Part shown: one piece after another, positions 1 through 64,000 of the stretch | How the letters are laid out: every line of letters starts with the position of its first letter | Position numbering within the stretch: position 1 is the first letter of the stretch | NCBI GenBank assembly: GCA_045807865.1 | Contig: JBJMGP010000060.1 | Span: 43,991 to 107,990, forward strand | Reading direction: 5' to 3' | Length of the DNA: 64,000 nucleotides | DNA from: Pyrinomonadaceae bacterium | Lineage (GTDB): Bacteria; Acidobacteriota; Blastocatellia; Pyrinomonadales; Pyrinomonadaceae | Position numbers and translations under genes: made by a program | The notes under the pieces: model-generated | Databases searched by the model: none | Seen by the model: the letters and a program-made list of their open reading frames with translations, nothing else | What the model was told of the DNA's origin: nothing

Positions 1-108
1 CGGTAAGCCCGCGCGTGCTTGATGTCAACAACGGTGATGTGGAGGCACTAAAAAAGGAGCGCGGGGGATGTGCCCGCGCTCCTTCGAGCCTTCCGATCTC
101 CCCGCCCC

Positions 109-2058
109 TCACCAGGCGACGCCGTAGTCTTCGCCGTGGTTGCTCGACCCGCCCCACATCGTCCCGTGCGCGCGGTCGAGGAGGATGGCGTTGATCGGGC
201 CGGAGGTGCGCTCCTCGTAAGTCAGCTCGTAGCCCATGCGGCGCAACTCCGTGCGCACCCAGGGCGGCATCGACTCGGCGAGCAGGATGCGGCCGGGCCG
301 CGTCTCGTGCGCGCCGAAGGAGCTGCGCATCTGGAAGCTGTTGATGTTGGGCGCCTCGGTCGCCTCCTGCACCGTCATGCCGAACTCGACGACGTTGAGG
401 AAGAACTGCAAGAGGTTCTGATCCTGGCTGTCGCCGCCCTGCACGGCGAAGGCGAGATACGGCTTACCCTCCTTCAACGCCAGCGTCGGCGTGAGCGTCA
501 CGCGCGGGAGCTTGCCCGGCTCGATGACGTTGAAGGGGCCTTCCGCCGGGTCGGTCACGAAGCTCTGCGCGCGCTGGCTGAGTCCGACGCCCGTCCGCCC
601 CGCGATGACCGCCGGCACCCAGCCGCCGCTCGGCGTCACGGAGACGACCCAGCCCTCGGCGTCTGCCGCCTCGACCGAGGTCGTGCCCGCGTAGAAGGAG
701 CGGTTGAAATCTTCGTCCGCGGACTGCCCCGACGTGATGAACTCCGAAGGCGGCGCCGAAGGTTGCGTCAGCGCCGACGTGGTGACCGTGTCCTGGTTGG
801 GCCGGGGCGCCGTCGAGGGGTTGGAGGGGTTCGGGCTCCACTTGTCGAGCAGGTCTTTGAAAGGGTTGGCCTGCGAGCCCTGGAACGGGTAGGGGTCGCC
901 GGGCTTGACGTTGGGGTCGTTGCGCTGCTGGTTCAACTTCGCGGCGCGCTGCTTCGCGTACTCCTTCGAGAGCAGCCCCTTGATCGGCTCCTCGGGCGGG
1001 AAGTACGGGTCGCCGTAGTAGAAGTCGCGGTCGGCGAAGGCCATGCTCATCGCCTGGTAGACGGTGTTGACGTAGCGCGAGCTGTTGAAGCCCAACGCCT
1101 TCAGGTCAAAGTTCTCAAGGATGTTCAAAGCCTGAAGCATCGCCGGCCCCTGCGTCCAGTGCGTCAGCTTGTAGACTTCGATCCCTTTGTAGGTAGTCTT
1201 GACCGGCTCTTCGATCCTCACCTTCCATTTGGCGAGGTCTTGCGTGGTGATGAGCCCGCCGTCCTCCTGCGTGCCGCGCGCGATCTCCTGCGCGATGTCG
1301 CCCTTGTAGAAGCGTTCGTAGGCGGCGTAGATGGCCGCCTTCCTGTCCTTGCCCGCGGCCAGGGCCTGCTGCTCGGCCTCGACCAGTTTGCGCAGGGTCG
1401 CGGCGAGGTCGGGCTGCTTGAAGACTTCGCCGGGCTCGGGCGCCTCGCGCCGCTGGCCCGCGTGCGGCAGCATCACCGCGGGCGAGTAGCGCCACTTCTT
1501 GATCTCGCCCTTGTTGCGCTCGATGGTGCTGGCGAGCTGCGCCTCGATGGGGAAGCCGTCGGCGAGTTGGATGGCGGGGTCGAGCACGTCCTTCAGACTG
1601 AGCTTGCCGTACTCGGCGAGCATCGTCATGATGCCGCCCGGCGTGCCCGGCGTGACGGCCGCGAGCGGGCCGTACTCGGGCGGGTACTGCAACTTCTTCG
1701 AACGGTAGAACTCGGCGGTCGCCCCCGTCGGCGCGACGCCGAGCGCGTTGACGCCGATGACCTTGCCCGTGTGCGGGTTGTAGATGAGCGCCTGCGTCTC
1801 GCCGCCCCAACTAAGCGTGTCCCACAGAGTCGCGGTGGCGGCGATCATCGCGCACGCGGCGTCCACGGCGTTGCCGCCCTTCTGGAAGACCATCGCGCCG
1901 GCCGTCGCGCCGAGCGGTTTCCCCGTGATCGCCATCCAGTGCCGCCCGTGCAGCGGCGGCTTCTGCGTGCGCTGCGCCGCGGTGCGCGGCGGCGTCGCGG
2001 CCAGCGCGACGAGCAGCGCGGACAGACAGCTTGCAAACAGTCTCTTGCTTAGACTCAT
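109..2058 (-). CDS. ggt: gamma-glutamyltransferase family protein, secreted
   Basis: 649 aa. Signal-like N-terminus MSLSKRLFASCLSALLVALAA. GGT-type nucleophile region AGTTSVEAADAEGWVVSVTPSGG. The ATG at 2058 lies 5 nt after GGAGGGA; the GTG at 2061 in the ORF track is too close to that SD. Confidence 0.85.
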   Translation of the reverse strand: MSLSKRLFASCLSALLVALAATPPRTAAQRTQKPPLHGRHWMAITGKPLGATAGAMVFQKGGNAVDAACAMIAATATLWDTLSWGGETQALIYNPHTGKVIGVNALGVAPTGATAEFYRSKKLQYPPEYGPLAAVTPGTPGGIMTMLAEYGKLSLKDVLDPAIQLADGFPIEAQLASTIERNKGEIKKWRYSPAVMLPHAGQRREAPEPGEVFKQPDLAATLRKLVEAEQQALAAGKDRKAAIYAAYERFYKGDIAQEIARGTQEDGGLITTQDLAKWKVRIEEPVKTTYKGIEVYKLTHWTQGPAMLQALNILENFDLKALGFNSSRYVNTVYQAMSMAFADRDFYYGDPYFPPEEPIKGLLSKEYAKQRAAKLNQQRNDPNVKPGDPYPFQGSQANPFKDLLDKWSPNPSNPSTAPRPNQDTVTTSALTQPSAPPSEFITSGQSADEDFNRSFYAGTTSVEAADAEGWVVSVTPSGGWVPAVIAGRTGVGLSQRAQSFVTDPAEGPFNVIEPGKLPRVTLTPTLALKEGKPYLAFAVQGGDSQDQNLLQFFLNVVEFGMTVQEATEAPNINSFQMRSSFGAHETRPGRILLAESMPPWVRTELRRMGYELTYEERTSGPINAILLDRAHGTMWGGSSNHGEDYGVAW

Positions 2059-2195
2059 CACTCCCTCCGTCCTGTGCCTTTGTGTTCGAGAACGCTTCCC
2101 CAGCGGATGCTGCTATTATGGCGCGGCCCGTTAAATTTAGAAACCCGGCGGCAACCGGGTCAGTACCAACTGCTCTTCCCGCAAGGAGCCACGAG

Positions 2196-3632
2196 ATGAG
2201 GAAGTTCGTCCTCGGCCTGTGCCTTTTATCAACGCTGTTGCCCGTCGCGGCGCCCGCACAGGAGCGGCCGGCCCTGTCGGACGAGACGCGCGCGTTCGTC
2301 AGCGTGGACGCCCCGACGGTCGCGCTCACACACGTCCGCGTCATCGACGGTACGGGCGCGCCCGCGCTCACAGACCAGACGGTCGTCATCTCGGGCGGCC
2401 GTGTTCAGTCGGTGAGCCCTTCCGCCTCGGCGAAGGTGCCCGAGGGCGCGAAGGTTCTGGACCTGACGGGGCGGAGCGTCATCCCCGGGCTCGTGTTGAT
2501 GCACGAGCACCTCTTCTACCCGACGGGGCGACTCGCGCTCTTCAACGAGATGGGCTGGAGCTTCCCCCGCCTCTACCTCGGCGCGGGCGTGACCTCGATG
2601 CGCACAGCCGGGAGCGTCGAGCCTTACACCGACCTCAACATCAAGAAGATGATCGACGCGGGGCGCATCCCCGGCCCAAAGGTTCACGTCACCGGCCCCT
2701 ACCTCGACGGCCGAGGCGCCTTCGCCACGCAGTTCCACGTCCTCACCGGCCCCGACGACGCGCGCCGCATGGTGAACCAGTGGGCCGACGAGGGCGTCAC
2801 CTCTTTTAAAGCCTACATGTACATCGACCGCGCCGAGCTGGGCGCGGCAATACAAGAGGCACACAGGCGCGGCATCAAGGTCACGGGTCACCTCTGCGCC
2901 GTCGGCTTCCGCGAGGCCGCCGGCTTGGGCATCGACAACCTCGAACACGGCGCGGTCATCGACACGGAATTCCTGCCCTCCAAGAAGCCCGACGTTTGCC
3001 CGTCACAGAACGAGACCGTCTCGAACTTCGCAAAGCTCGACATCGACTCCGCGCCGGTGCGCGAGATGATCCGCGACCTCGTCGCACGCAAGGTCGCCGT
3101 CACCTCGACGCTCGCCGTCTTCGAGGCGTTCCTCCCCGACCGCCCGCCGCTCCAGCAGCGCGTCCTCGACGCGCTCACGGCCGACGCACGCGCCGCCTAC
3201 CTCGTCTCGCGCACGCGCGCGGCCGAGCGCAAGGAGTCGCCCTGGGCGGTCGCTCTAAAGAAGGAGATGCAGTTCGAGCTGGCCTTCGCGCGCGCCGGCG
3301 GACGCCTGATGGCGGGCACAGACCCGACGGGCAACGGCGGCGCGCTCGCGGGCTTCGGCAGCCAGCGCGAAGTCATCCTACTCGTCGAGGCCGGCTTCAC
3401 CCCGCTCGAAGCCATCCGCATCAGCACGCTTAACGCCGCCGAATACCTCGGCGAGGCAGACTCCATCGGCTCCATCGCACCGGGGAAGCTCGCCGACCTC
3501 GTCGTGCTGCGCGGCGACCCTTCGGCCAACATCAACGATGTGGAGAAGGTCGAGCTGGTCTTCAAAGACGGGCTCGGCTACGACCCCGCCAAACTCATCG
3601 ACTCCGTCCGCGGCTCGGTCGGCTGGCGCTAG
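2196..3632 (+). CDS. metal-dependent amidohydrolase family protein, secreted
   Basis: ATG at 2196 is preceded by AAGGAG (2183-2188). Signal peptide MRKFVLGLCLLSTLLPVAAPAQ. HxH metal motif in VIPGLVLMHEHL. C-terminal amidohydrolase-like GSIAPGKLADLVVL. The upstream part of the track ORF (from 2031) has no coding support. Confidence 0.8.
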   Translation: MRKFVLGLCLLSTLLPVAAPAQERPALSDETRAFVSVDAPTVALTHVRVIDGTGAPALTDQTVVISGGRVQSVSPSASAKVPEGAKVLDLTGRSVIPGLVLMHEHLFYPTGRLALFNEMGWSFPRLYLGAGVTSMRTAGSVEPYTDLNIKKMIDAGRIPGPKVHVTGPYLDGRGAFATQFHVLTGPDDARRMVNQWADEGVTSFKAYMYIDRAELGAAIQEAHRRGIKVTGHLCAVGFREAAGLGIDNLEHGAVIDTEFLPSKKPDVCPSQNETVSNFAKLDIDSAPVREMIRDLVARKVAVTSTLAVFEAFLPDRPPLQQRVLDALTADARAAYLVSRTRAAERKESPWAVALKKEMQFELAFARAGGRLMAGTDPTGNGGALAGFGSQREVILLVEAGFTPLEAIRISTLNAAEYLGEADSIGSIAPGKLADLVVLRGDPSANINDVEKVELVFKDGLGYDPAKLIDSVRGSVGWR

Positions 3633-3640
3633 AAGCCTGC

Positions 3641-4705
3641 TCAGCCGGCGGCGCGGCCGTACTGGATGGGCCAGGGCGCTTCGGCGCCCAGACGCTTCGC
3701 AGCGTGGAGCGGCCAGTATGGGTCGCGCAGCTCCGCGCGCGCGAGGAAGACCGCGTCGGCCTTGCCCGAAGCGATAATCTCCTCGGCCTGCTCCGGCTCG
3801 GTGATGAGGCCGACCGCGCCGGTGGCGACGCCCGCCTCCCTGCGTATCTGCTCCGCGAATCCAACCTGATAGTTCGGCGCGACCGGGATGCGCGCGCCGG
3901 GCACGAGCCCGCCGGTCGAACAGTCGATCAGATCCACCCCGCGCTCCTTCAGCCAGCGCGAGAACTGCACGGACTGCGCCACGTCCCAACCGCCCTCGAC
4001 CCAGTCGGTCGCCGAGATGCGCGCGAAGAGCGGAAGCTCAACGGGCCACACCGCGCGCACGGCCTCGGTCACCATCAACGGAAAGCGCGCCCGGTTCTCA
4101 AGGCTCCCGCCGAACTCATCTTCTCTTCGATTCGAGAGCGGCGAGAGGAACTCGTGCATCAGGTAGCCGTGCGCCATGTGCAGCTCGACGACCTCGAAGC
4201 CCGTCTCCAGCGCGCGGCGCGCGGCCTCTGCGAACTGTAGTGTGACCGTCTCGATGTCGTCCCGCGTCATCTCCCTCGGTGCCGGCCAGTCGCCGAAGGG
4301 CACGGCACTCGGCGCAAACGTCTGCCAGCCGCCCTGCTCCTCGCTCAAGGGCTTCCCGCCGCGCCACGGCACGTCCGTGGAAGCCTTCCGCCCCGCGTGC
4401 GCGAGTTGAATCGCGGCGCGCGCGCCCTGCGACTTGATGAATGACGCGACGGGCGCGAAGGCGCGCGCGTGCGCTTCAGACCAGATGCCCGTGTCGCCCG
4501 GCGAGATGCGCCCCTCGGGCGAGACGCCGGTCGCCTCGACGCAGACGAGCCCGGCGCCGCCGACCGCGCGGCTCCCCAGGTGAACCATGTGCCAGTCGTT
4601 CGGCAGGCCGTCGCGGCTCGAATACTGGCACATCGGCGAGACGAAGACGCGGTTGCGAAACTCGATGCCGCGCAGGCTGTAGGCGGAGAAAAGGCTGCTC
4701 ATCAC
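3641..4705 (-). CDS. namA: NADPH dehydrogenase, Old Yellow Enzyme family (YqjM/NamA type)
   Basis: 354 aa. FRNRVFVSPMCQYSS hallmark of YqjM-class OYE, plus HMAHGYLMHEFLSP and GADAVFLARAELRDPYWP. Confidence 0.8.
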   Translation of the reverse strand: MMSSLFSAYSLRGIEFRNRVFVSPMCQYSSRDGLPNDWHMVHLGSRAVGGAGLVCVEATGVSPEGRISPGDTGIWSEAHARAFAPVASFIKSQGARAAIQLAHAGRKASTDVPWRGGKPLSEEQGGWQTFAPSAVPFGDWPAPREMTRDDIETVTLQFAEAARRALETGFEVVELHMAHGYLMHEFLSPLSNRREDEFGGSLENRARFPLMVTEAVRAVWPVELPLFARISATDWVEGGWDVAQSVQFSRWLKERGVDLIDCSTGGLVPGARIPVAPNYQVGFAEQIRREAGVATGAVGLITEPEQAEEIIASGKADAVFLARAELRDPYWPLHAAKRLGAEAPWPIQYGRAAG

Positions 4706-4760
4706 TCGACCCCTTGTTAGTGTGAAAGATGTGGCCGCATTCTACCCCGCCGGGCTGCGC

Positions 4761-5150
4761 TCAACGAAACACGCCGAACCAGCCGTAGGCACTCATCAAC
4801 TCACCCGCGAGGAAGGAGAGCAGGTTGGCGGCGACGATGGCGGCCATGTCGCGCCAGTTCACGCCGTCGCCTCCCTTCCCGCCGAAGGCCAAATAGAAGA
4901 GCGCGCACTCGGCGGCGGGCGCGAACGTCTCGGCGACGGCGAGGTAGACCCCGCGCGCAGAGTCCGCGAAGAGCGGCGGGAGCACAAGCACGACGACCGG
5001 GTAAGTGCAGGCCGTGAGCCACAGCCCCGCGAAGAGCCTGCGCTTCCGAGTGTGTTGCTTTGAGAGGAAGAGGACGAGGACGGGCGTCTCGACGGCGACC
5101 GTGAACAGGTAGCCGAGCGGGAGGAAGCGCCAGAGGTCTCCGTTGCTCAT
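4761..5150 (-). CDS. small hypothetical membrane protein (about 4 TM)
   Basis: 129 aa, hydrophobic segments, GC3-rich frame. Last gene of a tight three-gene minus-strand operon (6821->4761). Confidence 0.5.
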   Translation of the reverse strand: MSNGDLWRFLPLGYLFTVAVETPVLVLFLSKQHTRKRRLFAGLWLTACTYPVVVLVLPPLFADSARGVYLAVAETFAPAAECALFYLAFGGKGGDGVNWRDMAAIVAANLLSFLAGELMSAYGWFGVFR

Positions 5151-5168
5151 TCGTCGCGCGCCCGAGTA

Positions 5169-6230
5169 TCAGAGCGTCCGCAGGAGGAACGGCACCTCGG
5201 CCAGCACGTGCGCCATCGCGACGGTGAAGTAGAGGTCGCGCGTCGTCGCGTAGTCGGCCGCGAAGCAGAGCCAGAGCAGCAGGACGACGGCGCCCCCCGC
5301 CAGGAGCAGCGCGCGAATCAGCCGCGGCCAGCCCCGCCTGTGTCTCACCAAAGGCACCGACGCAGCACGCCAGGGCGCGAGCCCGACCCCCGCGGCCAGC
5401 GGGACGCCGACGAGCCAGACGCCGTAGTGGAGCGTCTCAAGGAAGACGTGCGTCGAGACGAGCAGGTGCGTCGAGACGAGGTCGGGCACGATGCCTGCGC
5501 CCGCGTGCCGCACGATGCGCAGCGCGACCTCGCCGTCCGACGCGAGCGGCGCCGCGCCCGCGAGTCTCCACCAGAGCACAGCCAGCGCCAGAGGCACCAG
5601 CGCGAGGCAGACGCGGTAGGCGCGACTCCAACCGCGGCGCGTCAGCCGCAACTGCCGGTCTAAAAAGAAGAGTGCGACGAGCGGGTGCACGTAGACGAGC
5701 GCGAGCGCGAACCCCTGCGGCGCGAGCCAGCCCACGCCCACCAACGCGCAGCCCGCGGGCAGCGCCCAGACCCAGCCGCCGCCGCGCGACATCGTCCGCC
5801 CACGCAACACGACGAGCCCCACGACCCACGCGACCGCCGCGCTGTTCCAGAGCGCGGTCGCCGCGTACCAACCCCCCTCGCCCCATACGCCCGAGTCGGC
5901 CCCGAGCGCGAGCAGAGCGTATGCGCCGGTCAAACCGACCACGCCCGCGGCCGCCAGCGCGAAGAAGCCGCGCGAGCGCCCCAGACGTGCGGGCAGTCGC
6001 GTGATGAAGAAGCGCAGCTCCGCCCAGTTGTGCGGCCCCGCGAAGACGAAGACCGTCGCGACCGAAAGCCACAGCGGCGCGAAGCCCGCCAGCGCCGCCG
6101 CCGCGGCCAGCACACACGCGCACGTCAAGCCGAACGCCGCGGGCGAGGCGTTCGACAGAGACGCCCCAGCCCGCGTGACCGCCTCGGCCCGACGCGCGCC
6201 GAGCGCGCCGATCTCTGCGGCGCTCTGCAC
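5169..6230 (-). CDS. hypothetical polytopic membrane protein with conserved-looking His motifs
   Basis: 353 aa, about 9-10 hydrophobic helices. GPHNWAE, YVHP, LETLHY and MAHVLAEVPF motifs. Its start abuts the stop of the upstream gene (6230/6231). Confidence 0.55.
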   Translation of the reverse strand: MQSAAEIGALGARRAEAVTRAGASLSNASPAAFGLTCACVLAAAAALAGFAPLWLSVATVFVFAGPHNWAELRFFITRLPARLGRSRGFFALAAAGVVGLTGAYALLALGADSGVWGEGGWYAATALWNSAAVAWVVGLVVLRGRTMSRGGGWVWALPAGCALVGVGWLAPQGFALALVYVHPLVALFFLDRQLRLTRRGWSRAYRVCLALVPLALAVLWWRLAGAAPLASDGEVALRIVRHAGAGIVPDLVSTHLLVSTHVFLETLHYGVWLVGVPLAAGVGLAPWRAASVPLVRHRRGWPRLIRALLLAGGAVVLLLWLCFAADYATTRDLYFTVAMAHVLAEVPFLLRTL

Positions 6231-6821
6231 CTACTCCTCCTCGTCGCCCTTGTTCGTGCGTGCCTTCGCCGGGATGAGCAGCTTGATCTCATAGCCCTCA
6301 TCCACGACCTCGACGCGAATCGCGCCGGAGAGTGGCGCGCCCGTCACAGCCTTGACGAGCGTTCCCGGGTCTTGCGGCCGAAGCCCCGGCGGCGGCGCGG
6401 CGTTGGCGTAGGCCGCGACCGCGGCGGCGCCGGCCGCGCACGCGCAGAGAACCAACACGGTCGCCGCGCGCCCGACGCGCAGGCCCCGACGCGAGCGCAC
6501 GAGCAGCAGCCCCGTCAGCACGACCGCGAGCGAGATGAAGAGGCCGCCGACGATGGTGCCTGCCGACTTGAACGACGCAGACTGCCCGCCGCCCGCGTCG
6601 ATGCCGGCCGCCAGGCGCAACTCCTGTAGCCGCGAGCCCGGAATTTGCAGCCGCGCCTCGCGCAAGCCCTCGACGCGCTCGATGGTCAGGCGCGCGGTGG
6701 GCAGGTCTCTTCTCACTTCGTTAGGGTCGGCGGGTTTCTTCGGCAGCGCGATGTCCGCGAAGGCGGGGGACGCGGCGGCCAAAAGCAGTGTGAGCACCGC
6801 AAGCTGTTTGAGTAGTCTCAT
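6231..6821 (-). CDS. hypothetical exported protein with internal/C-terminal TM segments
   Basis: Start trimmed to the ATG at 6821, preceded by GAAGGAG. Signal peptide MRLLKQLAVLTLLLAAASPAFA. The track's longer version (to 7064) overlaps zapA and is Arg/Ala-rich junk. Confidence 0.55.
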   Translation of the reverse strand: MRLLKQLAVLTLLLAAASPAFADIALPKKPADPNEVRRDLPTARLTIERVEGLREARLQIPGSRLQELRLAAGIDAGGGQSASFKSAGTIVGGLFISLAVVLTGLLLVRSRRGLRVGRAATVLVLCACAAGAAAVAAYANAAPPPGLRPQDPGTLVKAVTGAPLSGAIRVEVVDEGYEIKLLIPAKARTNKGDEEE

Positions 6822-6909
6822 CGGGTAGGCTCCTTCTCTTAAATGGAGGACTTCATCAAGTCGAACTCTGAACGAGGTGCGTCTGAAAACTTGCGAGGCG
6901 GAAGTGAGG

Positions 6910-7419
6910 TCAGGGCTCACCTTCCCCTTCGGTGATGGAGGTGCCGGTCGAGGGCTGGCGCAGGCGGCGCAGGCGCGAGGTGATCTGGCTGCTGAGCCTC
7001 TCGTCGCCCGCGCGCGCCGGTGGCGCGTCAGAGTTGAAGATGGCTTCGAACCACGACTGCTCATCCTGCGCCGACTCGGCCGGGGCGGGCTCCGCGACGG
7101 CCTCGGGCGGGATGTGCTCGGCGGGCGCGGGCGGCGCGAGCTGCTGCTGCTCCTCCTCGGCGCGCGCGCGTTCGAGCACTTCGCGCAGCTCCGCCTCGTA
7201 GAAGTTCTTCAAGCCTTCAAGCTCGTCCGCGAGGTTGAGCGCCGTCAGCACCGCGATCTTCGCCACGTCGTGGACGGCGAGGCCTTTGGCGACGGCGTGC
7301 ATGCGTTCATCCACGAGCCGCGCGACGCGGAGGACGTGCTCGCCGTCGCCGCTCCCCGAACGCAGGCTGTAGGTCTGGTTGAAGATGTTGACCCTGACCG
7401 ACCCGGCATCTGTGCTCAA
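6910..7419 (-). CDS. zapA: cell division protein ZapA-like
   Basis: VRVNIFNQTYSLRSGSGDGEHVLRVARLVDERMHAVA matches the ZapA N-terminal domain pattern, followed by a coiled-coil/acidic tail. Start proposed at TTG 7419, 11 nt after GGAAGGAG. The start is uncertain. Confidence 0.6.
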   Translation of the reverse strand: MSTDAGSVRVNIFNQTYSLRSGSGDGEHVLRVARLVDERMHAVAKGLAVHDVAKIAVLTALNLADELEGLKNFYEAELREVLERARAEEEQQQLAPPAPAEHIPPEAVAEPAPAESAQDEQSWFEAIFNSDAPPARAGDERLSSQITSRLRRLRQPSTGTSITEGEGEP

Positions 7420-7544
7420 AATCCCTTGCGCTCCTTCCCGCGAACGTGCGTTCGCGAAAGACCGATGCTTGCTGCGGCGTCGCCGCATTATAAAGCAAGC
7501 GGCCGCGAAGCGCGCGACATTCGAGGGAAAGGCGCGGGGACTTT

Positions 7545-8672
7545 TCACAACTTCCTGACGAAGCAGCGGCCGGGGAGCTGCCTCACCAGCTCGCGCAGCT
7601 CAAGCGCCAGCAGCAGTGCGGACAACTCTTGCACGGGGAGGCCGCTCCGTTCGGCCAGCGCGTCGATGTGCGCGGGCTCGTCGGTCGAGATGAGTTTGAG
7701 AACCGCGCTCTCGGGCTCCGAAAGGCCGGCGGGTTCGCGCGGGCGTGTGGGCGAGGGTTCGCCCTTCCCCTTCAACTCAGGCGGGAGAATCGCGGCGGCG
7801 ATGTCGGGTGGGAACTCCGCGACCACGTCCTGCCACTGCTGAATCAGTTTCGCGCCCGCACCCTTGATGAGGTAGTTCGTGCCGAACGAGTTGCGCGAAG
7901 TGATGTTGCCCGGGACGGCGTAGACCTCGCGCCCCTGCTCAAGCGCGAGCCGCGCGGTGATGAGCGAGCCGGAGTTCTCGGAGGCTTCGACGACGATGAC
8001 TCCGTAGCTCAACCCGCTGATGATGCGGTTGCGGTAAGGAAAGTTTTCGGCCACGGGCGGAGTGCCCAGAGGGAACTGCGTGACGAGCGCGCCGCCCTTC
8101 TCAAGAATCTCCGCGGCGAGGCGGCGGTGGTCGCGCGGGTAGACCTCGTCGATCCCCGTCCCGAGCACGGCCGCCGTGCGCCCGCCGGCTTCGAGCGCGC
8201 CGCGATGCGCCGCCGCGTCCACGCCCCGCGCGAGCCCCGAGACGACGGTCACGCCGCGCGCGGCCAGCTCGCGCGCGAGCGACGTGGCCACGTTCTGCCC
8301 GTAGGTCGAGCAGCGGCGAGAGCCGACCACCCCGACGCACGGCGCCTCAAGGCACGCGCGCCACTCGCCCCGCACGTAGAGCGTGACGGGCGGGTCTGGA
8401 ATCTCGCGCAGCAGCGCCGGGTACGCGCCGTCGTCCAAGGCCAGCACGTCCGCGCCTTCGAGGGTGCGCACGCGCTCAAGCTCCACGGCCGCCGCCCCCA
8501 TCCGGTCGCGCAGGGCGATGGACTCGACCGACTCCGGCCGCAGGCGCAGGCGCTCCAACTCGGACCGCAGCGCGCCGAACACGCCCTCGGCCGACCCGAA
8601 CCTCTCCAAGAGACGCGCGGCCGCGCGCGGCCCCACGCCCGGCGTCATGTTCAGCGCGATCCACTCTTTCAT
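7545..8672 (-). CDS. dprA: DNA processing protein DprA/Smf
   Basis: LNMTPGVGPRAAARLLERFGS (SAM-like), Rossmann core GVVGSRRCSTYG...VVSGLARGVDAAAHRGAL, C-terminal winged-helix-like tail. ATG at 8672. Confidence 0.85.
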   Translation of the reverse strand: MKEWIALNMTPGVGPRAAARLLERFGSAEGVFGALRSELERLRLRPESVESIALRDRMGAAAVELERVRTLEGADVLALDDGAYPALLREIPDPPVTLYVRGEWRACLEAPCVGVVGSRRCSTYGQNVATSLARELAARGVTVVSGLARGVDAAAHRGALEAGGRTAAVLGTGIDEVYPRDHRRLAAEILEKGGALVTQFPLGTPPVAENFPYRNRIISGLSYGVIVVEASENSGSLITARLALEQGREVYAVPGNITSRNSFGTNYLIKGAGAKLIQQWQDVVAEFPPDIAAAILPPELKGKGEPSPTRPREPAGLSEPESAVLKLISTDEPAHIDALAERSGLPVQELSALLLALELRELVRQLPGRCFVRKL

Positions 8673-8695
8673 GGAATTTTTGCTTTGCGATTTCT

Positions 8696-8751
8696 GATTC
8701 TTGATTTGAGCGAATGAGGGAAGCGATTTATTCAATCGCAAATCAAAAATC
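8696..8751. repeat. imperfect hairpin of GATTT-rich short tandem units directly 3' of tRNA-Sec
   Basis: gattcttgatttgagcgaatga ... tcaatcgcaaatcaaaaatc are near-complementary arms. It lies between the tRNA 3' end (8765) and the dprA start (8672), so it probably terminates the tRNA transcript. Confidence 0.5.
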
Positions 8752-8764
8752 TAAAATGTGAAGT

Positions 8765-8863
8765 TGGCGGAGGCGTGTGGGAATCGAACCCACCCGCGCC
8801 TGCTCTCACAGGCGCGCTGACGGTTTTGAAGACCGCGCCGCTCACCAGAACGGATGCGCCTCC
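8765..8863 (-). tRNA. selC: tRNA-Sec (anticodon UCA), class II tRNA with long variable arm, encoded CCA
   Basis: Minus-strand read: GGAGGCGCATCCGTTCTGGTGAGCGGCGCGGTCTTCAAAACCGTCAGCGCGCCTGTGAGAGCAGGCGCGGGTGGGTTCGATTCCCACACGCCTCCGCCA (99 nt). The anticodon loop CUUCAAA is identical to that of E. coli selC as I recall it. 7-bp variable-arm stem GCGCCTG/CAGGCGC. T-arm GTGGG-TTCGATT-CCCAC. One extra nucleotide between T-stem and acceptor is compatible with the 8/5 Sec fold (the 8th pair would be C-A). Confidence 0.7.
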
Positions 8864-9016
8864 TCGGTGTCTGGCGGGACGTTGCCAACCTACGCGGCGC
8901 GCGCCGCGGCTGTCAAGCGCCTGCCCGCGCTTGACGCGCGCGCGGGGCGCGGCCATGATTGTCGGCGTCTAAATCGACCGCACTTATCATTCCTACAACA
9001 CGGAGTCAGAAAGCTT

Positions 9017-9847
9017 ATGGCAGAAGCGGAAGCTAAGACCGCGGAGGAGTCCGGGCGAGTCCTCGTCCGTTACGAGGCGGCCGAAGGGCTCGCCGTGCTC
9101 ACGCTCGAAGACCCGCCGGCGAACACCTACACGTACGAGATGATGCGGCAGCTCGACGCGGCCGTCCTGCGCGCGCGGATGGACGAGGGCGTCCACGTCA
9201 TCGTCATCACGGGCGCCGGGGAGAAGTTCTTCTGCGCGGGCGCGAACATCTCGATGCTGACGGAGATGACGCCCACCTTCAAATACTACTTCTGCCTCCA
9301 CGCCAACGAGACCTTGAGCCGCCTGGAGCAGACGCCGAAGCTGGTCATCGCGGCCGTCAACGGCCACTGCGTCGGCGGCGGGTTGGAGGTCGCGCTCGCC
9401 GCCGACCTGCGCGTCGCGCGCAAGGGCGCCGGCAAGATGGGGCTGCCCGAGGTGAGCTTAGGCGTGCTGCCGGGCACGGGCGGGACGCAGCGCCTCGCGC
9501 GCCTCGTCGGCAAGTCGAAGGCAATCGAGCTGATGGCCGCAGGCCAACTCTTCGACTTCGAGCGCGGGGCGGAACTCGGCCTCGTCAACCAGATTTTCGA
9601 GGCCGACTCGGCGGCGTCATTTCAAGAACAGGTCATGGCCTACGCACGCCGCTTCACTGCCCCGGGCCGCGCCGCGCTCGCCGTCGGCCGCATCAAGCGC
9701 AGCGTCCAGTCCGGCGCCGAAGTCCCCTTCGAGTACGGCCTCGCCTTAGAGCGCGAACTTCAACAACAGCTCTTCCAATCCGAAGACGCACGCGAGGGCC
9801 TGAGCGCCTACGTCGAGAAGCGCAAGCCAATCTTTAAAGGAAAGTAG
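9017..9847 (+). CDS. enoyl-CoA hydratase/isomerase (crotonase) family
   Basis: 276 aa from the ATG at 9017; the track start at 8777 overlaps the tRNA. VITGAGEKFFCAGANI oxyanion-hole region, AAVNGHCVGGGLEVALAADLRVA. Confidence 0.85.
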   Translation: MAEAEAKTAEESGRVLVRYEAAEGLAVLTLEDPPANTYTYEMMRQLDAAVLRARMDEGVHVIVITGAGEKFFCAGANISMLTEMTPTFKYYFCLHANETLSRLEQTPKLVIAAVNGHCVGGGLEVALAADLRVARKGAGKMGLPEVSLGVLPGTGGTQRLARLVGKSKAIELMAAGQLFDFERGAELGLVNQIFEADSAASFQEQVMAYARRFTAPGRAALAVGRIKRSVQSGAEVPFEYGLALERELQQQLFQSEDAREGLSAYVEKRKPIFKGK

Positions 9848-9924
9848 GTTTTGGGTTTTAGGTGTTAAGTTTTGGATGCACGGCTAATCTTAAGACTTAA
9901 CCCAACACCCAACACCTAAAACCC
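9847..9924. repeat. heptamer-armed hairpin (GGTTTTG/GGTGTTG units)
   Basis: Left arm ggttttgggttttaggtgttaagt, right arm acttaacccaacacccaacacctaaaaccc. The right arm carries extra heptamers. It sits between two co-directional crotonase genes. Confidence 0.7.
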
Positions 9925-9935
9925 AGCGCTCACCT

Positions 9936-10727
9936 ATGTACGAAAACATCAAGGTCGCATTCGACGGCGGGATCGTGACGATCACGCTGAACCGGCCGGA
10001 GAAGCTGAACGCGCTCGCGGGGCACATGCGGCGCGATCTGGCCGAGGCTTTGGAGCACGCGGGGAGCGACCCGGAGGTGCGCGTCGTCATCCTGACGGGG
10101 GCGGGGCGCGCCTTCTGCACCGGGGCGGACGTGGCGCGCATGAGCGAGCTGATGGAGCACGGCGAGGTCGAGGAGTTCCGCCGGCTGCTCGGCGCGGGAA
10201 GGCGCGTGCTGACCGCGATGCGGCAGATGTTGAAGCCGGTGGTCGCGGCCGTCAACGGGCCGGCGTACGGCGCGGGTTTCAACCTCGTGCTCGCGTCGGA
10301 CATCAGGCTCGCGTCCGAGTCGGCGACCTTCAGCCAGTCGTTCGTGAAGGTGGGCCTGCACCCGGACTGGGGCGGCTCGTTCTTCCTGCCGCGGGCGGTG
10401 CCGGCCAACGTCGCGTGCGAGATGTTCTTCCTCGGCGACGCCATCGACGCGCGGCGCGCGCTTGAACTGAACCTGGTCAACCGCGTGGTGCCGGACGCGG
10501 AGCTGGCGGCCGAGACGCGCAAGCTCGCCGAGCGCCTGCGCGCGGCGCCGCAGGCATCGGTCGCCGCGGCCAAGCGCGCCGTCTACATGAGCGAGGAGGA
10601 GAGCCTGGAGCGCATGCTCCAGTATGAGACCGAGGCGCAGCTCCAGTGCTTCCAGTCGCGCGAGGCGCGCGAGCGCGTCCGCGCCTTCCTCGAACGCCGC
10701 TCAAAAGCCGTAAACCCTAAACCGTGA
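9936..10727 (+). CDS. enoyl-CoA hydratase/isomerase (crotonase) family
   Basis: 263 aa. ILTGAGRAFCTGADV, AAVNGPAYGAGFNLVLASDIRLA. The last residues ..AVNPKP and the TGA stop are encoded by the CGTAAAC/CGTGAAC repeat. Confidence 0.85.
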   Translation: MYENIKVAFDGGIVTITLNRPEKLNALAGHMRRDLAEALEHAGSDPEVRVVILTGAGRAFCTGADVARMSELMEHGEVEEFRRLLGAGRRVLTAMRQMLKPVVAAVNGPAYGAGFNLVLASDIRLASESATFSQSFVKVGLHPDWGGSFFLPRAVPANVACEMFFLGDAIDARRALELNLVNRVVPDAELAAETRKLAERLRAAPQASVAAAKRAVYMSEEESLERMLQYETEAQLQCFQSREARERVRAFLERRSKAVNPKP

Positions 10728-10816
10728 CAAGAGAAGAGCGTGAACCGTAAACCGTGAACCGTGACAGGTGAAGACAGGTTCTTCCTCTGGTCACGGTTCA
10801 CGGTTTACGGTTCACG
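10707..10816. repeat. heptamer-armed hairpin, CGTGAAC/CGTAAAC family, plus an upstream partial copy
   Basis: Partial copy gccgtaaaccctaaaccgtgac (10707-10728). Full element cgtgaaccgtaaaccgtgaaccgtgac - aggtgaagacaggttcttcctctg - gtcacggttcacggtttacggttcacg (10739-10816), between convergent genes. Confidence 0.85.
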
Positions 10817-10821
10817 TTCTT

Positions 10822-11910
10822 TTACGGCAGGTCGGGCTTCGAGAGCGGCGCGCCCTTGTCGCCCACGTACACGTCGAGCACGTTGAAGTGCGCCGGGATC
10901 ATCGTGGCGAAGGCGTGGTTGGTCAGGAGCAGCGAGCCGTGGCCGTCGAAGGCGATGTTGGCCGGCGAGTCGTAAGGGGCGATGTCGCCCGGCGCGGCGT
11001 TGGTGAGCCTGCCGACCTCCGCGCCGTTCGGCGCGTAGATGGCGACGCCCGACAATCCCGGCGTGGCGATGGCGACGTAGAGGTTGCCGGACTTGCCGAA
11101 GGCGATGCCGTCGGGCAGGTCGGTCGGCCCGAACGCCTTGAAGGTCGCGAGGTCGGACGGCTGCGGCGCCGCCACGAGCGGCAGCGTGTAGAGGAAAGAC
11201 TGGCCCATCTGGTTAAAGGTCACGGTCACGAACGCCTTCGAGCGGTCGGGGCTCAGGCGGATGCCGTTGGTGCCGACGCCGCCGGGGAAGGTGGCGAAGC
11301 GCGCGTCCTGGAACCAAATCTGCGGCGTGCCGCCGCCCGCCGGGACGCGCCAGATGGTCGCCTGCAAAGAGTCGGTCACGTAGGCGGTGCCGTCCTCGTC
11401 GAACGCGATGTCGTTCGGCAGCGCCGGTGCGTCGAAGAGCGTCGGCGAGCAGGGCGCGTTGTTGCCGTCGCACGCGGGCAGGTCGGGGAAAGGCGTCGAG
11501 TAAGGCTCCTGCTGGCCCGAGCCGGTGTCGAGGCGGTAGACGCCGAGTTGCAGGTTCAGCACGTAGAGCTTCCCGTTCCCGTCGAAGGCGATGCAGGAGT
11601 TGGCGTGCTCGGCCGCGAGGAACTCGCCCTGCGTCGTGTAGGTCGCCTCCAGGGCGCCCGTGTCGCGGTTGTAGGCGACGACGGTCGAGGGGCCGGTGCC
11701 GGCGGTGCCGAAGCGCGCGGGGCCGGAGACGTAAACCTTGTTGCCCTTGACGGCGATGCCTTCGGGGAAGCCTGGGTCGGCGGGGAAAGTGGCGAGCACC
11801 TGCGCGTCGCCGTAGGGGCGCGGCTGCTTGGCGTTGGCGGCGGCGGGAATGAGCGCGGTGGCGGCGGCCGCGGCAAGAAACGCGGTGGAGGCGATCTTCG
11901 AAAGCTTCAT
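10822..11910 (-). CDS. secreted beta-propeller protein, SMP-30/gluconolactonase/LRE-like
   Basis: 362 aa from the ATG at 11910. Signal peptide MKLSKIASTAFLAAAAATALIPAAANA. Repeated G.P.GIAFD / LYV blades (PDGIAFGKSGNLYVA, PNDIAFDEDGTAYVTD, PANIAFDGHGSLLLTN). Confidence 0.65.
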   Translation of the reverse strand: MKLSKIASTAFLAAAAATALIPAAANAKQPRPYGDAQVLATFPADPGFPEGIAVKGNKVYVSGPARFGTAGTGPSTVVAYNRDTGALEATYTTQGEFLAAEHANSCIAFDGNGKLYVLNLQLGVYRLDTGSGQQEPYSTPFPDLPACDGNNAPCSPTLFDAPALPNDIAFDEDGTAYVTDSLQATIWRVPAGGGTPQIWFQDARFATFPGGVGTNGIRLSPDRSKAFVTVTFNQMGQSFLYTLPLVAAPQPSDLATFKAFGPTDLPDGIAFGKSGNLYVAIATPGLSGVAIYAPNGAEVGRLTNAAPGDIAPYDSPANIAFDGHGSLLLTNHAFATMIPAHFNVLDVYVGDKGAPLSKPDLP

Positions 11911-12108
11911 CTTCTCAAGGCACCTTTCTTTGGCTGGCGGTTTTGGCTCAAGGCGCGTGGGCGGGGCGGACGGCCGAGCTGACGCGCATTCCGGTATGTC
12001 TTCTGCACACAAACGCGTGAAAGGCACGCGGCAGGGATCACGCCGCGAAAATATTTTTTCGGCCCCGTGTCACCGTTACTCAGGAGTTGAGATAAACTCT
12101 GCCCGACG

Positions 12109-12894
12109 ATGAGACTTAAAGACTTGAAGGCGTTCATCACGGGCGGCGGGCGCGGCATCGGGCGCGCGGTGGCGCACGCCTTCGCGCGCGAGGGCGCACG
12201 CATCTTCGTCGTCGCGCGCACCGGGACGGAGGTCGAGCGCGTCGCCGAAGAGGTTAGCGCGGAGTCGGGCGGTGACGCGGCCGCACACGCCGCCTGCGAC
12301 GTGGCCGACCCGCGCTCGGTCGAAGAGGCGTTCGCGGCGGCGCGCGAGTTCTTCGGCGCCGGCCCCGACATTCTCGTCAACAACGCCGGCGTCGCCGACA
12401 GCTCGAAGTTCACGGAGACCTCGGACGAGTTCTGGCAGAGGCATCTGGACATCAACCTGACGGGGACTTTCTACTGCATGAGGGCGGCGCTGCCCCCGAT
12501 GGTCGAGCGCGGTTGGGGGCGCGTCATCAACGTGGCGTCGGTCGCGGGCAAGACGGGCGCGCCCTACGTCGCCGCCTACACGGCCTCGAAGCACGGCGTG
12601 CTGGGGTTGACGCGCTCGGTGGCGTTGGAGTTGGCGCGCACCGGCGTGACGGTCAACGCCGTCTGCCCCGGCTACGTGGACACCGACATGACGACGCGCG
12701 CCGTCGAGAACATCCGGGCCAAGACCGGCCGCTCGGCCGCGGACGCGCTCGAAGCCATCAAACGCATGAGCCCGCAGCACCGCCTCGTCACCCCCGAAGA
12801 GGTCGCCGCCCTCGCACTCCTCCTCGCTTCCCACGACGGCCGCGGCATCACGGGGCAGGCCATCAACGTGGACGGCGGCACGATCCTTTCCTGA
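12109..12894 (+). CDS. short-chain dehydrogenase/reductase (3-hydroxyacyl-CoA dehydrogenase / FabG-like)
   Basis: ITGGGRGIGRAVA (TGxxxGxG), NNAG, catalytic YTASKHG (YxxxK). Confidence 0.85.
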   Translation: MRLKDLKAFITGGGRGIGRAVAHAFAREGARIFVVARTGTEVERVAEEVSAESGGDAAAHAACDVADPRSVEEAFAAAREFFGAGPDILVNNAGVADSSKFTETSDEFWQRHLDINLTGTFYCMRAALPPMVERGWGRVINVASVAGKTGAPYVAAYTASKHGVLGLTRSVALELARTGVTVNAVCPGYVDTDMTTRAVENIRAKTGRSAADALEAIKRMSPQHRLVTPEEVAALALLLASHDGRGITGQAINVDGGTILS

Positions 12895-12904
12895 TTAATT
12901 CCGA

Positions 12905-13297
12905 ATGAAGACCATCAATCCGAAATCGCTCGGGCGGCCGCGCGGGTACTCGAACGGGCAGTTGACGAGGGAGGGCGCGCGGCTCCTCTTCATCGCGGGG
13001 CAGATCGGTTGGGACGAGGAGCAGCGGCTCGTGAGCGACGACTTCGTCGAGCAGTTCGACCGCGCGCTGCGCAACGTGCTGGCGGTCGTGCTTGAGGCGG
13101 GCGGCGCGCCGGGCGGCGTCGCGCGTCTCGTCGTCTACGTGACCGACAAACGCGAATACCTCGCGCGCACCGCAGAGATCGGCGAGCGCTGGCGCGCGCT
13201 GATGGGGCGCCACTATCCCGCGATGGCCCTCGTCGAAGTCAAGGGTCTCCTCGAAGACGGCGCCAAGGTCGAGATCGAAGGCACGGCAGTTTTATGA
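12905..13297 (+). CDS. RidA/YjgF/L-PSP family enamine-imine deaminase
   Basis: 130 aa. LLFIAGQIGWD..., VVYVTD..., ALVEVKGLLEDGAKVEIEGTAV are typical of the RidA fold. Confidence 0.8.
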   Translation: MKTINPKSLGRPRGYSNGQLTREGARLLFIAGQIGWDEEQRLVSDDFVEQFDRALRNVLAVVLEAGGAPGGVARLVVYVTDKREYLARTAEIGERWRALMGRHYPAMALVEVKGLLEDGAKVEIEGTAVL

Positions 13298-14106
13298 TTC
13301 AGCCTAAATCATTCCTCTATGAAGTCCTTGAAGGCGTGGCGTGGGTGCGCCTGAACCGGCCGGAGCGCCTGAACGCTTTGACGTTCGAGGTCTACCGCGA
13401 GTTGACCGAACTGTTCGCCGCGCTCGGAGACGAGCGGGAGGTGCGCGCGGTCGTGTTGACGGGCGAGGGGCGTGCGTTCTGCTCGGGCGGCGACGTGCGC
13501 GACATCATCGGCGCGTTGCAGGGGCGCGACGCCGAAGGGTTGTTGGAGTTCACGCGCCTGACGTGCGAGCTGGTGCGCAACATCCGGCGGCTGCGCAAGC
13601 CCGTCATCGCCTCTTTGAACGGGACGACGGCCGGGGCGGGCGCCTGCATCGCGCTCGCGTCCGACCTGCGCGTCGCCTCGACCGAGGCGCGCATCGCGTT
13701 CCTCTTCGTGAAGGTGGGCCTCTCTGGCGCGGACATGGGCGCGGCTCATTTGCTACCGCGGCTCGTCGGGCTCTCGAAGGCGACCGAGCTGCTCTACACG
13801 GGCGACTTCATCACGGCCGACGAGGCGCTCGCCTGCGGCCTCTACAACCGTGTGGTCGAGCCCGCCCAGCTCGAATCCGAGACACGACAGCTGGCCGAGC
13901 GACTCGCGCGCGGCCCCTCGTTCGCCCTCGCGGTGACGAAGGAGATGCTCAACCGTGAGCTGGACATCTCCTTCGACACGGCGCTCGAACTTGAGGCGCA
14001 GGCGCAGGCCGTCTGCATGCAGCACCCCGACTACGGGGAGGCCTACCGCGCCTTCACGGAGAAGCGCGAGCCGCGGTTCGGCGGCACACCAACCGAAGAG
14101 GGATGA
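13294..14106 (+). CDS. enoyl-CoA hydratase/isomerase (crotonase) family
   Basis: 270 aa. LTGEGRAFCSGGDV, ASLNGTTAGAGACIALASDLRVA. ATGA overlap with the RidA stop. Confidence 0.85.
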   Translation: MIQPKSFLYEVLEGVAWVRLNRPERLNALTFEVYRELTELFAALGDEREVRAVVLTGEGRAFCSGGDVRDIIGALQGRDAEGLLEFTRLTCELVRNIRRLRKPVIASLNGTTAGAGACIALASDLRVASTEARIAFLFVKVGLSGADMGAAHLLPRLVGLSKATELLYTGDFITADEALACGLYNRVVEPAQLESETRQLAERLARGPSFALAVTKEMLNRELDISFDTALELEAQAQAVCMQHPDYGEAYRAFTEKREPRFGGTPTEEG

Positions 14107-14813
14107 GCCGCCGGAACTTCTCAGCGGCGTGTTTAAGCCTCGTGCTCGCCGGGGCGTGTGCGCTCGCGCCATGCTTCGTGCGCGCCGGCCGCGCGCAGCA
14201 GGCGCGACCCGCGTCGTCCCCTAAACCTGCAAAGGTCTTTCAGGAAGCCCGGGCCGTCAACCACAGCGCCGCGCCCGACCCGGAAGCCTTCGAGTTCGAG
14301 ATGAACGGTTTCGCCTACCACGTCAAGGCGAACGGCAACGGCCGGAGGACGAAGGGCACGAGAGTCCGCGGCTTCAACCTGCGCCTCGACCGCGGCGACT
14401 CCGTCCAGAGCCTCTTCTACTCGGAGTTCGAGGGCGACCTGCTGCTCCTCCTACACCTGAACGGCGCGGGCGGCGGCGCGGGGCTGGTCACGTTGCTTGA
14501 GCAGCCCTCGATGCGCGGCCGCTGGCATCAACGCATCGAGGCCCCGGACGTAGGCGAGCCGCTCCGCGAAGGGCAGCACCTCTACCTCACCGGCGCGGGC
14601 TTCGTCGGCAAGCTCGACCTGCGCACGGGCGAGTACGCCTGGCAGCTCGAAGGGCTCGAAGACACGCGCGGCGACGAGCCGGAGCCCTTCAAAGCTTTCG
14701 ACCCGCCCGAACTGAGGGGCGACACGGTTCTGTTCCGCGAGCGGCCGGTTTACAATCCACGCAGGACGCTCGTCTTAGACAGGAAGAGCGGTAAGGTCAT
14801 CCGGGTCGAGTGA
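14103..14813 (+). CDS. hypothetical exported protein
   Basis: 236 aa, signal-like MSRRNFSAACLSLVLAGACALA. Start overlaps the upstream stop (ATGA). GC3-rich frame, no recognisable motif. Confidence 0.5.
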   Translation: MSRRNFSAACLSLVLAGACALAPCFVRAGRAQQARPASSPKPAKVFQEARAVNHSAAPDPEAFEFEMNGFAYHVKANGNGRRTKGTRVRGFNLRLDRGDSVQSLFYSEFEGDLLLLLHLNGAGGGAGLVTLLEQPSMRGRWHQRIEAPDVGEPLREGQHLYLTGAGFVGKLDLRTGEYAWQLEGLEDTRGDEPEPFKAFDPPELRGDTVLFRERPVYNPRRTLVLDRKSGKVIRVE

Positions 14814-14828
14814 AGGAGGCCGAACGTC

Positions 14829-16004
14829 ATGCTGCGAGACGGATTCATCGAAGAGACGCCCTTCTTCACGGACGAGCACGCGCGCCTCGCCGCGGGCGTC
14901 GCCGACTTCGCCGCGCGCGAGGTCGAGCCGCTGACGCATCGGGACGAAGGGCCGGACGCAGACGCCAACTTCCGCGCGCTCCTCTCGCTGCTCGCGCAGA
15001 CAGACCTTTTAAGTTACTCGGTGGCACGCGGCGACGGCGCGCCGCTCGACGCGCGCGCGCTCTGCGTCGTGCGCGAGGCGCTCGCCTACCACTCGTCGCT
15101 CGCGGACCTCGCCTTCGTCATGCAGGGCCTCGGCACCTACGCCGTCTCGCTCGCCGCGCCCGAGCACGTCCGCGACTTCTGGCTGGAGCGCGCGCGCGCC
15201 GGCAAGTCGGTCGCCGCCTTCGCGCTCACGGAGCCCGAGGCCGGCTCCGACGTGTCGAGCATCCGCACCGAGGCGCGACGCGACGGCGACTCTTACGTCA
15301 TCACGGGGCGCAAGTGCTTCATCTCGAACGCGGGGCTCGCAGACTTCTACACGGTCTTCGCGCGCACGGGCACGCGCCCCGACGGCCGCGCGGAGCTTTC
15401 GGCCTTCATCGTCGGCGCGCGCATGCCGGGGTTCCGCGTCCTGGCGCGCACGGAGCTGGTGGCGGCGCACCCCATCGGCGAGATCGAGTTCGAAGGCGTG
15501 CGCGTGCCGGCCGAAGACCTGGTCGGCGCAGAGGGTCAGGGCTTCACCCTGGCGATGCAGACGATGGACATGTTCCGCGCCAGCGTCGGCGCGGCCGCCT
15601 GCGGGATGGCGCGGCGCGCTCTCGACGAGGCGGTCGCCTACGCGAGGGCGCGCCGGCAGTTCGGCGTCACGCTCGCCATGCACCAGTTGATTCAGGAGAA
15701 GCTGGCCGTCATGCAGACCGAACTGGACGCCGCGCGCCTGCTCGTCTACCGCGCCGCGCACCTCAGAGATTCCGGCGCCGCCGCCCCTTCCCTGCTGACG
15801 CGCGCGGCCAGCGAGGCGAAGTTCTACGCGACCGAGGCGGCCCAGCGCGTCGTGGACGAGGCCGTCCAGATACACGGCGGCTACGGGCTGGTGCGCGGCA
15901 GCGCGGTCGAGCGCCTCTACCGCGACGTGCGCGCGCTGCGCATCTACGAAGGCACCACCGAGATTCAAAAACTCATCATCGCGAGGGAGATGTTGAAGGA
16001 GTAG
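14829..16004 (+). CDS. acyl-CoA dehydrogenase
   Basis: 391 aa. FALTEPEAGSDVSS, QIHGGYG, IYEGTTEIQKLIIAREML. Confidence 0.9.
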   Translation: MLRDGFIEETPFFTDEHARLAAGVADFAAREVEPLTHRDEGPDADANFRALLSLLAQTDLLSYSVARGDGAPLDARALCVVREALAYHSSLADLAFVMQGLGTYAVSLAAPEHVRDFWLERARAGKSVAAFALTEPEAGSDVSSIRTEARRDGDSYVITGRKCFISNAGLADFYTVFARTGTRPDGRAELSAFIVGARMPGFRVLARTELVAAHPIGEIEFEGVRVPAEDLVGAEGQGFTLAMQTMDMFRASVGAAACGMARRALDEAVAYARARRQFGVTLAMHQLIQEKLAVMQTELDAARLLVYRAAHLRDSGAAAPSLLTRAASEAKFYATEAAQRVVDEAVQIHGGYGLVRGSAVERLYRDVRALRIYEGTTEIQKLIIAREMLKE

Positions 16005-16006
16005 TT

Positions 16007-16123
16007 AGAAGTCAGAGGTCTGGAGTCAGAAGGCTCCGCTGGCCGAATGTTGATGCTGACGACCCGACAGTTCACTTAAGAATGTTTTCCCTTCTGACTC
16101 CTGACTCCTGACTCCTGACTTCT
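16007..16123. repeat. heptamer-armed hairpin (CTGACTC units) with about 55-nt centre
   Basis: Left arm agaagtcagaggtctggagtcagaagg, right arm ccttctgactcctgactcctgactcctgacttct. The right arm ends 6 nt before the ATG at 16130, and no SD is visible there. Confidence 0.8.
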
Positions 16124-16129
16124 GCTTTT

Positions 16130-17266
16130 ATGCGTATCAACGTCATCGGCGGGGGGCCGGCGGGGCTCTACTTCGCGCTGCTGATGAGGCGGCACGGGGT
16201 GGCGCGCGAGGTCGTGGTGTACGAGCGGAACCCGCCGGGCGCGACGTTCGGGTGGGGCGTGGTCTTCTCGGGGCGGACGCTCAGGAACCTGCGCGAGGCC
16301 GACGAGGTCTCGCACCGGCGCATCACGGAGAGCTTCGAGACGTGGGACAACGTCGATGTCGTCCTCCGCGACACGAAGGTCACCGTCCGCGGCAACGACT
16401 TCTCGGGCATCGCCCGCCTCAAGCTCCTCAACATCCTGCAAGAGCGTTGCGCGGAGGTCGGCGTGGACTTGCGCTTCGACACGGCGGTCGAGGACGTGAA
16501 CGCGCTCGCCGAGGAGTGCGACCTGCTCGTCGGCGCCGACGGCGTGGGGAGCCTCGTGCGCGAGCGCTACGCGGAAGACTTCCGGCCCGCGCTCGCCGCG
16601 GGCGAGAACAGGTACATCTGGTACGGCACCCGGCAACTCTTCCACGGCCTGACGCTCACCTTCCGCGAGGCGGAGGCGGGCGTCTTCGCCTCGCACTCTT
16701 ACAAGTTCAGCAAGGAGCTGAGCACCTTCATCGTCGAGTGCGACGAGGAGACCTGGCGGCGCGCGGGGCTCGAACGGATGGACGACGCCGAGGCGCGCGC
16801 ATACCTCGGGCGCGTCTTCGCGCGCGACCTCGAAGGCGCGGAGCTTCTGTCGAACAACTCGCGCTGGATCAACTTCCTCTTGGTGAAGAACGGGCGCTGG
16901 TCTTACCGGAACGTCGTGCTGCTCGGCGACGCGCTGCACACGGCGCACTTCTCCATCGGCTCGGGGACGAAGCTCGCCATCGAGGACTCTATCGAGCTGT
17001 TCCGCCACTTCGCGGCGGGGAAGGATGTGCCCGCGGCGCTCGAAGCGTTCGAGCGCGAGCGCAGGCCCGTCGTCGAGGAGTACCAACGCGCGGCCGACGA
17101 GAGCCGCGTCTGGTTCGAGCGGGCGCGCGAGCACGTCCGTGCGGAGCCGCTGCCCTTTGCCTACAGCCTGATGACGCGCAGCATGCGCGTAGACCGCGAG
17201 AGCCTGCGGCGCCGCGACCCTTCGTTCGTCGCCGCCTACGAGGAGGCGACCGCGCGCGCCGTCTGA
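16130..17266 (+). CDS. FAD-dependent aromatic monooxygenase, resembling the N-terminal half of aryl-CoA (anthraniloyl-/salicylyl-CoA) monooxygenase-reductases
   Basis: MRINVIGGGPAGLYFALLM (GxGxxG), LLVGADGVGSLVR (DG motif), LLGDALHTAHFSIGSGTKLA (GD motif). Only 378 aa, so it has no fused reductase half. Confidence 0.75.
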   Translation: MRINVIGGGPAGLYFALLMRRHGVAREVVVYERNPPGATFGWGVVFSGRTLRNLREADEVSHRRITESFETWDNVDVVLRDTKVTVRGNDFSGIARLKLLNILQERCAEVGVDLRFDTAVEDVNALAEECDLLVGADGVGSLVRERYAEDFRPALAAGENRYIWYGTRQLFHGLTLTFREAEAGVFASHSYKFSKELSTFIVECDEETWRRAGLERMDDAEARAYLGRVFARDLEGAELLSNNSRWINFLLVKNGRWSYRNVVLLGDALHTAHFSIGSGTKLAIEDSIELFRHFAAGKDVPAALEAFERERRPVVEEYQRAADESRVWFERAREHVRAEPLPFAYSLMTRSMRVDRESLRRRDPSFVAAYEEATARAV

Positions 17267-17274
17267 GGTTCGAC

Positions 17275-17859
17275 GTGACGAGAGCCGCTCAAACATTCCG
17301 CGCCCTCCTCCTCTGCCTCGCGTCGCTCGCGTGCGGCGCGTGGCGTCCGCCCGCCTCCGCGGGCCAGACGCCTTACACTCGTGACGAGCCGGCGGCGCGC
17401 GCCACGCTCGAAAGCGTGAAGGGCTTGCGCCGGATGGCGCTGCTCGTGTCGCGCGCGATGGTGGTGGACGCGCGCGACCCGGCGCTCGTCGCCCTGGAGG
17501 ACTACCGGCACGCGCTCGACGGCCACGCGCCGCGGCAGCACGACGCGGCCGCGCGCCGCGTCGCCAACAAGGTCAACAAGTACATACGCAAGTACAGGAG
17601 TGCGACGGCCGTCGAGAGCCTCTCGGACGCCGACCTCGTCCTCGTCTTCAAGGTGACGGGGCAGCGCCGCTCGGCCCTCCCCGACGACCCTTTCATCTGG
17701 GGCAAGCTCTTCGTCATCGCCCTCGGCCCCGACCACACCCCGCGCATCGTCTGGGAATCCCAGGGCGACGACACCAATCCCGAAGACGCCGTCGGCGATT
17801 TCCTCAAGGCGTTCCGGAACGCACGCGGGGAGAAGAAAGGAAGAAGTACTGAGGACTGA
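17275..17859 (+). CDS. hypothetical exported protein
   Basis: GTG at 17275, 7 nt after GAGG. Signal-like TRAAQTFRALLLCLASLACGA. The last codons (..STED) and the stop lie inside the CTGAGGA repeat. The track shows it only as the tail of an artefactual 535-aa ORF. Confidence 0.5.
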   Translation: MTRAAQTFRALLLCLASLACGAWRPPASAGQTPYTRDEPAARATLESVKGLRRMALLVSRAMVVDARDPALVALEDYRHALDGHAPRQHDAAARRVANKVNKYIRKYRSATAVESLSDADLVLVFKVTGQRRSALPDDPFIWGKLFVIALGPDHTPRIVWESQGDDTNPEDAVGDFLKAFRNARGEKKGRSTED

Positions 17860-17917
17860 GGACTGAGTGAAAGGCACGACGCTTCTTATCACTCAGTCCT
17901 CAGTCCTCAGTACTTTT

Positions 17918-17919
<2 letters not shown>
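17845..17919. terminator. heptamer-armed hairpin (CTGAGGA units), perfect 26-bp stem plus T-run; probably a bidirectional terminator
   Basis: agtactgaggactgaggactgagtga (17845-17870) is the exact reverse complement of tcactcagtcctcagtcctcagtact (17889-17914), followed by tttttt. It lies between convergent genes. Confidence 0.8.
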
Positions 17920-19390
<1,471 letters not shown>

Positions 19391-19422
19391 AAGTTTAGAA
19401 GGATCGAGTGTAGCAAATTGAA

Positions 19423-19489
19423 GGGCCGTTGGCTTTTGGCTGTTAGCTGTTAGCCAGCCAAAGAGCTAACAGCCAACGGCCAACGGCCC
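19423..19489. repeat. heptamer-armed hairpin (GCTGTTA/GCCGTTG units) in a divergent promoter region
   Basis: Left arm gggccgttggcttttggctgttagctgttagc, right arm gctaacagccaacggccaacggccc. It lies between two gene starts (19390 minus, 19575 plus), so it is not in a terminator position. Confidence 0.75.
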
Positions 19490-19574
19490 CCGGTCAAAAA
19501 TTACTAAACCCTGTGCCCGGCGGCGTCGTAAGGGGCTGGCAGGAAAGCGCGCGGCGCATGCCGGTCAGAGGATT

Positions 19575-20027
19575 TTGTACATGAAGTGGGAAGAGTTTTT
19601 CGGTTGGATCTTCAGGGGCGGCTTGCGACGCGGGGCGCAGGGGGCGGCGGGCGCGCCGCCTAAGCTCGCGCGCGGGGGCGCCGATCTCATCGCCGGTCAG
19701 GTGGCGCGCACGACCTTTCGCATCTTCAAGAACAATCTGCTCGCGCTCCCCTGGATCAAGGACGGCGAGGAGCTGTCGGCGGCGCTCGACGGCGCGCGCG
19801 CAGACCTGCTGCGCTCGCGCAACGCCTACCGCGAGAGCCTCAAGTCGCGCCGCGCCACCGCGCGTGCCGAGGCCGACTGGCGCCGCGCCACCGAAGACTT
19901 CCGCCGCCAGGTCGCCGGCCTCAACCGCCGCCTCGCCGCCTACAACCTCAAGGCACCCTCCAACGCCTTCCGCAAGTCGCCCGTCGATGCCGACCGCGAA
20001 ATCAGCCACGTCCTCCGCGACGAATAA
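19575..20027 (+). CDS. hypothetical protein, DUF1992 (DnaJC28-like C-terminal) resemblance
   Basis: 150 aa. The plus frame is strongly GC3-rich compared with the overlapping minus ORF. C-terminal ..LNRRLAAYNLKAPS.. recalls the DUF1992 motif. The family call is weak. Confidence 0.45.
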   Translation: MYMKWEEFFGWIFRGGLRRGAQGAAGAPPKLARGGADLIAGQVARTTFRIFKNNLLALPWIKDGEELSAALDGARADLLRSRNAYRESLKSRRATARAEADWRRATEDFRRQVAGLNRRLAAYNLKAPSNAFRKSPVDADREISHVLRDE

Positions 20028-20115
20028 CGCCTCTGCCCCTTAACGTAAGTAGCCATCCGAAAACCCTTGCGGCTATACTGAGCCTTCACCCGGAGACCGA
20101 AGGAGGAAGGCTCAT

Positions 20116-21309
<1,194 letters not shown>

Positions 21310-21313
21310 GACC

Positions 21314-21687
21314 TCACCGGACGATCAGCTTCCCCTTATACATATTCATGCCGCAGGTGAACTCGTATTCGCCGGGCTCGCGCGGGAGGATTTCGAGTGT
21401 GACGGGTTGGTTCTCAGGCAGGTGCGCGCGCCGGCCGAAGTCCGGGAGCACCACCTCCTCGCCGCAGAGCGAAGTCTCGCGCCGCGTGAAGTTGAGGCGC
21501 AGCGGGCGTCCGGCCTCCGCCACGATGGACGCGGGCTGGTAGCCGCCCTTGACCGTCACGTCCACGACCTGCACGCCGCCCGCGACGCCTGCGGCCGAGA
21601 CCGCCTCGCCCTTCCACAGCCAGAAGTACCAGACGATCCACCCGATGAGGCCGAAGCCGACGAGCGTGACGATGATCTGAGTCGTGT

Positions 21688-21691
<4 letters not shown>
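21314..21691 (-). CDS. cupredoxin-like domain protein (membrane anchored), partner of the copper ATPase
   Basis: 125 aa, N-terminal [18 protein letters not shown] metal-site-like end. Start overlaps the copA stop. Confidence 0.7.
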
Positions 21692-24030
<2,339 letters not shown>

Positions 24031-24263
24031 CGTCGCCTGACTTCCCCCAACCGCCTTCAGCTGCGTCGAGTATAAACCCTCTCCTCTGCCCCACGGCCAA
24101 ACTGCCTCCGCCCGGCCATTCTTAACCGTCGGCGGCCGGCGTGTCAGTAAGCTCGGTCACAGAGGCGGGGAGACGCGGGGCAAATTGACGGGCGGAGGTG
24201 GCAGGCGTTACGCTTGGTCTCTATCCCAATCGAAGTAACGCCCGCGCGCTTACCGAGTCTGTC

Positions 24264-25106
24264 ATGGCCGAACCCTTATCCTATAACAAATATCTGCGCG
24301 TGCCCGAGCTGATCGGCTTACAGGAATGCCTGTCCGACCCCGCGCACCACGACGAGCTGCTCTTCATCACCGTCCATCAGGCGTACGAGCTGTGGTTCAA
24401 GCAGGTGCTCCACGAGATCGACGCCGCGGCCCGTGCGATGCGCGAAGACCGCGCGGCCGTCGCCGCGCGCGCCCTCGGCCGCGTCGTCGAGATAGAGAAA
24501 CTGCTCGTCACGCAGATACACATCCTTGAGACGATGACGCCGATCAACTTCCTCGGCTTCCGCGACCAGCTCAACCCGGCGAGCGGCTTCCAGTCGATGC
24601 AGTTCCGTGAGATAGAGTTCTCTTCGGGCCTCAAAGACGACGCCATCCTGCGCGCCTTCGGCGACGACGAGTTCGCGAGCGGGCGCCTGCGCGCGCGCAT
24701 GGACGCGCCCGCCCTCGGCGCAGAGTTCTACGCGCTGTTCACACGTCGCGGCCTGGACGCCCCGCCCGACGACGCCACACTCTCCGACGACGAGCGCCGC
24801 GCGCGCTACGGCCGCCGCGTCCGCGCCGTGCTCGAAGTCGTCACGCACTTCGAGGCGCGCTACGAAGAGTACCAGCTCTCCGAAGCCCTCATCGCGCACG
24901 ACGAGTTCTTCTCGCTCTGGCGCTATCACCACGTCAAGATGGTCGAGCGCATGCTCGGCACACGGAAGGGCACCGGCGGCAGCGAGGGCGTCGGCTACCT
25001 GAAGACCACGCTCGACAAAAAGTTCTTCCCCGAACTCTGGGAGGCGCGCACCCACCTCGACTCCACACACGGCGCCGGGGGCTGCCCCTTCGCCGGCCGC
25101 GGCTGA
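24264..25106 (+). CDS. kynA: tryptophan 2,3-dioxygenase
   Basis: 280 aa from the ATG at 24264. YNKYLRVPELIGLQ...HDELLFITVHQAYELWFKQVLHEI, ...WRYHHVKMVERMLG...GTGGS.GV.YL. Confidence 0.9.
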   Translation: MAEPLSYNKYLRVPELIGLQECLSDPAHHDELLFITVHQAYELWFKQVLHEIDAAARAMREDRAAVAARALGRVVEIEKLLVTQIHILETMTPINFLGFRDQLNPASGFQSMQFREIEFSSGLKDDAILRAFGDDEFASGRLRARMDAPALGAEFYALFTRRGLDAPPDDATLSDDERRARYGRRVRAVLEVVTHFEARYEEYQLSEALIAHDEFFSLWRYHHVKMVERMLGTRKGTGGSEGVGYLKTTLDKKFFPELWEARTHLDSTHGAGGCPFAGRG

Positions 25107-25124
25107 CGCCGAACGCCTTCGCTT

Positions 25125-26672
25125 ATGCCTGAGGTCGAATTCCCCGAGCGGTTCAACATGGGCGACTACTTCCTCTACCACAACGTGGAGGAGGGGCGCG
25201 CGGGAAAGGCGTGCCTGTACTACCGGGACGAGACGTACACGTACGGGGAGGCGGTGCGCCTGTCGAACCGTGCGGGCGGGGCGCTCAGAGAGTTGGGCGT
25301 GCGGATGGAAGACCGCGTGCTCGTCGTGCTGCCGGACTGCCCGGAGTTCGCCTGGACGTGGTTCGGCATCAACCGTGTGGGCGGCGTCATCACGATGGTC
25401 AACCCGCTGCTGCCGGCGGACGACTACCGCTACTACCTCGAATACACGCGCGCCCGCGTCGCGGTCATCCACGAGTCTCTGCTGGAGAACTTCACGCAGG
25501 CCGCCCGCGACGCGAAGCACTTGCAGAACGTACTCGTCGTCGGCGCGGAGCGTGGGGACTTTCACTCATTTGCCGAAGCCTTAAGCTCTCAGTCCGATGA
25601 ATTAACCCCGGCCGACACGCACCGCGACGACGTGGCCATCTGGCTCTTCACGTCGGGCTCGACGGGCCACCCGAAGGGCGCGGTGCACTTGCAGCACGAC
25701 CTCCCCTACAACACCGAGTGCTACGCGAAGGGCGTGCTCGGCGTGAGCGAGAGCGACCTGACGGTCGCCGTCCCCAAGCTCTTCTTCGGCTACGCGACGG
25801 GCACGAACCTGCTCTTCCCCTTCGCCGTCGGCGGCGCCACTGCCCTCTTCTCCGAGCGCTCGACGCCCGAAAAATTGTTTGAAGTCATCGAACGTTACCG
25901 CCCGACCCTGCTGACGAGCGTGCCGACGATGATTAACGGCATGCTCAACGTGGAGGGCTCGGCACAGAGAGATTTATCTACCCTCCGCATGTGCCTGTCG
26001 GCGGGCGAGGCCCTCCCCGCAGAGTTGTACCGCCGCTGGGTCGAGACCTTCGGCGTCGAAATCTACGACGGGATCGGCTCGGCCGAGATGTTCCACATCT
26101 ACATCACGAACCGCCCCGGCGACGTGCGGCCCGGCAGCCTCGGCCGCGTCGTCAAGGGCTATGAGGCCGAGGTCGTGGACGCCGAAGGGCGGCGCCTGCC
26201 CGCGGGCGAGATGGGGACGTTAAAGGTCAAGGGCGACTCGGCCGCGCTCTGCTACTGGCAGGCGCACGAGAAGTCGAAGCAGACCTTCGCCGGAGACTGG
26301 TGCACAACGGGCGACCAGTTCCATCTGGACGAAGAAGGCTACTTCTGGTACCACGGCCGCACCGACGACATGCTCAAGGTTTCGGGCGTCTTCGTCGCGC
26401 CCGCCGAGATCGAGAACTGCCTGCTCCAGCACGAGGCCGTCCTCGAAGCGGCGGTGGTCGGCCACGACCCCGGAGACGGCCTCATCAAGCCCAAAGCCTT
26501 CCTCGTCCTCCGCGAAGGCCACGCCCCCGGCGACGACCTCGCCCGGTCGATTAAAGAGTTCGTCAAATCGCACCTCGCACTCTACAAGTATCCCCGCTGG
26601 GTCGAGTTCGTCCCCTCGCTCCCCAAGAACGACCGCGGGAAGATCGACCGCAGGCAGCTCAAGGCGCTCTGA
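25125..26672 (+). CDS. aryl-CoA ligase of the benzoate / 2-aminobenzoate / 4-hydroxybenzoate-CoA ligase family
   Basis: 515 aa. AMP-binding LFTSGSTGHPKGAVH, YATGTN, GDWCTTGDQF, PKNDRGKIDRRQL. Confidence 0.8.
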   Translation: MPEVEFPERFNMGDYFLYHNVEEGRAGKACLYYRDETYTYGEAVRLSNRAGGALRELGVRMEDRVLVVLPDCPEFAWTWFGINRVGGVITMVNPLLPADDYRYYLEYTRARVAVIHESLLENFTQAARDAKHLQNVLVVGAERGDFHSFAEALSSQSDELTPADTHRDDVAIWLFTSGSTGHPKGAVHLQHDLPYNTECYAKGVLGVSESDLTVAVPKLFFGYATGTNLLFPFAVGGATALFSERSTPEKLFEVIERYRPTLLTSVPTMINGMLNVEGSAQRDLSTLRMCLSAGEALPAELYRRWVETFGVEIYDGIGSAEMFHIYITNRPGDVRPGSLGRVVKGYEAEVVDAEGRRLPAGEMGTLKVKGDSAALCYWQAHEKSKQTFAGDWCTTGDQFHLDEEGYFWYHGRTDDMLKVSGVFVAPAEIENCLLQHEAVLEAAVVGHDPGDGLIKPKAFLVLREGHAPGDDLARSIKEFVKSHLALYKYPRWVEFVPSLPKNDRGKIDRRQLKAL

Positions 26673-26722
26673 GGCCCGACCCTGCCCGGGCTCAAGTTAC
26701 CGGTAATTTTTTGAAAATTCCG

Positions 26723-26752
26723 TTGACACCGCCCAAAGTCCGGGGGTAGACT
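26723..26752 (+). promoter_or_regulatory. sigma-70-like promoter candidate
   Basis: TTGACA (26723-26728), 18-nt spacer, TAGACT (26747-26752), about 90 nt upstream of the response-regulator ATG. Confidence 0.3.
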
Positions 26753-26839
26753 CCGTGAACTCTCGCGTTCCCGTTGGTACCAATCTTACAACCCGTGCCC
26801 CAGAGAACGGTCGCCCCTTGTCTAAAGAGGTCTCTCTCC

Positions 26840-27286
26840 ATGCCCCCCAGGAAACCCCGTCACCGCCCGCTCGTCATGGTCATCGACGAGTCCCGGCACA
26901 CGCGCAAGGAACTGCGGTTCTACCTTTCGAACGAAGGCTACGATGTTGAAGAGGCCGCGAACAGCCACGCGGCCTTTGAGAGCGCTTCAGACGAGTCGCC
27001 CGACCTCATCCTGATCGACCTGAACATGCCGGGGTCGAGCGGCGTGCTCGCCACGCAGAGGCTCCGCGGCGCCGCGCAGTTGAGCGGCGTTCCCGTCGTC
27101 GCGTGCGCGGGGCCGGACAGCCAGGCCTATCGCGACGCGGCGCGCGCGGCCGGCGCGGACGCCTACGTCACGAAGCCCTTCAACCCGGCCGTGCTCATGC
27201 GCCTAGTGCGGAGCCTTCTGAATCGGCGAGCCGTGGGCGTCCTGCCGAGCAGCGACGTGGCGCAACTGGCGAGCATGGTCTTATAG
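26840..27286 (+). CDS. single-domain response regulator (CheY-like receiver)
   Basis: 148 aa. ATG 26840 after AAAGAGG. VMVIDES..., phospho-acceptor context DLILIDLNMPG, YVTKPF. Confidence 0.75.
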   Translation: MPPRKPRHRPLVMVIDESRHTRKELRFYLSNEGYDVEEAANSHAAFESASDESPDLILIDLNMPGSSGVLATQRLRGAAQLSGVPVVACAGPDSQAYRDAARAAGADAYVTKPFNPAVLMRLVRSLLNRRAVGVLPSSDVAQLASMVL

Positions 27287-27360
27287 ACCGCGCCGACTCG
27301 TTCGGTGCGCGCAAGCGGGGGGCGCTATTGTCGGCGCCCCTTTCTGTCGGCCTCGCACTC

Positions 27361-27774
27361 ATGCCCTTCTCCACACGCACCCGCGTCCGCTTCGGCGACT
27401 GCGACCCGGCTGGTCTGGTCTACTACCCCGTGCTGTTCCACTACTGCCACGCGGCGATGGAGGAGTTCTTCGAGTCGCGTTGCGGCCTGAGTTACGCGCG
27501 ACTGATGTCGGAGCGGCGCATCGGCTTCCCGACGGTGAACGTGCGCGCGGAGTTCTTCGCGCCGTTCGTCTACGGCGACGAGGCGTCGGTCGAGGTGTGG
27601 GCCTCGGCGGTCGGCCGCACGTCCGTCACGTTCGAGTATCGCCTGCGCCGCGCCGCGGACGGCGAGCTGTGCGCCAGCGCCACGCACGTGCAGGTCTCGA
27701 TGGAGCTGGACGCGCGCCGCGCCGTGCCCGTCCCCGCAGACCTCCGCCGCGCCTTCGAGTTGAGCGCCGTCTGA
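27361..27774 (+). CDS. acyl-CoA thioesterase, 4HBT/YbgC hot-dog fold
   Basis: 137 aa. VRFGDCDPAGLVYYPVLFHYCH (catalytic Asp context), hot-dog length. Confidence 0.8.
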   Translation: MPFSTRTRVRFGDCDPAGLVYYPVLFHYCHAAMEEFFESRCGLSYARLMSERRIGFPTVNVRAEFFAPFVYGDEASVEVWASAVGRTSVTFEYRLRRAADGELCASATHVQVSMELDARRAVPVPADLRRAFELSAV

Positions 27775-27956
27775 ACGCGACTCCGACGAAGCCTGACAAG
27801 AGAAGAGACTCGGAGTCTTCGCGCGCAACTTCCTGGAATGCGCGGCGCAATCATCCTTTCATGTGATGGAACCAATCAGAGGCGATTCGGCGAGGCGCGC
27901 GACGCCCGCGCGCCCTTCGGCGCTTACCCCAAAACTCTCTAAGTGAGGTGCCCCCG

Positions 27957-28631
27957 TTGAAAAAGCTCCTGCTCTCCCTGGCCGCACTCCTCGTTCTCTG
28001 CGCGTCGCAGTCCGCGAAGGCCGACACGCTGACTTTCACGCCGACCCCCGTTGACCTGAACGACCTCGACCACCACATGGTCTACACCTGGAAGGTCTCG
28101 AACGTTAACCTGCCCCAAGGGCAAACAATCACCGGCGCGCGCATCAGCATCAAGAACATCGCGAACTGGGACGCGAACGCCAACCGGCTCTTCATCCACC
28201 TGCTCGACAACGCGAAGAACGCGGGCGTCGCCTCGTTCACGGACGACCCGAACACGAGCAACACCAGCGTCAATATCGACGACGACTTCGTCGATACGCG
28301 CTACCACAACCTGAGCAACTGGCTGGTGGCGAACGGCACGGCCGACACATTCCTGACCTCGCAGTCGTTCACGATGACGCCGACGAACTTCGTCTACAAC
28401 TTCACCACCTCGCAGTTGACCGCACTCTTCGCCTACATCTCGAACGGCGGCAACTTCGCGCTCGGCTTCGACCCCGACTGCCACTTCTTTAACGACGGCG
28501 TCAAGTTCGAGATCTTCACGACCTCGGCGCCGCCCACGCCCACGCCCGAGCCCGCGACCATCGCGCTGCTCGGCACCGGCCTCGCCGGCCTCTACGCGCG
28601 CCGCCGGCGGAAGGCCAACCGCGCCGCCTAG
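27957..28631 (+). CDS. PEP-CTERM sorting-domain exported protein
   Basis: TTG at 27957, 8 nt after GAGG (the track's GTG at 27948 is also possible). Signal peptide KKLLLSLAALLVLCASQSAKA. C-terminal PEPATIALLGTGLAGLYARRRRK. Confidence 0.75.
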   Translation: MKKLLLSLAALLVLCASQSAKADTLTFTPTPVDLNDLDHHMVYTWKVSNVNLPQGQTITGARISIKNIANWDANANRLFIHLLDNAKNAGVASFTDDPNTSNTSVNIDDDFVDTRYHNLSNWLVANGTADTFLTSQSFTMTPTNFVYNFTTSQLTALFAYISNGGNFALGFDPDCHFFNDGVKFEIFTTSAPPTPTPEPATIALLGTGLAGLYARRRRKANRAA

Positions 28632-28657
28632 CACTAAAGCACCCGCGCTCTCCCGCC

Positions 28658-28702
28658 GCCGGCCCGCGAAGGATCACGTTCCTTCGCGGGCCGGCACTTT
28701 TT
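28658..28702 (+). terminator. rho-independent terminator
   Basis: gccggcccgcgaagg - atcacgtt - ccttcgcgggccggc (15-bp perfect stem) followed by acttttt. Confidence 0.8.
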
Positions 28703-29032
28703 CACCACCGCCCGTCATTGTGGAAGATTGACGCGGCTGTCCCTATGATAGAAGTTAATTGACTGCCACAACTCGGGCCGCGGATTCCGTCCCCAGTAGA
28801 GACCGCGCCGGTAGGGCTATTTAAAACCTGCTCGCCGAATTCCGCCCGTAGTACACTGACCACCAACAAAAACACCACGGCCAAGGCGCAGTACATGCAC
28901 GCGACGAACACGCCCATCGGCGACATCACCGACCTCGGCTACTGGACAAAGTAGAACAGCGCCTCGTTCGCCGGCGGCGAGCCTTCTTACCAACTCGTGC
29001 TCTGCTATGAACGGGCGTGCGGCGCGGGCGTT

Positions 29033-29061
29033 TTTACATGGGTCTGCGCGTGACTTATAAT
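29033..29061 (+). promoter_or_regulatory. sigma-70-like promoter candidate
   Basis: TTTACA (29033-29038), 17-nt spacer, TATAAT (29056-29061), upstream of the TPR gene. Confidence 0.45.
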
Positions 29062-29146
29062 CCGAACGCCTCGGATGGTCTCGCCTGAAAGCCTTTCCGC
29101 TTTGAAAGTCCGGACGGCGCGCCCCGCGGCGCTGGAGGTTTCGTTA

Positions 29147-30370
29147 GTGTCTAAACGCAGAACGACTTCGCTTATCATCTCGCTCGTCCTCTCGTTCGCG
29201 GTGTTCGCGCCGCAGGCCGCGCTCGGCTACCGCGGGTCGGAGACGGCGGCCGTGAGCAGCGCCGCGCCGCCCGCGCCCGCGCGCGTCGAAGCAGAGACGA
29301 ACGTCGAAGCCTCCGAAGAGACAGTCGAGGCCGCGGACTCGCAGCCCGACAAGCCGAGGGGCAACGCCTTCGCGCGCGCACTGGCCGCGCCCTTCCGCGC
29401 GCTCGCCAGGCTGTTCGGCGGCGGCCGCAAGAGTGAGACGGCGAAGAAGTCCGCCCCGCCCCGGAAGCAGGGGCCGGAGGCGCCCAAGGGTACAGTCGAG
29501 GTGAGTCAGACGGCTCGCGTAGACACGGCGATTCAGGACGGGGCCGTCTCCGAGCCGATTGAAGAGCCGAAGGTCGAGCCCGTCACGTCTCGCACCAGAT
29601 GGACGCCCGAGGCGCCGCAAGTACAGACGGCCCCGGCAGCCGCGCCGACGCCGGAGGGCGTGCGCATCGTCCGCCCTCCGGCGGGAGAGGCGGCCGAGGA
29701 GTTGCGGCCGAAGATGTGGATTCCGCTGATCGTCGGCGTGCCCTCCGACCCGGTCTCGCAGGGGCGCGCCCTGCTCCTGCACGGCTACGTGCAGGAGGCG
29801 ATTGCGGAGTTGCAGATAGCCGCGTCGAACGTCGGCCCGCAGCTGGCCGAGGCCAACAACCTGCTCGGACTCGCCTACGACCGTCTGGGCTGGCACAGGC
29901 AGGCGGCCGAGGCTTACGGGCGCGCGCTGACGGTCTCGCCTGAAGACTGGGTCGTGCTCGCCAATCTCGGCTATTCGCTCTACCTCTCCGACGACTACGC
30001 GGGGGCACTCCGCCGGTTCAATCAGGCGGCCAGGCTCGCACCGTCCGAGCCGATCATCTACAACAACCTCGCCGTCGTCAGCGCGCGCCTGGGCCGTTAC
30101 GGCGACGCCTACAAGAACTTCGCGAAGGCTTCCAACGATTACGAGGCGCACGTCAAGCTCGCCGGCATCCTCGAAGAACAGCGGCGCGATAAGGAGGCGG
30201 TCAAGCACTATGAGGCCGCGCTCCGGCTCCAGCCCGGCGCCAGCGCCGTCCTCGAAAGGCTCGTCGCCCTCTACGAGCGCACCGGCGAACGCGACAAGGC
30301 CGACACCGCCCGCCGCGCCCTCTCCCAACCCAGGAACCCGCAGAGGACAGCCACCGGCGGCGGCGGCTGA
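29147..30370 (+). CDS. TPR-repeat protein with N-terminal membrane anchor / signal
   Basis: GTG at 29147, 8 nt after GGAGG (the track ATG at 29075 would be almost leaderless). Anchor TSLIISLVLSFAVFAPQAALG. Low-complexity Ala/Pro/Glu linker. C-terminal TPRs (AEANNLLGLAYDRLGWHRQAAEAYGRALTVSPED...). Confidence 0.7.
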   Translation: MSKRRTTSLIISLVLSFAVFAPQAALGYRGSETAAVSSAAPPAPARVEAETNVEASEETVEAADSQPDKPRGNAFARALAAPFRALARLFGGGRKSETAKKSAPPRKQGPEAPKGTVEVSQTARVDTAIQDGAVSEPIEEPKVEPVTSRTRWTPEAPQVQTAPAAAPTPEGVRIVRPPAGEAAEELRPKMWIPLIVGVPSDPVSQGRALLLHGYVQEAIAELQIAASNVGPQLAEANNLLGLAYDRLGWHRQAAEAYGRALTVSPEDWVVLANLGYSLYLSDDYAGALRRFNQAARLAPSEPIIYNNLAVVSARLGRYGDAYKNFAKASNDYEAHVKLAGILEEQRRDKEAVKHYEAALRLQPGASAVLERLVALYERTGERDKADTARRALSQPRNPQRTATGGGG

Positions 30371-30373
30371 AGA

Positions 30374-30482
30374 GCAGTAGGCAGTAGTCAGTAGAAAAGA
30401 TTTCAAGACATGCGGCGCGCCACAGCCTACAGGCCGGGCGCGCCGCTTCGTATTCCTACTGGATACTGTCTAACGTCTACCG
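30374..30482. repeat. composite element: GCAGTAG heptamers flanking a GC-rich 10-bp-stem hairpin
   Basis: gcagtaggcagtagtcagtag (30374-30394). gcggcgcgcc (30412-30421) pairs with ggcgcgccgc (30437-30446). Degenerate complementary heptamers cctactggatactgtctaacgtctaccg. It lies between convergent genes, a terminator position. Confidence 0.7.
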
Positions 30483-30484
30483 GG

Positions 30485-31891
30485 TCACTGGCGCTTGGTC
30501 AGGTTGTAATCCCTGAGCCTGCGGTAGAGCGTGGAGGGCGAGATGCCGAGCATCTCGGCGGTCTTGCCGCGGTGCCATCCGGTCTGCTCCAGTGCGGCGA
30601 GAATCTGCTGGCGCTCGACCTCGCGCAGTGGCGGCGGGACGGCCGGGGCGGCGTTGCCCTGCGCGTCGCCGCCGGGAGCCGCGGCCGCGGCGGCGGGTCG
30701 GAAGGAGAGAGCCGGCGCGACGATCTCGGGCGGGAGTTCCGAGGTCGTGATGCGCCCGTCGTTGGAGAGCAGGACGGCGCGCTCAAGCGTGTTGCGGAGT
30801 TGCCGGACGTTGCCGGGCCAGGAGTACGACTTGAGCGCGGAGAGCACCTCGGGCGTCAACTCGGGCGCGTTGGGGCCGGCGAGTCGCGTGAGGAGGTGGC
30901 GCGCGATGGGCTCCACGTCCTCGGGCCGCTCGCGCAGAGGGGGCAGGTTGATCTGGAAGCTGTTGATGCGGTAGAGCAGGTCTGCGCGGAAGCGGCCGTC
31001 GGAGGTGACCTCGCTGATGTCGCGGTTGGTGGCGGCGACGATGCGGACGTTGACCTGCACCTTGCGCACGGCGCCCACGCGGAAGAAGGAGTTGGTCTCA
31101 ATCGCGCGCAGGAGCTTCGACTGCAAGGGCGCCGGCAGCTCCGTCACCTCGTCGAGGAAGATGGTGCCGTTGTCGGCCAGCTCCCACAGCCCGAGCTTCC
31201 GGCCCTTCGCGCCCGAGAACGCGCCGGCCTCGTAGCCGAACAGCTCCGACTCCAACAGTGACTCCTGAAACGCAGCGCAGTTCAGGTCGATGAAGGAGCC
31301 TTCGCTGCGCAGGGAGAGGCGGTGGATGGCGTTGGCGACCAGCTCCTTGCCCGTGCCCGACTCGCCCGTGATGAGGACTGAAGCGTCCGACGGCGCGACG
31401 CGCTCGACCAGACGCATCACCTCTTTCATCCCGTCGGAGACGAAGACGATCTCGGGCGTGGCCGAACGCCGCTCGACGAGCGTGCGCAGCCGCGCGTTGT
31501 CCACGCGCAGCCTTCGCTTCTCCGCGGCCTGCTTGACCAGCGCGTCCAGCTCCGCGATGCGGTAGGGCTTCGAGAGGTAGTCGTAGGCGCCGAGCTTCAT
31601 CGCCTCGATGGCCGACTCGACGGTGGCGTGCCCCGTGAGCATGATGACCTCGGGCGGGTTCGGCCGCTGGTGGACGCGGCGCAGCAGCTCCATGCCGTCC
31701 ATGTGCGGCATCGAGATGTCTGAGAGCAGCACGTCCACGTTGCTCTCTTCGAGGAGTTTTAAGGCGGCCTCGCCGTCGGGCGCGACCCTCACGTCGTGGC
31801 CCATGCGCTGAAGCTCTTTTTGCAGGACGAGGCGGAGGTTCGCCTCGTCTTCGGCGACGAGTATGCGCGCAGGCTGTCGGTTCTCACTCAA
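30485..31891 (-). CDS. sigma-54-dependent response regulator (NtrC family)
   Basis: 468 aa. Receiver ILVAEDE...LLSDISMPHMDG. AAA+ GESGTGKELVANAIH, GAFSGA (GAFTGA variant), C-terminal Fis-type HTH. Confidence 0.9.
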   Translation of the reverse strand: MSENRQPARILVAEDEANLRLVLQKELQRMGHDVRVAPDGEAALKLLEESNVDVLLSDISMPHMDGMELLRRVHQRPNPPEVIMLTGHATVESAIEAMKLGAYDYLSKPYRIAELDALVKQAAEKRRLRVDNARLRTLVERRSATPEIVFVSDGMKEVMRLVERVAPSDASVLITGESGTGKELVANAIHRLSLRSEGSFIDLNCAAFQESLLESELFGYEAGAFSGAKGRKLGLWELADNGTIFLDEVTELPAPLQSKLLRAIETNSFFRVGAVRKVQVNVRIVAATNRDISEVTSDGRFRADLLYRINSFQINLPPLRERPEDVEPIARHLLTRLAGPNAPELTPEVLSALKSYSWPGNVRQLRNTLERAVLLSNDGRITTSELPPEIVAPALSFRPAAAAAAPGGDAQGNAAPAVPPPLREVERQQILAALEQTGWHRGKTAEMLGISPSTLYRRLRDYNLTKRQ

Positions 31892-33984
31892 CTGGGCAGG
31901 TCTCCGTCAGGGGTTTTAGTCGCGGGAAGTACGATTCGGAACGTGCTGCCGCGACCCACGGCCGACTCCACGCCGATGCGACCGCCGTGTTCGGTAACAA
32001 TACCATAACAGACGGCGAGTCCTAACCCTGTGCCGCGCCCGACCTCCTTTGTCGTGAAGAACGGGTCGAAAATCCTCTCGCGGATCTCCTCGGGGATGCC
32101 GTGCCCGGTGTCGCTCACCTCGATGACGACCGCCTCGTTCTCTTCATCCTCCTCGCGCAGCGTGCGCATCGTGAGCGTCCCGCCCTCGGGCAGCGCGTCG
32201 ATGGCGTTCTCGGCGAGGATGATGACGGCCTGCTGCAACTGACCCATGTCGCCCGAGACGAGCGGGAGCGAGTCAGACAGCCCGACCTCGATCCTGATCG
32301 AGGCGCCCCGCTTCTGGTGCGCGAGCAGGCGCGCGGCCGACTCGACGACCTCCGAGAGGTTGACGGGCGCGGGCTCGACGGCGCGCGCGCGGCTGAAGTC
32401 GAGCAGGCCGTTCGTGATCTGCTTGCAGCGGAACGCCTCGCCGCGGATGAGTTGCAGGTACTCGCGCAGGTCTTCCACGTCCGCGCCTTCGCCGTAGACG
32501 CCCTCCGCGACGCGCGACTCAAGCGCCTCGGCGCAGGCCGCGATGGTGGCGAGCGGGTTGTTGATCTCGTGGACGACGCCCGCGGCTAAACGGCCGACGG
32601 CGGCGAGCCGCTCGGTGCGCGCGACGGCGCGGTTGGCCTGTACGCGCGCCGTGATGTCCTCGCCCACGGTGATGACGTGCGAGACCTCCTCGCCCTCGAT
32701 GCGCATCGGCACCTTGCTGACGAGCCAGTGGCGCGTCGAGCCGTCGCGGCTGCGGGACTCCTGCTCGATGCGCTGAATCTCGCCGGTGAGGAAGGCCGCC
32801 TCGAACTCGCGCTCCATCGCGTCGCGCGGCTGGCGCTTCAAGACCTCGAAGATGTTGCGGCCGAGCACGTCGCGGCGCGGGATGCCCTGGCCGCCCAGCT
32901 CGCGGTTGCGGTTCCAGGCGACGACGCGGTGGTCGCGGTCGATGGCGTAGAGCGAGACGGGCAGGGAGTCGATGATCGCCTCGGTGAAGCGACGCTGACT
33001 CTCGGCCTCGGCCGTGCGCCGCTCGACCTCGCGCGCGAGATGCACCGAGGCCGAGCGCGCGGCCTCATACAGAGTGGAGATGCGCGCGGCGAGCGCGGCC
33101 TGCTGCGCGGCGGCCTCGACCAGACGCTCCTCCGTCTGGCCGCAGGCGGTGCGGCGGTCGTAGGCGACGACGAGCGCGCCCAGAGCGCGCCCCTCGAAGC
33201 GGAGCGGCACGGCGAACTCGACGGCGTGCGCCTCGTCCCGGAGGAGGAACTCTTCCGGCTTCTCGACGCGCTTTGAAACGGACGGCGAGGTCGCGAGCCA
33301 GGCGCGCAGACGCTCCAGATGGACGAGCGAGGCGTCCTCCTCGGCGCTCCCCTCGCGGTCGAAGACGCAGACGGTCAAGCCCTCATTTTGTGAAGAGGGC
33401 GGGCGCGCCTGCTTGCCCGCGTCGCGGACGAGCACGGCCGCGGAGAGCGCCGTGTCCGCGCCCTCGAAGGTCGCGCCCGCGACGCGGCGGACGACCTCCG
33501 CCGGCGCAAGCGCGTGGAGCAGCCCGCGCCCGAGGTCCGCGATGAACGAAAGCTCGCGGTTGCTCCCGCGCAGCAGGCGCTCGCGCTCGGCGGATTGCAG
33601 GTGCGCGCCGACGCGCGTCAGAAGCTCGCGCGCGGTCGGCCCCTTGACGACGAAGTCGTCGGCGCCGGCGGCGAACGCCTCGACCTTATACTCCTCGCGG
33701 TCGTGCGACGAGAGGATGATGACGGGCAGGCGGCGGGTCGCGGCCTGCGCGCGCAGCAGGCGGCAGAGCGCGAGCCCGCTCACGCCGGGCAGTTCCACGT
33801 CGAGCACGACGAGGTCGCAGCCCTCCCGGTGCAGCTCGCGCAAAGCCTCGGCCGCGTCGCCGCAGGCGAGCACCCGGTGGCCCTCCGACTCGAACGCACG
33901 CCTGAGCCCCGCGCGCATGCGCTCGTCGTCTTCGACCACGAGGATGGTCGCGGCCTTCTCCGAAACCTGGGAAGGGACTGTCAT
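31888..33984 (-). CDS. hybrid sensor histidine kinase: N-terminal receiver, GAF-like, PAS, HisKA, HATPase
   Basis: 698 aa. ILVVEDD...[11 protein letters not shown]-box [13 protein letters not shown] boxes ILAENAIDA and DTGHGI...GTGLGLAV. Stop overlaps the NtrC-family start. Confidence 0.85.
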
Positions 33985-34140
33985 GTTCCTGCTTCGCTTA
34001 AACGTTCGCGCGGGGTCGGGGCGTGCGTCCCGCTCTGTGTGGAACGACTGAGGCTGTCAAACGGGGCCGAGGCGCGCCGCCCGGCGGGGGCACGCCTACT
34101 TTGATTGAAAACGACCGGGCGGTGGAAAGTCAAGAAGAAC

Positions 34141-34214
34141 GTAAGCCGTAAACCGTGAACCGTGACCAGAAGGAACTGCTTTCCTCTGGTCACGGTTCAC
34201 GGTTTACGGCTTAC
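34141..34214. repeat. heptamer-armed hairpin, CGTGAAC/CGTAAAC family, perfect 26-bp stem
   Basis: gtaagccgtaaaccgtgaaccgtgac (34141-34166) is the exact reverse complement of gtcacggttcacggtttacggcttac (34189-34214). Centre cagaaggaactgctttcctctg. It lies 5 nt beyond the stop of the upstream minus-strand gene. Confidence 0.9.
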
Positions 34215-34219
34215 GGGTT

Positions 34220-36745
<2,526 letters not shown>

Positions 36746-36757
36746 TCGCGCCTCCGA

Positions 36758-36820
36758 AACGATGAACTGCCAGCAGCTTGTCTTTCAGTTCATCGTTCAG
36801 CGTTCCTACTTCATCGTTCA
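36758..36820. repeat. hairpin plus direct repeat of TTCATCGTTCA immediately upstream of the HD-GYP/GGDEF gene SD
   Basis: aacgatgaact (36758-36768) pairs perfectly with agttcatcgtt (36787-36797). A second copy, ttcatcgttca, is at 36810-36820. The SD (reverse complement of cctcc, 36751-36755) is 2 nt from the stem. Confidence 0.6.
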
Positions 36821-37248
36821 AAACCGTCCGTCGCCGGGGGCGGGCGCCGGGAGCAAATCGGCACTCGCCTCCGGCGACGGGCTGGGGGGCAAGCGGCGGG
36901 CTGTCTGTGGCACTCGCCCGCCGTGCTGGGTGAGAAGTGGGAGGCGACGTTGTGACCTCGACTCTCTACGCCTCCCTTTCAAAGTGGACGCTTTCGCGCG
37001 TCGTAAACTGGTGCGGCCTTTCGTTCTCCGTGCGGTGAGTCCGAAGGGTTGCGCGTGCCGCGCCGCCCGCAAGCCGCGCCGTCTCTCTTAACAACATGCG
37101 TGCCGTCCGGCGGCGAAGAGTAAATAACTGTTTTTGGCTTGGAAAATGGCAGTCCCGCGCTCAGCGCTCGGGCGCAAGCTTCGGGCGGAGGTCAACTTGA
37201 CGCGTCAGCTTGATTCGAGGAGGGCAGAATGAACGGCGGATGTGTGAG

Positions 37249-37293
37249 ATATAAAAGCCGTGAGCGTGGGCAGGGATGCCCGCGCTCACGGCT
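37249..37293 (-). terminator. rho-independent terminator of the 37311-38141 gene
   Basis: On the minus strand: agccgtgagcgcg - loop - cgctcacggct followed by tttatat. Confidence 0.6.
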
Positions 37294-37310
37294 TGCTCCC
37301 GACCTGCTGG

Positions 37311-38141
37311 TCAGGCCCGCGGGTCACCTTTGAGGTAGTAGCCGGTGACCTTGCGGAAGGCGTCGGAGGTCTCCTTGCCGGCGAAGCCGTCCACCTTGAG
37401 GAAGATGCCCGGGAAGAGGTTGAGCGCCTTCTGGAGCGTCTCGCCCAGCGGCGTCTTCTGCTTGGTCGAGTAGGTGATGAGCGGCTCGAAGGAGGCGAGC
37501 GGGTCTACCGACACGGGGACGGGGACGGAGGCCGGCAGCGGGTGCCCCTCGACGTTGAACTGGATCGTTCCCTTCTCGGCCATGCGCCGCAGGAGCGCGG
37601 CCGCGCCGCACTGCCCCGAGACGGCCGTCTGCGACCATTTGCCGTCGGCCACGTACTTGCCGCTCTTGTACTGGTTCGTGAAGCTCCACAGGTAGGGCGT
37701 CAAAACGTCTGCGTGGAAACGCCGGTAGCCCCAGCCGTTGTACTCTTCCAGCTTGTAGAGCGTGCCCGGGATGCTCCAGTCCGTCCACTTGTCGAGCCGC
37801 TTGAGTTGCAGCGAGTCGGCCGCGCTCTCCTCCCAGGTGAAGGGCGGGTTGCCGGTCTTGGGGCGCCCGGCGGGGACTTGCACCGTGCGCGCCGTGAGCG
37901 GGTCGCCGTTGTGCAGGTGTTTCTTGAAGTTCTGCGACGCCTCCATGTTGTGGATGACCGCGATGAAGTACCAGGGGATGCCGAGCGGGTCGCCGACCGC
38001 CGCGTAGCGGTTGCGGTTCTGCTCGATGGTACCGACGAGGCCGTCCACGGTGCCCGAACGGTTGGGGTTGATGATGCAGGTGTCGAAAAGCTTCTGGTAC
38101 TCGTCCATAAGCTTCTGCGTTAGCGTGACAGGGGCGGCCAT
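37311..38141 (-). CDS. putative cell-wall-associated protein: lysozyme-family-like N-domain (unassigned) plus C-terminal PG_binding_1-like module
   Basis: 276 aa. EEYNGWGYR motif. C-terminal LQKALNLFPGIFLKVDGFAGKETSDAFRKVTG resembles a peptidoglycan-binding repeat. The family call is tentative. Confidence 0.5.
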   Translation of the reverse strand: MAAPVTLTQKLMDEYQKLFDTCIINPNRSGTVDGLVGTIEQNRNRYAAVGDPLGIPWYFIAVIHNMEASQNFKKHLHNGDPLTARTVQVPAGRPKTGNPPFTWEESAADSLQLKRLDKWTDWSIPGTLYKLEEYNGWGYRRFHADVLTPYLWSFTNQYKSGKYVADGKWSQTAVSGQCGAAALLRRMAEKGTIQFNVEGHPLPASVPVPVSVDPLASFEPLITYSTKQKTPLGETLQKALNLFPGIFLKVDGFAGKETSDAFRKVTGYYLKGDPRA

Positions 38142-38306
38142 CTGGTTCTCCTCGGTTCTGGCGGGTGCGTGGATGGTTGGACGCCGCAGAGGTTACGCCG
38201 ACCGGGGGCGCGCTGGCAAGCATTTTCGGCAGGGCGCGTTTGACAAGCCGCGCGGCCGGCGGGCACTCTCTTCGCCAAACTTCGGGAAGGGCGCGGCGGT
38301 GAACCT

Positions 38307-39629
38307 TTGGGAGTGAGCGCTGGCGAGCAGAGCATACGGGCGGCCGAAGGAGGGGGCTACCTCGACCTTTTGCGTGCGAACCGAGACTTCCGCATGCTCT
38401 GGCTCGGGCAGGTCGTCAGCCAGTTGGGCGACTGGTTCGACACCATCGCGCTCTTCACTCTGGTGCTGAGGCTGACGGGGTCGGGGCGCGCGGTGGGGCT
38501 GGTGCTCGTCGCGCGCTTCCTGCCGAGCGTCGTGCTGGGGCCGCTCTCGGGCGTGCTGGCCGACCGCTTCAACCGACGCCACATCATGATCGCGTCGGAC
38601 GTGATGCGCGCGCTCGTCGTGCTCGGCTTCCTCTTCGTCCGCAGGCCCGAGCAGGTCTGGCTCGTCTACCTCCTCACCGTCCTGCAACTCGCCTTCTCCG
38701 CCTTCTTCGAGCCGGCGCGCTCGGCGGCGCTGCCTTCGGTCGTGGCGGAGCGCGACCTCGTGACGGCCAACTCGATCTCTTCGGTCACGTGGTCGGTGAT
38801 GCTCACGCTCGGCGCGGCCGTGGGCGGCCCCGTCACCGGCTGGTTCGGCACCGATGTCGCCTTCGTCACAGACTCTCTGACCTACCTCGTCTCGGCCGCG
38901 CTCGTCTGGCGCGTGCGCCTGCCGAAGAGGGCGCCGCGGCCGAAGACGCCGCTCACGGCGGCGAAGGCGCTCGGGGTGACGGACACGCTCGAAGGCTTGC
39001 GCTACGTCTGGCACAGGCCGCGCGTGCTGGCGCTGCTGTTGGTGAAGCCCGCGTGGGGCTTAGGGGGCGGTATCCTGACGCTGCTGTCCGTCTTCGGCGA
39101 GAAGGTCTTCCGCCTGAGCCTGCACGCGGCGGTCGAAAACGCGGCGCTCGGCATCAGCGCACTCTACGCGGCGCGCGGCGTGGGGACGGCCTTGGGGCCG
39201 ATGTTCACGCGCCGCTTCTACAGCGAGACGCGCGCACAGATGCAGCGCGCCATCGGCTTCTCGTTCCTCGTCGCGGGCGTCTTTTACGTCGCGTTCGGCG
39301 GGGAGCAGAGCTTCGCGCTCGCGCTCTTCTGGCTCGCGGTCGCGCACGCCGGCGGGAGCGTGCTGTGGGTCTTCTCGACGGTGCTCTTGCAGTCGTCGGT
39401 CGAGGACGAGTTCCGCGGCCGTGTCTTCGCCGCCGAGTTGATGCTGATGACCCTGGCGATGGCTGCGTCGAACTACGCCACGGGTGAGGCGCTCGACCGC
39501 TTCGGGGTCTCGCCGCGCGCGGCGGCGGTCGCCATCGGCCTCTTCTTCCTCCTCCCCGGCCTCCTCTGGCTCCTCACGCGCCGCCTGTGGGACAGGGAGA
39601 CGAAGACCCGCGACGCCGCGCGCGGCTGA
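38307..39629 (+). CDS. MFS transporter
   Basis: 440 aa, 12 predicted TM. N-terminal NRDFRMLWLGQVVSQLGDWF, LADRFNRR loop. TTG start (an ATG at 38394 would truncate the conserved N-terminus). Confidence 0.85.
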   Translation: MGVSAGEQSIRAAEGGGYLDLLRANRDFRMLWLGQVVSQLGDWFDTIALFTLVLRLTGSGRAVGLVLVARFLPSVVLGPLSGVLADRFNRRHIMIASDVMRALVVLGFLFVRRPEQVWLVYLLTVLQLAFSAFFEPARSAALPSVVAERDLVTANSISSVTWSVMLTLGAAVGGPVTGWFGTDVAFVTDSLTYLVSAALVWRVRLPKRAPRPKTPLTAAKALGVTDTLEGLRYVWHRPRVLALLLVKPAWGLGGGILTLLSVFGEKVFRLSLHAAVENAALGISALYAARGVGTALGPMFTRRFYSETRAQMQRAIGFSFLVAGVFYVAFGGEQSFALALFWLAVAHAGGSVLWVFSTVLLQSSVEDEFRGRVFAAELMLMTLAMAASNYATGEALDRFGVSPRAAAVAIGLFFLLPGLLWLLTRRLWDRETKTRDAARG

Positions 39630-39691
39630 CGCAAGCAACTGCCTACTCTCCTTTTGCTTCGCCCGCCGGAAAGTGTTATTGGTTCAGCGGC

Positions 39692-40249
39692 ATGAAGGTT
39701 AAAGTCGGCGTGATGGGTTCGGCCGGCGAGGCCCCGCAGGGGGCTTCGGGCGAGGCGCTGCGCGCGAAGGCGGAGGCGTTGGGGCGCGCGTCCGCGGCGC
39801 GCGGGTGCGTGACGTTGACCGGCGGGACGACGGGGCTGCCGCACGCGGCGGGCGCGGCGGCGCACGCGGCCGGGGGCTTACACGTCGGCATCTCTCCCGC
39901 CTCGGACGCGCGCGAGCACGTCGAACGTTTCGGTCTGCCGCTCGAAGGCACGGACGTGCTCGTCTACACGGGCTTCGGGCTCAAGGGACGCAACGTCGTG
40001 CTCGTGCGCTCGTGCGACGTGGTGCTCATCTTCCGCGGCGGCATGGGGACGCTCAACGAGCTGACCGTCGCGCACGACGAGGGGCGCGTCGTCGGATGTC
40101 TCAAGGGCACGGGCGGCGTCGCCGACGAGGCCGAAAGGATACTCGGCGCCCTCCCGAAGAGATCAAGCGCGGTCGTCATCTTCGACGAAGAGCCCGAGCG
40201 CCTGCTCGAACGCTGCCTCGAAGCTTTTCATAAAAGTACCGAGGGTTGA
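39692..40249 (+). CDS. LOG / TIGR00725-family Rossmann protein (SLOG-type)
   Basis: 185 aa. VGVMGSAG, TGGTTGLPHAAG, RGGMGTLNELT. Confidence 0.7.
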   Translation: MKVKVGVMGSAGEAPQGASGEALRAKAEALGRASAARGCVTLTGGTTGLPHAAGAAAHAAGGLHVGISPASDAREHVERFGLPLEGTDVLVYTGFGLKGRNVVLVRSCDVVLIFRGGMGTLNELTVAHDEGRVVGCLKGTGGVADEAERILGALPKRSSAVVIFDEEPERLLERCLEAFHKSTEG

Positions 40250-40257
40250 GATTCCTT

Positions 40258-40917
40258 ATGGTGGCCAAGGGCTACGAGATCACGAACATCGTCGAGGCGC
40301 TGCGGGTCGGGAAGGGCCTGGCGGCGAGTGACTTCGACGACGGGGCGTGGAGGCGTGCGCGCGCGGCGCACATCGAGCGCTACTGGTCGGGCGAGGACGC
40401 GCCGCAAGGGCGCCGGGCCGAGGCGCGCGTGGCGTGGGACGCCCGAGGCTTCACCGTGCGCTTCGACTGTCGGCAGGAGGAGCCGCTCGTCGTGTCGAGT
40501 GCGCCGCGGCTCGAAGGCAAGACGATGCAGTTGTGGGATCGCGACGTGTGCGAGGTCTTCATCACGCCCGAGACCGAGCGCATCCAGCACTACTACGAGT
40601 TCGAGGTGGCCCCGACGGGCGAGTGGATCGACCTCGCGCTCACGGTCACGAAGGACGGGCGCGACACCCAATGGGACTTTCGCTCGGGCTTGACGGCCGC
40701 CGCGCGCGTCCGCCCCGGCTCGGTCACCTCTTCCCTGCGCGTCCCCTGGGAGGCGTTCGGTCGCGCGCCGCGCGCGGGCGAACGGTGGCGCTGCAACCTC
40801 TTCCGCTGCGTCGGCCAAGACCCCACCCGCGGCTACCTCGCCTGGCAGCCCACACACACACCCGAGCCCGCCTTCCACGTCCCCGAAAAGTTTGGGTGGA
40901 TAGTTTTTAAACCGTGA
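40258..40917 (+). CDS. carbohydrate-binding family 9-like (DOMON-like) protein
   Basis: 219 aa from the ATG at 40258 (the track's TTG at 40246 abuts the SD). ARVAWDARGFTVRFDC...WDRDVCEVFITP...YYEFEVAPTGEWIDL. The last codons ..FKP and the stop lie in the CGTGAAC repeat. Confidence 0.6.
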   Translation: MVAKGYEITNIVEALRVGKGLAASDFDDGAWRRARAAHIERYWSGEDAPQGRRAEARVAWDARGFTVRFDCRQEEPLVVSSAPRLEGKTMQLWDRDVCEVFITPETERIQHYYEFEVAPTGEWIDLALTVTKDGRDTQWDFRSGLTAAARVRPGSVTSSLRVPWEAFGRAPRAGERWRCNLFRCVGQDPTRGYLAWQPTHTPEPAFHVPEKFGWIVFKP

Positions 40918-40969
40918 ACCGTGACCAGAGAAAGTAGGCTCTTCTTCTGGTCACGGTTTACGGTTTACG
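40909..40969. repeat. heptamer-armed hairpin, CGTGAAC/CGTAAAC family, overlapping both convergent gene ends
   Basis: aaaccgtgaaccgtgac - cagagaaagtaggctcttcttctg - gtcacggtttacggtttacg. The plus-strand stop (40915-40917) and the minus-strand stop (40951-40953) are both inside the arms. Confidence 0.9.
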
Positions 40970-41379
40970 CTCTTCAGGTATTCAGCAAGTAGCGCGCGGT
41001 CGCCGTCTTCGTGGAGGTGGATGCCGAGGAGGAAGCCGGGGTCTGTCTGCCCGTCCTGGCCTTCGTCGAGGCGCTCGTAGCGGACGGGAGTGCCGTAGAG
41101 GCGCGCGCTCTGTTCGCCGAGCTTGAGCGTGAGCCGGAGCGTGACGCCTTCGCCGACGAGGTAGCGACCGCCGAGACGAATGGCGGGGAGGACGACCCCG
41201 AGGCCGCTCTCGCTGGCGTCGCGCGTGTGGCCGGCGACTCCGCCCGCGGGCGGCGCGCCCGGCGTGGAGTCGAGCAGAGAGACGAAGACCGCGAGGCGCA
41301 CCTGGTGCCTCGGCGCCCTCCGCCGGTTGCCCACGAACTCGCGCAGGCGGCTCGCGATTGTGCGTAGTAGCTCCGGCAT
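40951..41379 (-). CDS. PilZ domain protein (c-di-GMP receptor candidate)
   Basis: 142 aa from the ATG at 41379 after GAGGAGGA. RRAPRHQV ... DASESGLGV (RxxxR / DxSxxG). C-terminal ..VNRKP and the stop are encoded by the repeat. Confidence 0.7.
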   Translation of the reverse strand: MPELLRTIASRLREFVGNRRRAPRHQVRLAVFVSLLDSTPGAPPAGGVAGHTRDASESGLGVVLPAIRLGGRYLVGEGVTLRLTLKLGEQSARLYGTPVRYERLDEGQDGQTDPGFLLGIHLHEDGDRALLAEYLKSVNRKP

Positions 41380-41570
41380 CTCCTCCTCGCGCGTGCCCGA
41401 ACGGGGCAGGCGGATTCCGGGAGAGGTCTGAAAGCTGAACTGCGTTGAAGGAGGGGCTCTCGGCGGCCTTCCCCTTCCGGCGGTGAGTCCGTCAAGGCCG
41501 CTGTCTGGATTGTAGCCGCACGCGCGCGGCTGGCGCAATCGTTAACTTTGCCGCCGTCGGTCTTCAGCGC

Positions 41571-43526
41571 TCAGTTGTCGGGCGCCTCAAGCTCTATCCG
41601 GCTCGTCTCGCCCTCGCGCAGCGTGACGCGCGGGGCGACCGCCACTCGGCGCCTGACCTCCTGCTCGTAGCTGTTGAGCCCGGCCGTCCGCCGCGTCAAC
41701 ACCACGCGGTACTCGCCCGGCGGCGCGACGACGGGGCACGTACCTTTGACGCCCGTCATGCAGAAGATGGGGCGCGCGCCGGGCACCCACGCAGAGAGGT
41801 CGGCCGGCACGAGAGTGACGACGAGGTCGTTCGGCGGCCGCTTGCCGGCGGCGGCGCCGCCGCGGACGGTCACGTTCAGCGTCGCGGGGTTGCGCGCGAA
41901 GACGATGCGGACGCCCTCGGCCGAGGCGCCCTCGGTTAGCTCCAGAGGCTCGCGCAGCAGGTCTCTGCCGTTCCAGTTGATCGACTTGAGGTAGACGTTC
42001 CGGTCTTCGCCGCTGAGACCTGCCTGAAGGAAGAACTTGCCGGCCGACAGTCCCTCGATGACGAACCGGCCGCCGTCGATGCTCCCGGACGTGGAACTGC
42101 TCACGTCTTCGGGCGCGGCGCCGCCGTCGGCCACGCGCACCAGAGAGATGTAGCCGAAACGCGGCACGGCGCCGCCCTCGACCGAGACGGTGCCGGCAAT
42201 GCGCGCGCCGTCAGCGACCTCGACCACGAACTCGGACACGTCGGCCGAGACTTCGAGATTGCGTTGCGTGGGCGCGAAGGAGCGCTTGCGCCGCGGTGGG
42301 TGGTACTCGGCGGTGTTCATGTTCGTGACCCCGGCGCCGTCGCCGCCCGCCGCGGTCGGGGCCACGTTCGAGTTAGAGAGCGAGGCCGAAGACACTTCGT
42401 ACTCCTCGGGCGGCTTGACGTGGATGACGTAGGCGCCGTCGGGAATCTCTTTGAACTGCCAGCGCCCGCCCTCGTCGGTCGTCGTGGCATTCGGGTCAGA
42501 CTCGGGGGCCTCGTAGTAGGTGGCGGCAGTCGCCGCGGCCGCGGCGAGCGGGTCGTCGCGGCGCGCGAGGGTGACATGCGCGCGCGCGACGGGACGGCCG
42601 CCCCTTCGCGCGCGCACGACGCCGGAGAGGGTGCGCAGCTCGCGCTCGGGGATGGTGATGTCCACGTCGGCGTGCTCGTCGCCGGCCTCGACCTTGACGG
42701 AGCCGGCCTCTTTGAGGCTCGTCGCCGAAGGGTAGAAGGTCATCAGGAGTGGCGGGCTAAACAACCCGCGGAAGGCGCCCGAAACGTCGTCGCCCATGCG
42801 ACCCGCGCCGGCCTCCTCCGCGCCGTGGTTGACCGCCTCGTTGACGCCGATGAGGTACTCGCCCGGCGGCAGACCGATGAGGCGGAACATGCCGCGGTCG
42901 TCGGTGCGCAGACCCGCGAACGCAGCCAGGGACGCTCCCGTCAGGTACTTCTGGACGCGGCCGTCGGCGCCGCGGCGCATGAGGGTAACGCTGACGTTGA
43001 CCGCCGGGTCGCCGTCGGCGTACGAGACGCGCCCCGAGATGGCGCCGCCGCGGCGCGCGTGCACCGTCACGGTCGCGTCCTGCTTGCCGTCCACCTCAAA
43101 GCGGTCGAAGTACTTGTACCCCTCGCCGAGCTGGGGCGGGCCGGGCGAGGCGCGCAGGTCTTCGAGGCTGACGAAGCCGACGGGCGAGATCACGCCGGGC
43201 ACGTCCACGAAGGCGTAGTAGGCGCCGGCCCTCACGCCCTTGATCTGGAAGTCGCCGTGTGCATCCGTCAGCGCGCCGTACTCGCGGCGCCCGCCGCCGT
43301 CGGTGATGAGCAGGACGCGCGCGCGCCGCACGGGGCGGCTCGTGTCGTCGTAGACGGCGCGGCCGCGCACGACCGAGTCGTCCGGGACATCGGCCTGCTT
43401 CTCCTCCTGCGGCGCGGGCAGGCGGCGCGGACTCCCTGCCCCGGCCGGCGCGAACAGCGCACCGGCCAGCATGAAGAGCGCCGCCGAGGGCATCAGCCAC
43501 TTCGTTAAAGTGTGCGCGAGGTTCAT
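41571..43526 (-). CDS. secreted protein with multiple carboxypeptidase-regulatory-like (CarboxypepD_reg) domains
   Basis: 651 aa, signal peptide. Recurrent beta-sandwich repeats (VRGRAVYDDTSRPVRRARVLLI, ISGRVSYADGDPAVNVSVTL, LSGVVRARRGGRPVARAHVTL...). Confidence 0.7.
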   Translation of the reverse strand: MNLAHTLTKWLMPSAALFMLAGALFAPAGAGSPRRLPAPQEEKQADVPDDSVVRGRAVYDDTSRPVRRARVLLITDGGGRREYGALTDAHGDFQIKGVRAGAYYAFVDVPGVISPVGFVSLEDLRASPGPPQLGEGYKYFDRFEVDGKQDATVTVHARRGGAISGRVSYADGDPAVNVSVTLMRRGADGRVQKYLTGASLAAFAGLRTDDRGMFRLIGLPPGEYLIGVNEAVNHGAEEAGAGRMGDDVSGAFRGLFSPPLLMTFYPSATSLKEAGSVKVEAGDEHADVDITIPERELRTLSGVVRARRGGRPVARAHVTLARRDDPLAAAAATAATYYEAPESDPNATTTDEGGRWQFKEIPDGAYVIHVKPPEEYEVSSASLSNSNVAPTAAGGDGAGVTNMNTAEYHPPRRKRSFAPTQRNLEVSADVSEFVVEVADGARIAGTVSVEGGAVPRFGYISLVRVADGGAAPEDVSSSTSGSIDGGRFVIEGLSAGKFFLQAGLSGEDRNVYLKSINWNGRDLLREPLELTEGASAEGVRIVFARNPATLNVTVRGGAAAGKRPPNDLVVTLVPADLSAWVPGARPIFCMTGVKGTCPVVAPPGEYRVVLTRRTAGLNSYEQEVRRRVAVAPRVTLREGETSRIELEAPDN

Positions 43527-43556
43527 CGTCCTCCTGTTGAGGATGCCGGCGCGCCC

Positions 43557-44351
43557 CTACTTAGAGGGAGAGAGCGGTTTGCCGCCCACGTCCTTCTTCT
43601 GGAGACCCGCCCGGTCGAGGTAGAAGGAGAGGCGCCCCGTATGGCCGTAGCGCTCGGGCTCCGCGCGCGCCGTGAAGGACTTGGAGTCGGAGGGGACGCT
43701 GACGTTGAAGCGGTAGCCGGTCGTCTCCGTGCCGAGGATGTCCTGCGGGACGTAGCCGGCGCGCACGAGCGCATTGAGGTCGGCGTAGCTGCCCGAGTGT
43801 TGGAGCGCGTAGGCGAGCTGCGCGGCCATGATGCGGTTGATCATCTCCTCGGCGTCCTGCTCGTGCGCGGCGATGCGCTGCTCGTAGAAGAACTTCTTGC
43901 CCTGCTTCTTAACGGCCGCCGCGCCCTCGCGGTCGCCGATGACCCACGCGCCGCGCTCGCGGATGAGGTTGACGGGCTCGACCTTCAGCTCCTTGCCCTC
44001 GCCCGTCCTGACGAAGACGGTCGCCTCCTCGCCGGCCAGACTCTCGCCCGTGATCTCGAAGTTCGTGGGCACCGTGGCCGCCACGCGAGCGAAGTCGGGC
44101 TGGAACTCCTTCAACTCCTCGGCGCTGAGCGCCTCGACGGCCGGGCGGAGGATGGACATCAACATGGCGTCGCGGAAGCGCGACTCCCTGAGCGCGGTGT
44201 AGTAGGCGCGCACCACGTCCGACGGCGAGCCCGGCGCGGCGGCCGGCGCCTGCGGCGGACGCGGGTTCGACTGCGCCCGCGACGGCACGGCCGCGGCGGC
44301 GAGCAGGCAGAGTGCGAGCGTGAAAGTCTTGAGCTTCATGCGTCTGTTCAT
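43557..44351 (-). CDS. hypothetical exported protein
   Basis: 264 aa from the ATG at 44351. Signal MNRRMKLKTFTLALCLLAAAAVPSRAQ. No recognised motif. Confidence 0.55.
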   Translation of the reverse strand: MNRRMKLKTFTLALCLLAAAAVPSRAQSNPRPPQAPAAAPGSPSDVVRAYYTALRESRFRDAMLMSILRPAVEALSAEELKEFQPDFARVAATVPTNFEITGESLAGEEATVFVRTGEGKELKVEPVNLIRERGAWVIGDREGAAAVKKQGKKFFYEQRIAAHEQDAEEMINRIMAAQLAYALQHSGSYADLNALVRAGYVPQDILGTETTGYRFNVSVPSDSKSFTARAEPERYGHTGRLSFYLDRAGLQKKDVGGKPLSPSK

Positions 44352-44420
44352 CTCGGGTAGGTCTTTCAGCAAGGCGGCTTGGGGAGGGCTGCGCAGAGTG
44401 TCTAAGTTAAAGTCCGGCGC

Positions 44421-44471
44421 AAAGAGAACGGCTGACGGCGAGTGGTGCGTACCGTCCACTCACCGTCAGCC
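44421..44471 (-). terminator. hairpin downstream of the OPT transporter gene
   Basis: ggctgacggcgagtgg (44430-44445) pairs with ccactcaccgtcagcc (44456-44471) with one mismatch. Weak U-tract on the minus strand. Confidence 0.5.
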
Positions 44472-44514
44472 ATTGTTCCACCCGCGCGCGCGCGGGGTCA
44501 AGCGAGCTTCCGCG

Positions 44515-47046
44515 TCAGCGCTCTTCGGGGGCGCGACGCCCCGCGAGCAGCCACTCGCGCCCGACCGCGTAGAGCACCACGGCCAGCACGATGAACGGGA
44601 TGACGCCGAGCGCATCCGACCACGGCCCGGCGTTGAGCGGGTTCGTCTCGCCCCACGCCGTCATGCTCTTGTTGAAGTTCGTGAACCACGGCACGCCCGC
44701 GAGGAACGCGATGATGATGCCGGCGATGGCGCCGCCCGCGATGTAGCCCGAGGCCATCAGCACGCCGGGGCTCTTGTCCCCTTCGGCGACCAGCTCGTCC
44801 TCCGTCAGGTTGCGCCCGGCCAGGCGGCGGCGCAGGTACTTGTCCACCAGCCAGCGCACCATGCCGCCGACGAAGATCGGCGAAGAGGAGGAGAGCGGCA
44901 GGTAGACCCCGACGGCGAAGGCGAGCGAAGGGATGCCCGCCATCTCCAGCACGACCGCGATCATCACGCCCAGCAGCACGAGGCCCCACGGCAGCTCCCG
45001 GTTGAGGATGCCCTTGATGATGTAGCTCATCAGCGTCGCCTTCGGCGCGCCGAACTTCTCCACCTCGCGCCCGCCCTCGGTCGCCTTGTGCGTGCCGTTG
45101 ATGCCGGGGTCTACGAAGTAGACGGGGACGCCCGCGTCGTCCACCAGATACTTGCCGGCCTTCGCGTCCTTCTCGTCCACCTTGAACCACGCGCGGTACT
45201 GCTTCGTGTCGGCGATGCCCTGGTCGCCGGGCACGGTCTCGGTCGCCGGCCCGAGCTTCGAGACGTCGGCGCGCACCTGCGCCGGCAGTTGCAGCTTCGA
45301 CGCGGGGACGTAGACGGTCGCCGCGCTGTTGAGGCTGATGAGGATCGGCCCGAGGATCAAAGCCGAGGCGCCCGCGCCGATGAGGATGGCGATCTGCTGC
45401 CGCCACGGCGTCGCGCCGACGAGGAAGCCCGTCTTCAAGTCCTGCGAGGTCGTGCCGCCGTTCGAGGACGCGATGCAGACGATGGCCCCGATGGAGAGCG
45501 CCGTCACGTAGTAGCCCGGGCCGGTCCACCCGATGACGAGGAAGATGAAGCAGGTCAGGAGCAGCGTCGCCACCGTCATCCCCGAGATGGGATTCGACGA
45601 CGACCCGATCTCGCCCGTCAGGCGCGACGAGACCGTGACGAAGAGGAAGCCGAAGGCGATGATGAGGAGGGCGCCGAGCAGGTTGAACTGGAGGTGCAAC
45701 TGCGGGATGAGCATGATCGCCGCGACCAGCACGATGATGCCGCCCAGCACGAACTTCATCGACAAGTCCTGGTCGGTGCGCGGCGCCAGACTGGAAGCCG
45801 CCTGCCCGCCGCGCAGGTCTGCCAGCCCCCCTTTGAGCCCGTGCCAGATGGTCGGCAAGGAGCGGAAGAGGCTGATGATGCCGCCCGCGGCGACCGCGCC
45901 CGCGCCGATGTAGAGGACGTAGGCGTTGCGCACGGCGTCCGGATCCATCTGGCTGATGGGCGTCGTGCCCGGCGGGACGACCGTCGAGCCGAGGTACTGG
46001 CCGAAGAACGAGATCATCGGGATGAGCACGAGGTAGGCGAGCACGCCGCCCGCCGCCATGATGGAGGCGATCTGCGGCCCGATGATGTAGCCGACGCCCA
46101 AGAGCGCCGGGCTCGACTCGACCGAGACCGAGGCGTTGTTGAAGGGCGCGCCGAAGACCTTCGTCGGATACTCCTTCCACGCGTAGAACGCCTTCATCAG
46201 CGTCGTGTAGATGAGGCCGATGCCGAAGCCGGCGAAGATGGTCTTGGCGCCCGTGTTCGCCGACTCCGCGCCCGCGCCCGCGCGCTCCCACTCGGCCCGC
46301 GCCGAATCGGAGGCCAGCGCGCGCGACTCGTCGGACGCGCCCGCCTTCAAGACTTCGGCGCACGCCGTCCCCTCCGGGTATTTCAAAATCCCGTGCTGCT
46401 GGACGATGAGCGCGCGCCGGAGCGGAATCATCATCAGGATGCCGAGCAGGCCCCCGAGCGACGCGACCAGGATGGGGCGCGTCAGCTCAAGGTCGAAGCC
46501 GAGGATCATGATGGCCGGCATCGTCACGCCGACGCCGAAGGCAATCGATTCGCCGGCCGAGCCGGCCGTCTGCACGATGTTGTTTTCGAGGATGGTGGCG
46601 TTCCTGTCGTCCATCCGGAAGATAATGAAGGCGAAGGCGATTAGGGCGGCGGCCGCGATGCCGAGGTAGAGCGGGGACGTGCCCGACAGGAAGAGGAGCG
46701 CCAGGACTACGAGGCCGATGACGAGCGCCACGGCCGACAGGATTTTACTGCCGACCGTCGAGACGATGCGGAAGAGCGTGATGGAGATGACGGCGACGGG
46801 GATCGAGGCGCTCACCGTGAGGCCGACCTTCAGCACGAGGTAGAGCGACGACGCCCCGAAGACCATGCCGAGGAGGGTGCCGACGACGACGGCGCGCACC
46901 GTCAACTCGGGCATCGAGGTCTCGGGCGCGATGTATGGCTTGTAGGCGACCGCATGCGGCTCGTCGGGCCTGAAGCCGACTACGTCCGGGTACTCGTTCG
47001 TCGTGGCGACCTGGTGCTTTGCAGGGTCGAGTGCGTCTGACGACAT
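44515..47046 (-). CDS. OPT-family oligopeptide transporter
   Basis: 843 aa, more than 16 hydrophobic helices. N-terminal YKPYIAPETSMPELTVRAVVVGTLLGMVFGASSLYLVLKVGLT is typical of OPT. Contains a soluble insertion of about 150 aa. Confidence 0.85.
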   Translation of the reverse strand: MSSDALDPAKHQVATTNEYPDVVGFRPDEPHAVAYKPYIAPETSMPELTVRAVVVGTLLGMVFGASSLYLVLKVGLTVSASIPVAVISITLFRIVSTVGSKILSAVALVIGLVVLALLFLSGTSPLYLGIAAAALIAFAFIIFRMDDRNATILENNIVQTAGSAGESIAFGVGVTMPAIMILGFDLELTRPILVASLGGLLGILMMIPLRRALIVQQHGILKYPEGTACAEVLKAGASDESRALASDSARAEWERAGAGAESANTGAKTIFAGFGIGLIYTTLMKAFYAWKEYPTKVFGAPFNNASVSVESSPALLGVGYIIGPQIASIMAAGGVLAYLVLIPMISFFGQYLGSTVVPPGTTPISQMDPDAVRNAYVLYIGAGAVAAGGIISLFRSLPTIWHGLKGGLADLRGGQAASSLAPRTDQDLSMKFVLGGIIVLVAAIMLIPQLHLQFNLLGALLIIAFGFLFVTVSSRLTGEIGSSSNPISGMTVATLLLTCFIFLVIGWTGPGYYVTALSIGAIVCIASSNGGTTSQDLKTGFLVGATPWRQQIAILIGAGASALILGPILISLNSAATVYVPASKLQLPAQVRADVSKLGPATETVPGDQGIADTKQYRAWFKVDEKDAKAGKYLVDDAGVPVYFVDPGINGTHKATEGGREVEKFGAPKATLMSYIIKGILNRELPWGLVLLGVMIAVVLEMAGIPSLAFAVGVYLPLSSSSPIFVGGMVRWLVDKYLRRRLAGRNLTEDELVAEGDKSPGVLMASGYIAGGAIAGIIIAFLAGVPWFTNFNKSMTAWGETNPLNAGPWSDALGVIPFIVLAVVLYAVGREWLLAGRRAPEER

Positions 47047-47157
47047 CAGAAGTGACCTCCGACTGATACTTGTTCGAGCTACAAGGGGAAGAGCTTTTTA
47101 AGGAGACTTGTGGGCGCTACTTTACACGCGCCCCGGGGGCGGAAGCAAGCCAGTTAA

Positions 47158-47233
47158 GAGCCGTCAACCGTCAACCGTCAACCGTGACAAGAAGGTCTTG
47201 CCTTATCTTGTCACGGTTGACGGTTGACGGCTC
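47158..47233. repeat. heptamer-armed hairpin, CGTCAAC variant of the CGTGAAC family
   Basis: gagccgtcaaccgtcaaccgtcaaccgtgac - aagaaggtcttgccttatcttg - gtcacggttgacggttgacggctc. Three heptamers on the left arm, two on the right. It directly follows the kinase stop (47235). Confidence 0.9.
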
Positions 47234-47234
47234 T

Positions 47235-48905
47235 TCAGGGTTTGCAGACGCGGCAGGGGCGATACCCGGCGCCGAGGGCGGAGGTGGGCGAGTCGAAGTC
47301 TGCGCGCTGGCGCGCGGGGACGCGCGCGGCCCAGTCGCAGTCGGGCAGATGGTAGATGCCGAGGCTGCGGTTGCCGACGACCGGGTGCGCGGAGGGCTTC
47401 GCGGCCTTCGGCGCGGGCGGGGCGCCCTTCGCATGCGGGGCGAAGAGCGGCGGCGGTGGCGGGGTCGCGTGCGCGGGCCTGGCGAAGAGCGCCCCCGCCA
47501 CGCTCGCGGGGCCGACGCCGGGGGCGTGTGTACCGCCGCCGGGCAGCGCCGGGGTCGCCGTCTCGGCGTAGTAGACCGCGCGGAACAGTCCGTAGAAGAG
47601 GAGCAGCACGAAGAGGGCCATGAGCGTCAGCAGCATCCCCCCGAACCCTTCTGCGCCGAAGGCCGCCCAGACGTACCGCAGCAGGAAGTTGTGCAGCGGT
47701 ATCCACCAGATGTAGCCGTACGAGTCGCCGAAGGCGCTCTTGGCAAAGTAGAAGGTGTTGCCGCGCAGGTCGGCCGGGTCGCGCGGCGCGTTCGGCGCCG
47801 GCACCGACGCCCCCTGCGTGTTGAAGAGTCCCTGGACGGTCGCCGACGCGGGCGACGCGGGCGTCTCGCGCCAGGTCTTCGACCCCGGCCAGTAGGTCTC
47901 GATGCCGCGCCCGCGCGGCACAGGGGCACGGGCGACCTCGCGCGTGCGCGTGCGCACCTCCACGTCCGCGGGCGCGTTCATCCAGCCGGGAAGCGTCGAG
48001 CGCGGCTCGACCAGCTCGGTCAGCGGCGGCGTGGCCGCCGGGTCGGCGGCGCAGGCGGCTTTGAGCGTCTCGGCCAAACGCGCGTGCTCGCCGCCGAGGG
48101 CCTCGATCTTGGGGAAGAGCGCGGACGTGTCCGGGTGAGCAAAGTCGACGCGCGTGAAAAGGAGGTTCTCGTCGTGATGCTCGCCCCAGAGTTCCGGCCG
48201 TTCGGCCAGGCTGATGAGCGAGAGGTAGACGACGAGCGCGGAGAAGTTGTCCGTATCGCCCGAGAAGTGCGCCACGTCGCGCGCGGGGTGTTGGTAATGC
48301 TGGTGCCCGACCTCGCTCGCGCGGAAGCCCGCGAGCGCCGGCACGTACATGCCGTCGAGGTCTACGAGGCGCAGGCGACCGCCCCCGACGATGATGTTGC
48401 CGTGCTGCAAGTCGCCGTGCGCGATGCCCGCCTCGCGCAACGCGGTGACGAGCCTCACCCACTCGTCGGCGAGGTGGAGCAGAGCTTCGCGCCGCCCGAC
48501 GGCCTCGTCCAGGTAAACGTCGAGCGTCGGCCCCTCGACCCACTCCATGACGAGGACGGGGTAGCGGCGGCCCGAGACGAGGATGCCCTTCGGGAGGTAT
48601 TTGAACTGCGGGAGCGCGGCGATGCGTTTGGCGTTGAGGTGCGCGTCGAGCGCGCGGTAGCGCGCCTCGCGGTCGCCGAGGAAGCCGCGGAAGCAGCGCA
48701 CCGCAACCGTCTCGCCGCCGTCGTCGCCCGGGTTGAGCTTGAAGACGTAGGCGAACTGCCCCGACGTGACGAGCGGCATCCCCAGACGGTCAACCGCCGG
48801 CAGCATCCGCTTGAGCGAGGGCTCCTCGAAGCAGACCAGAGGGCACTGCACCGCCTCCGCGTAGTTACGCGCCGAGGGCCAGAAGTTTGTCGTCGCGTTC
48901 TGCAT
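47235..48905 (-). CDS. atypical Ser/Thr protein-kinase-like protein with TM region and C-terminal Ada-like zinc finger (TerY-P kinase position)
   Basis: 556 aa. VAVRCF (VAIK-like Lys region), catalytic loop HGDLQHGNIIV, LVDLDGM (DFG-like). Hydrophobic FGGMLLTLMALFVLLLFYGLF. Tail IYHLPDCDWAARV...GYRPCRVCKP. Confidence 0.75.
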   Translation of the reverse strand: MQNATTNFWPSARNYAEAVQCPLVCFEEPSLKRMLPAVDRLGMPLVTSGQFAYVFKLNPGDDGGETVAVRCFRGFLGDREARYRALDAHLNAKRIAALPQFKYLPKGILVSGRRYPVLVMEWVEGPTLDVYLDEAVGRREALLHLADEWVRLVTALREAGIAHGDLQHGNIIVGGGRLRLVDLDGMYVPALAGFRASEVGHQHYQHPARDVAHFSGDTDNFSALVVYLSLISLAERPELWGEHHDENLLFTRVDFAHPDTSALFPKIEALGGEHARLAETLKAACAADPAATPPLTELVEPRSTLPGWMNAPADVEVRTRTREVARAPVPRGRGIETYWPGSKTWRETPASPASATVQGLFNTQGASVPAPNAPRDPADLRGNTFYFAKSAFGDSYGYIWWIPLHNFLLRYVWAAFGAEGFGGMLLTLMALFVLLLFYGLFRAVYYAETATPALPGGGTHAPGVGPASVAGALFARPAHATPPPPPLFAPHAKGAPPAPKAAKPSAHPVVGNRSLGIYHLPDCDWAARVPARQRADFDSPTSALGAGYRPCRVCKP

Positions 48906-48916
48906 CGACTTCGCGC

Positions 48917-49669
48917 TTACGCCACGCCTACTCTGAGGACTGCCACGTCGTCGTCCTTCATCCTCGCCGCGGCGCGCTCGCGCCGGACGAGTTCGGAGAG
49001 CGAGCCATTTTCCGACGCGGCGAGCAGAGAATCAAACTCCTCCGCACGGGGGTCGCGCCGCGCGCACGAATCGAAGTACCAGGCCGAGAGCGCGTCCGTC
49101 ATCAGCAGGAACGTGTCGCCCGGCTCGGCCTCCCCGCCGGCCTCGACCAGTTTGGCGAGCGCCGCCTCGCGTAAGGATGCGCTCGAAGGCACGAGCGGCG
49201 GGGTCGTGCCGAACTCTTCGGCCCGGGAGACGGGGAAGGCGGCGAGCACCTCCCCGCCCCGCCGCTGCACGAGGCACGAGTCGCCGAGCGCCACCGCCTG
49301 CCAACTCAGCCGCCGCCCCGAGGTCTCCAGCCGCAGCCCGACGAGCGCCGCGTACGAACCCGCGCGCCGCTTCTCCTCCGCGTACCAGGAGAGCTTCCGC
49401 CCCTCCCACGAAGCGTGCAGCCACTCGCCCTGCTCCTTCAACCACGGCCCGAACTCGGCGGCCGTCAGCGGCGCACGCACCGCCCCGACCCACTCCGCCG
49501 CGAGCCGCGTCGCCCACCGCCGCGCGTCGAAAGCCTCCGTCGCCCCATCGGCCACGGCGAACCTCAAAGACCCCGCGTCGAACGCCAACGCGTCCTCGCA
49601 CTCCTCCACCCCGCTGCCCTCTTTCGGCAGGACGAAGTGCCGGGTTTGAATTCTCCAGCGGTCACCCAT
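48917..49669 (-). CDS. PP2C-family protein phosphatase-like
   Basis: 250 aa. FAVADGATEAF, AVALGDSCLV, FLLMTDAL, KDDDVAVLRV, giving a PP2C-like acidic metal-ligand pattern. Confidence 0.7.
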   Translation of the reverse strand: MGDRWRIQTRHFVLPKEGSGVEECEDALAFDAGSLRFAVADGATEAFDARRWATRLAAEWVGAVRAPLTAAEFGPWLKEQGEWLHASWEGRKLSWYAEEKRRAGSYAALVGLRLETSGRRLSWQAVALGDSCLVQRRGGEVLAAFPVSRAEEFGTTPPLVPSSASLREAALAKLVEAGGEAEPGDTFLLMTDALSAWYFDSCARRDPRAEEFDSLLAASENGSLSELVRRERAAARMKDDDVAVLRVGVA

Positions 49670-49706
49670 TGCGAAGAGCGGGAAGCAATCGCCGCGTCAG
49701 CGGCGG

Positions 49707-49734
49707 CCTACTGCCATCTGCCTCCTGCCTACTC
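49707..49734. repeat. one-armed run of CTGCCTA-type heptamers
   Basis: cctactgccatctgcctcctgcctactc between the vWA stop and the PP2C start. Same unit (reverse complement GCAGTAG) as at 30374. No complementary arm seen. Confidence 0.5.
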
Positions 49735-50592
49735 TCATTCCGCCATCCAGATGTGCGGGGGCATGCCGGTGAGCGACGTGCCGATCTCGTAGAACTGGAC
49801 GACCGAGGAGGGGTCGGCGTTGAAGACGAAGCCGCGCGAGCCCTCGGCCGCGGGGACGCCGAGCTGCTGCGCGGCGCCGAGGAAGTTTTCGGGGAGGACG
49901 CTGGAGATGCGGAAGAGCGTGCGGGCGAAGCCGTCCTTGAGCATCGACTCCTCGACCGGGTACTCGACCTTGCGCGAGCGGCTCGAAGAGACGTGGCAGT
50001 TGAAGAGGATGACGCGGCCGTCGTCGGTGCCGAGCGACATGAGCGCCTCGCCGTCCTGCGTGGGGTCGCCGTCGCTCGACTCGCCGTCGGTCAGGTGGAG
50101 CACCGTCGGCGGGAAGCCGCGCGGGTGCGACGAGAGCCAGCCCTCGACGATGCCGCGCACGCTCCCCAGCGCGCGGCACATCGGGGTGCCGCCCTCGGCG
50201 TGCGCGTGCACCCAGACGGGGTAGCGCACCGGCGTCTCGACGTAGCCGCCCACGCCGTCGGGCACGCGGCGGTAGCCCGACTCGATGCGCGCCGGGTTGT
50301 CGGCCACGGCCGAGACGGGCGCGACGGTCATCCCGGCGAGCGCGCCGCCTAAGCCCACCCCGACCTGCCGGCCGTAGCCGACGACGGCGACGTGGTAGTA
50401 GTCGCGCACCTCCTCGGTCTTGGTGCAGCGGATGACGAGGTCGTGCAGCGCGTGGTTGACCGCGTTGGCGACGAAGTCGGCCTTGCGCCCCGAGCCCTCG
50501 CCGCCGAACGGGTCGGCCATCGAACCCGACTGGTCGAGCAGGAAGACGATGAGCGTCGGGTTGGCGCGCGTGATCTGTGCCGTGTATGCCAT
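49735..50592 (-). CDS. von Willebrand factor type A (vWA) domain protein, TerY-like
   Basis: 285 aa. MIDAS DQSGSM, GGTPM and LTDGES. Confidence 0.8.
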   Translation of the reverse strand: MAYTAQITRANPTLIVFLLDQSGSMADPFGGEGSGRKADFVANAVNHALHDLVIRCTKTEEVRDYYHVAVVGYGRQVGVGLGGALAGMTVAPVSAVADNPARIESGYRRVPDGVGGYVETPVRYPVWVHAHAEGGTPMCRALGSVRGIVEGWLSSHPRGFPPTVLHLTDGESSDGDPTQDGEALMSLGTDDGRVILFNCHVSSSRSRKVEYPVEESMLKDGFARTLFRISSVLPENFLGAAQQLGVPAAEGSRGFVFNADPSSVVQFYEIGTSLTGMPPHIWMAE

Positions 50593-50619
50593 GCGGGAAC
50601 GATAAGTGATGGGTGATAA

Positions 50620-50688
50620 GAAGCTGTTAGCTGTTGGCTTTGAGCTTCATGCCTGGCTCACAGCTCAGAGCTGACGGCCAACAGCTTC
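50620..50688. repeat. heptamer-armed hairpin (GCTGTTA/GCTGTTG units) inside the operon
   Basis: gaagctgttagctgttggc ... gccaacagcttc with an inner gagct/agctc stem. Preceded by GATAAGT-GATGGGT-GATAAGA heptamers (50601-50621). Confidence 0.7.
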
Positions 50689-50690
50689 TC

Positions 50691-51698
50691 TCAGGCCGTG
50701 AAGGTTTTCGTCTGGAAGCCGCTCCGGTGCTCGCGCAGCAGGCCGAGGTAGATGTAGACGGTCAGCACGTGCAAAGAGGAGTTGAGCATCCCGAGCACGG
50801 CCGTCTGCAAGAGCAATGTCGGCAGCAGGTCAGGGCTCCCGCTGTTCGCGAAGCTCCACGTCACGACCCAGCCGAGGCCGGTGACGAGCAGCCCCCACAG
50901 GAAGAAGGTGATGAAGATCAACCCCTTGTTGCCCTTCGTCAGCCTGTAGCTCCGTTCGAGCGCGGCGTTGGGGCCGAGCCCCTCGACGACCGCGGCCGGG
51001 ACACTGACGGCAAACATCAGGCTGAAGATGACGCCCGGCACGATGAGCAGCACGTAGCCGAGGACGACAATGATGCTGTAGAGCAGCGTCACGAGGAAGA
51101 CCCTGGGCAGCACCTTCAACCCGCGCTTCAGGCACTCGCCCGCCGACGCGCGCCCAGCGCGCTGCAAGTCGATGACGGCGTAGGTGAGCGAGCCCGACAG
51201 CAGCGCCCCGCAGGCCATCGTCAGCAACGAGAGGAGCAGGGCAGGCACGACCACAGAGGTCAGAATGCTGTAGCTGCCGCCCCCGACCACCCCCACCGGC
51301 CCCGTCCCCACCCTTCCCAGATCGAGAAGGCCGTACTGGAGGAGAGCTTGGGGCATCATCGTCACCAGCACGAGGATGCCGACGAGCGTGAAGTGCTTGC
51401 GGTAGACGGCGAGCATCGGCGAGACCACGTCCCCCACGCCCTTGAAGGGCGGCGAGGGGATGTCGTCGGCCGGCGACGAGTGGCTGTCGTCGGCCGGCGC
51501 CCACGCGCCGCCCGGCTCGGAACTCTCGGGCGCCGCCGAGGACGGCCCGCCCGACCAATCGAAGGGCCGGCGCCCGCCCTGGAAGTCGTCGGCGGCGCCT
51601 GCGCCTTCGGCCGTGTACAGGCGCGCGTCGCACGCCTCGCAGGCGACAGCGCCGACGGGGTTGACGTGACCGCAGACCGCGCATACGGGGTTGTTCAT
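50691..51698 (-). CDS. zinc-ribbon / polytopic membrane protein
   Basis: 335 aa from the ATG at 51698, 7 nt after GGAG. CAVCGHVNPVGAVACEAC zinc ribbon, Pro/Ser/Asp linker, then about 6 TM helices. Confidence 0.6.
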   Translation of the reverse strand: MNNPVCAVCGHVNPVGAVACEACDARLYTAEGAGAADDFQGGRRPFDWSGGPSSAAPESSEPGGAWAPADDSHSSPADDIPSPPFKGVGDVVSPMLAVYRKHFTLVGILVLVTMMPQALLQYGLLDLGRVGTGPVGVVGGGSYSILTSVVVPALLLSLLTMACGALLSGSLTYAVIDLQRAGRASAGECLKRGLKVLPRVFLVTLLYSIIVVLGYVLLIVPGVIFSLMFAVSVPAAVVEGLGPNAALERSYRLTKGNKGLIFITFFLWGLLVTGLGWVVTWSFANSGSPDLLPTLLLQTAVLGMLNSSLHVLTVYIYLGLLREHRSGFQTKTFTA

Positions 51699-51918
51699 GA
51701 GGAAGCTCCTTACAGTCTGAAACTTTCGGCGGCAGGATTCTCTGAAGGCGCCGCGGGACGCCCTTTCCGACCGGCCGCGACGCGCCCAGACAATATCCAA
51801 CGCCGCGCCGCCGCCTGTCAATTACGACGCCGGCGGCCGCGCGCGCTATGCTACACTCGACGCTCCCGAATCTTTCGCACGCTCTTCCAAACCCGTTCAG
51901 GACTCGACCTACACGACG

Positions 51919-54276
51919 ATGCCGAAGCACCCCCTCCCTTGCGCGCTGCTGCTGCTCCTGCTGCTCCTGCTCGCCCCGCTCGCCGGCCCGGCGCCGCGCG
52001 CGCTGGCGGCGCGCGCGTCCGTGCCCGCGCCCGAGGAGGTGCTCGGCTTCCGCCCCGGCGACGACCGCAAGCTCGCCTCTTGGGCACAGACGGTCGAGTA
52101 CTTCCGGCGGCTGTCACAGACGAGCCCGCGCGTGAAGTTCGAGGAGTTGGGGAAGACGACGCTGGGCGCGCCCTTCGTCCTCGCGACCATCAGCGCGCCC
52201 GAGAATATCGAGCGCCTCGAAACTTACAAAGAGATCCAACGACTGCTCGCAGACCCGCGCCAGATCGGCGCCCGGCGCGAGGTCAAGGCCGAAGGTTACA
52301 TCAGCAACGGGAAGACCGTCGTGCTCATCACCTGCGGCGTGCACTCGACCGAGGTCGGCTCGTACCTCTCGGGGATGCTCATCGCGCACCGCCTCGCCTC
52401 CTCGGACGAGCCCGAGGTGCAGGAGATTCTGCGCAACACCATCGTCCTCATCGTGCCGTCGCTCAACCCCGACGGCGTGGACATCGTCAAGAACTGGTAC
52501 GACAAAACCCTCGGCACGCCGTACGAGGGGACGAGCCCGCCCGAGCTTTATCACCACTACGTCGGCCACGACGACAACCGCGACTGGTACGCCTTCACGC
52601 AGGTCGAGACGCGGCTGACCGTCGATAAGGTTCACAACGTCTGGCACCCGCAGATCGTCCACGACATACACCAGCAGGGCGCCTACGGCTCGCGCCTTTT
52701 CCTGCCGCCCTACATGCAGCCGGTCGAGCCGAACGTGCCGCGCCAGCTCGTCGAGGGCTACACCGAGTTGGGCCGCTTCATGGCGGAGCAGATGCTCAAG
52801 GCGGGCTTTCAAGGCATCACCTGGGACTCGACCTACGACGCCTGGACGCCCTCGCGCGCCTACTCGCACTACCACGGCGGCGTCCGCATCCTTTCCGAGA
52901 CGGCCTCGGTCAACCTCGCCACGCCCATCACGGTCAAGCCCGACCAACTGCGCGCGGGCGAGGGCTACGACCCACGCAAGGCGACGCCGAATATCCCTGT
53001 CCTCTGGCCCGGCGGCGAGTGGCACCTGCGCGACATCACGAACTACATGACGACCGCGGCCTTCGAACTACTCAAGCACGCCGCGCGGAACCGCGAGGCT
53101 TGGCTCAAGCGCTTCTACGCAATCGGCAAAGAGGCCGTGCGCCCGCGCCGGCCCGGCGAGTTGTTCGCGTTTCTCATCCCTCCTTCGCAGAACCGCAGCG
53201 TCCTGCTCGACATCCTGCGCCGCGCAGGCGTCGAGGTGGAAACGTCCAGACGCTTCACGGTCGGCGGCAAGAAGTACGGGCCGGAGACCGTCGTCGTGCC
53301 GATGGCCCAGCCATACGGGGCATTCGCAAAGGCCCTGCTCGAAAGGCAACAGTACCCCGACCTGCGGGACGAGTCCGGTCACCCCATCGCGCCTTACGAC
53401 GTGACGGCGCACACCCTGTCGCTCCTGATGAACGTAGAGGCACAGCCTGTCTACGCGCCCTTCACGCCCGTGCCGTCGGGCATCCGTGTCGGCGAAACCT
53501 CCGCGCCGGTGCGCCCGAGCGAAGCGCGGGCCAAGAAGCCAGCCCTCTACAAGTCGCACGTCCCCTCGATGGACGAGGGCTGGACGCGCTGGGTGCTGGA
53601 GAACCACCCTGCGTCAAAGGAGTCGCCCCACACTGCGCTCGAATACGCCTCGCTCGACGACGCGGAGATTCGCGCCGGGAACCTGTTCGCCAAGTACGAC
53701 GCCATCATCATCCCCGACCAGGCGCCGCGCGCGATATTGGAGGGCTACCGGAAGGGCTCGATGCCGGAGGAGTTGACGGGGGGCCTGGGCAAGGAGGGCG
53801 TGAAGGCTCTGCGCGAGTTCGTCGAGCAGGGCGGGACGCTCGTCGCCTTGAACGAGGCGTCGGACTTCGCCATCGAGCAGTTGAATCTTCCCGTCCGCGA
53901 CGTGACGGCCGACCTCAAGCACACGGAGTTCTACTGCCCCGGCTCGATCCTGCGCACCGTCCTCGACACGACGCACCCGCTGGCGAAGGGGATGCCGCGC
54001 GAGTCAATCGCGTGGGTCGAAGACTCGCCCGTCTTTGAGATCAAGAGCGACCCGCTGGCCCTCAACCGCGTCAAGGTCGTCGCGCGCTACCCTGAGACGG
54101 GGACGCCGCTCCTCTCGGGCTGGCTCCTCGGCGCCGAGCGCATCCGCGGCAAGGCCGCGCTCGTCGAGGTCGGGATAGGCAAAGGCAAGGTCTACCTCTT
54201 CGGCTTCCGCCCGCAGTACCGGGCGCAGTCGCTCGCCACCTACCCGCTCCTCTTCAACGCCCTCGCCGGGCGCTGA
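51919..54276 (+). CDS. secreted M14-family metallocarboxypeptidase-like protein with large C-terminal domain
   Basis: 785 aa, signal peptide. Zn motif context ITCGVHSTEVGS (HxxE), HHYVGHDDNRDW. Confidence 0.75.
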   Translation: MPKHPLPCALLLLLLLLLAPLAGPAPRALAARASVPAPEEVLGFRPGDDRKLASWAQTVEYFRRLSQTSPRVKFEELGKTTLGAPFVLATISAPENIERLETYKEIQRLLADPRQIGARREVKAEGYISNGKTVVLITCGVHSTEVGSYLSGMLIAHRLASSDEPEVQEILRNTIVLIVPSLNPDGVDIVKNWYDKTLGTPYEGTSPPELYHHYVGHDDNRDWYAFTQVETRLTVDKVHNVWHPQIVHDIHQQGAYGSRLFLPPYMQPVEPNVPRQLVEGYTELGRFMAEQMLKAGFQGITWDSTYDAWTPSRAYSHYHGGVRILSETASVNLATPITVKPDQLRAGEGYDPRKATPNIPVLWPGGEWHLRDITNYMTTAAFELLKHAARNREAWLKRFYAIGKEAVRPRRPGELFAFLIPPSQNRSVLLDILRRAGVEVETSRRFTVGGKKYGPETVVVPMAQPYGAFAKALLERQQYPDLRDESGHPIAPYDVTAHTLSLLMNVEAQPVYAPFTPVPSGIRVGETSAPVRPSEARAKKPALYKSHVPSMDEGWTRWVLENHPASKESPHTALEYASLDDAEIRAGNLFAKYDAIIIPDQAPRAILEGYRKGSMPEELTGGLGKEGVKALREFVEQGGTLVALNEASDFAIEQLNLPVRDVTADLKHTEFYCPGSILRTVLDTTHPLAKGMPRESIAWVEDSPVFEIKSDPLALNRVKVVARYPETGTPLLSGWLLGAERIRGKAALVEVGIGKGKVYLFGFRPQYRAQSLATYPLLFNALAGR

Positions 54277-54284
54277 AGGGCGGC

Positions 54285-55178
54285 TCAACGGAAGAGGACG
54301 GGGAACATCGCGGCGAAGAGCGCGATCAGGTAGACGACGGCGTAACCGCCGAAGTAGCCGCCGAAGGCGATGAGGGCGCGCAGCACGGCGAGCCCCAGCC
54401 GGCCGCGGTAGAAGACGCGCAGCGCCACGAACAGGTAGAGGATGTCGATGCCGAACTTCGCGAAGGCGAACGCCATGTTCTTCAGCGTCGGGTGGATGCC
54501 GATGAGGTAGTAGACCGGCCACATCAGCGTCGTCGTCAGCACCGCGAACGAGAGGTAGTGCATCGAGAAGACGAGGTGCTCGACGAAGTAGCGCCGCGAG
54601 AAGAAGTAGATGAGCTGGAGCAGCACGGCGAGCATGATGATCTGCAACGGCTGGAGCAGCGAGACGTTGCGCTGCCAGTGCTCGTTGACCGTGTCGTAGA
54701 GGGCCTCGACCGTGGTGCCCCTGCGCTCGGCCGCGCGGGCGAAGCGGCGGTCGTAGATGTCGCCGTTCGGCAGCTTAAACTGCGCGGCCATCTGCCGCTG
54801 GTTCTCGACGATGAGTCGGATGTCGAACATCGTCACCTGCTTCGAGGCCGTGTAGACGAAGAGGTTGAGGGCGAGGATGCCGAGGCAGAGGTTGAGCGGC
54901 TTGAGGTAAGGCCCGCGGCGCCCCGCCACCCACTCGGCGGTGAGCCGGCCCGGGCGGAAGAGGAGCGTCAGCAGCGTGCGCGTGAGCTTGGTGTCGAGGC
55001 TCGTCAGCTCCTGGGCCGCGTCCATGACGAAGTGGCGCACCGAGAGGTCGCGCGCCTCCGGCCGCTTCTCGCCGCAGCGGTGGCAGTAGTCGCCGACGAG
55101 AGCCGCGCCGCAGCTCGGGCACTCGCCCGGCCCCTCGGGCGCGGGCCGCTCCGTGACGGTCTGGACGGCCTCGGCCAA
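54285..55178 (-). CDS. DUF3667-like zinc-ribbon membrane protein
   Basis: 297 aa. CPSCGAALVGDYCHRCG followed by FRPGRLTAEWVAGRRGPYLKPLNL and about 5 TM. The upstream BMC-H ORF ends at 55183, leaving a 4-nt gap before this gene's start at 55178. Confidence 0.65.
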   Translation of the reverse strand: MAEAVQTVTERPAPEGPGECPSCGAALVGDYCHRCGEKRPEARDLSVRHFVMDAAQELTSLDTKLTRTLLTLLFRPGRLTAEWVAGRRGPYLKPLNLCLGILALNLFVYTASKQVTMFDIRLIVENQRQMAAQFKLPNGDIYDRRFARAAERRGTTVEALYDTVNEHWQRNVSLLQPLQIIMLAVLLQLIYFFSRRYFVEHLVFSMHYLSFAVLTTTLMWPVYYLIGIHPTLKNMAFAFAKFGIDILYLFVALRVFYRGRLGLAVLRALIAFGGYFGGYAVVYLIALFAAMFPVLFR

Positions 55179-55182
55179 AGCT

Positions 55183-55518
55183 TCACCCCTCCCCTTCGCG
55201 CTTGCCCCTGACGGAGCCCGCGATCTTCTTGCGCGTCGTCTCGCCCGTGTCGATGACCGGGAGGCCCTCGCCCACTTCGGCGTGCGGGCGCGGGATGACG
55301 TGCGTGGCGACGACCTCGCCGACCCTGCGCGCGGCGGCCGCGCCCGCGTCCACGGCCGCGCGCACCGCGCCCACCTCGCCGCGCACGATGGCCGTCACCA
55401 GACCGGCGTCGATCTTCTCGTAGCCCACCAGGCGCACGTTGGCGGCCTTGACCATCGCGTCCGCGGCCTCGATCATCGCCACCAGCCCGCGGCACTCGAC
55501 CATCCCTAGCGCTTCCAT
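55183..55518 (-). CDS. BMC-H shell protein (PF00936-type hexamer)
   Basis: 111 aa from the ATG at 55518, 6 nt after [66 protein letters not shown]...VIPRPH. Confidence 0.9.
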
Positions 55519-55551
55519 CCCTCTCACCTCCCCGTGCGTTCGGCCGCGCCT

Positions 55552-56079
55552 TCAGCCCGCGCGGCGGTAGACCAGTTTGACCTGCTGCACGCCCATCTGG
55601 TTGCCGATGGTCGTCGTATTCGTCAGGGTCTTCCCGTCGGAGGAGACCTGCCACTTCTGCGCGACGTTGAGTGCGTAAGTCCCGCCCTGCCCCTTCCGCT
55701 CGACGTGTGCCTCGGAGACGACCTTGTCGCCGTCCCACTTCGTCTTCGACTTGATCTCGCCCACGCCGAGCGTCGCCTGATTCGTCTCGCCGCGCTCGTC
55801 CGTGTAGTAGGTGAACTCCTTCACCTCCTCCTGCCCGTTGAGCCTGAGCGTGCGCTTGATTTTCAACTCCGGGTCGCTGTGCGCGATGACGAGCGTCGAG
55901 TCGGCCTTCGACAGTGGCCGCTCGCTGAACTCGCCAAAGTCGCTCTTCGCGCGGTCGATCTGCCACGTCCCCGAAAAGTCCGGGTGCGACTTCTTCTTAC
56001 CATCCCCCGCCACGGCGGCAGAGAGCAGGCACAACGTCAGGAGCAAGGTCAGGAGAGACGCGGGCAGCTGCCTACTCAT
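55552..56079 (-). CDS. hypothetical exported beta-rich (lipocalin-like) protein
   Basis: 175 aa. Signal peptide MSRQLPASLLTLLLTLCLLSAAVAG, followed by an alternating beta-strand pattern. The fold call is tentative. Confidence 0.5.
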   Translation of the reverse strand: MSRQLPASLLTLLLTLCLLSAAVAGDGKKKSHPDFSGTWQIDRAKSDFGEFSERPLSKADSTLVIAHSDPELKIKRTLRLNGQEEVKEFTYYTDERGETNQATLGVGEIKSKTKWDGDKVVSEAHVERKGQGGTYALNVAQKWQVSSDGKTLTNTTTIGNQMGVQQVKLVYRRAG

Positions 56080-56094
56080 CGAACACCTCTCGAA

Positions 56095-57462
56095 TCAGTT
56101 GCGCAGCGAGTGGATGGGCGCGGGGATGCGTCCGCCGCGCCGGATGAAGACGCTCGACGAAAAGGCGTTGACGGGCATGACGGGTGCGCTCCCGAGGAGG
56201 CCGCCGAACTCGACCACGTCGCCGACGACTTTGCCCGGCGCGGGGATGATGCGGACGGCGGTCGTCTTGTTGTTCATGACGCCGATGGCCATCTCGTCGG
56301 CGATGATGGCGGCGATGGTCTCGGCCGAGGTGTCGCCGGGCACGGCCACCATGTCTAAGCCCACGGAGCAGACGCTCGTCATCGCTTCGAGCTTCTCCAG
56401 CGTGAGCGCCCCGAGTTGCGCCGCCTCGATCATGGCGGAGTCTTCGGAGACGGGGATGAAGGCGCCGCTCATCCCGCCGACCGCGCTCGAAGCCATCGCG
56501 CCGCCCTTCTTCACCGCGTCGGTCAGAAGCGCCAGCGCCGCGGTCGTCCCCGGCGCGCCCGCGCGCTCGAACCCCAAAGCTTCGAGAATCTCCCCGACCG
56601 AGTCGCCCGGCGTCGGCGTCGGCGCCAGGGAGAGGTCGATGATGCCGAAGCGCAAACCCAAACGTCTCGCGGCCTCGCGCCCGACCAGTTCGCCGGCGCG
56701 CGCGAGCTTGAAGGAGAGCTTCTTAATCAACTCCGCCATCTCGTCGAGCGGCGCGTCCTGCGGCGCGTGGCGGACGGCGTGGTTGACGACGCCGGGGCCG
56801 GAGACCCCGACGTTGATGACGGCCTCGGGCTCGCCGACGCCGTGGAACGCGCCCGCCATGAAAGGGTTGTCCTCGACCGCGTTGGCGAAGCAGACGAACT
56901 TGGCGCAGGCCAAACCCCCTCGGTCGCGCGTGCGCTCGGCCATCTCCTTGATGATCTCGCCGGTGCGGCGCACGGCGTCCATGTTGATGCCGGCGCGCGT
57001 CGTCGCGAGGCTCAACGAAGAGCAGAGGCGCTCGGTCGCGGCCAGGGCCTCGGGGATGGAATCGACGAAGGCGCGCGTCCCCGGCGTGTCGCCCTTGTGG
57101 ATGAGCGCGGAGTAGCCGCCGATGAAGTCCACGCCGACGCGCTTCGCCGCCTCGTCGATGGCGCGCGCGAGCGGTATCAGTTCCGAAGCGTGGCGCGCGC
57201 GGTCGTAGACGAGCGAGGCGGGCGTGATCGAGATGCGCTTGTTGGCGATGCGCAGGCCCAACTCCTCGCCGATCTCGTCCACCACGGGGACGAGGCGCGC
57301 GGCCGTCCGCTCGATCTTCTCGCGGACGCACTCGGCCGTCTCTTCGACCGTGGCGCGGACGCAGTCGCGGAGAGAGAGCCCGAGCGTGACCGTGCGCACG
57401 TCGAGGTGCTCCATCTCGGTCATGCGCACGGTCTGTAGGATTTCCGCCTGTGTGTACTCCAT
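56095..57462 (-). CDS. UPF0210 / DUF711 family protein (function unknown)
   Basis: 455 aa. Strong family signatures: [101 protein letters not shown]. Confidence 0.85.
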
Positions 57463-57474
57463 GCCCCTCGGGTT

Positions 57475-58038
57475 CTAACGCAAGACGGTCGTGCTTAAGA
57501 AAAGGAGGACGAGGGAGAGGATGAAGAGCGCCGCCGCCACGAGGACGAAGCGCAGGCCCGAGTCGTCCGGCGTCTCTTCGAGGACGACGATGGCCTCCTC
57601 GCGCATCCGCCCGACCCGCGCGCGCGTCCCCTCCCGCACGCGCGCCACGCGGCCCCGGAGGTCGCCCGCCCGCCCCGCGTCATCAGCCTCGGCCGCCGCG
57701 GCCACTTCTGTCGCCGCCCGCGCCGACTCTTCGCGCGACTCCTGCGCGACGGCGACCTGCGCGGCCGGCTCGTCCTCGACGCCCACGTCCTTTATCTCCT
57801 CGGACGTTGGCGGCGGCGGCTCGGCGACGGCCGGTGGCCGCTCGAAGGGCGCGAACTCCTTCGGCGGCGGCGTCCAATCTTTAGTCGTCGGGGCGGCCTG
57901 CTCCTGCGGAGACAACTCGACGGCGGGCGGCGCGTCCTCCGCCTCCAAAGTCTTGCCGCACTGCTGGCAGAAACGCGACCCCGCGCGCGCCGCCGCGCCG
58001 CACGAGAGACACCTGCGAGAGATTTCGGGAAGCGACAT
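57475..58038 (-). CDS. zinc-ribbon protein with acidic linker and C-terminal TM anchor
   Basis: 187 aa. CLSCGAAARAGSRFCQQCG. Tail FVLVAAALFILSLVLLFLSTTVL. Confidence 0.55.
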   Translation of the reverse strand: MSLPEISRRCLSCGAAARAGSRFCQQCGKTLEAEDAPPAVELSPQEQAAPTTKDWTPPPKEFAPFERPPAVAEPPPPTSEEIKDVGVEDEPAAQVAVAQESREESARAATEVAAAAEADDAGRAGDLRGRVARVREGTRARVGRMREEAIVVLEETPDDSGLRFVLVAAALFILSLVLLFLSTTVLR

Positions 58039-58047
58039 AGGTCAAGG

Positions 58048-58123
58048 GGTGTCGGGTGATGGGTTCTGGTTGTTAGGTAGAAGCGGGCTCTGATCCATCA
58101 CCTGGAACCCATCACCCGACACC
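58048..58123. repeat. hairpin with perfect 19-bp stem (GGGTGAT-type units) inside the BMC operon
   Basis: ggtgtcgggtgatgggttc (58048-58066) is the exact reverse complement of gaacccatcacccgacacc (58105-58123). It sits between the ACT gene stop and the zinc-ribbon gene start. Confidence 0.85.
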
Positions 58124-58124
58124 T

Positions 58125-58568
58125 TCAAATCCTGTGCATCGCGTTGAAGAGGTCTTCGCGCTGGGCGTAGATGTGGACGCCCAGGCGGTCACCCTCGCCG
58201 CGGAAGCGGTCTTTGAGCGCGGCGACCGACTCGCCGGCGCGCGAGATGTCGGCGACGATGACCATCGCGAACTTGCCCTGCACGACCGTCTGGTTGATGT
58301 CGATGATGCTGCAACGCGCCCCGGCCAGAATCTGCGAGACGGCCGCGACGATGCCCGGGTGGTCGGTGCCGAAGACCGAGACGATGAGCCTGTCGGCGCG
58401 CCCCTCGGCCCCGCCCTTCGGCGCGCCGCCCTCGCCCACAGCGAGCGCCGGCTCGATGGCGCGGTACACGTCCATCACCAGCGCCTCGACCGTCCGCTCG
58501 TCGGCCGACGCCCCCAGGCGGCCGTAGACGGCGCGCGTGATGCGGTAGATGAGTTCCTCGTTCGCCAT
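58125..58568 (-). CDS. ACT-domain protein of the UPF0237 family with about 58-aa N-terminal extension
   Basis: 147 aa from the ATG at 58568. ACT core LIVSVFGTDHPGIVAAVSQILAGARCSIIDINQTVVQGKFAMVIVADIS...LFNAMHRI. Extension MANEELIYRITRAVYGRLGASADERTVEALVMDVYRAIEPALAVGEGGAPKGGAEG. Confidence 0.8.
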   Translation of the reverse strand: MANEELIYRITRAVYGRLGASADERTVEALVMDVYRAIEPALAVGEGGAPKGGAEGRADRLIVSVFGTDHPGIVAAVSQILAGARCSIIDINQTVVQGKFAMVIVADISRAGESVAALKDRFRGEGDRLGVHIYAQREDLFNAMHRI

Positions 58569-58579
58569 CCTGTGTACGG

Positions 58580-58906
58580 TCAGCGCCCGCGGCGCAGCTC
58601 GCGCGACGCCTCGATCAACTCGTCGGAGCGCGCGAGGTCTTCCTGCACGTCCACGCGGTCGACGATGCCGACGACCGCGGCCTCGATGGCCATCTCCTGG
58701 TCGCCGACGGCCGTGCGCGCGGCCTTCCCGTACGCGCACATCACGACCTCGCCCACGCCCGCGCCCAGACGGTCGGCCACGACGACGATATTCTTCGTCG
58801 GCTCCTTATCGAGGTCAATCGGATGCACGACCAAAAATCTGACGCCCTCCAGGTCGGGCGTCTTCTTGGTTGACCAAACGGTGCCGACGACTTTGCCTAA
58901 GAACAT
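58580..58906 (-). CDS. BMC-P pentameric vertex protein (EutN/CcmL family)
   Basis: 108 aa. MFLGKVVGTVWSTKK...LVVHPIDL...VVADRLGAGVGEVVMCAYGKAAR. Confidence 0.9.
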   Translation of the reverse strand: MFLGKVVGTVWSTKKTPDLEGVRFLVVHPIDLDKEPTKNIVVVADRLGAGVGEVVMCAYGKAARTAVGDQEMAIEAAVVGIVDRVDVQEDLARSDELIEASRELRRGR

Positions 58907-58989
58907 AAAGACCGTGAACCGTGAACCGTAAGCCGTGACGAGAGGGAAGACAGTTTTTATCTTGTCACGGTTTACGGTTCACGGTCTTT
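58907..58989. repeat. heptamer-armed hairpin, CGTGAAC/CGTAAGC family, filling the whole AldDH-to-BMC-P intergenic space
   Basis: aaagaccgtgaaccgtgaaccgtaagccgtgac - gagagggaagacagtttttatcttg - gtcacggtttacggttcacggtcttt. It abuts the BMC-P ATG (58904-58906) and overlaps the AldDH stop (58989-58991). Confidence 0.9.
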
Positions 58990-60839
58990 CATGCTTTCGC
59001 GAAGACCTCCGCGGCCTCGCCCATGTCGCGTGCGGCGGGCGTGATGATGGTGCGCGCGTTGGTGTAGATCTTCTCGCCCTTCTGGATGGCGCGGCGCACG
59101 TCGTCCTCGCAGACGAAGTCCACCGCGCGCTTGCCGTTGCCGGCCGCGGGGGAGGGCGTCTGCTTCGTGGGCGCCGGCGCGGTCGGCGCGGGCTGTGCGT
59201 GGCCGTTGCCGCCGTTCGTGGCCTGCGCGGTCGGCGCCGCCTCCGGGTGCGGGGCGGCGCCGCCGGAGTGCGCGGCGCGCTGCGGCTCCACATCCACCTC
59301 CTGCTGCACGTAGGCGTGCGGCTGCGCGACGGGGAGCGGCTGCGACGTGGCCTGTGCCGGCTGGCGTTGCGAGAGGAAGCGGTCAACTATCTTCGCGATG
59401 TCGTCGCGGCTGACGGCGCCGGCCGCGGCGGGCGCGGGCTGCAAAGGAGAAGCGGACGGCCGTGTTTGCACCGCGCGCGCGGGCCTCTTGCTCGGGACGG
59501 CGCGCGTCTCGAACGCGACGCGCTTGATGTCCATCAGGTGCCAGGGCGAGACGTTGTCCGAGGTGACGTTGCCGCCCCAAGAGCCGCAGCCCAGAGTCAT
59601 CGAGGGCGGCAGGGCGGTCGAGAAGCCGATGGCGCCATGCGTCGTCGGCGAGTTGACGACGATGCGCGAGGCGGGCATCTCGATGCCGAACGCCTGCGCG
59701 GCCTCGCGCGAGCGCGTGTGGATGCCGGCGGTGTGACCCATGCCGCCGTAGCTCAGGATTTCAAAGCAGCGCGCGGCGCCTCTCTCCAGACCGTCTTCGA
59801 CGTAGAAGGCGAGGATGGGCGAGAGCTTCTCCATCGAGAGCGGGAACGCGCGCCCGACGCCCCCGACCTCCGCCATGAGGCAGCGTGTGCCCGGCGGGAC
59901 GGTCAGCCCGGCCATCTTCGCAATCACCTCGACCGAGCGACCGACGATGGCCGGGTTGAGCGCGCGCTTCTCGGTCGTGACGACCTTGGCCAACTGGTCG
60001 GCCTCCGCGGCCGAGAGGAAGTGCGCGCCCTGCGCGACGAACTCTTCCCTCACCTGCTTCGCGACGGGCGCGTCGGCGACGACCGCCTGCTCGGAGGCGC
60101 AGATGGTGCCGTTATCAAAGGTCTTCCCCGTCAGGATGTTCTGCACGGCGATGGGCACGTCGGCGCTTCTCTCGACGAAGACGGGGACGTTGCCAGGCCC
60201 GACGCCGAAGGCGGGCTTGCCCGAAGAGTAGGCCGCGCGCACCAGCCCGATGCCGCCGGTGGCGAGGATGACCGCCGTCTGGCGGTGCTTCATCAAAGCC
60301 TCGGTGCCTTCGAGCGACGTGCTCGTCATGCAGCCGATGGCCTCGGCGGGCAGACCTTCCTTGACTCCCGCCTCGCGCATGACGCGCGCCGTCTCGTTGA
60401 TGCACCTGGCGGCCGAAGGGTGCGGCGAGAGGACGATGGCGTTGCGGGACTTGACGGCGATGAGGATTTTAAAGATGGCCGTGGAGGTCGGGTTGGTCGA
60501 GGGGATGATGCCGGCGACGACGCCGCGCGGGCTGGCGATCTCAAGCACGTCCTTCGACTCGTTGATGACGCCGACCGTGCGCAGCCCACGGAAGTAGTTC
60601 CACACGTCCTCGGCGGCGAAGCGGTTCTTCTCGCGCTTGTCGTCGGGGATGCCGTAGCCCGTCTCCTCGGTCGCCAGCGCGCCCAGACGCGCCGCGTCGC
60701 GCAGGGCCGCCCGCGCCATCGCCTCGCAGACGCGGTCGATCTTCGCCTGGTCGAAGCGCGCGAGCACCCCTTGCGCCCGGTGCGCCGCCTCGACGAGGTC
60801 GCGCGCCTGCTGTACGGATACTAAATCCTTATCCGCCAT
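58989..60839 (-). CDS. CoA-acylating aldehyde dehydrogenase (EutE/PduP-like) with about 170-aa C-terminal extension
   Basis: 616 aa. [10 protein letters not shown], catalytic Cys context [20 protein letters not shown]. Pro/Ala-rich tail containing [17 protein letters not shown] and a terminal module [40 protein letters not shown]. Confidence 0.9.
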
Positions 60840-60854
60840 GGCCCCCTCCGTCCG

Positions 60855-60931
60855 CGTGAACCGTGAACCGTAAATCGTGACCAGTGAAAAGGCAGTCCTT
60901 TCCCGTCACGGTTTACGGTTCACGGTTTACG
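60855..60931. repeat. heptamer-armed hairpin, CGTGAAC/CGTAAAC family
   Basis: cgtgaaccgtgaaccgtaaatcgtgac - cagtgaaaaggcagtcctttccc - gtcacggtttacggttcacggtttacg. The TAA stop of the upstream BMC-H gene (60927-60929) lies inside the right arm. Confidence 0.9.
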
Positions 60932-61334
60932 ACTTATTTCTCTCCTTGCTGTTATCGCGCTGGCCGGCGGGGAGCGAGCGGCCCTGTTCGCCTTCGCCGA
61001 GGGCGCCGGCCGAGCCGCCGCCGCCGACGGCGCGCTCGTCGGGGCTGTAGCCGGTGCGGCCGTTGCGCGGGAGCACGCGCTCGACCTCGCCGTGCGGGCG
61101 CGGGATGACGTGGACGCTGATCAGCTCGCCCACGCGCCGCGCCGCGGCCGCGCCCGCGTCCGTCGCCGCCTTGACCGCGCCCACGTCGCCGCGCACGAAG
61201 ATCGTGACGTAGCCGGCGCCGATATACTCCTTGCCGATGAGAGTGACGTTGGCCGCCTTGACCATCGCGTCCGCGGCCTCGACCGCGCCCACGAAGCCCT
61301 TGGTCTCGACCATTCCGAGTGCTTCCAGAGGCAT
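60927..61334 (-). CDS. BMC-H shell protein (PF00936-type hexamer) with Gly/charged C-terminal tail
   Basis: 135 aa. [61 protein letters not shown]...VIPRPH. Confidence 0.9.
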
Positions 61335-61386
61335 TCTCTTCTATCCTCGCTTCTCTGTTTGTATGAACTTTACGCCCGGGTGTAAA

Positions 61387-61400
61387 GCAACCGTAGCACC
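61387..61400 (-). promoter_or_regulatory. sigma-54-type (-24/-12) promoter candidate upstream of the BMC operon
   Basis: Minus strand reads cGGTGCTACGGTTGCTt. The GG-N10-GC spacing is identical to consensus TGGCACG-N4-TTGCW. Matched positions: GG, C at +5, TTGC, T. The -12 end lies about 53 nt upstream of the ATG at 61334. Confidence 0.3.
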
Positions 61401-61449
61401 GCGGGCCGCAAAGTTCAAGACGCGCGCTAACTTCGTCTGCCCGAGAAGT

Positions 61450-61478
61450 TTGACACCACTCCGAGCTGCACATTATAT
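61450..61478 (+). promoter_or_regulatory. sigma-70-like promoter candidate for rodZ
   Basis: TTGACA (61450-61455), 17-nt spacer, TTATAT (61473-61478), about 100 nt upstream of the GTG at 61581. Confidence 0.35.
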
Positions 61479-61580
61479 TGTGCCCGTAGGCCCGGCGCAC
61501 ACAGCTTACTGCGGCGGACGCGGACTCCGCCGCCCTCGAAGGGACGCCGGCCGGGAGACTCTCGTAGGCGCGCTCAACCA

Positions 61581-62393
61581 GTGACATCCAAGACCTCCGA
61601 ACAGGCACCCGAAGGCGGGCGGGCCGGGGGCGCCGAAGGCTCCCTCGGCGAGCAGCTCCGCCGCGCGCGCCTTGAGCGCGGCGTCAACCTCCGCGAAGTC
61701 GCCGAGCAGACGCGCATCACCATGCGCCACCTCGAAGCCATCGAGGCCGACGACTACAAGTCCCTCCCCGGCGGCATCTTCAACAAGTCTTTCATCAAGT
61801 CCTACGCGCGCCACGTCGGCTTCCCCGAGGCTCGCGCGCTCGAACTCTACGAGATCACGGCGCGCGAGCGCGGCTTCCATAACGAAGAGCCCGCCACCTC
61901 GCCGCAACGCTCGCACATTTACATGGGCGAGACCTCGCGCTCCCCTTTCCTGACCTTCGCGCTGAGCGCGCTCATCATCGTCGTCCTGATCTCGGTCGTC
62001 TACCTCGGCCTGCACTTCTGGAACAACCGCAAGACGCAGACGGCCGGCGCGGCCGCCACCCCGACGCCCGCGGCCTCTTCCGGGCCGGCGGCACAGCAGG
62101 CGCCCGCCGCGACGCCGACGCCGCCCCCGCCCGCCGAAGGTTTCAAGGTTCAGCTCAAGGCCGCGCGCCCGTTCTGGCTCACCTCCTGGCAGGAGGGCGA
62201 GAAGAAGCGCGGGCGCTTCCTGAAGCCGGACACGCCGGAGGAGTTCGAGCCCAAGGCGGCGCTCAACCTGCACTACGACCAGGTCTCGGCCGACGCCCTC
62301 CAGGTCACGGTCAACGGCCGGGCCTTGAAGACGCCGACCGACACCACCACCTGGACGATCTCTAAGGATAACTACACGCAGTTCGCGCAGTGA
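61581..62393 (+). CDS. rodZ: RodZ-like cytoskeleton protein (HTH, TM, DUF4115-like C-domain)
   Basis: 270 aa. LGEQLRRARLERGVNLREVAEQTRITMRHLEAIE...GIFNKSFIKSYARHVG. TM FLTFALSALIIVVLISVVYLGL. Pro/Ala linker. Confidence 0.75.
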   Translation: MTSKTSEQAPEGGRAGGAEGSLGEQLRRARLERGVNLREVAEQTRITMRHLEAIEADDYKSLPGGIFNKSFIKSYARHVGFPEARALELYEITARERGFHNEEPATSPQRSHIYMGETSRSPFLTFALSALIIVVLISVVYLGLHFWNNRKTQTAGAAATPTPAASSGPAAQQAPAATPTPPPPAEGFKVQLKAARPFWLTSWQEGEKKRGRFLKPDTPEEFEPKAALNLHYDQVSADALQVTVNGRALKTPTDTTTWTISKDNYTQFAQ

Positions 62394-62410
62394 TGTCTCT
62401 TCAATCGAAA

Positions 62411-62470
62411 GGCCCGCACCCCGAAGCCCCCCTCGCGGGAGAGTTTCGGGGTGCGGGCCTCGAACTTTTT
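62411..62470 (+). terminator. rho-independent terminator of rodZ
   Basis: ggcccgcaccccgaa (62411-62425) pairs with ttcggggtgcgggcc (62445-62459), a 15-bp stem, followed by tcgaacttttt. Confidence 0.75.
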
Positions 62471-62472
62471 AA

Positions 62473-63960
<1,488 letters not shown>

Positions 63961-64000
63961 TAGGGGCTTCGCTTCTTCGATGAACGAACGTAAGGCAGTC

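Follow-up and report, generated by a model that had tools for sequence, protein, structure and literature searches.

Heptamer-armed intergenic hairpins of a Pyrinomonadaceae genome are probably STRR-type foldback elements derived from PF05635 cassettes

Hairpins whose arms consist of tandem heptamers occupy intergenic DNA throughout the 7.1-Mb Pyrinomonadaceae genome scanned in this work. We consider them to be STRR-type foldback elements, gene-less derivatives of a cassette that carries a PF05635 gene, which are tolerated as RNA hairpins at the 3' ends of genes, and we put the probability of this reading at roughly 60%. Such an element would be short, non-coding and dispersed, with three to five 7-nt units leading into an inner stem and loop and with the complementary units on the other side. 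The same arms would hold a PF05635 gene in sister species, and gene-less versions would persist here, where the genome retains several hundred solo hairpins without the cassette gene.

The window, that is, the whole stretch of 64,000 nucleotides that was analysed, had been predicted to hold this architecture at 17 listed coordinates. TRF and folding bore out 13 of them as strong heptamer-armed hairpins with period-7 arms and z between -5 and -16 (those starting at 9847, 10739, 16007, 17845, 19423, 30374, 34141, 40909, 47158, 50620, 58048, 58907 and 60855), and the remaining four turned out to be two weak or decayed elements and two single arms. The features are as follows:

8696..8757: weak AT-rich hairpin with arms ATTTCTG... 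and ...AAAATCT (MFE -17.2, z -3.3; stem 17, period-7 score 0.6), flanked by the tRNA-Sec gene and the gene at 7545-8672
9847..9925: GGGTTTT/GGTGTTR-family hairpin between two same-strand genes (z -5.2), with period-7 arrays at 9845-9873 and 9900-9925 (TRF)
10707..10731: lone left-arm remnant CGTAAAC CCTAAAC CGTGAC that adjoins the 10739 element and does not fold alone
10739..10816: CGTGAAC-family hairpin between convergent genes (MFE -65.7, z -13.2)
16007..16124: GTCAGAR/CTGACTC-family hairpin with a long interior, between same-strand genes (z -5.0), stopping 6 nt short of the next start codon
17845..17914: ACTGAGG-family hairpin between convergent genes (MFE -58.7, z -16.1)
19423..19489: GCTGTTR-family hairpin between divergent gene starts, a rare context (z -8.0)
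30374..30470: GCAGTAG-family hairpin (z -5.2) whose GC-rich interior stem (GCGGCGCGCC...GGCGCGCCGC) belongs to the recurrent "cluster 2" core
34141..34214: exemplar hairpin, CGTRAAC family with a GTGAC core (MFE -67.9 kcal/mol, z = -15)
36758..36820: decayed GATGAAC-family element with a 12-bp stem and additional 3' units (folding)
40909..40969: CGTGAAC-family hairpin between convergent genes, both of which end within it (z -10)
47158..47232: CGTCAAC-variant hairpin with unequal arms (~4 versus 3 units; z -10.5)
49706..49733: unpartnered period-7 arm, GCCTACT-like (TRF and folding)
50620..50680: GCTGTTR-family hairpin between same-strand genes (z -6.9)
58048..58122: GGGTGWY-family hairpin in the microcompartment (BMC) operon (z -5.9)
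58569..58579: empty 11-nt spacer, a presence/absence site across sister species
58907..58985: CGTGAAC-family hairpin that occupies the entire spacer from the upstream stop codon to the next ATG
60855..60931: CGTGAAC-family hairpin in the BMC operon (z -8.8), with a stop codon on one side and the next gene's Shine-Dalgarno sequence on the other

The arm at 49707 had already been called one-armed; it is indeed single, and folding finds no partner for it. In an Rfam scan of the window at gathering scores the tRNA-Sec gene was the sole match, and the hairpins matched nothing.

Across the genome, inverted pairs of period-7 arrays number 352-375 against 15 direct pairs, and block-shuffled genomes yield 0-1. 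Intergenic period-7 arrays amount to 1227 compared with 113-125 in the shuffles, an enrichment over shuffled sequence of about 10-fold, as the original prediction implied, and within genes there is no excess (784 versus ~920 in shuffles). Among inverted repeats with stems of at least 14 bp, the commonest arm period is 7 (220), followed by 6 (68) and 8 (50). The same architecture is found in an octamer family (GAGACACR, ~69 intergenic loci) and in a GC-rich pentamer-like family (~15 intergenic loci), and the arm pattern CGTVAAC...CGTGAC has 256 matches in the genome, compared with 0 for its reversed control. Heptamer-armed elements occur in the class Blastocatellia and in at least one other family of Acidobacteriota; several families of the class adhere strictly to a period of 7, and periods of 5, 6, 8 and 9 are almost absent there.

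Several unit families do exist, as had been proposed, but they comprise 64 canonical units instead of about seven. The notion that the heptamer changes freely by locus proved wrong, since the loci fall into dispersed families that share cores and loops. Copies are 80-96% identical, inner stems and loops included, and no identical copies were found in the genome, the best reaching 96%. Elements armed with CAGTAGN have non-palindromic cores of ~55 nt in common. Two further expectations held: arms of unequal copy number are frequent (116 pairs of 3/4 and 4/3, 99 of 3/3 and 75 of 4/4), and the elements are poorer in GC (52%) than intergenic DNA (58%) and the genome (66%). The genome-wide analysis does not reduce the elements to copies of one ordinary MITE. 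They do have the terminal inverted repeats and short non-coding interior of a MITE; a parent that encodes a transposase between the same ends was not found, the only full-length form seen being one that carries PF05635.

PF05635/TIGR02436, the "23S rRNA intervening-sequence protein", is a four-helix-bundle protein of ~125 aa that is distantly Avd-like and for which we know of no catalytic activity. It was found in 29 of 41 relatives, and of the 20 PF05635 genes retrieved from them, 18 have inverted heptamer arrays on their two sides; every copy examined has protein-coding genes as its neighbours. The bracketing arms belong to hairpin families of the present genome (CGTGAAC, GTGATAA, TGGTAAA, GGCAGTA, GAGTGAC and CTGGAGT), and the cassette ends match solo hairpins here, along with the inner stem, at 97% over 37 nt and at 100% over 31 nt, the latter value being that of the 58907 hairpin against the ends of a G020 cassette. 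Five cassette sites of relatives are cleanly vacant here, the flanks being 0-8 nt apart, and two further sites hold a solo hairpin of another family; no target-site duplication was seen across the five empty-versus-filled comparisons. There is no PF05635 gene anywhere in this genome, and the window elements are therefore gene-less. Matches to PF05635 obtained with tblastn were spurious, all of them coming from one query ORF that runs into its own repeat arm. The gene is missing from hairpin-rich congeners too, such as G011 and G015, and two class-level genomes (G025 and G028) contain it and show no hairpins in samples of 70-74 kb. The PF05635 gene may therefore be cargo rather than driver. Literature searches returned no report of a link between heptamers and PF05635, nor of such repeats in Acidobacteria.

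Between congeneric species the families seem to behave like mobile DNA, in that they would expand, vanish and supplant one another. When four BMC-operon spacers were compared across 16 congeneric species, the flanks were 80-98% identical and the contents were differing unit families or nothing. Sites of elements have been gained, lost and exchanged among congeners. The spacer of the 58048 hairpin carries other unit families in sister species, and the equivalent of the empty spacer at 58569-58579 is filled in 11 of 15 compared sister species by an insert of 67-113 nt, mostly a heptamer-armed hairpin. Matches to the main-family arm range within the genus from 0 to 408 per genome, with 26 in the nearest relative. 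Unit families are also common to different species at non-orthologous sites, and the right arm of the 36758 element (36783-36818), which is of idiosyncratic sequence, has 36 nt identical to a BMC-operon element of the sister species G007 at such a site. A search for copy-number polymorphism in soil DNA contigs, which are short and broken at hairpins, gave nothing reliable. Distant inverted arrays that enclose a recurring ORF were also sought in the genome, and the search found only neighbouring elements flanking ordinary genes by chance, with no recurring transposase between distant arms. It counts against the foldback reading that no movement was directly seen and that no known transposase is associated with the elements, as does the lack of identical copies and of target-site duplications noted above. 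The model also gives no reason for the 7-nt unit.

The elements would survive directly past stop codons, where a long hairpin is presumably least harmful. With gene positions taken from approximate gene calling, they start a median of 3 nt past a stop codon, and each kb of intergenic DNA holds 0.39 of them between tandem genes, 0.47 between convergent genes and 0.08 between divergent genes, where they are ~5-fold rarer. The purine-rich arm is the 5' side in 342 of 375 elements and provides stops in all frames on either strand; stops in three frames are present in the 5' arm of 62% of elements, compared with 1.7% of control 31-mers. In many cases a Shine-Dalgarno sequence or an ATG directly adjoins the element. 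The transcript is predicted to fold into a stem of ~30 bp, which could serve as a 3'-end or intercistronic structure that blocks exonucleases, terminates transcription in part or is cut by RNase III. Where a hairpin fills the spacer, the stop codon before it would meet the following start codon at the foot of the stem. Enrichment of U-tracts, or thymine, after the stems is only mild, which makes classical termination doubtful. Intrinsic (Rho-independent) terminators are an unlikely identity: stems of ~31 Watson-Crick pairs and ~-50 kcal/mol with weak U-tracts do not fit a short GC-rich stem directly followed by a U-tract.

The suggestion that structure rather than sequence is kept agrees with the pairing of the arms, which are perfect over 21 nt in 19% of cases for arms of the same locus and in 1.1% for arms of different loci, and with the helix that orthologues of the exemplar keep through compensatory pairs, as described below. 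Arm length varies by whole 7-nt units, changes that may arise through slippage, and complementarity is equal on both strands. There are 558 G-U pairs when the elements are read in sense and 527 in antisense, and folding energies are equal. Strand-specific RNA selection was rejected, as neither the asymmetry of G-U versus A-C nor the sense and antisense folding energies gave a signal. This symmetry suggests that the arms are maintained as DNA rather than through selection on the RNA of one strand, either by template-switching at palindromes or because selection acts on a hairpin that can be read from each strand. At two or three of five sites it is suggestive that an arm unit was copied from the target (AAGTGA, CGTGTGA), and elements that share a stop codon would look alike.

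STRRs (short tandemly repeated repetitive heptanucleotide sequences) of heterocystous and filamentous cyanobacteria, with the units CCCCAGT, TTGGTCA and CAACAGT, have been known since 1990 and are fingerprinting targets; to our knowledge, nobody knows their maker or role. These three units are absent among the 64 families of the present genome. The likeness to STRRs that had been drawn is apt, for these are 7-bp intergenic repeats that are reported to form hairpins in filamentous cyanobacteria (PMC2670836), and both kinds of element have tandem 7-nt units, many intergenic loci and several unit families. STRR hairpins have been reported between genes such as hupS and hupL, with function unknown, and roles in transcript stability or translational coupling have been proposed (PMC2670836). 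An intergenic repeat of Nostoc, ccactgactactgac (PMC2408588), is the complement of a unit found here, (GTCAGTA)n = (CAGTAGT)n. Unlike STRRs, however, the present elements belong to Acidobacteriota rather than to filamentous cyanobacteria, occur in inverted pairs as a rule (352 inverted versus 15 direct), are anchored to stop codons with a fixed purine-5'/pyrimidine-3' polarity and are tied to PF05635 cassettes; no published statement of this anchoring, polarity or PF05635 tie was found for STRRs.

Heptamer direct repeats of TAACTGA have been described in Beggiatoaceae, some cyanobacteria and Bacteroidetes (MacGregor 2015, PMC4679880). They resemble our elements as intergenic tandem heptamers (two to six copies of TAACTGA) of patchy phylogenetic distribution, with a unit whose stop codons are placed in every frame by the 7-nt period. 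They consist, however, of one unit that is almost always direct (one inverted set in 170) and lies mostly just upstream of start codons, whereas the elements here have many units, are inverted and lie just downstream of stop codons. Eukaryotic Foldback (FB) transposons also have inverted termini made of short tandem repeats, variable or unequal arms and many copies without a coding interior, but they are far larger and belong to a known transposase family, so that the comparison is an analogy only.

Excision by RNase III defines rRNA intervening sequences (IVS). The ORF-bearing IVS of 23S rRNA (PF05635/S23p; Coxiella, Leptospira) share with our elements and their relatives a small PF05635 gene in the loop of a long stem, formed by inverted flanks, as seen in the relatives, and insertion as a discrete unit that some relatives have and others lack. 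Unlike IVS, the copies examined in this genome and its relatives sit between protein-coding genes, and the window copies are gene-less. It is possible, and we suggest it tentatively, that heptamer-armed hairpins, cyanobacterial STRRs and ORF-bearing 23S rRNA IVS form one widespread class of selfish cassette, in which the PF05635 protein would aid copying or insertion of the hairpin, the 7-nt period would be its footprint and the hairpins of the window would be MITE-like relics. The footprint might come, for example, from a partner polymerase or reverse transcriptase that slips stepwise on its template or, alternatively, from a protein that binds in 7-nt steps.

A different origin, which we think unlikely, is that the hairpins are terminators or 3'-end stabilisers built by the host, arisen in place through 7-mer slippage and fold-back copying and then selected, with their likeness due to convergence. 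The exemplar bears on this question. Its 5' half reads CGTAAGC CGTAAAC CGTGAAC CGTGAC-CAGAAGGAA and is followed by ctgc and a 3' half of TTTCCTCTG-GTCACG GTTCACG GTTTACG GCTTACG; the perfect 26-bp stem claimed for it is present, and by folding the pairing runs on to ~36 bp. It lies 6 nt past the stop of an HD-GYP/GGDEF gene (34220-36745, minus strand), and most of the ~20 loci of Pyrinomonadaceae that were inspected carry a hairpin at this post-GGDEF site, followed, as just downstream of the exemplar, by a conserved promoter-like motif. Seven orthologous copies from seven species keep a 30-bp helix in which 13 of 30 pairs are altered on both sides and 94% of cells are paired, a covariation reached by 0 of 500 shuffles. 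Such compensatory maintenance would also suit a host-built structure, as would the bias of the elements to 3' gene ends and a first unit that, at several sites, overlaps and resembles the native Lys-stop (AAGTGA versus AAGTGAT/AAGTGAC). However, inner stems, loops and the ~55-nt non-palindromic cores are common to loci and species, which convergence would not yield, and entire families are missing in some congeners and present in hundreds of copies in others. Moreover, working spacers free of hairpins exist (58569-58579 and the empty cassette sites), G-U usage lacks strand asymmetry, and stems of ~30 bp and ~-50 kcal/mol with weak U-tracts go far beyond the needs of a terminator.

REP and REPIN sequences are high-copy extragenic palindromes, mostly downstream of genes and variable between strains, that are thought to be non-autonomous mobile DNA (PMC3733652, PMC2817692). 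The present elements are likewise high-copy, extragenic, palindromic and biased to 3' gene ends, and they could in principle be classical REPs or REPINs moved by a RAYT (IS200-like Y1 transposase) that reads the hairpin together with a GTAG or CGTC tag in each unit. These are the two tags of the REP superfamilies (PMC3733652), GTAG occurs within CAGTAGN units and CGTC within CGTCAAC units, and Y1_Tnp proteins are encoded in the genome (four matches). We regard this explanation as improbable, however, since neither tag is found in most of the 64 unit families and none of the four Y1_Tnp matches has a heptamer array within 3 kb. The RAYT partner that had been anticipated did not emerge either: the sole intact repeat-flanked RAYT-like gene (C161:5403-5747) has a different, GC-rich palindrome family on both sides. 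The elements also differ from REPs in their tandem-repeat arms, ~30-bp stems and dozens of families; no cognate RAYT was found here, and the full-length partner in relatives bears the four-helix-bundle PF05635 gene and no Y1 transposase. A true REP-RAYT pair does exist in this genome, at C161.

We give very little credence to a reading in which the heptamers are bound by a protein that scans single strands of nucleic acid seven nucleotides at a time and the inverted layout is secondary; a cold-shock-type OB fold, a HutP-like ring that reads UAG-N4 or the PF05635 protein itself might play this part. The strict period of 7 and the CAGTAGN units, which we take to match the UAG-N4 form, are in its favour. 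Set against them are 64 unrelated units that speak against sequence-specific reading, an excess of inverted over direct pairs (352 versus 15) and almost perfectly complementary arms, which would therefore be double-stranded most of the time. A precedent for such a reader is the cold-shock protein CspB, which binds heptamer direct repeats with one protein per heptamer (cited in PMC4679880). Integron attC sites were rejected as well; judged by eye, the units misfit RYYYAAC/GTTRRRY, and the elements lie in conserved operons.

The hairpins are also of consequence to the genes next to them. The elements contribute stop codons and C-terminal residues, the Shine-Dalgarno sequence is lost from ~70 genes, a quarter of gene-end spacers are filled by elements and short-read assemblies break at them. 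They matter in this way for annotation and for the understanding of operon expression in a major soil phylum. For the old question of how STRRs are generated and what role they have, the congeneric genomes studied here offer a comparative system. Across dozens of these genomes the same spacers occur with other families, empty or with full cassettes, so that gain, loss and replacement are directly readable, and PF05635 would provide a testable partner for the hairpins.

For the window, 17 coordinates had been listed as sites of heptamer-armed hairpins, one of them (49707) as a single arm, and a strong period-7-armed hairpin was found at 13 of them; the site at 8696 is weak, that at 36758 has decayed, and 10707 and 49707 carry single arms. 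The window has 21 intergenic inverted repeats whose stems reach 14 bp or more. Period 7 is seen in the arms of 14 of these; the rest are GC-rich hairpins of the ordinary kind, so conventional terminator-like stems are also used by the genome, as at:

Window 28658-28695, ordinary GC-rich intergenic hairpin without period-7 arms
Window 37255-37294, same type
Window 44425-44476, same type
Window 62410-62460, same type

A tRNA-Sec gene (Rfam, 74.5 bits) lies on the minus strand at window 8769-8863, and just downstream of it comes a weak hairpin that is AT-rich and has period 7.

The window (C60:43991-107990) belongs to a 7.14 Mb draft genome (259 contigs, 66% GC), and every statement on gene position depends on the approximate calls of our own simple codon-model caller (5055 genes, 83% coding). 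The enrichment over shuffled sequence implied by the original prediction was borne out genome-wide. Pairing of adjacent period-7 arrays gave 352 inverted pairs (375 with better pairing) and 15 direct pairs, against 0-1 inverted pairs in block-shuffled genomes. Intergenic period-7 arrays numbered 1227 versus 113-125 in shuffles, which indicates about 500-600 elements in the genome, and no excess was found within genes (784 versus about 920, genome-wide). Of spacers measuring 40 nt or more, those holding an element make up 24% where the flanking genes are in tandem, 27% where they converge and 14% where they diverge. The elements fall into 64 canonical unit families, the biggest being CGTRAAC (about 170 loci) and CAGTAGN/GGCAGTA (about 80), followed by AAAGGCA, GATGAAT, CTGACTC, GCTGTTA, ACTGAGG and GGGTGTY. 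Two more families share the architecture at other periods, namely a GC-rich pentamer-like one (about 15 intergenic loci) and the octamer GAGACACR (about 69, e.g. C9:50906-50983 and C33:14452-14537). The GAGACACR hairpins are one sequence family, which relatives also have (locus L045).

The mean element is 84 nt long with 52% GC, and its fold of about -50 kcal/mol contains some 31 Watson-Crick pairs; arms mostly have 3 or 4 units and are frequently unequal. In the exemplar (34141-34214), the first arm CGTAAGC CGTAAAC CGTGAAC CGTGAC is followed by CAGAAGGAA-ctgc-TTTCCTCTG and by a second arm that complements the first exactly (-67.9 kcal/mol, z = -15). This hairpin follows an HD-GYP/GGDEF gene whose orthologues, 91-94% identical, occur in MAGs named Pyrinomonadaceae (Acidobacteriota). 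Immediately past the hairpin, on the minus strand at window 34104-34133, TTGACT-N18-TTCAAT sits within a conserved block (TTCTTGACTTTCC...CGTTTTCAATC), shared by about 10 of the Pyrinomonadaceae loci that were inspected; it looks like the promoter of the downstream response-regulator/histidine-kinase gene.

The helix is maintained at the level of the duplex. Across the 155 loci of the CGTGAC-core family, 19% have arms that complement each other perfectly over 21 nt, compared with 1.1% when arms from different loci are paired. Seven orthologues of the exemplar, found in species whose neighbouring protein is 82-94% identical, retain a helix of 30 bp. Its cells are 94.3% paired, and both sides have changed in 13 of its pairs (GTGAC/GTCAC to GCGAC/GTCGC or GTGGC/GCCAC are examples); this level was reached in none of 500 shuffles, and slid registers were 36-47% paired. 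No strand asymmetry was found in G-U pairs (558 sense versus 527 antisense) or in folding energies, which were equal, and complementarity is therefore kept for the duplex and not for one transcript.

Comparison of the same spacers in relatives showed presence/absence of elements and replacement of one dispersed family by another across congeneric species. Within a family, inner stems and loops are 80-96% identical and no two copies are identical; the CAGTAGN-armed elements form sub-families with conserved cores, one about 55 nt long and non-palindromic, another a GC-rich stem with thymines after it. The microcompartment operon (window 57.4-61.4 kb) has four spacers, which were compared across 16 congeneric species; their flanks are 80-98% identical, yet families differ from species to species at each spacer. 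At 58569-58579 this genome has a spacer of 11 nt; 3 species have 22-25 nt there and 11 species an insert of 67-113 nt, in most of them a heptamer-armed hairpin. In this operon the stop codon itself varies with the element: TGA with GTGATAA, TAG with TAGTGAA or GTAGACA, and TCG-TAA with CGTAAAC. A 36-nt arm of irregularly ordered unit variants is identical at window 36783-36818 and at a non-orthologous site, an operon spacer of the sister species G007. Genomes of the genus have anywhere from 0 to 408 matches to the CGTVAAC-CGTGAC arm pattern (256 here, 26 in the nearest relative), and the pattern is essentially missing from another 300 genomes in the phylum. Soil contigs from short reads break where an element lies. 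At L151:18199-18539, in another genus of the family (G206), one arm has about 35-40 tandem CAGTGAG units and the other about 7, so arm length can run away in some lineages.

RAYT transposases, suggested by the original prediction as a possible partner, were rejected, since none of the 4 Y1_Tnp (IS200/RAYT-like) hits in this genome lies near heptamer arrays. The intact one (C161:5403-5747, unit C161:5100-6050) has a GC-rich pentamer-like palindrome (GCCGCGTCGCGTCAGCGACGC...) on both sides, recurring at about 15 other loci, and is thus a classical REP-RAYT unit, distinct from the heptamer families. REPs resemble the heptamer elements in habit but have RAYT partners and GTAG or CGTC tags (PMC3733652).

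The solo hairpins are best read as gene-less versions of a cassette of relatives, in which a gene for PF05635, the '23S rRNA intervening-sequence protein', lies between inverted heptamer arms. Such arrays bracket 18 of the 20 PF05635 genes fetched with flanks, and their units are those of solo-hairpin families (CGTGAAC, GTGATAA, TGGTAAA, GGCAGTA, GAGTGAC, CTGGAGT, GCTATTA, GGGTGCT). The cassette of the relative G020 has the same arms, GTGAC core and inner stem as solo hairpins here. It matches them at 97% (37 nt) and 100% (31 nt), and the window element at 58907 is matched at 100% over 31 nt. When 17 cassettes were mapped onto this genome, 5 distinct sites were empty (0-8 nt between flanks), with no duplicated target found at any of them, and 2 held a solo hairpin of another family; these results together support the gene-less reading. 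For the G007 gene there is a match to TIGR02436 (four-helix-bundle protein) and a weak one to the DGR Avd model. In a G007 cassette (L216:1133-1261), the stretch from the PF05635 gene to the outer right arm holds another hairpin, complete and of GGCAGTA type, and in L220 a whole solo hairpin replaces the simple left arm, so elements insert into or beside each other.

The link between hairpins and PF05635 is not strict. PF05635 is present in 29 of 41 relatives, 15 of 24 congeners among them, and was not found here by six-frame HMM search or tblastn. In the one class-level family that lacks PF05635 (3 genomes), the one sampled genome showed no hairpins in its sample. This genome, G011 and G015 are hairpin-rich without the gene, and G025 and G028, class-level genomes with it, showed no hairpins within samples of 70-74 kb. 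Where about 100 kb of each genome was sampled, the inverted array pairs had period 7 and almost no other. Such pairs were present in most of the family's other genera (1-6 per sample), in 3 more families of the class (3-7) and in another Acidobacteriota family (4 per 83 kb). They were not found in samples from one genus of the family, 3 other class-level families and 3 other genomes of the phylum, nor in 24 loci outside the Pyrinomonadaceae/Blastocatellia lineage, mostly from other phyla.

The nearest described thing is the STRR of cyanobacteria, 7-bp repeats that can fold into intergenic hairpins, for example between hupS and hupL; transcript stability or translational coupling has been suggested as their role, and no function is known (PMC2670836). 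The CAGTAGT unit seen here is complementary to an intergenic repeat of Nostoc (PMC2408588), and the TAACTGA repeats of Beggiatoaceae are direct and upstream of genes (PMC4679880). We found no paper tying heptamer repeats to PF05635 or reporting them in Acidobacteria.

Elements are sited at stop codons. In same-strand gene pairs they start a median of 3 nt past the upstream stop codon (10th-90th percentile -14 to +19), the distance to the next start codon being looser (median 22 nt), and their density per kb of spacer is 0.39 in tandem, 0.47 in convergent and 0.08 in divergent spacers. The 5' arm is the purine-rich one in 342 of 375 elements and 54 of 62 families, a polarity that holds from either strand because the elements are palindromic. 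Since a 7-nt period steps through all reading frames, this arm has a stop codon in every frame in 62% of elements and in two or more frames in 88%, versus 1.7% of control intergenic 31-mers with stops in all three; left-arm units contain a stop triplet in 39 of 64 families (28 expected from shuffled units). Thymine runs past the stem are only mildly enriched.

We suggest that elements spread by a copy-and-paste process and persist past stop codons because a long hairpin would be tolerated there, with arm length shifting through 7-nt slippage. Once transcribed, the stem may act as a 3'-end or intercistronic structure, and copies that fill a spacer would bring stop and start codons together, which may permit re-initiation without a Shine-Dalgarno sequence. 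A Shine-Dalgarno-like motif precedes 1.4% of the 69 genes starting at most 8 nt after a hairpin, versus 44% of genes genome-wide; one example from this set is:

Window 58907-58988, hairpin with a gene start at most 8 nt from its 3' arm

The near-absence of this motif in hairpin-abutting genes raises the question of how these genes get translated.

Follow-up and report, generated by a model that had tools for sequence, protein, structure and literature searches.

A putative four-gene form of the TerY-P system in a Pyrinomonadaceae genome

We identified a block of four genes in a Pyrinomonadaceae (Acidobacteriota) genome that we interpret, with a probability of roughly 0.6, as a chromosomal TerY-P-type phosphorylation-switch module in a four-gene form specific to the Pyrinomonadaceae. 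The block is the known TerY-P system in a new soil-acidobacterial form and its category is unchanged. What is new is a kinase with a predicted membrane tether and a putatively non-catalytic Ada-type zinc tail, together with an extra gene for a zinc-ribbon membrane protein. TerY-P is a validated anti-phage system.

Gene order and membership in the TerY-P family

The block spans positions 47235–51698 of the 64,000-nucleotide stretch of DNA that was analysed (the window). Its four co-directional minus-strand genes encode, in order, a zinc-ribbon membrane protein, a vWA protein, a PP2C-type phosphatase, and a kinase. The features, all on the minus strand, are as follows.

51792–51821, minus: sigma-70-like promoter candidate (TTGACA, 18 nt spacer, GATATT; consensus match only)
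50691–51698, minus: gene 1, zinc-ribbon membrane protein, 335 aa
51621–51698, minus: Cys4 zinc ribbon of gene 1 (aa 1–26)
Gene 1, aa 30–68, minus: disordered, acidic, Ser-rich linker
50718–51434, minus: polytopic YciC/UPF0259/DUF975-like domain of gene 1, about six helices (aa 89–327)
50619–50689, minus: stable hairpin of heptamer repeats separating gene 1 from the vWA gene (inverted repeat I5)
49735–50592, minus: gene 2, TerY-type vWA protein, cytoplasmic, 285 aa
48917–49669, minus: gene 3, PP2C-type phosphatase, 250 aa
47235–48905, minus: gene 4, kinase, 556 aa
48006–48887, minus: Hanks-type kinase domain of gene 4 (aa 7–300; PADLOC STK_OB, AlphaFold2, Foldseek)
47559–47717, minus: helical membrane hairpin of the kinase (aa 397–449; AlphaFold2)
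47238–47381, minus: Ada-like His-Cys3 zinc domain of the kinase (aa 509–556; Pfam Ada_Zn_binding, AlphaFold2, alignment to 1adn)
47156–47235, minus: long, perfect hairpin of heptamer repeats across the kinase stop codon (inverted repeats I1 and I4)

The open reading frames lie where an earlier note on this DNA had placed them, and the motifs it reported (DQSGSM, GGTPM, and TDGES in the vWA protein, HGDLQHGNIIV and LVDLDGM in the kinase) are all present. Third-position GC of 0.88–0.95 favours these four frames over overlapping plus-strand ORFs. Gene 1 starts at the ATG at 51698, with AAGGAG 8 nt upstream, inside a mechanical ORF that reaches 51821. Between 46500 and 52500 one promoter-like site was found, against 0.3 expected from shuffled sequence, and it lies ~95 nt upstream of gene 1. 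The transcription unit likely ends at the hairpin over the kinase stop codon, which is the larger of the two (RNA fold −56.6 kcal/mol, z −9.3) and belongs to a CCGTNAA class of hairpins dispersed through the window. The repeat hairpin that the earlier note described between gene 1 and the vWA gene is likewise real (−39.4 kcal/mol, z −4.7), though it is not specific to the block, its class being dispersed in the window with another member at 19423–19489.

Genes 2–4 had been proposed to form a TerY-P-like triad, and profile matches and gene order agree that the block very probably belongs to this family. All three proteins pass the TerY-P profiles of PADLOC-DB: the vWA protein matches TerY (1e-93, 311.9 bits) over profile positions 1–272 of 277, the gene 3 protein matches PP2C (2.3e-33, 113.5 bits) over positions 9–238 of 242, and the kinase matches STK_OB (1.7e-60, 203.5 bits) over positions 3–298 of 562 only, which is the kinase half. 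The MIDAS of the vWA protein is complete (D20, S22, S24, T136, and D169), each residue being at least 95% conserved among 61 homologues. The phosphatase is apparently active, as judged from its acidic metal-site residues (E25/D26, D41, D130, D192, and D240/D241; at least 95% conserved among 64 homologues), and also matches Pfam PP2C_2 at 31.4 bits against a cut-off of 24. Searches with the window proteins by tblastn against 80 loci found the order vWA–PP2C–kinase kept in nearly all related loci with enough flanking sequence. These loci span Acidobacteriota, Gemmatimonadota, Chloroflexota, Cyanobacteria/Melainabacteria, Planctomycetota, Verrucomicrobiota, Paenibacillus, Actinomycetota, and one archaeal bin, so that the trio is conserved as a same-order unit across many phyla.

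The earlier note had linked this combination of vWA protein, PP2C phosphatase, and Ser/Thr kinase to an anti-phage system, and later citing papers bear this out. As cited in PMC11090510 and PMC7699616, Gao et al. 2020 reported the TerY-P triad to be active against T7-like phages. In Pseudomonas aeruginosa, TerY-P also confers protection from Autographiviridae whether the MOI is low or high, and most of the cells survive (bioRxiv 10.1101/2022.08.12.503731). The block shares its three protein families and their order with the system of Gao et al. 2020, but a fourth gene precedes the triad and this genome's copy lies outside any defence island. Where validated TerY-P kinases carry an OB-fold tail, the kinase of the block has a membrane hairpin and an Ada-like His-Cys3 zinc domain. 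The TerY-P triads of Type II and III-A CoCoNuTs, which are McrBC-like systems (PMC11090510), are similar in that their kinase ends in a small zinc-binding module rather than an OB fold. However, the CoCoNuT module is a zinc ribbon whereas that of the block is Ada-like and set off from the kinase by the membrane hairpin, and Pfam searches of the flanking genes found no McrB/McrC-like CnuB/CnuC, CnuH/CnuE, helicase, or HEPN genes near the block.

The kinase and its C-terminal tail

The best PDB match of the kinase model in Foldseek is the kinase domain of PknB from M. tuberculosis. Like Hanks-type receptor kinase and phosphatase pairs such as PknB/PstP, and like the PpkA/PppA pair of type VI secretion, the block combines a membrane-anchored kinase with a PP2C phosphatase. 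PpkA joins a kinase with a vWA domain. In the block, unlike in these pairs, the vWA protein is a separate cytoplasmic protein, the beta3 Lys is replaced by Arg, and, given the hairpin anchor, a sensor domain outside the cytoplasm is not expected.

The catalytic Asp D165, N170, and the metal-binding Asp D182 are all present in the kinase, and the concern that it might lack the catalytic Lys/Asp residues is answered by these and by the family-wide pattern at beta3. No variation occurs among the triad kinases (79/79) at the HGD Asp, at N170, at either Asp of the DxDG motif, or anywhere in the HGDLQHGN motif. The position that aligns with the VAIK Lys of IKK-beta is R70, and across the triad kinases it is always basic (Arg in 72/79, Lys in 7/79). 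Since Arg is the family norm, R70 is no argument against membership in TerY-P. It could be taken to indicate a pseudokinase scaffold that binds without phosphate transfer while the PP2C phosphatase acts on other substrates, a reading also favoured by the variability of the alphaC residue E80 (E, Q, or D) and the lack of conservation of the nearby K56. Nonetheless, the invariant catalytic residues and the always basic beta3 position form a pattern that fits an active but atypical enzyme, and a dedicated PP2C partner is conserved alongside the kinase. We consider a pseudokinase highly unlikely for these reasons and assume from the conserved residues that the protein is an active kinase with Arg at the ATP-anchoring Lys position. 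The occurrence of Arg there throughout the family is a biochemical oddity that is open to direct testing.

Downstream of the kinase domain a disordered linker leads to the membrane hairpin, and a Pro/Ala-rich linker then leads to the Ada-like domain. Helices 397–415 and 421–449 are modelled by AlphaFold2 with pLDDT >90, and the model indicates that this two-helix hairpin tethers the kinase to the inner membrane, in which case its kinase and C-terminal zinc domains would both lie on the cytoplasmic side. The Ada-like domain (pLDDT 81–91) matches Pfam Ada_Zn_binding (PF02805) at 31.7 bits, above a cut-off of 23, and aligns with residues 30–74 of the N-terminal zinc domain of E. coli Ada (PDB 1adn; E 8e-4). 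Three of the four zinc ligands are common to both, C523, C551, and C554 aligning with Cys42, Cys69, and Cys72. The fourth, the nucleophilic methyl-acceptor Cys38, corresponds to H519, so the site is not a Cys4 site. This His is invariant in a 48-sequence family alignment, which makes methylphosphotriester repair by the tail unlikely, and on residue identity the domain is predicted to be non-catalytic. The kinase also differs from Ada in having no AraC or methyltransferase part.

The description of the kinase in the earlier note as membrane-anchored and ending in an Ada-type finger thus stands in outline, the anchor being a two-helix hairpin rather than a single span and the finger a His-Cys3 variant. 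The suggestion that anchoring sets this kinase apart does not hold, as one or two hydrophobic segments follow directly on the kinase domain in most of the triad kinases sampled. TerY-P kinase tails have been described as OB folds or zinc ribbons thought to bind nucleic acid (PMC11090510). The OB half of STK_OB was matched neither by the kinase of the block nor by any of 10 other diverse triad kinases, implying that the OB fold defines a subtype rather than the family. The Ada-type tail marks a clade centred on Acidobacteriota. The kinase tail is a swappable module that may be an OB fold, a zinc ribbon, an Ada-like zinc domain, a coiled coil, or a WD40 domain, and as triad kinases are mostly membrane-tethered, the tail and the membrane are where the sensing step may be sought.

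The zinc-ribbon membrane gene

Gene 1 (AlphaFold2 model pLDDT 80.3) has weak domain matches to a double zinc ribbon and to a UPF0259/DUF975-like membrane domain. Its scores lie below the cut-offs of both the Pfam UPF0259 model (25.9 bits; cut-off 31.4) and the NCBIfam YciC model (32.8; cut-off 227), its homologues carry precomputed PF06790 matches, and no solved structure matches it significantly. It is only a distant relative of the YciC/UPF0259 family. The membrane domain also weakly matches DUF975 and GPDPase_memb, but only the small subfamily of gene 1 has the N-terminal zinc ribbon and is strictly linked to the triad, which sets it apart from all of these.

The earlier note had treated this gene as an extra upstream of the triad. 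It proves to be a real companion, found by HMM in 19 loci, always on the same strand and 2–193 bp upstream of the vWA gene, although it is lineage-restricted, repeatedly lost, and not universal. Whether it works with the triad or is a mere syntenic neighbour of an ordinary three-gene unit depends on how these distributions are weighed. Gene 1 is absent from all loci outside the Pyrinomonadaceae and also from four Pyrinomonadaceae loci (L010, L026, L024, and L034) whose flanks are common to loci that bear it, and it has been lost at least five times with the triad retained. The neighbour-only reading is further favoured by the −39 kcal/mol hairpin that separates gene 1 from the vWA gene in the window, by the lack of a PADLOC match for gene 1, and by the membership of its membrane domain in a generic family of very large size (17,600 cluster representatives at E up to 0.001). 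Against it, the 19 loci represent about six different and unrelated flanking contexts, with gaps as short as 2–11 bp, and every gene 1 homologue with readable context adjoins a triad, including three further divergent ones. Close, full-length relatives with the zinc ribbon form a small subfamily (54 representatives at E up to 1e-30). Only ~27 nt separate the hairpin from the vWA start codon, leaving no room for a separate promoter, and the sole promoter-like site lies upstream of gene 1. We regard mere adjacency as possible and a functional partnership of gene 1 with the triad as the better wager. Because it is kept adjacent in about six contexts, has been lost several times, and evolves fast, gene 1 is probably an optional fourth component. 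Loci with and without gene 1 offer a natural comparison for experiments.

Proposed function and genomic setting

We hypothesize that the kinase and phosphatase would together control whether a target is phosphorylated, most likely the vWA protein, the Ser-rich linker of the gene 1 protein, or both. The MIDAS site may capture an acidic ligand that derives from the host or from a phage. Binding of a trigger or target would fall to the variable tail of the kinase, which in the block probably binds nucleic acid or protein while held at the membrane. The gene 1 protein could serve there as an optional, fast-evolving co-sensor, substrate, or effector. By analogy with tested TerY-P systems, in which cells survive T7-like phages, the output would be phage protection. 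We lean slightly towards such an anti-phage role, while the mechanism in its details is doubtful. Several findings weigh against the proposed explanation: none of the tested TerY-P systems has the kinase tail or the fourth gene of the block, Arg replaces the ATP-anchoring Lys, gene 1 has been lost without loss of the triad, and a very stable hairpin stands between them. A more specific version is distinctly unlikely. It would make the block a distinct four-component, membrane-localised TerY-P subtype, in which the Ada-like module of the hairpin-held kinase detects incoming phage nucleic acid or an entry-associated factor and the zinc-ribbon/YciC-like protein is the kinase's membrane substrate or effector. 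If true, it would be the first concrete clue to the site and mode of infection sensing by TerY-P.

The anti-phage reading is also opposed by the conserved housekeeping neighbourhood of the block in the window and in its closest relatives. Pfam assignments place an OPT transporter and a CarboxypepD_reg protein on one side and an M14 peptidase, DUF3667, a BMC shell protein, and DUF711 on the other, with no integrase or transposase among the flanking genes, in keeping with the surroundings first described. In the closest relatives the block lies between OPT and the pair M14 peptidase and DUF3667, and this chromosomal position is conserved, again without mobile-element genes, down to about 63–68% kinase identity. 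In the same loci OPT identity is 62–88% and that of the N-terminal kinase domain (kinN query) 80–91%; the block diverges about as fast as its neighbours. This resembles stable vertical inheritance rather than a mobile defence island, and such placement in a lineage of soil acidobacteria raises the question of whether some TerY-P modules have been domesticated for housekeeping signalling.

Such a setting would suit a resident Pyrinomonadaceae module acting as a membrane sensor of metal or envelope stress and regulating cell physiology rather than defending against phages. Anantharaman 2012, as cited in PMC11090510, hypothesized that TerY-P is a metal-sensing, phosphorylation-dependent switch linked to tellurite resistance. 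The strictly conserved His-rich segment in the activation-segment region of the kinase (E198, H201, H206, and P207) and the several metal sites of the module (MIDAS, PP2C, and two zinc modules) fit this alternative. However, tellurite-resistance (ter) clusters have TerD/TerB/TerC beside terY, and Pfam searches found no genes of these types among the ten flanking proteins (41.5–60.9 kb). Homologous triads are anti-phage on their own (PMC7699616; bioRxiv 10.1101/2022.08.12.503731), and Ada-type kinases are also scattered in other phyla, which suggests horizontal transfer. Relatives of the same clade lie in defence-like surroundings: L017 and its group are flanked by a patatin, a giant ParA/nSTAND1/TPR-S/patatin protein, three TIR proteins, an nSTAND1-TPR protein, and a TIR-PLD protein, in L010 an Eco57I-methylase/BsuBI-PstI-endonuclease gene is inserted between the vWA and PP2C genes, and in L031 a PemK toxin gene lies immediately upstream. 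We therefore consider a purely housekeeping switch unlikely.

Gene block and family identity

The first proposal for the vWA / PP2C / Ser-Thr-kinase triad called TerY-P was a metal-sensing phosphorylation switch; stand-alone anti-phage systems, in which the kinase carries an OB fold, were shown later (PMC11090510). Triad kinases of CoCoNuT systems end in a zinc ribbon, and a nucleic-acid-binding role has been suggested for the kinase tail (PMC11090510). TerY-P defends against T7-like phages (PMC7699616). In Pseudomonas aeruginosa a TerY-P variant gives protection from Autographiviridae whether the multiplicity of infection is low or high, and most cells survive, which argues against abortive infection (bioRxiv 10.1101/2022.08.12.503731). 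A literature search found no mechanistic study of TerY-P.

An earlier note, made from sequence alone, had read a TerY-P-like triad with an additional zinc-ribbon membrane gene at 47235-51698. ORFs confirm its four co-directional minus-strand genes, and all motifs it quoted are present. Features of the block are as follows.

51792-51821, upstream of gene 1: sigma-70-like promoter candidate, the sole such site in the region
50691-51698, minus strand: gene 1, ORF for a zinc-ribbon membrane protein (mechanical ORF extends to 51821)
50619-50689: hairpin between gene 1 and the vWA gene (-39.4 kcal/mol, z -4.7)
49735-50592, minus strand: gene 2, ORF for a vWA protein
48917-49669, minus strand: gene 3, ORF for a PP2C protein
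47235-48905, minus strand: gene 4, ORF for a kinase
47156-47235: perfect, larger hairpin overlapping the kinase stop (-56.6 kcal/mol, z -9.3)

The sequence is 68% GC and holds many spurious ORFs; third-position GC of 0.88-0.95 in the four block ORFs marks these as real frames. AAGGAG precedes the ATG of gene 1 at 51698, from which the conserved N-terminus MNNPVCAVCGH results. We rejected the hairpin as a regulatory element specific to the block because hairpins with these heptamer repeats are found at six further sites in the window. Long intergenic hairpins of this class are dispersed at 10734-10821, 17841-17918, 19423-19489, 34140-34215, 40908-40967, 47156-47235 and 50619-50689, with arms of tandem heptamers of the CCGT[GCA]AA, GGACTGA or GGCTGTT types. 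Two members bracket parts of the block, and the class as a whole may represent REP elements or terminators of this genome.

Only PP2C_2 and Ada_Zn_binding exceeded Pfam cut-offs in the block, with weak matches to kinase (APH, RIO1, Pkinase), vWA, double-zinc-ribbon and UPF0259/DUF975 families. Against PADLOC-DB, genes 2 and 3 matched the TerY (1e-93) and PP2C (2.3e-33) profiles over their full length, and gene 4 matched STK_OB (1.7e-60) across positions 3-298 of 562 alone, which is the kinase half; gene 1 had no PADLOC match. A kinase-alignment scan of one genome per GTDB species yielded 531 relatives, from which 80 loci were retained. Searching these with the window proteins (tblastn) recovered the vWA-PP2C-kinase order in nearly all loci with enough flank, drawn from Acidobacteriota, Gemmatimonadota, Chloroflexota, Cyanobacteria/Melainabacteria, Planctomycetota, Verrucomicrobiota, Paenibacillus, Actinomycetota and one archaeal bin. 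Going by the organisms of its closest homologues, the window belongs to Pyrinomonadaceae (Acidobacteriota). With TerY-P profiles matched and the trio kept as a unit, the TerY-P reading stands, and the evidence supports the block as a lineage-specific variant of that family. What is new in the variant is an Ada-like His-Cys3 tail on a kinase with a predicted hairpin anchor, together with an optional zinc-ribbon/YciC-like membrane partner.

The window's kinase had no exact sequence match on record. The vWA protein gave two tblastn matches among 72,556 plasmids, both cyanobacterial, and this search gave no sign that plasmids carry the triad. The triad proteins had no matches in PHROGs, so nothing suggests a phage origin.

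Catalytic sites and the kinase tail

Conservation is high at the expected sites of all three triad proteins. Among 61 homologues the vWA MIDAS residues D20, S22, S24, T136 and D169 reach at least 95% conservation, as do the PP2C acidic metal-site residues E25/D26, D41, D130, D192 and D240/D241 among 64. AlphaFold2 predicts the kinase domain (aa 7-300) with confidence; compared with PDB structures, the model is closest to the kinase domain of M. tuberculosis PknB (TM-score 0.64 on target). Across 79 triad kinases, H163-G-D165-L-Q-H-G-N170 and D182-x-D184-G are invariant, as are E198, H201, H206 and P207 of a His-rich segment in the activation-segment region, E198-x-G-H201-x-[HN]-Y-Q-H206-P207. 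These comparisons show the parts list of the module and its conserved catalytic sites.

Loss of the catalytic Lys/Asp residues was named in the earlier note as something that would count against its reading. Profile alignment places R70 (48696-48698) exactly on the VAIK lysine of IKK-beta, and this beta3 ATP-anchoring position is Arg in 72 of the 79 kinases and Lys in the other seven, so that Arg is, on this alignment, a family trait and no defect of the window's copy. The HGD and DxDG motifs never vary and position 70 is always Arg or Lys, which makes a pseudokinase very unlikely; the pattern points to an atypical but probably active kinase clade. A WNK-like arrangement, with K56 in beta2 replacing an absent beta3 Lys, was rejected because K56 is unconserved (K 53, R 12, Q 9, others) and position 70 always retains Arg or Lys.

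Beyond the kinase domain, AlphaFold2 predicts a disordered linker (aa 309-371), an amphipathic helix (380-394) and two long helices (397-415 and 421-449), all three helices with pLDDT >90, then a disordered Pro/Ala-rich linker and a small domain at aa 509-556 (pLDDT 81-91). The long helices are predicted to form a membrane hairpin, in which case kinase domain and tail should both face the cytoplasm. The confident two-helix hairpin, and the two hydrophobic segments that many other triad kinases have there, speak against a kinase with one membrane span and a periplasmic Ada domain. The final domain aligns to residues 30-74 of E. coli N-Ada, whose zinc ligands Cys42, Cys69 and Cys72 correspond to C523, C551 and C554 and whose methyl acceptor, Cys38, is replaced by H519. 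All four residues are invariant in 48 homologues, which makes this an Ada-like zinc module that lacks the repair nucleophile.

Kinase tails are extremely varied across the 80 loci. Ada-like ends occur in Pyrinomonadaceae, two other Acidobacteriota, and one each of Gemmatimonadota, Dehalococcoidales, Burkholderiales and a Chloroflexota bin, whereas other kinases end in long coiled-coil-like regions, WD40 repeats or zinc ribbons. Neighbour-joining of the kinase domains groups the Ada type into essentially one Acidobacteriota-centred clade, with a single outlier (locus L077). Most non-Ada kinases have one or two hydrophobic segments directly after the kinase domain, implying that membrane tethering is common. 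The predictions thus bear out the anchor and Ada-type finger described in the earlier note, but not its view of anchoring as a departure from the triad. Where validated TerY-P kinases have an OB fold, the window's kinase has the predicted hairpin and Ada-like domain instead; STK_OB matches of ten diverse triad kinases are confined to the first ~268-305 positions, indicating that the OB fold is a subtype marker. One related kinase of 787 aa (L030, 242-2605) carries four tandem Ada-like zinc domains C-terminally.

The membrane protein as a probable fourth component

The gene 1 product begins with a Cys4 zinc ribbon (aa 1-26) and continues through a disordered linker that is acidic, Ser-rich and variable to a domain of roughly six helices; the conserved motif IPSPxFKGxGDVxSPxLxVYRKHF lies before this domain. 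Its structure model (pLDDT 80.3) had no significant PDB match in a fold search, the best being PNS1/CTL1 and CysZ at E >0.03. The membrane-domain family is very large (17,600 cluster representatives, E up to 0.001); the subfamily with close full-length similarity, zinc ribbon included, is small (54 representatives, E up to 1e-30; 133 sequences in a word-indexed search).

A gene 1 HMM detected the gene in 19 of the 80 GTDB loci and in a metagenome locus (L083), Pyrinomonadaceae throughout; in every carrier it precedes the vWA gene by 2-193 bp in the same orientation. Three more divergent homologues (44-47% identity) are likewise triad-adjacent. That gene 1 is a bystander, a lesser rival that bears on this question alone, is rather unlikely: clustering of flanking ORFs shows that its adjacency to the triad survives in about six distinct neighbourhoods. 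It is nonetheless absent from L010, L026, L024 and L034, and from L012, L019, L021, L022 and L031, though their flanks match those of carriers, and placing its presence and absence on the kinase tree points to a single gain and five or more losses. The upstream zinc-ribbon gene described in the earlier note recurs beyond the window, though not at all flank-sharing loci. Gene 1 also evolves much faster than the vWA protein (24-64% versus 66-96% identity at the same loci). In our reading it is a fourth component that is optional and evolves fast, neither a chance neighbour nor a universal part. Large upstream ORFs in L012 and L081 were considered as divergent homologues and rejected as unrelated proteins.

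A second protein that combines a zinc ribbon with a polytopic membrane part, DUF3667 (54285-55178), lies one gene off the block, past an M14 peptidase, and occurs as two tandem copies in L001, L002, L003 and L007; nothing pointed to its being part of the module.

Genomic neighbourhoods and possible function

On one side the block is flanked by a CarboxypepD_reg protein, an uncharacterised 300-aa protein and an OPT transporter, and on the other by the M14 peptidase, DUF3667, a BMC shell protein, DUF711, a zinc-ribbon protein and an aldehyde dehydrogenase. Domain calls bear out the housekeeping-like surroundings noted earlier, with no mobile-element genes in these flanks. The neighbourhood is retained in relatives down to ~63-68% kinase identity, which suggests vertical inheritance. 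The main rival to a phage-defence role, that the block is a domesticated housekeeping switch for stress or metal, we judge unlikely.

For the TerY-P variant, we hypothesize that kinase and phosphatase would together switch the phosphorylation state of the vWA protein, of the Ser-rich linker in the gene 1 product, or of both. The vWA MIDAS site would capture an acidic ligand, and at the membrane the Ada-like kinase tail may bind a trigger or target; the result would be non-suicidal phage protection.

At 55183-60905 the window holds a bacterial-microcompartment-like cluster (BMC shell, an uncharacterised 180-aa gene, DUF711, zinc-ribbon, aldehyde dehydrogenase), and relatives also have EutN/CcmL and ACT genes at this position. 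Other Pyrinomonadaceae copies differ in their surroundings. One four-gene module (L017) sits in a dense island of conflict genes (159-7107 and 11910-20751). Flanking genes in this group encode patatin, a 1451-aa ParA/nSTAND1/TPR-S/patatin protein, three TIR proteins, an nSTAND1-TPR NTPase and a TIR-PLD protein; flanks are similar in L016, L018, L020, L024, L025, L029 and L034. Also in Pyrinomonadaceae, a triad without gene 1 (L010) has an 836-aa Eco57I-type methylase/BsuBI-PstI-endonuclease fusion inserted between its vWA and PP2C genes (6477-8984), and in L031 a PemK toxin gene lies directly upstream. In the planctomycete Fontivita pretiosa (L051, 7353-8612) a UPF0236-type transposase-like gene splits the vWA gene. 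In the tree, the kinase of the Hadarchaeum bin (L054, archaeal) is almost the same as the Fontivita one, pointing to recent transfer or to contamination of the bin.

Follow-up and report, generated by a model that had tools for sequence, protein, structure and literature searches.

An operon that fits the aldehyde dehydrogenase satellite locus of ACI-type metabolosomes carries a BMC-P/ACT/DUF711 module that was gained apparently once

The ACI type of BMC locus was catalogued in 2021, exclusively from Acidobacteria and with its substrate unsolved (Sutter et al., 2021, Nat Commun 12:3809; PMC8217296). Its satellite locus places a BMC-H gene beside a gene for an aldehyde dehydrogenase (AldDH) and occasionally contains a fourth BMC-P; an encapsulation peptide near the C-terminus of this AldDH precedes a domain of ~50 aa (Sutter et al., 2021, Supplementary Data 2). 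The main locus, located elsewhere in the genome, encodes a class II aldolase with an encapsulation peptide, a 2-hydroxyacid dehydrogenase and a BMC-P triplet, and ACI loci are without a phosphotransacylase (PTAC) (PMC8217296). An ACT model bearing the names of ACI and MIC3 loci is already part of the catalogue's HMM table, and in FRAG4 loci an ACT-domain protein is found next to shell genes (Sutter et al., 2021).

The operon described here lies in a 64-kb stretch of Pyrinomonadaceae DNA, which was analysed as a whole and is referred to as the window. All nine minus-strand open reading frames listed in a preliminary description were present where it had placed them (Table 1). They encode, in this order, BMC-H, a CoA-acylating AldDH, BMC-P, an ACT protein (UPF0237), a Zn-ribbon tail-anchored protein (ZnTM), DUF711 (UPF0210), an exported protein, a second BMC-H and a DUF3667 protein, with gaps of 4-87 nt between genes. 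The operon is bordered on its 5' side by a divergent RodZ-like gene and guaB, and on its 3' side by a convergent gene for an M14 peptidase. A Pyrinomonadaceae MAG encodes an ACT protein with 100% identity to that of the operon.

Table 1. Features of the operon, in positions of the window
Feature	Position	Strand	Evidence
BMC-H shell hexamer, first gene of the operon	60927..61334	-	PF00936 4e-29
CoA-acylating aldehyde dehydrogenase (AldDH), 616 aa	58989..60839	-	TIGR02518 576 bits; PF00171
AldDH internal encapsulation-peptide-like amphipathic helix, residues 476-492	59364..59414	-	motif conservation
AldDH C-terminal ~45-aa domain, residues 572-616	58992..59126	-	conservation in full-length homologues
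BMC-P vertex pentamer	58580..58906	-	PF03319 5e-29
ACT protein, whole ORF	58125-58568	-	NF001220/UPF0237
ACT N-terminal extension, residues 1-43	58440..58568	-	conservation, AlphaFold2 model
ACT protein linker, residues 44-59	58392..58439	-	variable length, low pLDDT
ACT domain, UPF0237 family, residues 60-147	58128..58391	-	NF001220, PF13740, PDB 1ZPV
Tail-anchored Zn-ribbon protein (ZnTM)	57475..58038	-	weak Zn-ribbon Pfam matches
UPF0210/DUF711 protein, 455 aa	56095..57462	-	PF05167 6e-182; NF003700 706 bits
Exported 175-aa protein, signal peptide	55552..56079	-	without family match
Second BMC-H shell hexamer	55183..55527	-	PF00936 2e-30
DUF3667 Zn-ribbon multi-pass membrane protein	54285..55178	-	PF12412 3e-11

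The AldDH belongs to the acetylating acetaldehyde dehydrogenase family. Its catalytic domain comprises residues 1 to ~460, with Cys247 as the catalytic cysteine, and it is an active-looking CoA-acylating enzyme. The internal helix carries the motif [R][ED][ED]IAAIVDRFL, which is kept in 77 loci, and is flanked on both sides by low-complexity linkers of variable length. The terminal domain, kept in all full-length homologues, is similar to the domain found at the N-terminus of some ACT proteins (hhalign probability 80%) and bears a weak likeness to the C-terminus of PduM (PF15953). A contig search returned 577 relatives of the AldDH, the best 80 of which were nearly all from Pyrinomonadaceae/Blastocatellia. 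The first BMC-H, with its standard interface motifs (KAAN, PRPH) and a C-terminal tail of ~45 aa, is encoded directly upstream of the AldDH in 80/80 related loci. The second BMC-H gene lies downstream in both clades of satellite loci (see below) and forms the end of the conserved block, the AldDH being bracketed by the two.

PTAC, alcohol dehydrogenase (ADH) and a signature enzyme were missing from the operon and its immediate neighbourhood, as had been reported before. Beyond the operon, the window contained no further shell genes, and neither PTAC, Fe-ADH, class II aldolase nor 2-hydroxyacid dehydrogenase was detected among the 30 large open reading frames that were scanned at positions 109-48905. 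By the same searches, the ACI main locus is not located within the window. The operon fits the published description of an ACI AldDH satellite locus: it comes from Pyrinomonadaceae, and thus from Acidobacteria, BMC-H adjoins an AldDH with a near-C-terminal encapsulation peptide and a small terminal domain, PTAC is absent, and an ACT-domain HMM is already listed for the type. Its BMC-P fits the "fourth BMC-P" of these loci. The proposal that the locus represents an uncharacterised BMC type is therefore not upheld, and the lack of a signature enzyme would be accounted for by the main locus, which in the published type supplies the aldolase and the hydroxyacid dehydrogenase from elsewhere in the genome (Sutter et al., 2021). 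The text of that paper differs from our observations in that DUF711/UPF0210, the N-terminal helices of the ACT protein, the Zn-ribbon tail-anchored protein and the strict coupling of the fourth BMC-P to ACT/DUF711 are not mentioned. The main locus is known from the paper, while the operon was seen here without it.

The order BMC-H, AldDH, BMC-P, ACT, ZnTM, DUF711, BMC-H was found in 42 complete and 10 contig-truncated species-representative loci, and is retained despite ZnTM identities down to ~30% and insertions downstream of DUF711. The synteny of ACT/DUF711 with shell genes that had been noted for the window thus holds in related genomes, and the gene arrangement is not a chance adjacency. 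The BMC-P gene precedes ACT by 11 nt, and wherever a locus extends far enough to tell, it is present or absent together with ACT/DUF711. Among the satellite loci, all three genes occur in one AldDH clade, which is monophyletic and comprises 52 species-level loci, and in 0/20 sister loci, which keep the AldDH, the BMC-H genes and ZnTM. BMC-P, ACT and DUF711 are a clade-specific addition to the satellite operon that was gained apparently once, and with a single gain within ACI satellite loci the 52 loci therefore represent one evolutionary event.

The other genes of the operon differ in their conservation. In ZnTM, a CxxC...CxxC motif (residues 10-28) is followed by a disordered acidic stretch, then by a basic one and, at the C-terminus, by a TM helix (residues 164-185); since ZnTM occupies the same position in both clades, including the loci without ACT/DUF711, it belongs to the ancestral satellite locus. 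The exported 175-aa protein gave no Pfam or NCBIfam match and had homologues in only 5/80 loci (L001, L003, L004, L052 and, weakly, L013). The slot between DUF711 and the second BMC-H varies from ~0 to ~6 kb among loci, and the exported protein probably lies outside the conserved system. The DUF3667 gene follows the second BMC-H after 4 nt, and its homologues were found only in the closest relatives (L001, L003, L004, L052, L081 and L082).

Both ACT and DUF711 scored above their NCBIfam equivalog cut-offs; for ACT, the NF001220/UPF0237 match (91.6 bits, cut-off 74) covers residues 60-147 only. The pair resembles SP0238/SP0239 of S. pneumoniae (PDB 1ZPV, 2HA9), where ACT is likewise upstream of DUF711. 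The DUF711 protein, which has no terminal extension, aligned over its full length with 2HA9 (SP0239, E=2e-159), and the ACT domain, modelled with pLDDT above 90, matched 1ZPV (E=3e-8) and PF13740 (2e-15). The pair described here differs in that ACT has a 59-residue N-terminal extension, consisting of two helices and a linker, in that a Zn-ribbon gene separates ACT and DUF711, and in that the pair lies inside a shell-gene operon, next to BMC-P. The fold of DUF711 is a PFL/RNR-like ten-stranded barrel, and no radical glycine has been found in the family (PMC4390871). This beta/alpha barrel is shared with the PFL-like signature enzymes of GRM metabolosomes; DUF711 is nevertheless a different sequence family, and a family search of the operon's open reading frames found no radical-SAM activase. 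In agreement with the preliminary description, we found no functional assignment or biochemical information for UPF0210 in the literature searched.

Across 48 loci, identity reaches 90% or more at most positions of the ACT extension (residues 1-43). In the AlphaFold2 model it forms helices at residues 2-18 and 24-43 (pLDDT 60-71) with hydrophobic moments of 0.49 and 0.60, followed by a linker with pLDDT below 50; this linker is unconserved and G/S/A-rich, and its length varies among loci from 14 to 37 aa. A canonical UPF0237 protein is without this extension, as 1ZPV aligns to ACT residues 58-147 only. PduCDE diol dehydratase enters the BMC via an encapsulation peptide at the N-terminus of PduD. 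Such cargo complexes are like the modelled ACT/DUF711 pair in that one subunit bears, at one terminus, a short amphipathic helix joined by a flexible linker, and the partner subunit has no signal of its own. The two-helix extension is a candidate tether or encapsulation signal. The likeness has its limits, since ACT has two helices instead of one, its targeting role is putative, and the extension is also present where no shell genes lie nearby. With the AldDH encapsulation peptide it shares no detectable sequence similarity (hhalign probability 0.7%), and the examined part of the published EP-HMM file contains no ACT entry. The earlier suggestion of an encapsulation-peptide-like extension gained here was correct as far as the amphipathic helices are concerned. 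However, the extension is common to a broad long-form subfamily (30-50% identity), shell-less loci included, and from this comparison it is not a gain of the operon.

A module of this kind is also found apart from the satellite operon. On three contigs from two unrelated lineages (L169, L170 and L171, with GC contents of 50%, 38% and 47%), the gene for a long-form ACT is immediately preceded by one for an EutN/CcmL BMC-P. This BMC-P is 64-65% identical to that of the window, although identity between the ACT proteins is only ~32%. DUF711 follows ACT in L169 and L170, and the contig of L171 stops after ACT. In all three, BMC-P is the sole shell gene within 8-10 kb. About 75 metagenome loci encoding a short-form ACT served as a control: DUF711 was adjacent in nearly all of them, downstream of ACT in about 70, and their flanks contained no shell or AldDH matches. 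Long-form ACT/DUF711 pairs of Rhodothermales (L083, L084) and other Acidobacteriota (L086, L087) had no shell genes within 10 kb, and long-form ACT occurred alone on two FCB-type contigs (L085, L168). The link of ACT/DUF711 to shells is real. The stand-alone triads of L169-L171 look like satellite loci in the style of the FRAG and MIC3 types, beside which we set them by description only; those loci also have scattered shell genes and unassigned cargo, and FRAG4 has an ACT-domain protein adjoining shell genes (PMC8217296).

Altogether, we favor the explanation that the operon is an ACI AldDH satellite with a once-acquired BMC-P/ACT/DUF711 module that serves as an accessory shell-associated component, with a probability of roughly 0.6. 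According to the literature on the ACI main locus, the aldehyde would be produced by the class II aldolase with its encapsulation peptide, and NAD+ would be recycled by the 2-hydroxyacid dehydrogenase (PMC8217296). The satellite operon of one Pyrinomonadaceae clade has, apparently in a single event, acquired an extra BMC-P together with a long-form UPF0237 ACT and its universal UPF0210/DUF711 partner, and the ACT/DUF711 complex would most likely be lumenal cargo. The two amphipathic ACT helices on their variable flexible linker may anchor the complex to the shell, with the BMC-P encoded alongside as a possible attachment point, and DUF711, without an extension of its own, would ride in as the partner of ACT. 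In the weakest step of this scheme, DUF711 inside the shell might perform its conserved reaction on a small molecule of central metabolism, regulated by the ligand-binding ACT domain, and might add a side reaction to the aldolase/AldDH pathway. Because ACI loci are without a phosphotransacylase, turnover of an acyl-CoA or of a 2-oxo/hydroxy-acid pool is a speculative candidate for this role.

It is also conceivable, although we consider it rather unlikely, that ACT/DUF711 is a cytosolic housekeeping pair that was fixed once in the satellite operon, perhaps sharing its regulation, and is never encapsulated, so that the helices would be a general long-form UPF0237 feature, e.g., for DUF711 docking or oligomerisation. 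The single gain within the AldDH tree, the sister loci without the pair, the occurrence of the extension where no shell gene lies within 10 kb and its dissimilarity to the AldDH encapsulation peptide all agree with this, and the conservation of DUF711 across phyla, up to the pneumococcal protein, suggests the same core function everywhere. A chance hitch-hike, however, leaves unexplained why a dedicated BMC-P was gained along with the pair, and why an orthologous BMC-P recurs directly ahead of long-form ACT in genomes of 38 to 68% GC with unrelated neighbours. The shell-less short-form loci also argue against it, as does the intact order BMC-P, ACT, ZnTM, DUF711 beside a slot that was repeatedly remodelled.

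The lone BMC-P genes of L169-L171 could alternatively mean that the triad is independent of a closed shell, with the pentamer as a scaffold or regulator of ACT/DUF711 and its presence in ACI loci secondary. We regard this as improbable, since fragmented loci with scattered shell genes (FRAG types) are common in the catalogue and the triad in Pyrinomonadaceae sits amid two BMC-H genes and an AldDH with an encapsulation peptide. Moreover, a BMC-P acting outside a shell is, to our knowledge, without precedent.

Least credible of all is the original proposal that DUF711/ACT is the aldehyde-generating, substrate-defining signature enzyme of an unrecognised BMC type with AldDH as the sole other cargo: the PFL-like fold and the lack of aldolase, lyase, PTAC and ADH genes in the operon and the 30 frames scanned would suit it, but the 20 sister loci with the same AldDH, BMC-H genes and ZnTM already largely refute it, as a clade-specific pair missing there cannot be the core aldehyde-generating activity, and the fit to the ACI satellite with its aldolase in the main locus, the about 75 loci with the pair and neither AldDH nor shell genes, and the missing radical glycine and activase point the same way. 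The preliminary description was thus accurate in gene content, missing enzymes and synteny, but not in the unlisted BMC type, the signature role or the gain of the extension.

For the ACT/UPF0210 pair, which is widespread and has no assigned function, the accessory shell-associated role favored here provides a first usable functional lead.

All nine minus-strand open reading frames (ORFs) of the preliminary description were recovered at the same coordinates, and their family assignments hold in Pfam/NCBIfam profile matches. The genes are separated by gaps of 4-87 nt, and the catalytic-cysteine context of the aldehyde dehydrogenase (AldDH) is intact. On one side the operon borders a divergent RodZ-like gene and guaB, on the other a convergent M14 peptidase gene, and therefore no further gene can share its transcription unit. 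For the minus-strand operon, promoter and terminator scans, both uninformative for Acidobacteria, gave nothing resembling a sigma-70 site and produced terminator-like sites only at chance rate.

Features of the operon, of the window and of compared contigs (L numbers) for which matches or positions were recorded
Feature	Position	Strand	Profile match or content
BMC-H genes, two		minus	PF00936, 4e-29 and 2e-30
AldDH, 616 aa		minus	top model TIGR02518 (acetylating acetaldehyde dehydrogenase), 576 bits
AldDH, linker past encapsulation peptide	58989-59363	minus	clade-specific short conserved motifs
AldDH, terminal domain	58992-59126	minus	..V.EDDV.....G.KI....TIITP.ARD..
BMC-P, one		minus	PF03319, 5e-29
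ACT protein		minus	NF001220 (UPF0237 equivalog), 91.6 bits vs cut-off 74, residues 60-147 only; PF13740
ZnTM	57475-58038	minus	Zn-ribbon, C-terminal TM helix
DUF711/UPF0210	56095-57462	minus	PF05167, 6e-182, 605 bits (cut-off 25); NF003700, 706 bits (cut-off 440); full-length
Exported protein	55552-56079	minus	signal peptide; no family matches
DUF3667		minus	membrane protein
Acyl-CoA cluster	8777-16004		three enoyl-CoA hydratases, SDR, RidA, acyl-CoA dehydrogenase
Kynurenine-pathway group	20116-26672		tryptophan 2,3-dioxygenase, kynureninase, AMP-binding ligase
ZnTM, L057	12382-12879
ZnTM, L062	11773-12261
ZnTM, L055	7248-7700
ZnTM, L058	11700-12185
vWA-like protein, L057	11820-12368		signal peptide
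vWA-like protein, L061	11721-12410		signal peptide
vWA-like protein, L075	11697-12386		signal peptide
ACT with AldDH-like N-terminal domain, L092	~891-1083
ACT with AldDH-like N-terminal domain, L097	~6860-7040
ACT with AldDH-like N-terminal domain, L101	~610-790
Long-form ACT alone, L085	10001-10450		neighbours thyX, sucC
Long-form ACT alone, L168	10001-10447		neighbours thyX, sucC
ACT-DUF711 locus, L086	10001-12871
ACT-DUF711 locus, L087	10001-13092
ACT-DUF711 locus, L083	10001-12886

The preliminary description had reported no signature enzyme, phosphotransacylase (PTAC) or alcohol dehydrogenase, and this was borne out: none was found in the operon (PTAC searched as PF06130) or among the 30 large window ORFs scanned (positions 109-48905), where class II aldolase, 2-hydroxyacid dehydrogenase, PduL-type PTAC and Fe-ADH were likewise absent. 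AldDH is the sole canonical metabolosome core member in the operon, and the 64-kb window holds no other shell genes. The exported 175-aa protein and the DUF3667 protein were rejected as parts of the system, since they are kept only in the closest relatives. The acyl-CoA and kynurenine-pathway groups lie more than 28 kb from the operon and are unrelated to the finding.

The operon had been proposed to represent an uncharacterised type of bacterial microcompartment (BMC). The locus type is, however, already known as ACI, which comprises 125 loci, exclusively from Acidobacteria (Sutter et al., 2021, PMC8217296). The ACI main locus, at a different genomic site from the satellite, brings together a PF00596 aldolase whose C-terminus bears an encapsulation peptide (EP), a PF00389/02826 hydroxyacid dehydrogenase, BMC-H, a BMC-P triplet and several uncharacterised proteins (PMC8217296). 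No such main locus lies in the 64-kb window. The catalogue places ACI shell proteins in the clades H_fuchsia or H_royalpurple and, for BMC-P, in the blue clade, and groups the ACI AldDh with that of MIC3 (PMC8217296). A satellite AldDh (PF00171), with an EP close to the C-terminus and then a domain of ~50 aa, is at times accompanied by BMC-H and a fourth BMC-P (PMC8217296). From the aldolase, the authors suggested a role in carbohydrate degradation, and they grouped ACI with AldDh-encoding metabolosome types that have no obvious aldehyde-generating signature enzyme (PMC8217296); the presence of AldDH as the only member of the canonical core is consistent with this grouping. Our literature search found no later work on ACI.

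The window matches ACI in the features compared: it stems from the Acidobacteria and combines an AldDh carrying a near-C-terminal EP and an end domain with BMC-H and a fourth BMC-P. Judged by taxonomy, AldDH architecture and BMC-H/BMC-P content, the operon was filed as a putative ACI AldDh satellite locus. A Pyrinomonadaceae MAG encodes a protein 100% identical to the ACT of the operon. A scan of genomes for AldDH identified 577 relatives, the best 80 of which come almost all from Pyrinomonadaceae/Blastocatellia/Acidobacteriota; among these best 80, BMC-H lies immediately 5' of AldDH in every locus (80/80) and BMC-P downstream in 52. Two contigs with records titled Heliomicrobium sp. or Heliobacteriaceae, L056 (JAJNQA010000012.1) and L079 (CAYWDW010000831.1), also carry an ACI-type BMC-H and AldDH, at 63-66% identity and with the EP and terminal domain usual for this AldDH. 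These are either mis-binned contigs or ACI-like satellites outside Acidobacteria.

Mapping of the nine window proteins onto 80 loci (the best 80 of the 577 AldDH relatives) revealed two forms of satellite locus. The complete order BMC-H, AldDH, BMC-P, ACT, a Zn-ribbon tail-anchored protein (ZnTM), DUF711, a variable slot of ~0 to ~6 kb, and BMC-H was present in 42 of the 80. Ten further loci showed the start of that order up to the contig end, or missed only a detectable ZnTM match. The synteny of DUF711/ACT with shell genes noted in the preliminary description is thereby found in relatives as well, with 42 complete and 10 partial loci among the best 80. Twenty loci, each covering 4 kb or more downstream, carried BMC-H and AldDH and had no BMC-P, ACT or DUF711; in most of them, ZnTM and another BMC-H came after AldDH, at times with a secreted vWA-like protein ahead of ZnTM. 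When AldDH catalytic domains were placed on a neighbour-joining tree, all loci with the BMC-P/ACT/DUF711 module fell in one clade and all module-less loci outside it. The mapping and the tree together suggest that ZnTM belongs to the ancestral satellite locus and that BMC-P, ACT and DUF711 were probably gained once among satellite loci. It also appears that the catalogue's "occasional fourth BMC-P" is the very one accompanying ACT/DUF711. Because the same AldDH and shell genes persist in the sister loci in the absence of the pair, DUF711/ACT cannot make the substrate of AldDH, which leaves the earlier proposal that the pair is the signature enzyme of a novel BMC type unsupported.

ZnTM lies between AldDH and the second BMC-H in both clades, module-less loci included. 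Its N-terminal Zn-ribbon is followed by an acidic, disordered central region, a basic stretch and a TM helix at the C-terminus; as a constant membrane-anchored member of the BMC operon, it might anchor the organelle to the membrane. The vWA-like protein, which has a signal peptide, is encoded between AldDH and ZnTM (L057, L061 and L075), and the window's clade carries a different exported protein in the slot past DUF711. Exported proteins are odd inside BMC operons.

In every full-length AldDH homologue, the catalytic domain is followed by a variable low-complexity linker, an amphipathic helix, a second variable linker and a domain of ~45 aa. Both the helix (window residues 476-492, [R][ED][ED]IAAIVDRFL) and the terminal domain (residues 572-616) are conserved in all full-length homologues. 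The linker past the encapsulation peptide contains short conserved motifs that are specific for the clade (compared in L016-L049 and L055-L078): 'EAGSMY' or one 22-residue alternative in the module-bearing clade, and 'SPVKTIIHELKPQ' in the sister clade. They may be extra short linear interaction motifs.

The AldDH terminal domain resembles the N-terminal domain of a third form of DUF711-partnered ACT (hhalign probability 80%), found, among others, in L092, L097 and L101 and in the proteins P0194, P0265, P0192, P0223 and P0184. A comparison with the PduM C-terminus (PF15953) stayed below threshold (best E 2e-4), and a PDB profile search returned mostly repeat noise, with weak matches to PSBD/E3-binding domains as the exception. 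By sequence, the same small domain would occur on both the BMC AldDH and ACT partners of DUF711, and it could serve as a mobile module that binds shell or partner proteins.

S. pneumoniae SP0239 (PDB 2HA9, E=2e-159) matched DUF711 from end to end, and the ACT protein aligned with SP0238 (PDB 1ZPV) at residues 58-147 only. What the operon encodes is therefore the universal UPF0237/UPF0210 pair, its ACT member lengthened at the N-terminus. UPF0237 is recognised by a single ACT domain of ~90 aa encoded directly upstream of DUF711. The window ACT agrees with this in its domain, but differs by 59 extra N-terminal residues and by the Zn-ribbon gene that separates it from DUF711.

Across 48 Pyrinomonadaceae loci, most positions among ACT residues 1-40 reach at least 90% identity. 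The linker behind them ranges in length from 14 to 37 residues, and the ACT domain itself is conserved. An AlphaFold2 model (40 homologues) predicted helices at 2-18 and 24-43 (pLDDT 60-71), disorder in segment 44-59 (pLDDT <50) and a confident ACT fold (pLDDT >90). The hydrophobic moments of the extension, 0.49 and 0.60, are within the range computed for PduP/PduD peptides. A terminal amphipathic helix and a poorly conserved flexible linker, by which an EP is recognised, are both present in the predicted structure. According to the model, the extension has encapsulation-peptide architecture and is a candidate targeting signal. Against this reading, the extension has two helices instead of one, it is also found where there are no local shell genes, and similarity to the AldDH EP is undetectable (hhalign probability 0.7%, a value that is uninformative at such short length). 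The part of the published EP-HMM file that was examined contains no ACT entry. DUF711 has no terminal extension, so that its entry into the shell would need ACT as a partner.

Outside the satellite loci, tblastn identity of DUF711 to gut Firmicutes-type contigs, Rhodothermales and other phyla was 56-64%, and that of its ACT partner only 30-45%. A metagenome scan with an alignment of ACT proteins carrying the extra N-terminal domain as query returned mostly short-form loci, which were used as a control. In nearly all of these ~75 loci with an ordinary ACT, DUF711 was immediately downstream. Their flanks gave no match to BMC-H, BMC-P or AldDH, even at E<=0.01, and ~55 of them left no room for more than 12 extra N-terminal codons on ACT. 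When 1.84 billion representative proteins were searched exhaustively, the ACT extension proved to be widespread, with many long-form ACTs of 130-160 aa and 30-50% identity sharing the pattern h..h...h..LG..A...VE.hV..h, then a linker.

Nine genomic contexts of long-form ACT outside Pyrinomonadaceae were examined. Four were ACT-DUF711 loci with no shell gene within 10 kb (L083 and L084 from Rhodothermales, L086 and L087 from Acidobacteriota), and two had long-form ACT by itself (FCB-type L085 and L168). In the remaining three (L169, L170, L171), an EutN/CcmL BMC-P gene lies immediately 5' of ACT; DUF711 comes next in L169 and L170, and the L171 contig stops past ACT. The three BMC-Ps share 64-65% identity with the window BMC-P, compared with only ~32% for the ACTs. 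GC contents are 38, 47 and 50 versus 68% for the window, and the neighbour genes are unrelated. As the BMC-Ps of L170 and L171 are 92% identical, these related contigs were counted once, so that BMC-P and long-form ACT are associated in at least three separate lineages, and the full BMC-P/ACT/DUF711 triad was observed in all three. The module is conserved across lineages. Overall, the extension adjoins BMC-P in four lineages/contigs, occurs in six loci without a shell gene within 10 kb, and is absent from ~55 short-form shell-free loci. The suggestion that the locus offers a functional handle on UPF0210 is supported, and it is strengthened by the cross-lineage triad.

The solitary ACTs of L085 and L168 (FCB/Chlorobiales-like) have the same N-terminal helices and no DUF711 within 3-10 kb; local pairing of long-form ACT with DUF711 is not constant. 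Downstream of ACT-DUF711, L086 and L087 encode a conserved protein of 216-228 aa, whose family is unknown, and RidA (Ribonuc_L-PSP); L083 encodes an MR/MLE-family enzyme there. Such neighbours might point to an amino-acid or 2-oxoacid chemistry of UPF0210.

The catalogue already contains related observations. Its ACT HMM is named for ACI and MIC3 loci (Sutter et al., 2021, PMC8217296), an ACT-domain protein is the only non-shell component of FRAG4 loci (PMC8217296), and a Rubricoccus genome (Rhodothermaeota) carries a FRAG1 BMC (PMC8217296). We found long-form ACTs in Rubricoccaceae as well, and therefore some "shell-free" contexts may have shell genes elsewhere in the same genome.

A more far-reaching reading, which we consider unlikely (probability of about 0.22), is that long-form UPF0237 and UPF0210/DUF711 form a dedicated microcompartment-associated enzyme system of several phyla. 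The N-terminal helices of ACT would tether it, possibly to a BMC-P paralogue of its own encoded alongside. The system could then be the missing cargo of "shell-only" FRAG types and, within ACI, could provide a core step that is missing, for example turnover of AldDH-made acyl-CoA without a phosphotransacylase. In the reading that we favour, the aldehyde would be made by the aldolase and NAD+ recycled by the hydroxyacid dehydrogenase, both taken from the literature, and ACT/DUF711 would be shell-associated, most likely in the lumen, held via the ACT helices and possibly on the co-encoded pentamer, an arrangement with roughly even odds. The main rival holds that ACT/DUF711 are a housekeeping pair of the cytosol whose place in the operon was fixed a single time. 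This would account for the module-less sister clade and for the shell-free long-form loci, but it leaves the recurrent, orthologous BMC-P unexplained.

In the favoured reading, turnover of an acyl-CoA or 2-oxo/hydroxy-acid pool by DUF711 is a speculative role. It is attractive because the DUF711 fold is a PFL/RNR ten-stranded barrel, the family has no candidate radical glycine (PMC4390871), and ACI is without PTAC. A function of DUF711 as a glycyl-radical signature enzyme was rejected, as the radical glycine is missing (PMC4390871) and the operon, which contains no radical-SAM gene, encodes no activase.

Besides the locus type, the ACT gene is also already on record, in the HMM table of the catalogue. 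As far as the text of PMC8217296 shows, new are DUF711/UPF0210 as a constant partner (it may be drawn in the locus diagrams as a Pfam box without a label), the strict association of the fourth BMC-P with ACT/DUF711, the BMC-P/ACT/DUF711 triads that stand alone in other lineages, the predicted two-helix tether, and the two forms of satellite locus. Matches to "05167" in the PMC8217296 supplements were rejected as a DUF711 model; the digits come from numbers in the HMM and tree files.

The UPF0210/UPF0237 gene pair has a very wide distribution, occurring in nearly all of the ~75 short-form control loci, and DUF711 shows high conservation from Acidobacteria to pneumococcus. Crystal structures of both UPF0210 and UPF0237 proteins are about two decades old, and our literature search found no functional study of UPF0210/DUF711/COG2848 or UPF0237 (SP0238/9). 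For the BMC field, the analysis provides a candidate cargo for ACI, and possibly for fragmented loci without known cargo, offers a reason for one surplus BMC-P paralogue, and divides ACI satellite loci into a module-bearing and a module-less form. Since abundant soil Acidobacteria contain ACI microcompartments, the ACI substrate is of ecological interest. The recurring tie of the pair, across lineages, to a specific vertex protein and an EP-carrying AldDH is a concrete and testable lead, which bears on whether the pair enters the shell, which shell protein it binds, and which reaction gains from enclosure.

Follow-up and report, generated by a model that had tools for sequence, protein, structure and literature searches.

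Encapsulation peptides (EPs) are a well-known principle of bacterial microcompartments (BMCs). The classic EPs consist of a single short helix that is poorly conserved in sequence, and the untagged subunits EutB and PduC enter the organelle with the tagged small subunits EutC and PduD. DUF711/UPF0210 proteins are the conserved genomic partners of UPF0237 proteins. This UPF0237/UPF0210 pair is widespread and its structures were solved about twenty years ago, and we know of no function for it.

The ACI-type microcompartment was catalogued with an aldehyde dehydrogenase (AldDH) encoded in a satellite locus, alongside a fourth BMC-P and a BMC-H (Sutter et al. 2021, PMC8217296). Close to its C-terminus the ACI AldDH carries an EP, and behind this comes a domain of about 50 aa (Supplementary Data 2, PMC8217296). 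In the HMM table of the same work, one ACT model bears the names of ACI and MIC3. The ACI description mentions neither ACT nor DUF711, nor any EP on ACT, and DUF711 (pfam05167) is not a locus component anywhere in the paper or its supplements (PMC8217296). In FRAG4, from Candidatus Marinimicrobia, a C-terminal ACT domain of about 90 aa follows a microcompartment-specific N-terminal region (Supplementary Data 2, PMC8217296); this region has no reported homology and the FRAG4 shell genes are scattered in the genome (PMC8217296). The catalogue thus counts ACT among the ACI/MIC3 and FRAG4 components, without discussing it, and our search for literature on DUF711 or ACT with microcompartments found nothing beyond it.

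Here, a 64,000-nt stretch of contig JBJMGP010000060.1 from a Pyrinomonadaceae bacterium (referred to as the window, in whose numbering all positions are given unless stated otherwise) was analysed. It contains a UPF0237-type ACT gene with an N-terminal extension, encoded among shell genes. If the extension is an EP-type tag, its cargo would be one not discussed before.

The ACT gene and its start codon

The ACT gene and its core are located as follows:

58125..58568, minus strand: N-terminally extended UPF0237-type ACT gene (open reading frame and translation; 147 aa plus stop, ATG start)
58128..58394, minus strand: ACT core, residues 59-147 (Pfam, match to 1ZPV, AlphaFold2 pLDDT about 97)

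The core shows the beta-alpha-beta-beta-alpha-beta fold plus a C-terminal helix. Pfam ACT_6 (PF13740) covers residues 60-133 only (E=2e-15, 56.8 bits against a cut-off of 23). The sole solved close relative is 1ZPV, an ACT protein of 91 aa from Streptococcus pneumoniae, which aligns with residues 58-147 at 36% identity and was matched by Foldseek with E=4e-7, a TM score of 0.85 (normalised to the target) and an rmsd of 2.0 Å. When 1.84 billion representative proteins were searched, canonical relatives of 89-98 aa aligned from query residue 58-60. Homologues from Pyrinomonadaceae (more than 100, with 84-98% identity and 141-150 aa) covered the full query. The Pfam score, the 1ZPV-like fold and the nearby UPF0210/DUF711 gene all place the protein in the UPF0237/ACT_6 group. 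Since Pfam, 1ZPV and the 89-98 aa relatives match only the downstream part, the approximately 58 extra residues are genuine. The initial annotation had reported about 58 such residues on a protein type that is otherwise about 90 aa long. Both statements agree with the lengths given above; the segment it delimited, 58395-58568, comprises exactly codons 1-58, and the peptide it quoted is letter-perfect.

An extension of this kind could be an annotation artefact, the real start lying near the ACT core and the upstream frame being non-coding or a leader. Spurious long open frames do arise in high-GC genomes, and the Shine-Dalgarno sequence ahead of the ATG at 58568 is weak (ACAGG). However, this ATG, which sits 11 nt past the stop codon of the BMC-P gene, is conserved in orthologues from five acidobacterial families, often with an in-frame stop 0-2 codons upstream, and in many orthologues it is preceded by a good Shine-Dalgarno sequence of the GGAGG or AAGG type. 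Inspection of the translation revealed no ATG, GTG or TTG directly before the ACT core in this gene. Moreover, the helices of the extension evolve at dN/dS values of 0.04-0.2 and a homologous extension is found in three phyla. The artefact reading is effectively refuted, and we consider it extremely improbable. The upstream stops, the conserved ATG and the low dN/dS of the helices place the true start at the ATG and not downstream of it; by these criteria the start codon is secure, and the extension is real and translated.

The operon, the ACI-type locus and the DUF711 partner

The ACT gene belongs to a minus-strand operon with the following features:

60927..61334, minus strand: BMC-H gene at the operon head (Pfam PF00936, E=4e-29)
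58989..60839, minus strand: aldehyde dehydrogenase with a long C-terminal tail (Pfam Aldedh)
59367-59414, minus strand: EP-like helix of the AldDH, residues 476-491 (hydrophobic moment 0.83)
58992-59126, minus strand: terminal module of the AldDH, about 45 aa (matches the catalogue's ACI satellite description)
58580..58906, minus strand: BMC-P (EutN/CcmL) vertex gene, directly upstream of ACT (Pfam PF03319, E=5e-29)
57475..58038, minus strand: zinc-ribbon protein with a C-terminal hydrophobic segment, between ACT and DUF711 (weak Pfam zinc-ribbon matches)
56095..57462, minus strand: DUF711/UPF0210 protein, 455 aa (Pfam PF05167, E=6e-182)
55183..55527, minus strand: second BMC-H gene, at the operon tail (Pfam PF00936, E=2e-30)

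The complete order is BMC-H, AldDH, BMC-P, ACT, zinc-ribbon, DUF711, a 175-aa protein and BMC-H. Among the best 80 related loci, which all come from Pyrinomonadaceae genomes and were scored with contig truncations disregarded, the order BMC-H, AldDH, BMC-P, ACT, zinc-ribbon, DUF711, BMC-H was invariant; these loci are the basis of the synteny and dN/dS analyses, not of the cross-phylum comparison. The same order was found in locus L133. Of the 80 Pyrinomonadaceae loci, almost every one has the zinc-ribbon gene at this position, and other families lack the gene there.

The structure of this locus is similar to that of the ACI satellite locus: the window encodes an AldDH with an EP and a small C-terminal domain, a BMC-P and a BMC-H, and it has acidobacterial homologues. 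A second shell locus of the same genome (contig C96, about 55.7-59.7 kb of that contig) contains an aldolase-like ORF, one BMC-H and three BMC-P genes. This ORF, classed as aldolase-like from its sequence and its position in the locus, ends ...LTREELIELLSQAARVAR in an EP-like helix. With its aldolase-like ORF bearing a C-terminal EP, its BMC-H and its BMC-P triplet, C96 resembles the ACI main locus. The window contains the AldDH satellite locus of an ACI-type acidobacterial microcompartment.

A separate observation concerns the terminal module of the AldDH. A third class of ACT proteins (P0184, P0195, P0204 and P0228) has a different N-terminal module which, by eye, looks like these terminal 45 or so residues. 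A four-sequence HMM of the module did not match the AldDH tail (best match in the genome, E=0.37), so the likeness is unproven.

The DUF711 gene lies 660 nt downstream of the ACT gene, with one small gene between them, and the ACT/DUF711 pair is present as a single copy in this genome. In the families f22, f23, f65 and f33, as well as in one of the two f4 genomes examined, the two genes are directly adjacent. Residues 7-455 of the DUF711 protein align with residues 6-446 of PDB 2HA9, and this end-to-end alignment indicates that DUF711 itself has no terminal extension, as had been proposed. Of the S. pneumoniae pair, UPF0237 SP_0238 (1ZPV) aligns with the ACT core and UPF0210 SP_0239 (2HA9) with the whole of DUF711, and 1ZPV, unlike the present ACT protein, has no N-terminal extension. 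From the adjacency of their genes, we assume that ACT and DUF711 form a physical complex. Five shell-less control genomes (C. glutamicum, L. lactis, M. jannaschii, S. acidocaldarius and M. acetivorans) likewise encode a DUF711 protein. The ACT/DUF711 pair is therefore not inherently a microcompartment module; only its tagged subfamily is one.

Anatomy and selection of the extension

The 58 residues that precede the ACT core can be divided into four parts:

58515..58565, minus strand: helix 1, residues 2-18, ANEELIYRITRAVYGRL (AlphaFold2 pLDDT about 87, hydrophobic moment 0.77, dN/dS 0.038)
58500..58514, minus strand: turn, residues 19-23, GASAD (alignments; non-helical in AlphaFold2)
58437..58499, minus strand: helix 2, residues 24-44, ERTVEALVMDVYRAIEPALAV (AlphaFold2, hydrophobic moment 0.5-0.6, dN/dS 0.195)
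58395..58436, minus strand: Gly/Ala/Pro linker, residues 45-58 (pLDDT below 50 at residues 46-56, dN/dS 0.615)

In the AlphaFold2 model, which was built from a 22-sequence alignment, both helices (2-18 and 24-44) were predicted at a pLDDT of about 87 and residues 46-56 were disordered (below 50), compared with about 97 for the ACT core. G19, which varies little across phyla, belongs to an 'LG' motif; the position is almost always G in alignment A2 and is G or P in alignment A1. The highest hydrophobic moment is 0.77 for helix 1 (residues 4-14) and 0.60 for helix 2. By the same measure, E. coli EutC and EutE scored 0.79 and 0.61, and the EPs of this organism's own aldolase and AldDH 0.74 and 0.83. 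The initial annotation had pointed to two segments with hydrophobic periodicity, joined to the domain by a flexible linker; the predicted helices and their moments agree with the first point, and the disorder of the linker, its rapid evolution and its indels with the second.

As calculated from 79 orthologues, dN/dS amounts to 0.038 in helix 1, 0.29 in the turn, 0.195 in helix 2 (binned as residues 24-42), 0.615 in the linker and 0.142 in the ACT core. Purifying selection is stronger on helix 1 than on the ACT core (0.04 against 0.14), and the linker is nearly free of constraint (about 0.6). All indels, occupying 21 of 21 such columns in the 79-sequence alignment, fall inside the linker, and the proteins range from 142 to 164 aa. 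Helix 1 is the best candidate for an encapsulation helix that would bind the shell or the core.

When the six-frame ORFs of the genome were searched with a tag profile (columns 1-43 of alignment A1), only the ACT gene was matched (E=1.5e-18; next match, E=1), which indicates that the tag is not shared with other cargo. Neither the tag nor the N-terminal module of the third ACT class matches any Pfam family. The extension carries a net acidic charge. A ribbon-helix-helix (NikR-like) DNA-binding domain was also considered and was rejected: the extension has no N-terminal strand (the helix begins at residue 2), it is acidic, and the fold matches to NikR, at an rmsd of about 11 Å, carry no meaning.

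The extension was then compared with the N-termini of E. coli K-12 EutC (MDQKQIEEIVRSVMASMGQ...) and EutE (MNQQDIEQVVKAVLLKMQS...). The register of helix 1, I7-xx-I10,T11-xx-V14,Y15-xx-L18, equals that of EutC, I6-xx-I9,V10-xx-V13,M14-xx-M17. The pattern PHI-xx-PHI-PHI-xx-PHI-PHI-xx-PHI occurs at ACT residues 7-18 (I..IT..VY..L, then G) and again at residues 27-38 (V..LV..VY..I), and starts at residue 6 in both EutC and EutE. Within the first 45 residues of the large ORFs of this genome, this pattern, which was defined post hoc from the sequences themselves, appears once in 9% and twice in 0.2%. It is absent from the aldolase and AldDH EPs of this organism and is therefore not a universal EP signature. 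The register shared with EutC and EutE is supporting evidence only.

The tag, modelled as a helical hairpin and conserved in sequence, is closer to a domain than the classic EPs are, and a self-packing hairpin could hide its hydrophobic faces. The main rival of the targeting interpretation is an adaptor or regulatory domain in which a folded two-helix module, still linked to microcompartments, binds one specific partner and is not a lumen-targeting peptide. Its partner could be a PduT-like tandem shell protein (contacted from the cytosol), the AldDH or some assembly factor, and the ACT domain could sense a metabolite and so regulate organelle assembly, permeability or enzyme activity. The fairly high confidence of the predicted hairpin and the conserved LG turn fit such an adaptor, as does a helix 1 more constrained than the ACT core, which is what a specific protein-protein interface would show; ACT domains are, in addition, typically regulatory ligand sensors (Supplementary Data 2, PMC8217296). 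On the other hand, helix 1 has the same register as validated EPs, the tether is long and disordered, as is typical for tags on cargo, and the partner DUF711 looks enzyme-like, as expected of cargo. We consider the adaptor rather unlikely.

Distribution, proposed role and relation to known encapsulation peptides

BMC-H genes are present in 210 of 401 Acidobacteriota genomes. A UPF0237-type ACT gene was found in 45 acidobacterial genomes from five families; all of these ACT proteins are extended and all of these genomes have shell genes. The co-occurrence of extended ACT and BMC-H (45/45, against the base rate of 210/401) is significant (Fisher p=2e-14). In the G401 phylum, shell genes occur in 42 of 42 ACT-bearing genomes and in 96 of 285 genomes overall (p=8e-24). 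In the small G402 phylum, all 20 genomes have shell genes, 16 have a tagged ACT and 17 a DUF711, all three being unlinked, and the tagged ACT is accompanied by shell genes in 16 of 16 genomes. The form helix-LG-helix-linker-ACT is a homologous subfamily in the three phyla, according to the search of representative proteins and the alignments. The tag is absent from many representatives of about 90 aa and from 1ZPV. Among the 103 genomes with an extended ACT, no shell-less genome was found, these co-occurrence counts being phylogenetically non-independent and amounting to a handful of families or lineages. The same extension was looked for in shell-less genomes and not found there.

Two shell-less acidobacteria encode an orthologous DUF711. 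In G311 the ACT protein measures 86 aa and a stop lies three codons upstream of the start; the DUF711 partner in G360 is a tandem-ACT protein that lacks the tag.

Linkage to the shell genes varies between lineages. Families f1 and f22 have the ACT-DUF711 pair inside the AldDH/BMC-H locus (in f22 in the order BMC-H, AldDH, ACT, DUF711), and for one ACT protein of the G401 phylum the order is BMC-T, BMC-P, PduS-like, BMC-T, ACT, a further gene and DUF711. Three separate lineages have the ACT gene embedded between shell genes. The extended ACT genes of families f4, f23 and f65 lie over 8 kb away from the nearest shell gene. One tagged ACT gene, from the G402 phylum, is near neither shell genes nor DUF711, and its own genome has shell genes on other contigs. 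The suggestion that the extension is confined to BMC-linked copies thus holds for genomes, which always have shell genes, but not for gene neighbourhoods, as the gene is far from them in several families.

This scattered arrangement speaks for another rival, in which the extension would be unrelated to microcompartments, namely an oligomerisation or regulatory add-on of a UPF0237 subfamily whose co-occurrence with shell genes reflects shared ancestry. In f4, f23, f65 and the G402 phylum no shell gene occurs within 8-10 kb of the ACT gene; shell genes are common anyway (52%, 34% and 100% of the genomes in the three phyla), and the independent events come to a handful of families rather than about a hundred genomes. 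Against this stand the lack of any exception in 103 genomes of three phyla, the two shell-less acidobacteria, both with an orthologous DUF711 and without the extension, and the three separate lineages in which the gene is embedded between shell genes. Moreover, the catalogue independently recovered ACT as recurrent in ACI/MIC3 and FRAG4 loci (PMC8217296). An unrelated add-on therefore appears very unlikely.

The distribution also bears on the adaptor. Homology of the module in three phyla is in line with it, and in the G401 phylum a tandem-BMC gene adjoins the ACT gene in most genomes among the matches listed. In the Pyrinomonadaceae loci, by contrast, no tandem-BMC gene lies beside ACT, so a role specific for PduT cannot be general.

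Taken together, the strict co-occurrence with shell genes, the operon context and the pattern of selection support, at the sequence level, the interpretation of the extension as an encapsulation tag; the sequence-level EP predictions open to test here (architecture, spacing, distribution, shell-less controls and an unextended DUF711) were all borne out. The explanation we favour, and hold to be probable, is by analogy that of a targeting tag on a small ACT subunit that would carry DUF711 inside, as EutC does for EutB. The first 45 or so residues of the ACT protein would form a microcompartment-association tag of two amphipathic helices with a conserved Leu-Gly turn, tethered by a disordered, length-variable linker to an ordinary UPF0237 ACT domain. 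This tag would most likely work as the N-terminal EPs of EutC, EutE, PduD and PduP do. Its hydrophobic face would dock on the lumenal side of shell proteins or on the condensing cargo core during assembly of the ACI-type microcompartment, and the ACT protein would end up inside. The untagged DUF711 would be co-encapsulated in an ACT-DUF711 complex, like EutB with EutC or PduC and PduE with PduD. We infer the shell or core binding, the complex and the lumenal location.

The finding offers a lead on what the ACT/DUF711 pair does and on the chemistry of ACI and FRAG-like organelles. If one ACT/DUF711 subfamily is indeed cargo, the intermediate handled by DUF711 is probably volatile or toxic. DUF711 would then be a concrete candidate for the chemistry of ACI-type organelles and of shell-only fragmented microcompartments. 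Acidobacteriota are a dominant soil phylum, and ACI-type organelles concern about half of the sampled Acidobacteriota. For engineered shells, moreover, the conserved two-helix tag could be tried out as a targeting device. A wider proposal is that tagged ACT and DUF711 represent the signature module still missing for ACI, MIC3-like and FRAG-like microcompartments, whose function is unassigned and where they would make an aldehyde or another reactive intermediate for the co-encoded acylating AldDH, with ACT as both ligand sensor and targeting subunit. This proposal is speculative and we regard it as unlikely.

Among the described systems, the FRAG4 ACT protein resembles the present one in having an ACT domain with an N-terminal extension, and its scattered shell genes recall the unlinked arrangement in the G402 phylum; the two were compared by description alone. 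The closest functional parallels would be the EPs of EutC (residues 1-19), EutE (residues 1-19), PduD and PduP. The architecture of an encapsulation peptide, which the initial annotation had recognised, holds as far as the amphipathic helix and the flexible, fast-evolving linker are concerned; it fits less well with a conserved two-helix module which is homologous across phyla and more domain-like. Unlike those EPs, the ACT tag consists of two tandem helices with a conserved LG turn, its sequence is homologous across phyla, and it is fused to a ligand-binding domain and not to an enzyme subunit of known function. Like them, it places an amphipathic helix at the terminus and a flexible, variable linker behind it, it is encoded with shell genes or in the same genome as them, and homologues without a link to microcompartments do not have it. 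Helix 1 has the same PHI spacing as EutC, with a Gly at its end. Finally, as in EutC/EutB and PduD/PduC, the tag is located on the small subunit, and the presumed large partner, here DUF711, is untagged.

The ACT/DUF711 pair and the ACI microcompartment

Within the Pyrinomonadaceae, many genomes from genera g3, g6 and g8, including G077, G113, G125 and G171, carry three BMC-H shell genes but lack both ACT and DUF711. The ACT/DUF711 pair is therefore accessory to the ACI microcompartment (an acidobacterial type) and does not belong to its core.

In the window, two further genes flank DUF711:

57475-58038, minus strand: zinc-ribbon protein bearing a hydrophobic segment at its C-terminus; its gene separates ACT from DUF711
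55552-56079, minus strand: 175-aa ORF whose N-terminus resembles a signal peptide; it separates DUF711 from the last BMC-H

The zinc-ribbon gene lies between ACT and DUF711 in nearly all of the best 80 related loci, all from Pyrinomonadaceae. In other acidobacterial families this gene is missing from that position and ACT directly adjoins DUF711, and in the phylum represented by G401 the gap is filled by a 245-aa ORF (L131 4921-5658) that is unrelated to the zinc-ribbon protein and gave no match in a Pfam search. The 175-aa ORF was likewise without a Pfam match, and only a minority of the best 80 related loci have a counterpart of it.

DUF711 and ACT variants

In place of a single ACT, the shell-less acidobacterium G360 encodes a tandem-ACT protein about 190 aa long. 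Its gene lies directly upstream of the orthologous DUF711 gene and overlaps it by 4 nt:

L157 3739-4335, plus strand: tandem-ACT gene
L157 4332-5711, plus strand: orthologous DUF711 gene

A second, divergent DUF711 clade was found in Acidobacteriota (E about 1e-58 to 1e-88, profile positions 6-406), in genomes G014, G075, G119, G147, G229, G230, G239, G259, G279, G315, G384 and G398. No UPF0237 partner was detectable for this clade in Acidobacteriota, and at least one of the genomes carrying it is devoid of shell genes. The clade is probably a paralogous subfamily.

Among UPF0237-like ACT proteins, P0184, P0195, P0204 and P0228 make up a third class. Their N-terminal module of about 45 aa is distinct from the two-helix tag and follows the pattern ..IIT.D.I......G...L.LP.G.VIT..A..WA...G. 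By eye, this module is similar to the terminal module of the aldehyde dehydrogenase (window 58992-59126, minus strand). A small HMM gave no significant link between the two modules, and a Pfam family was found for neither.

Comparison with known microcompartment types

In the phylum represented by G402, tagged ACT was present in 16 of 20 genomes, DUF711 in 17 and shell genes in all 20. Despite this co-occurrence, tagged ACT, DUF711 and shell genes lie on separate contigs (C7, C4, C12 and C16 in G402, for example). This gene set looks like that of the fragmented (FRAG) microcompartment type.

The main ACI locus of the Pyrinomonadaceae bacterium, on another contig of its genome, encodes a small protein:

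C96 59173-59631, plus strand: 152-aa protein

Its N-terminal helices are strongly amphipathic (hydrophobic moment 0.82) and its C-terminus bears a cysteine cluster (CTLEPGDKPCDHCGQC). The ACI description includes a small Cys protein of about 80 aa bearing an N-terminal encapsulation peptide (PMC8217296). The C96 protein is probably its counterpart, although it is about twice as long.
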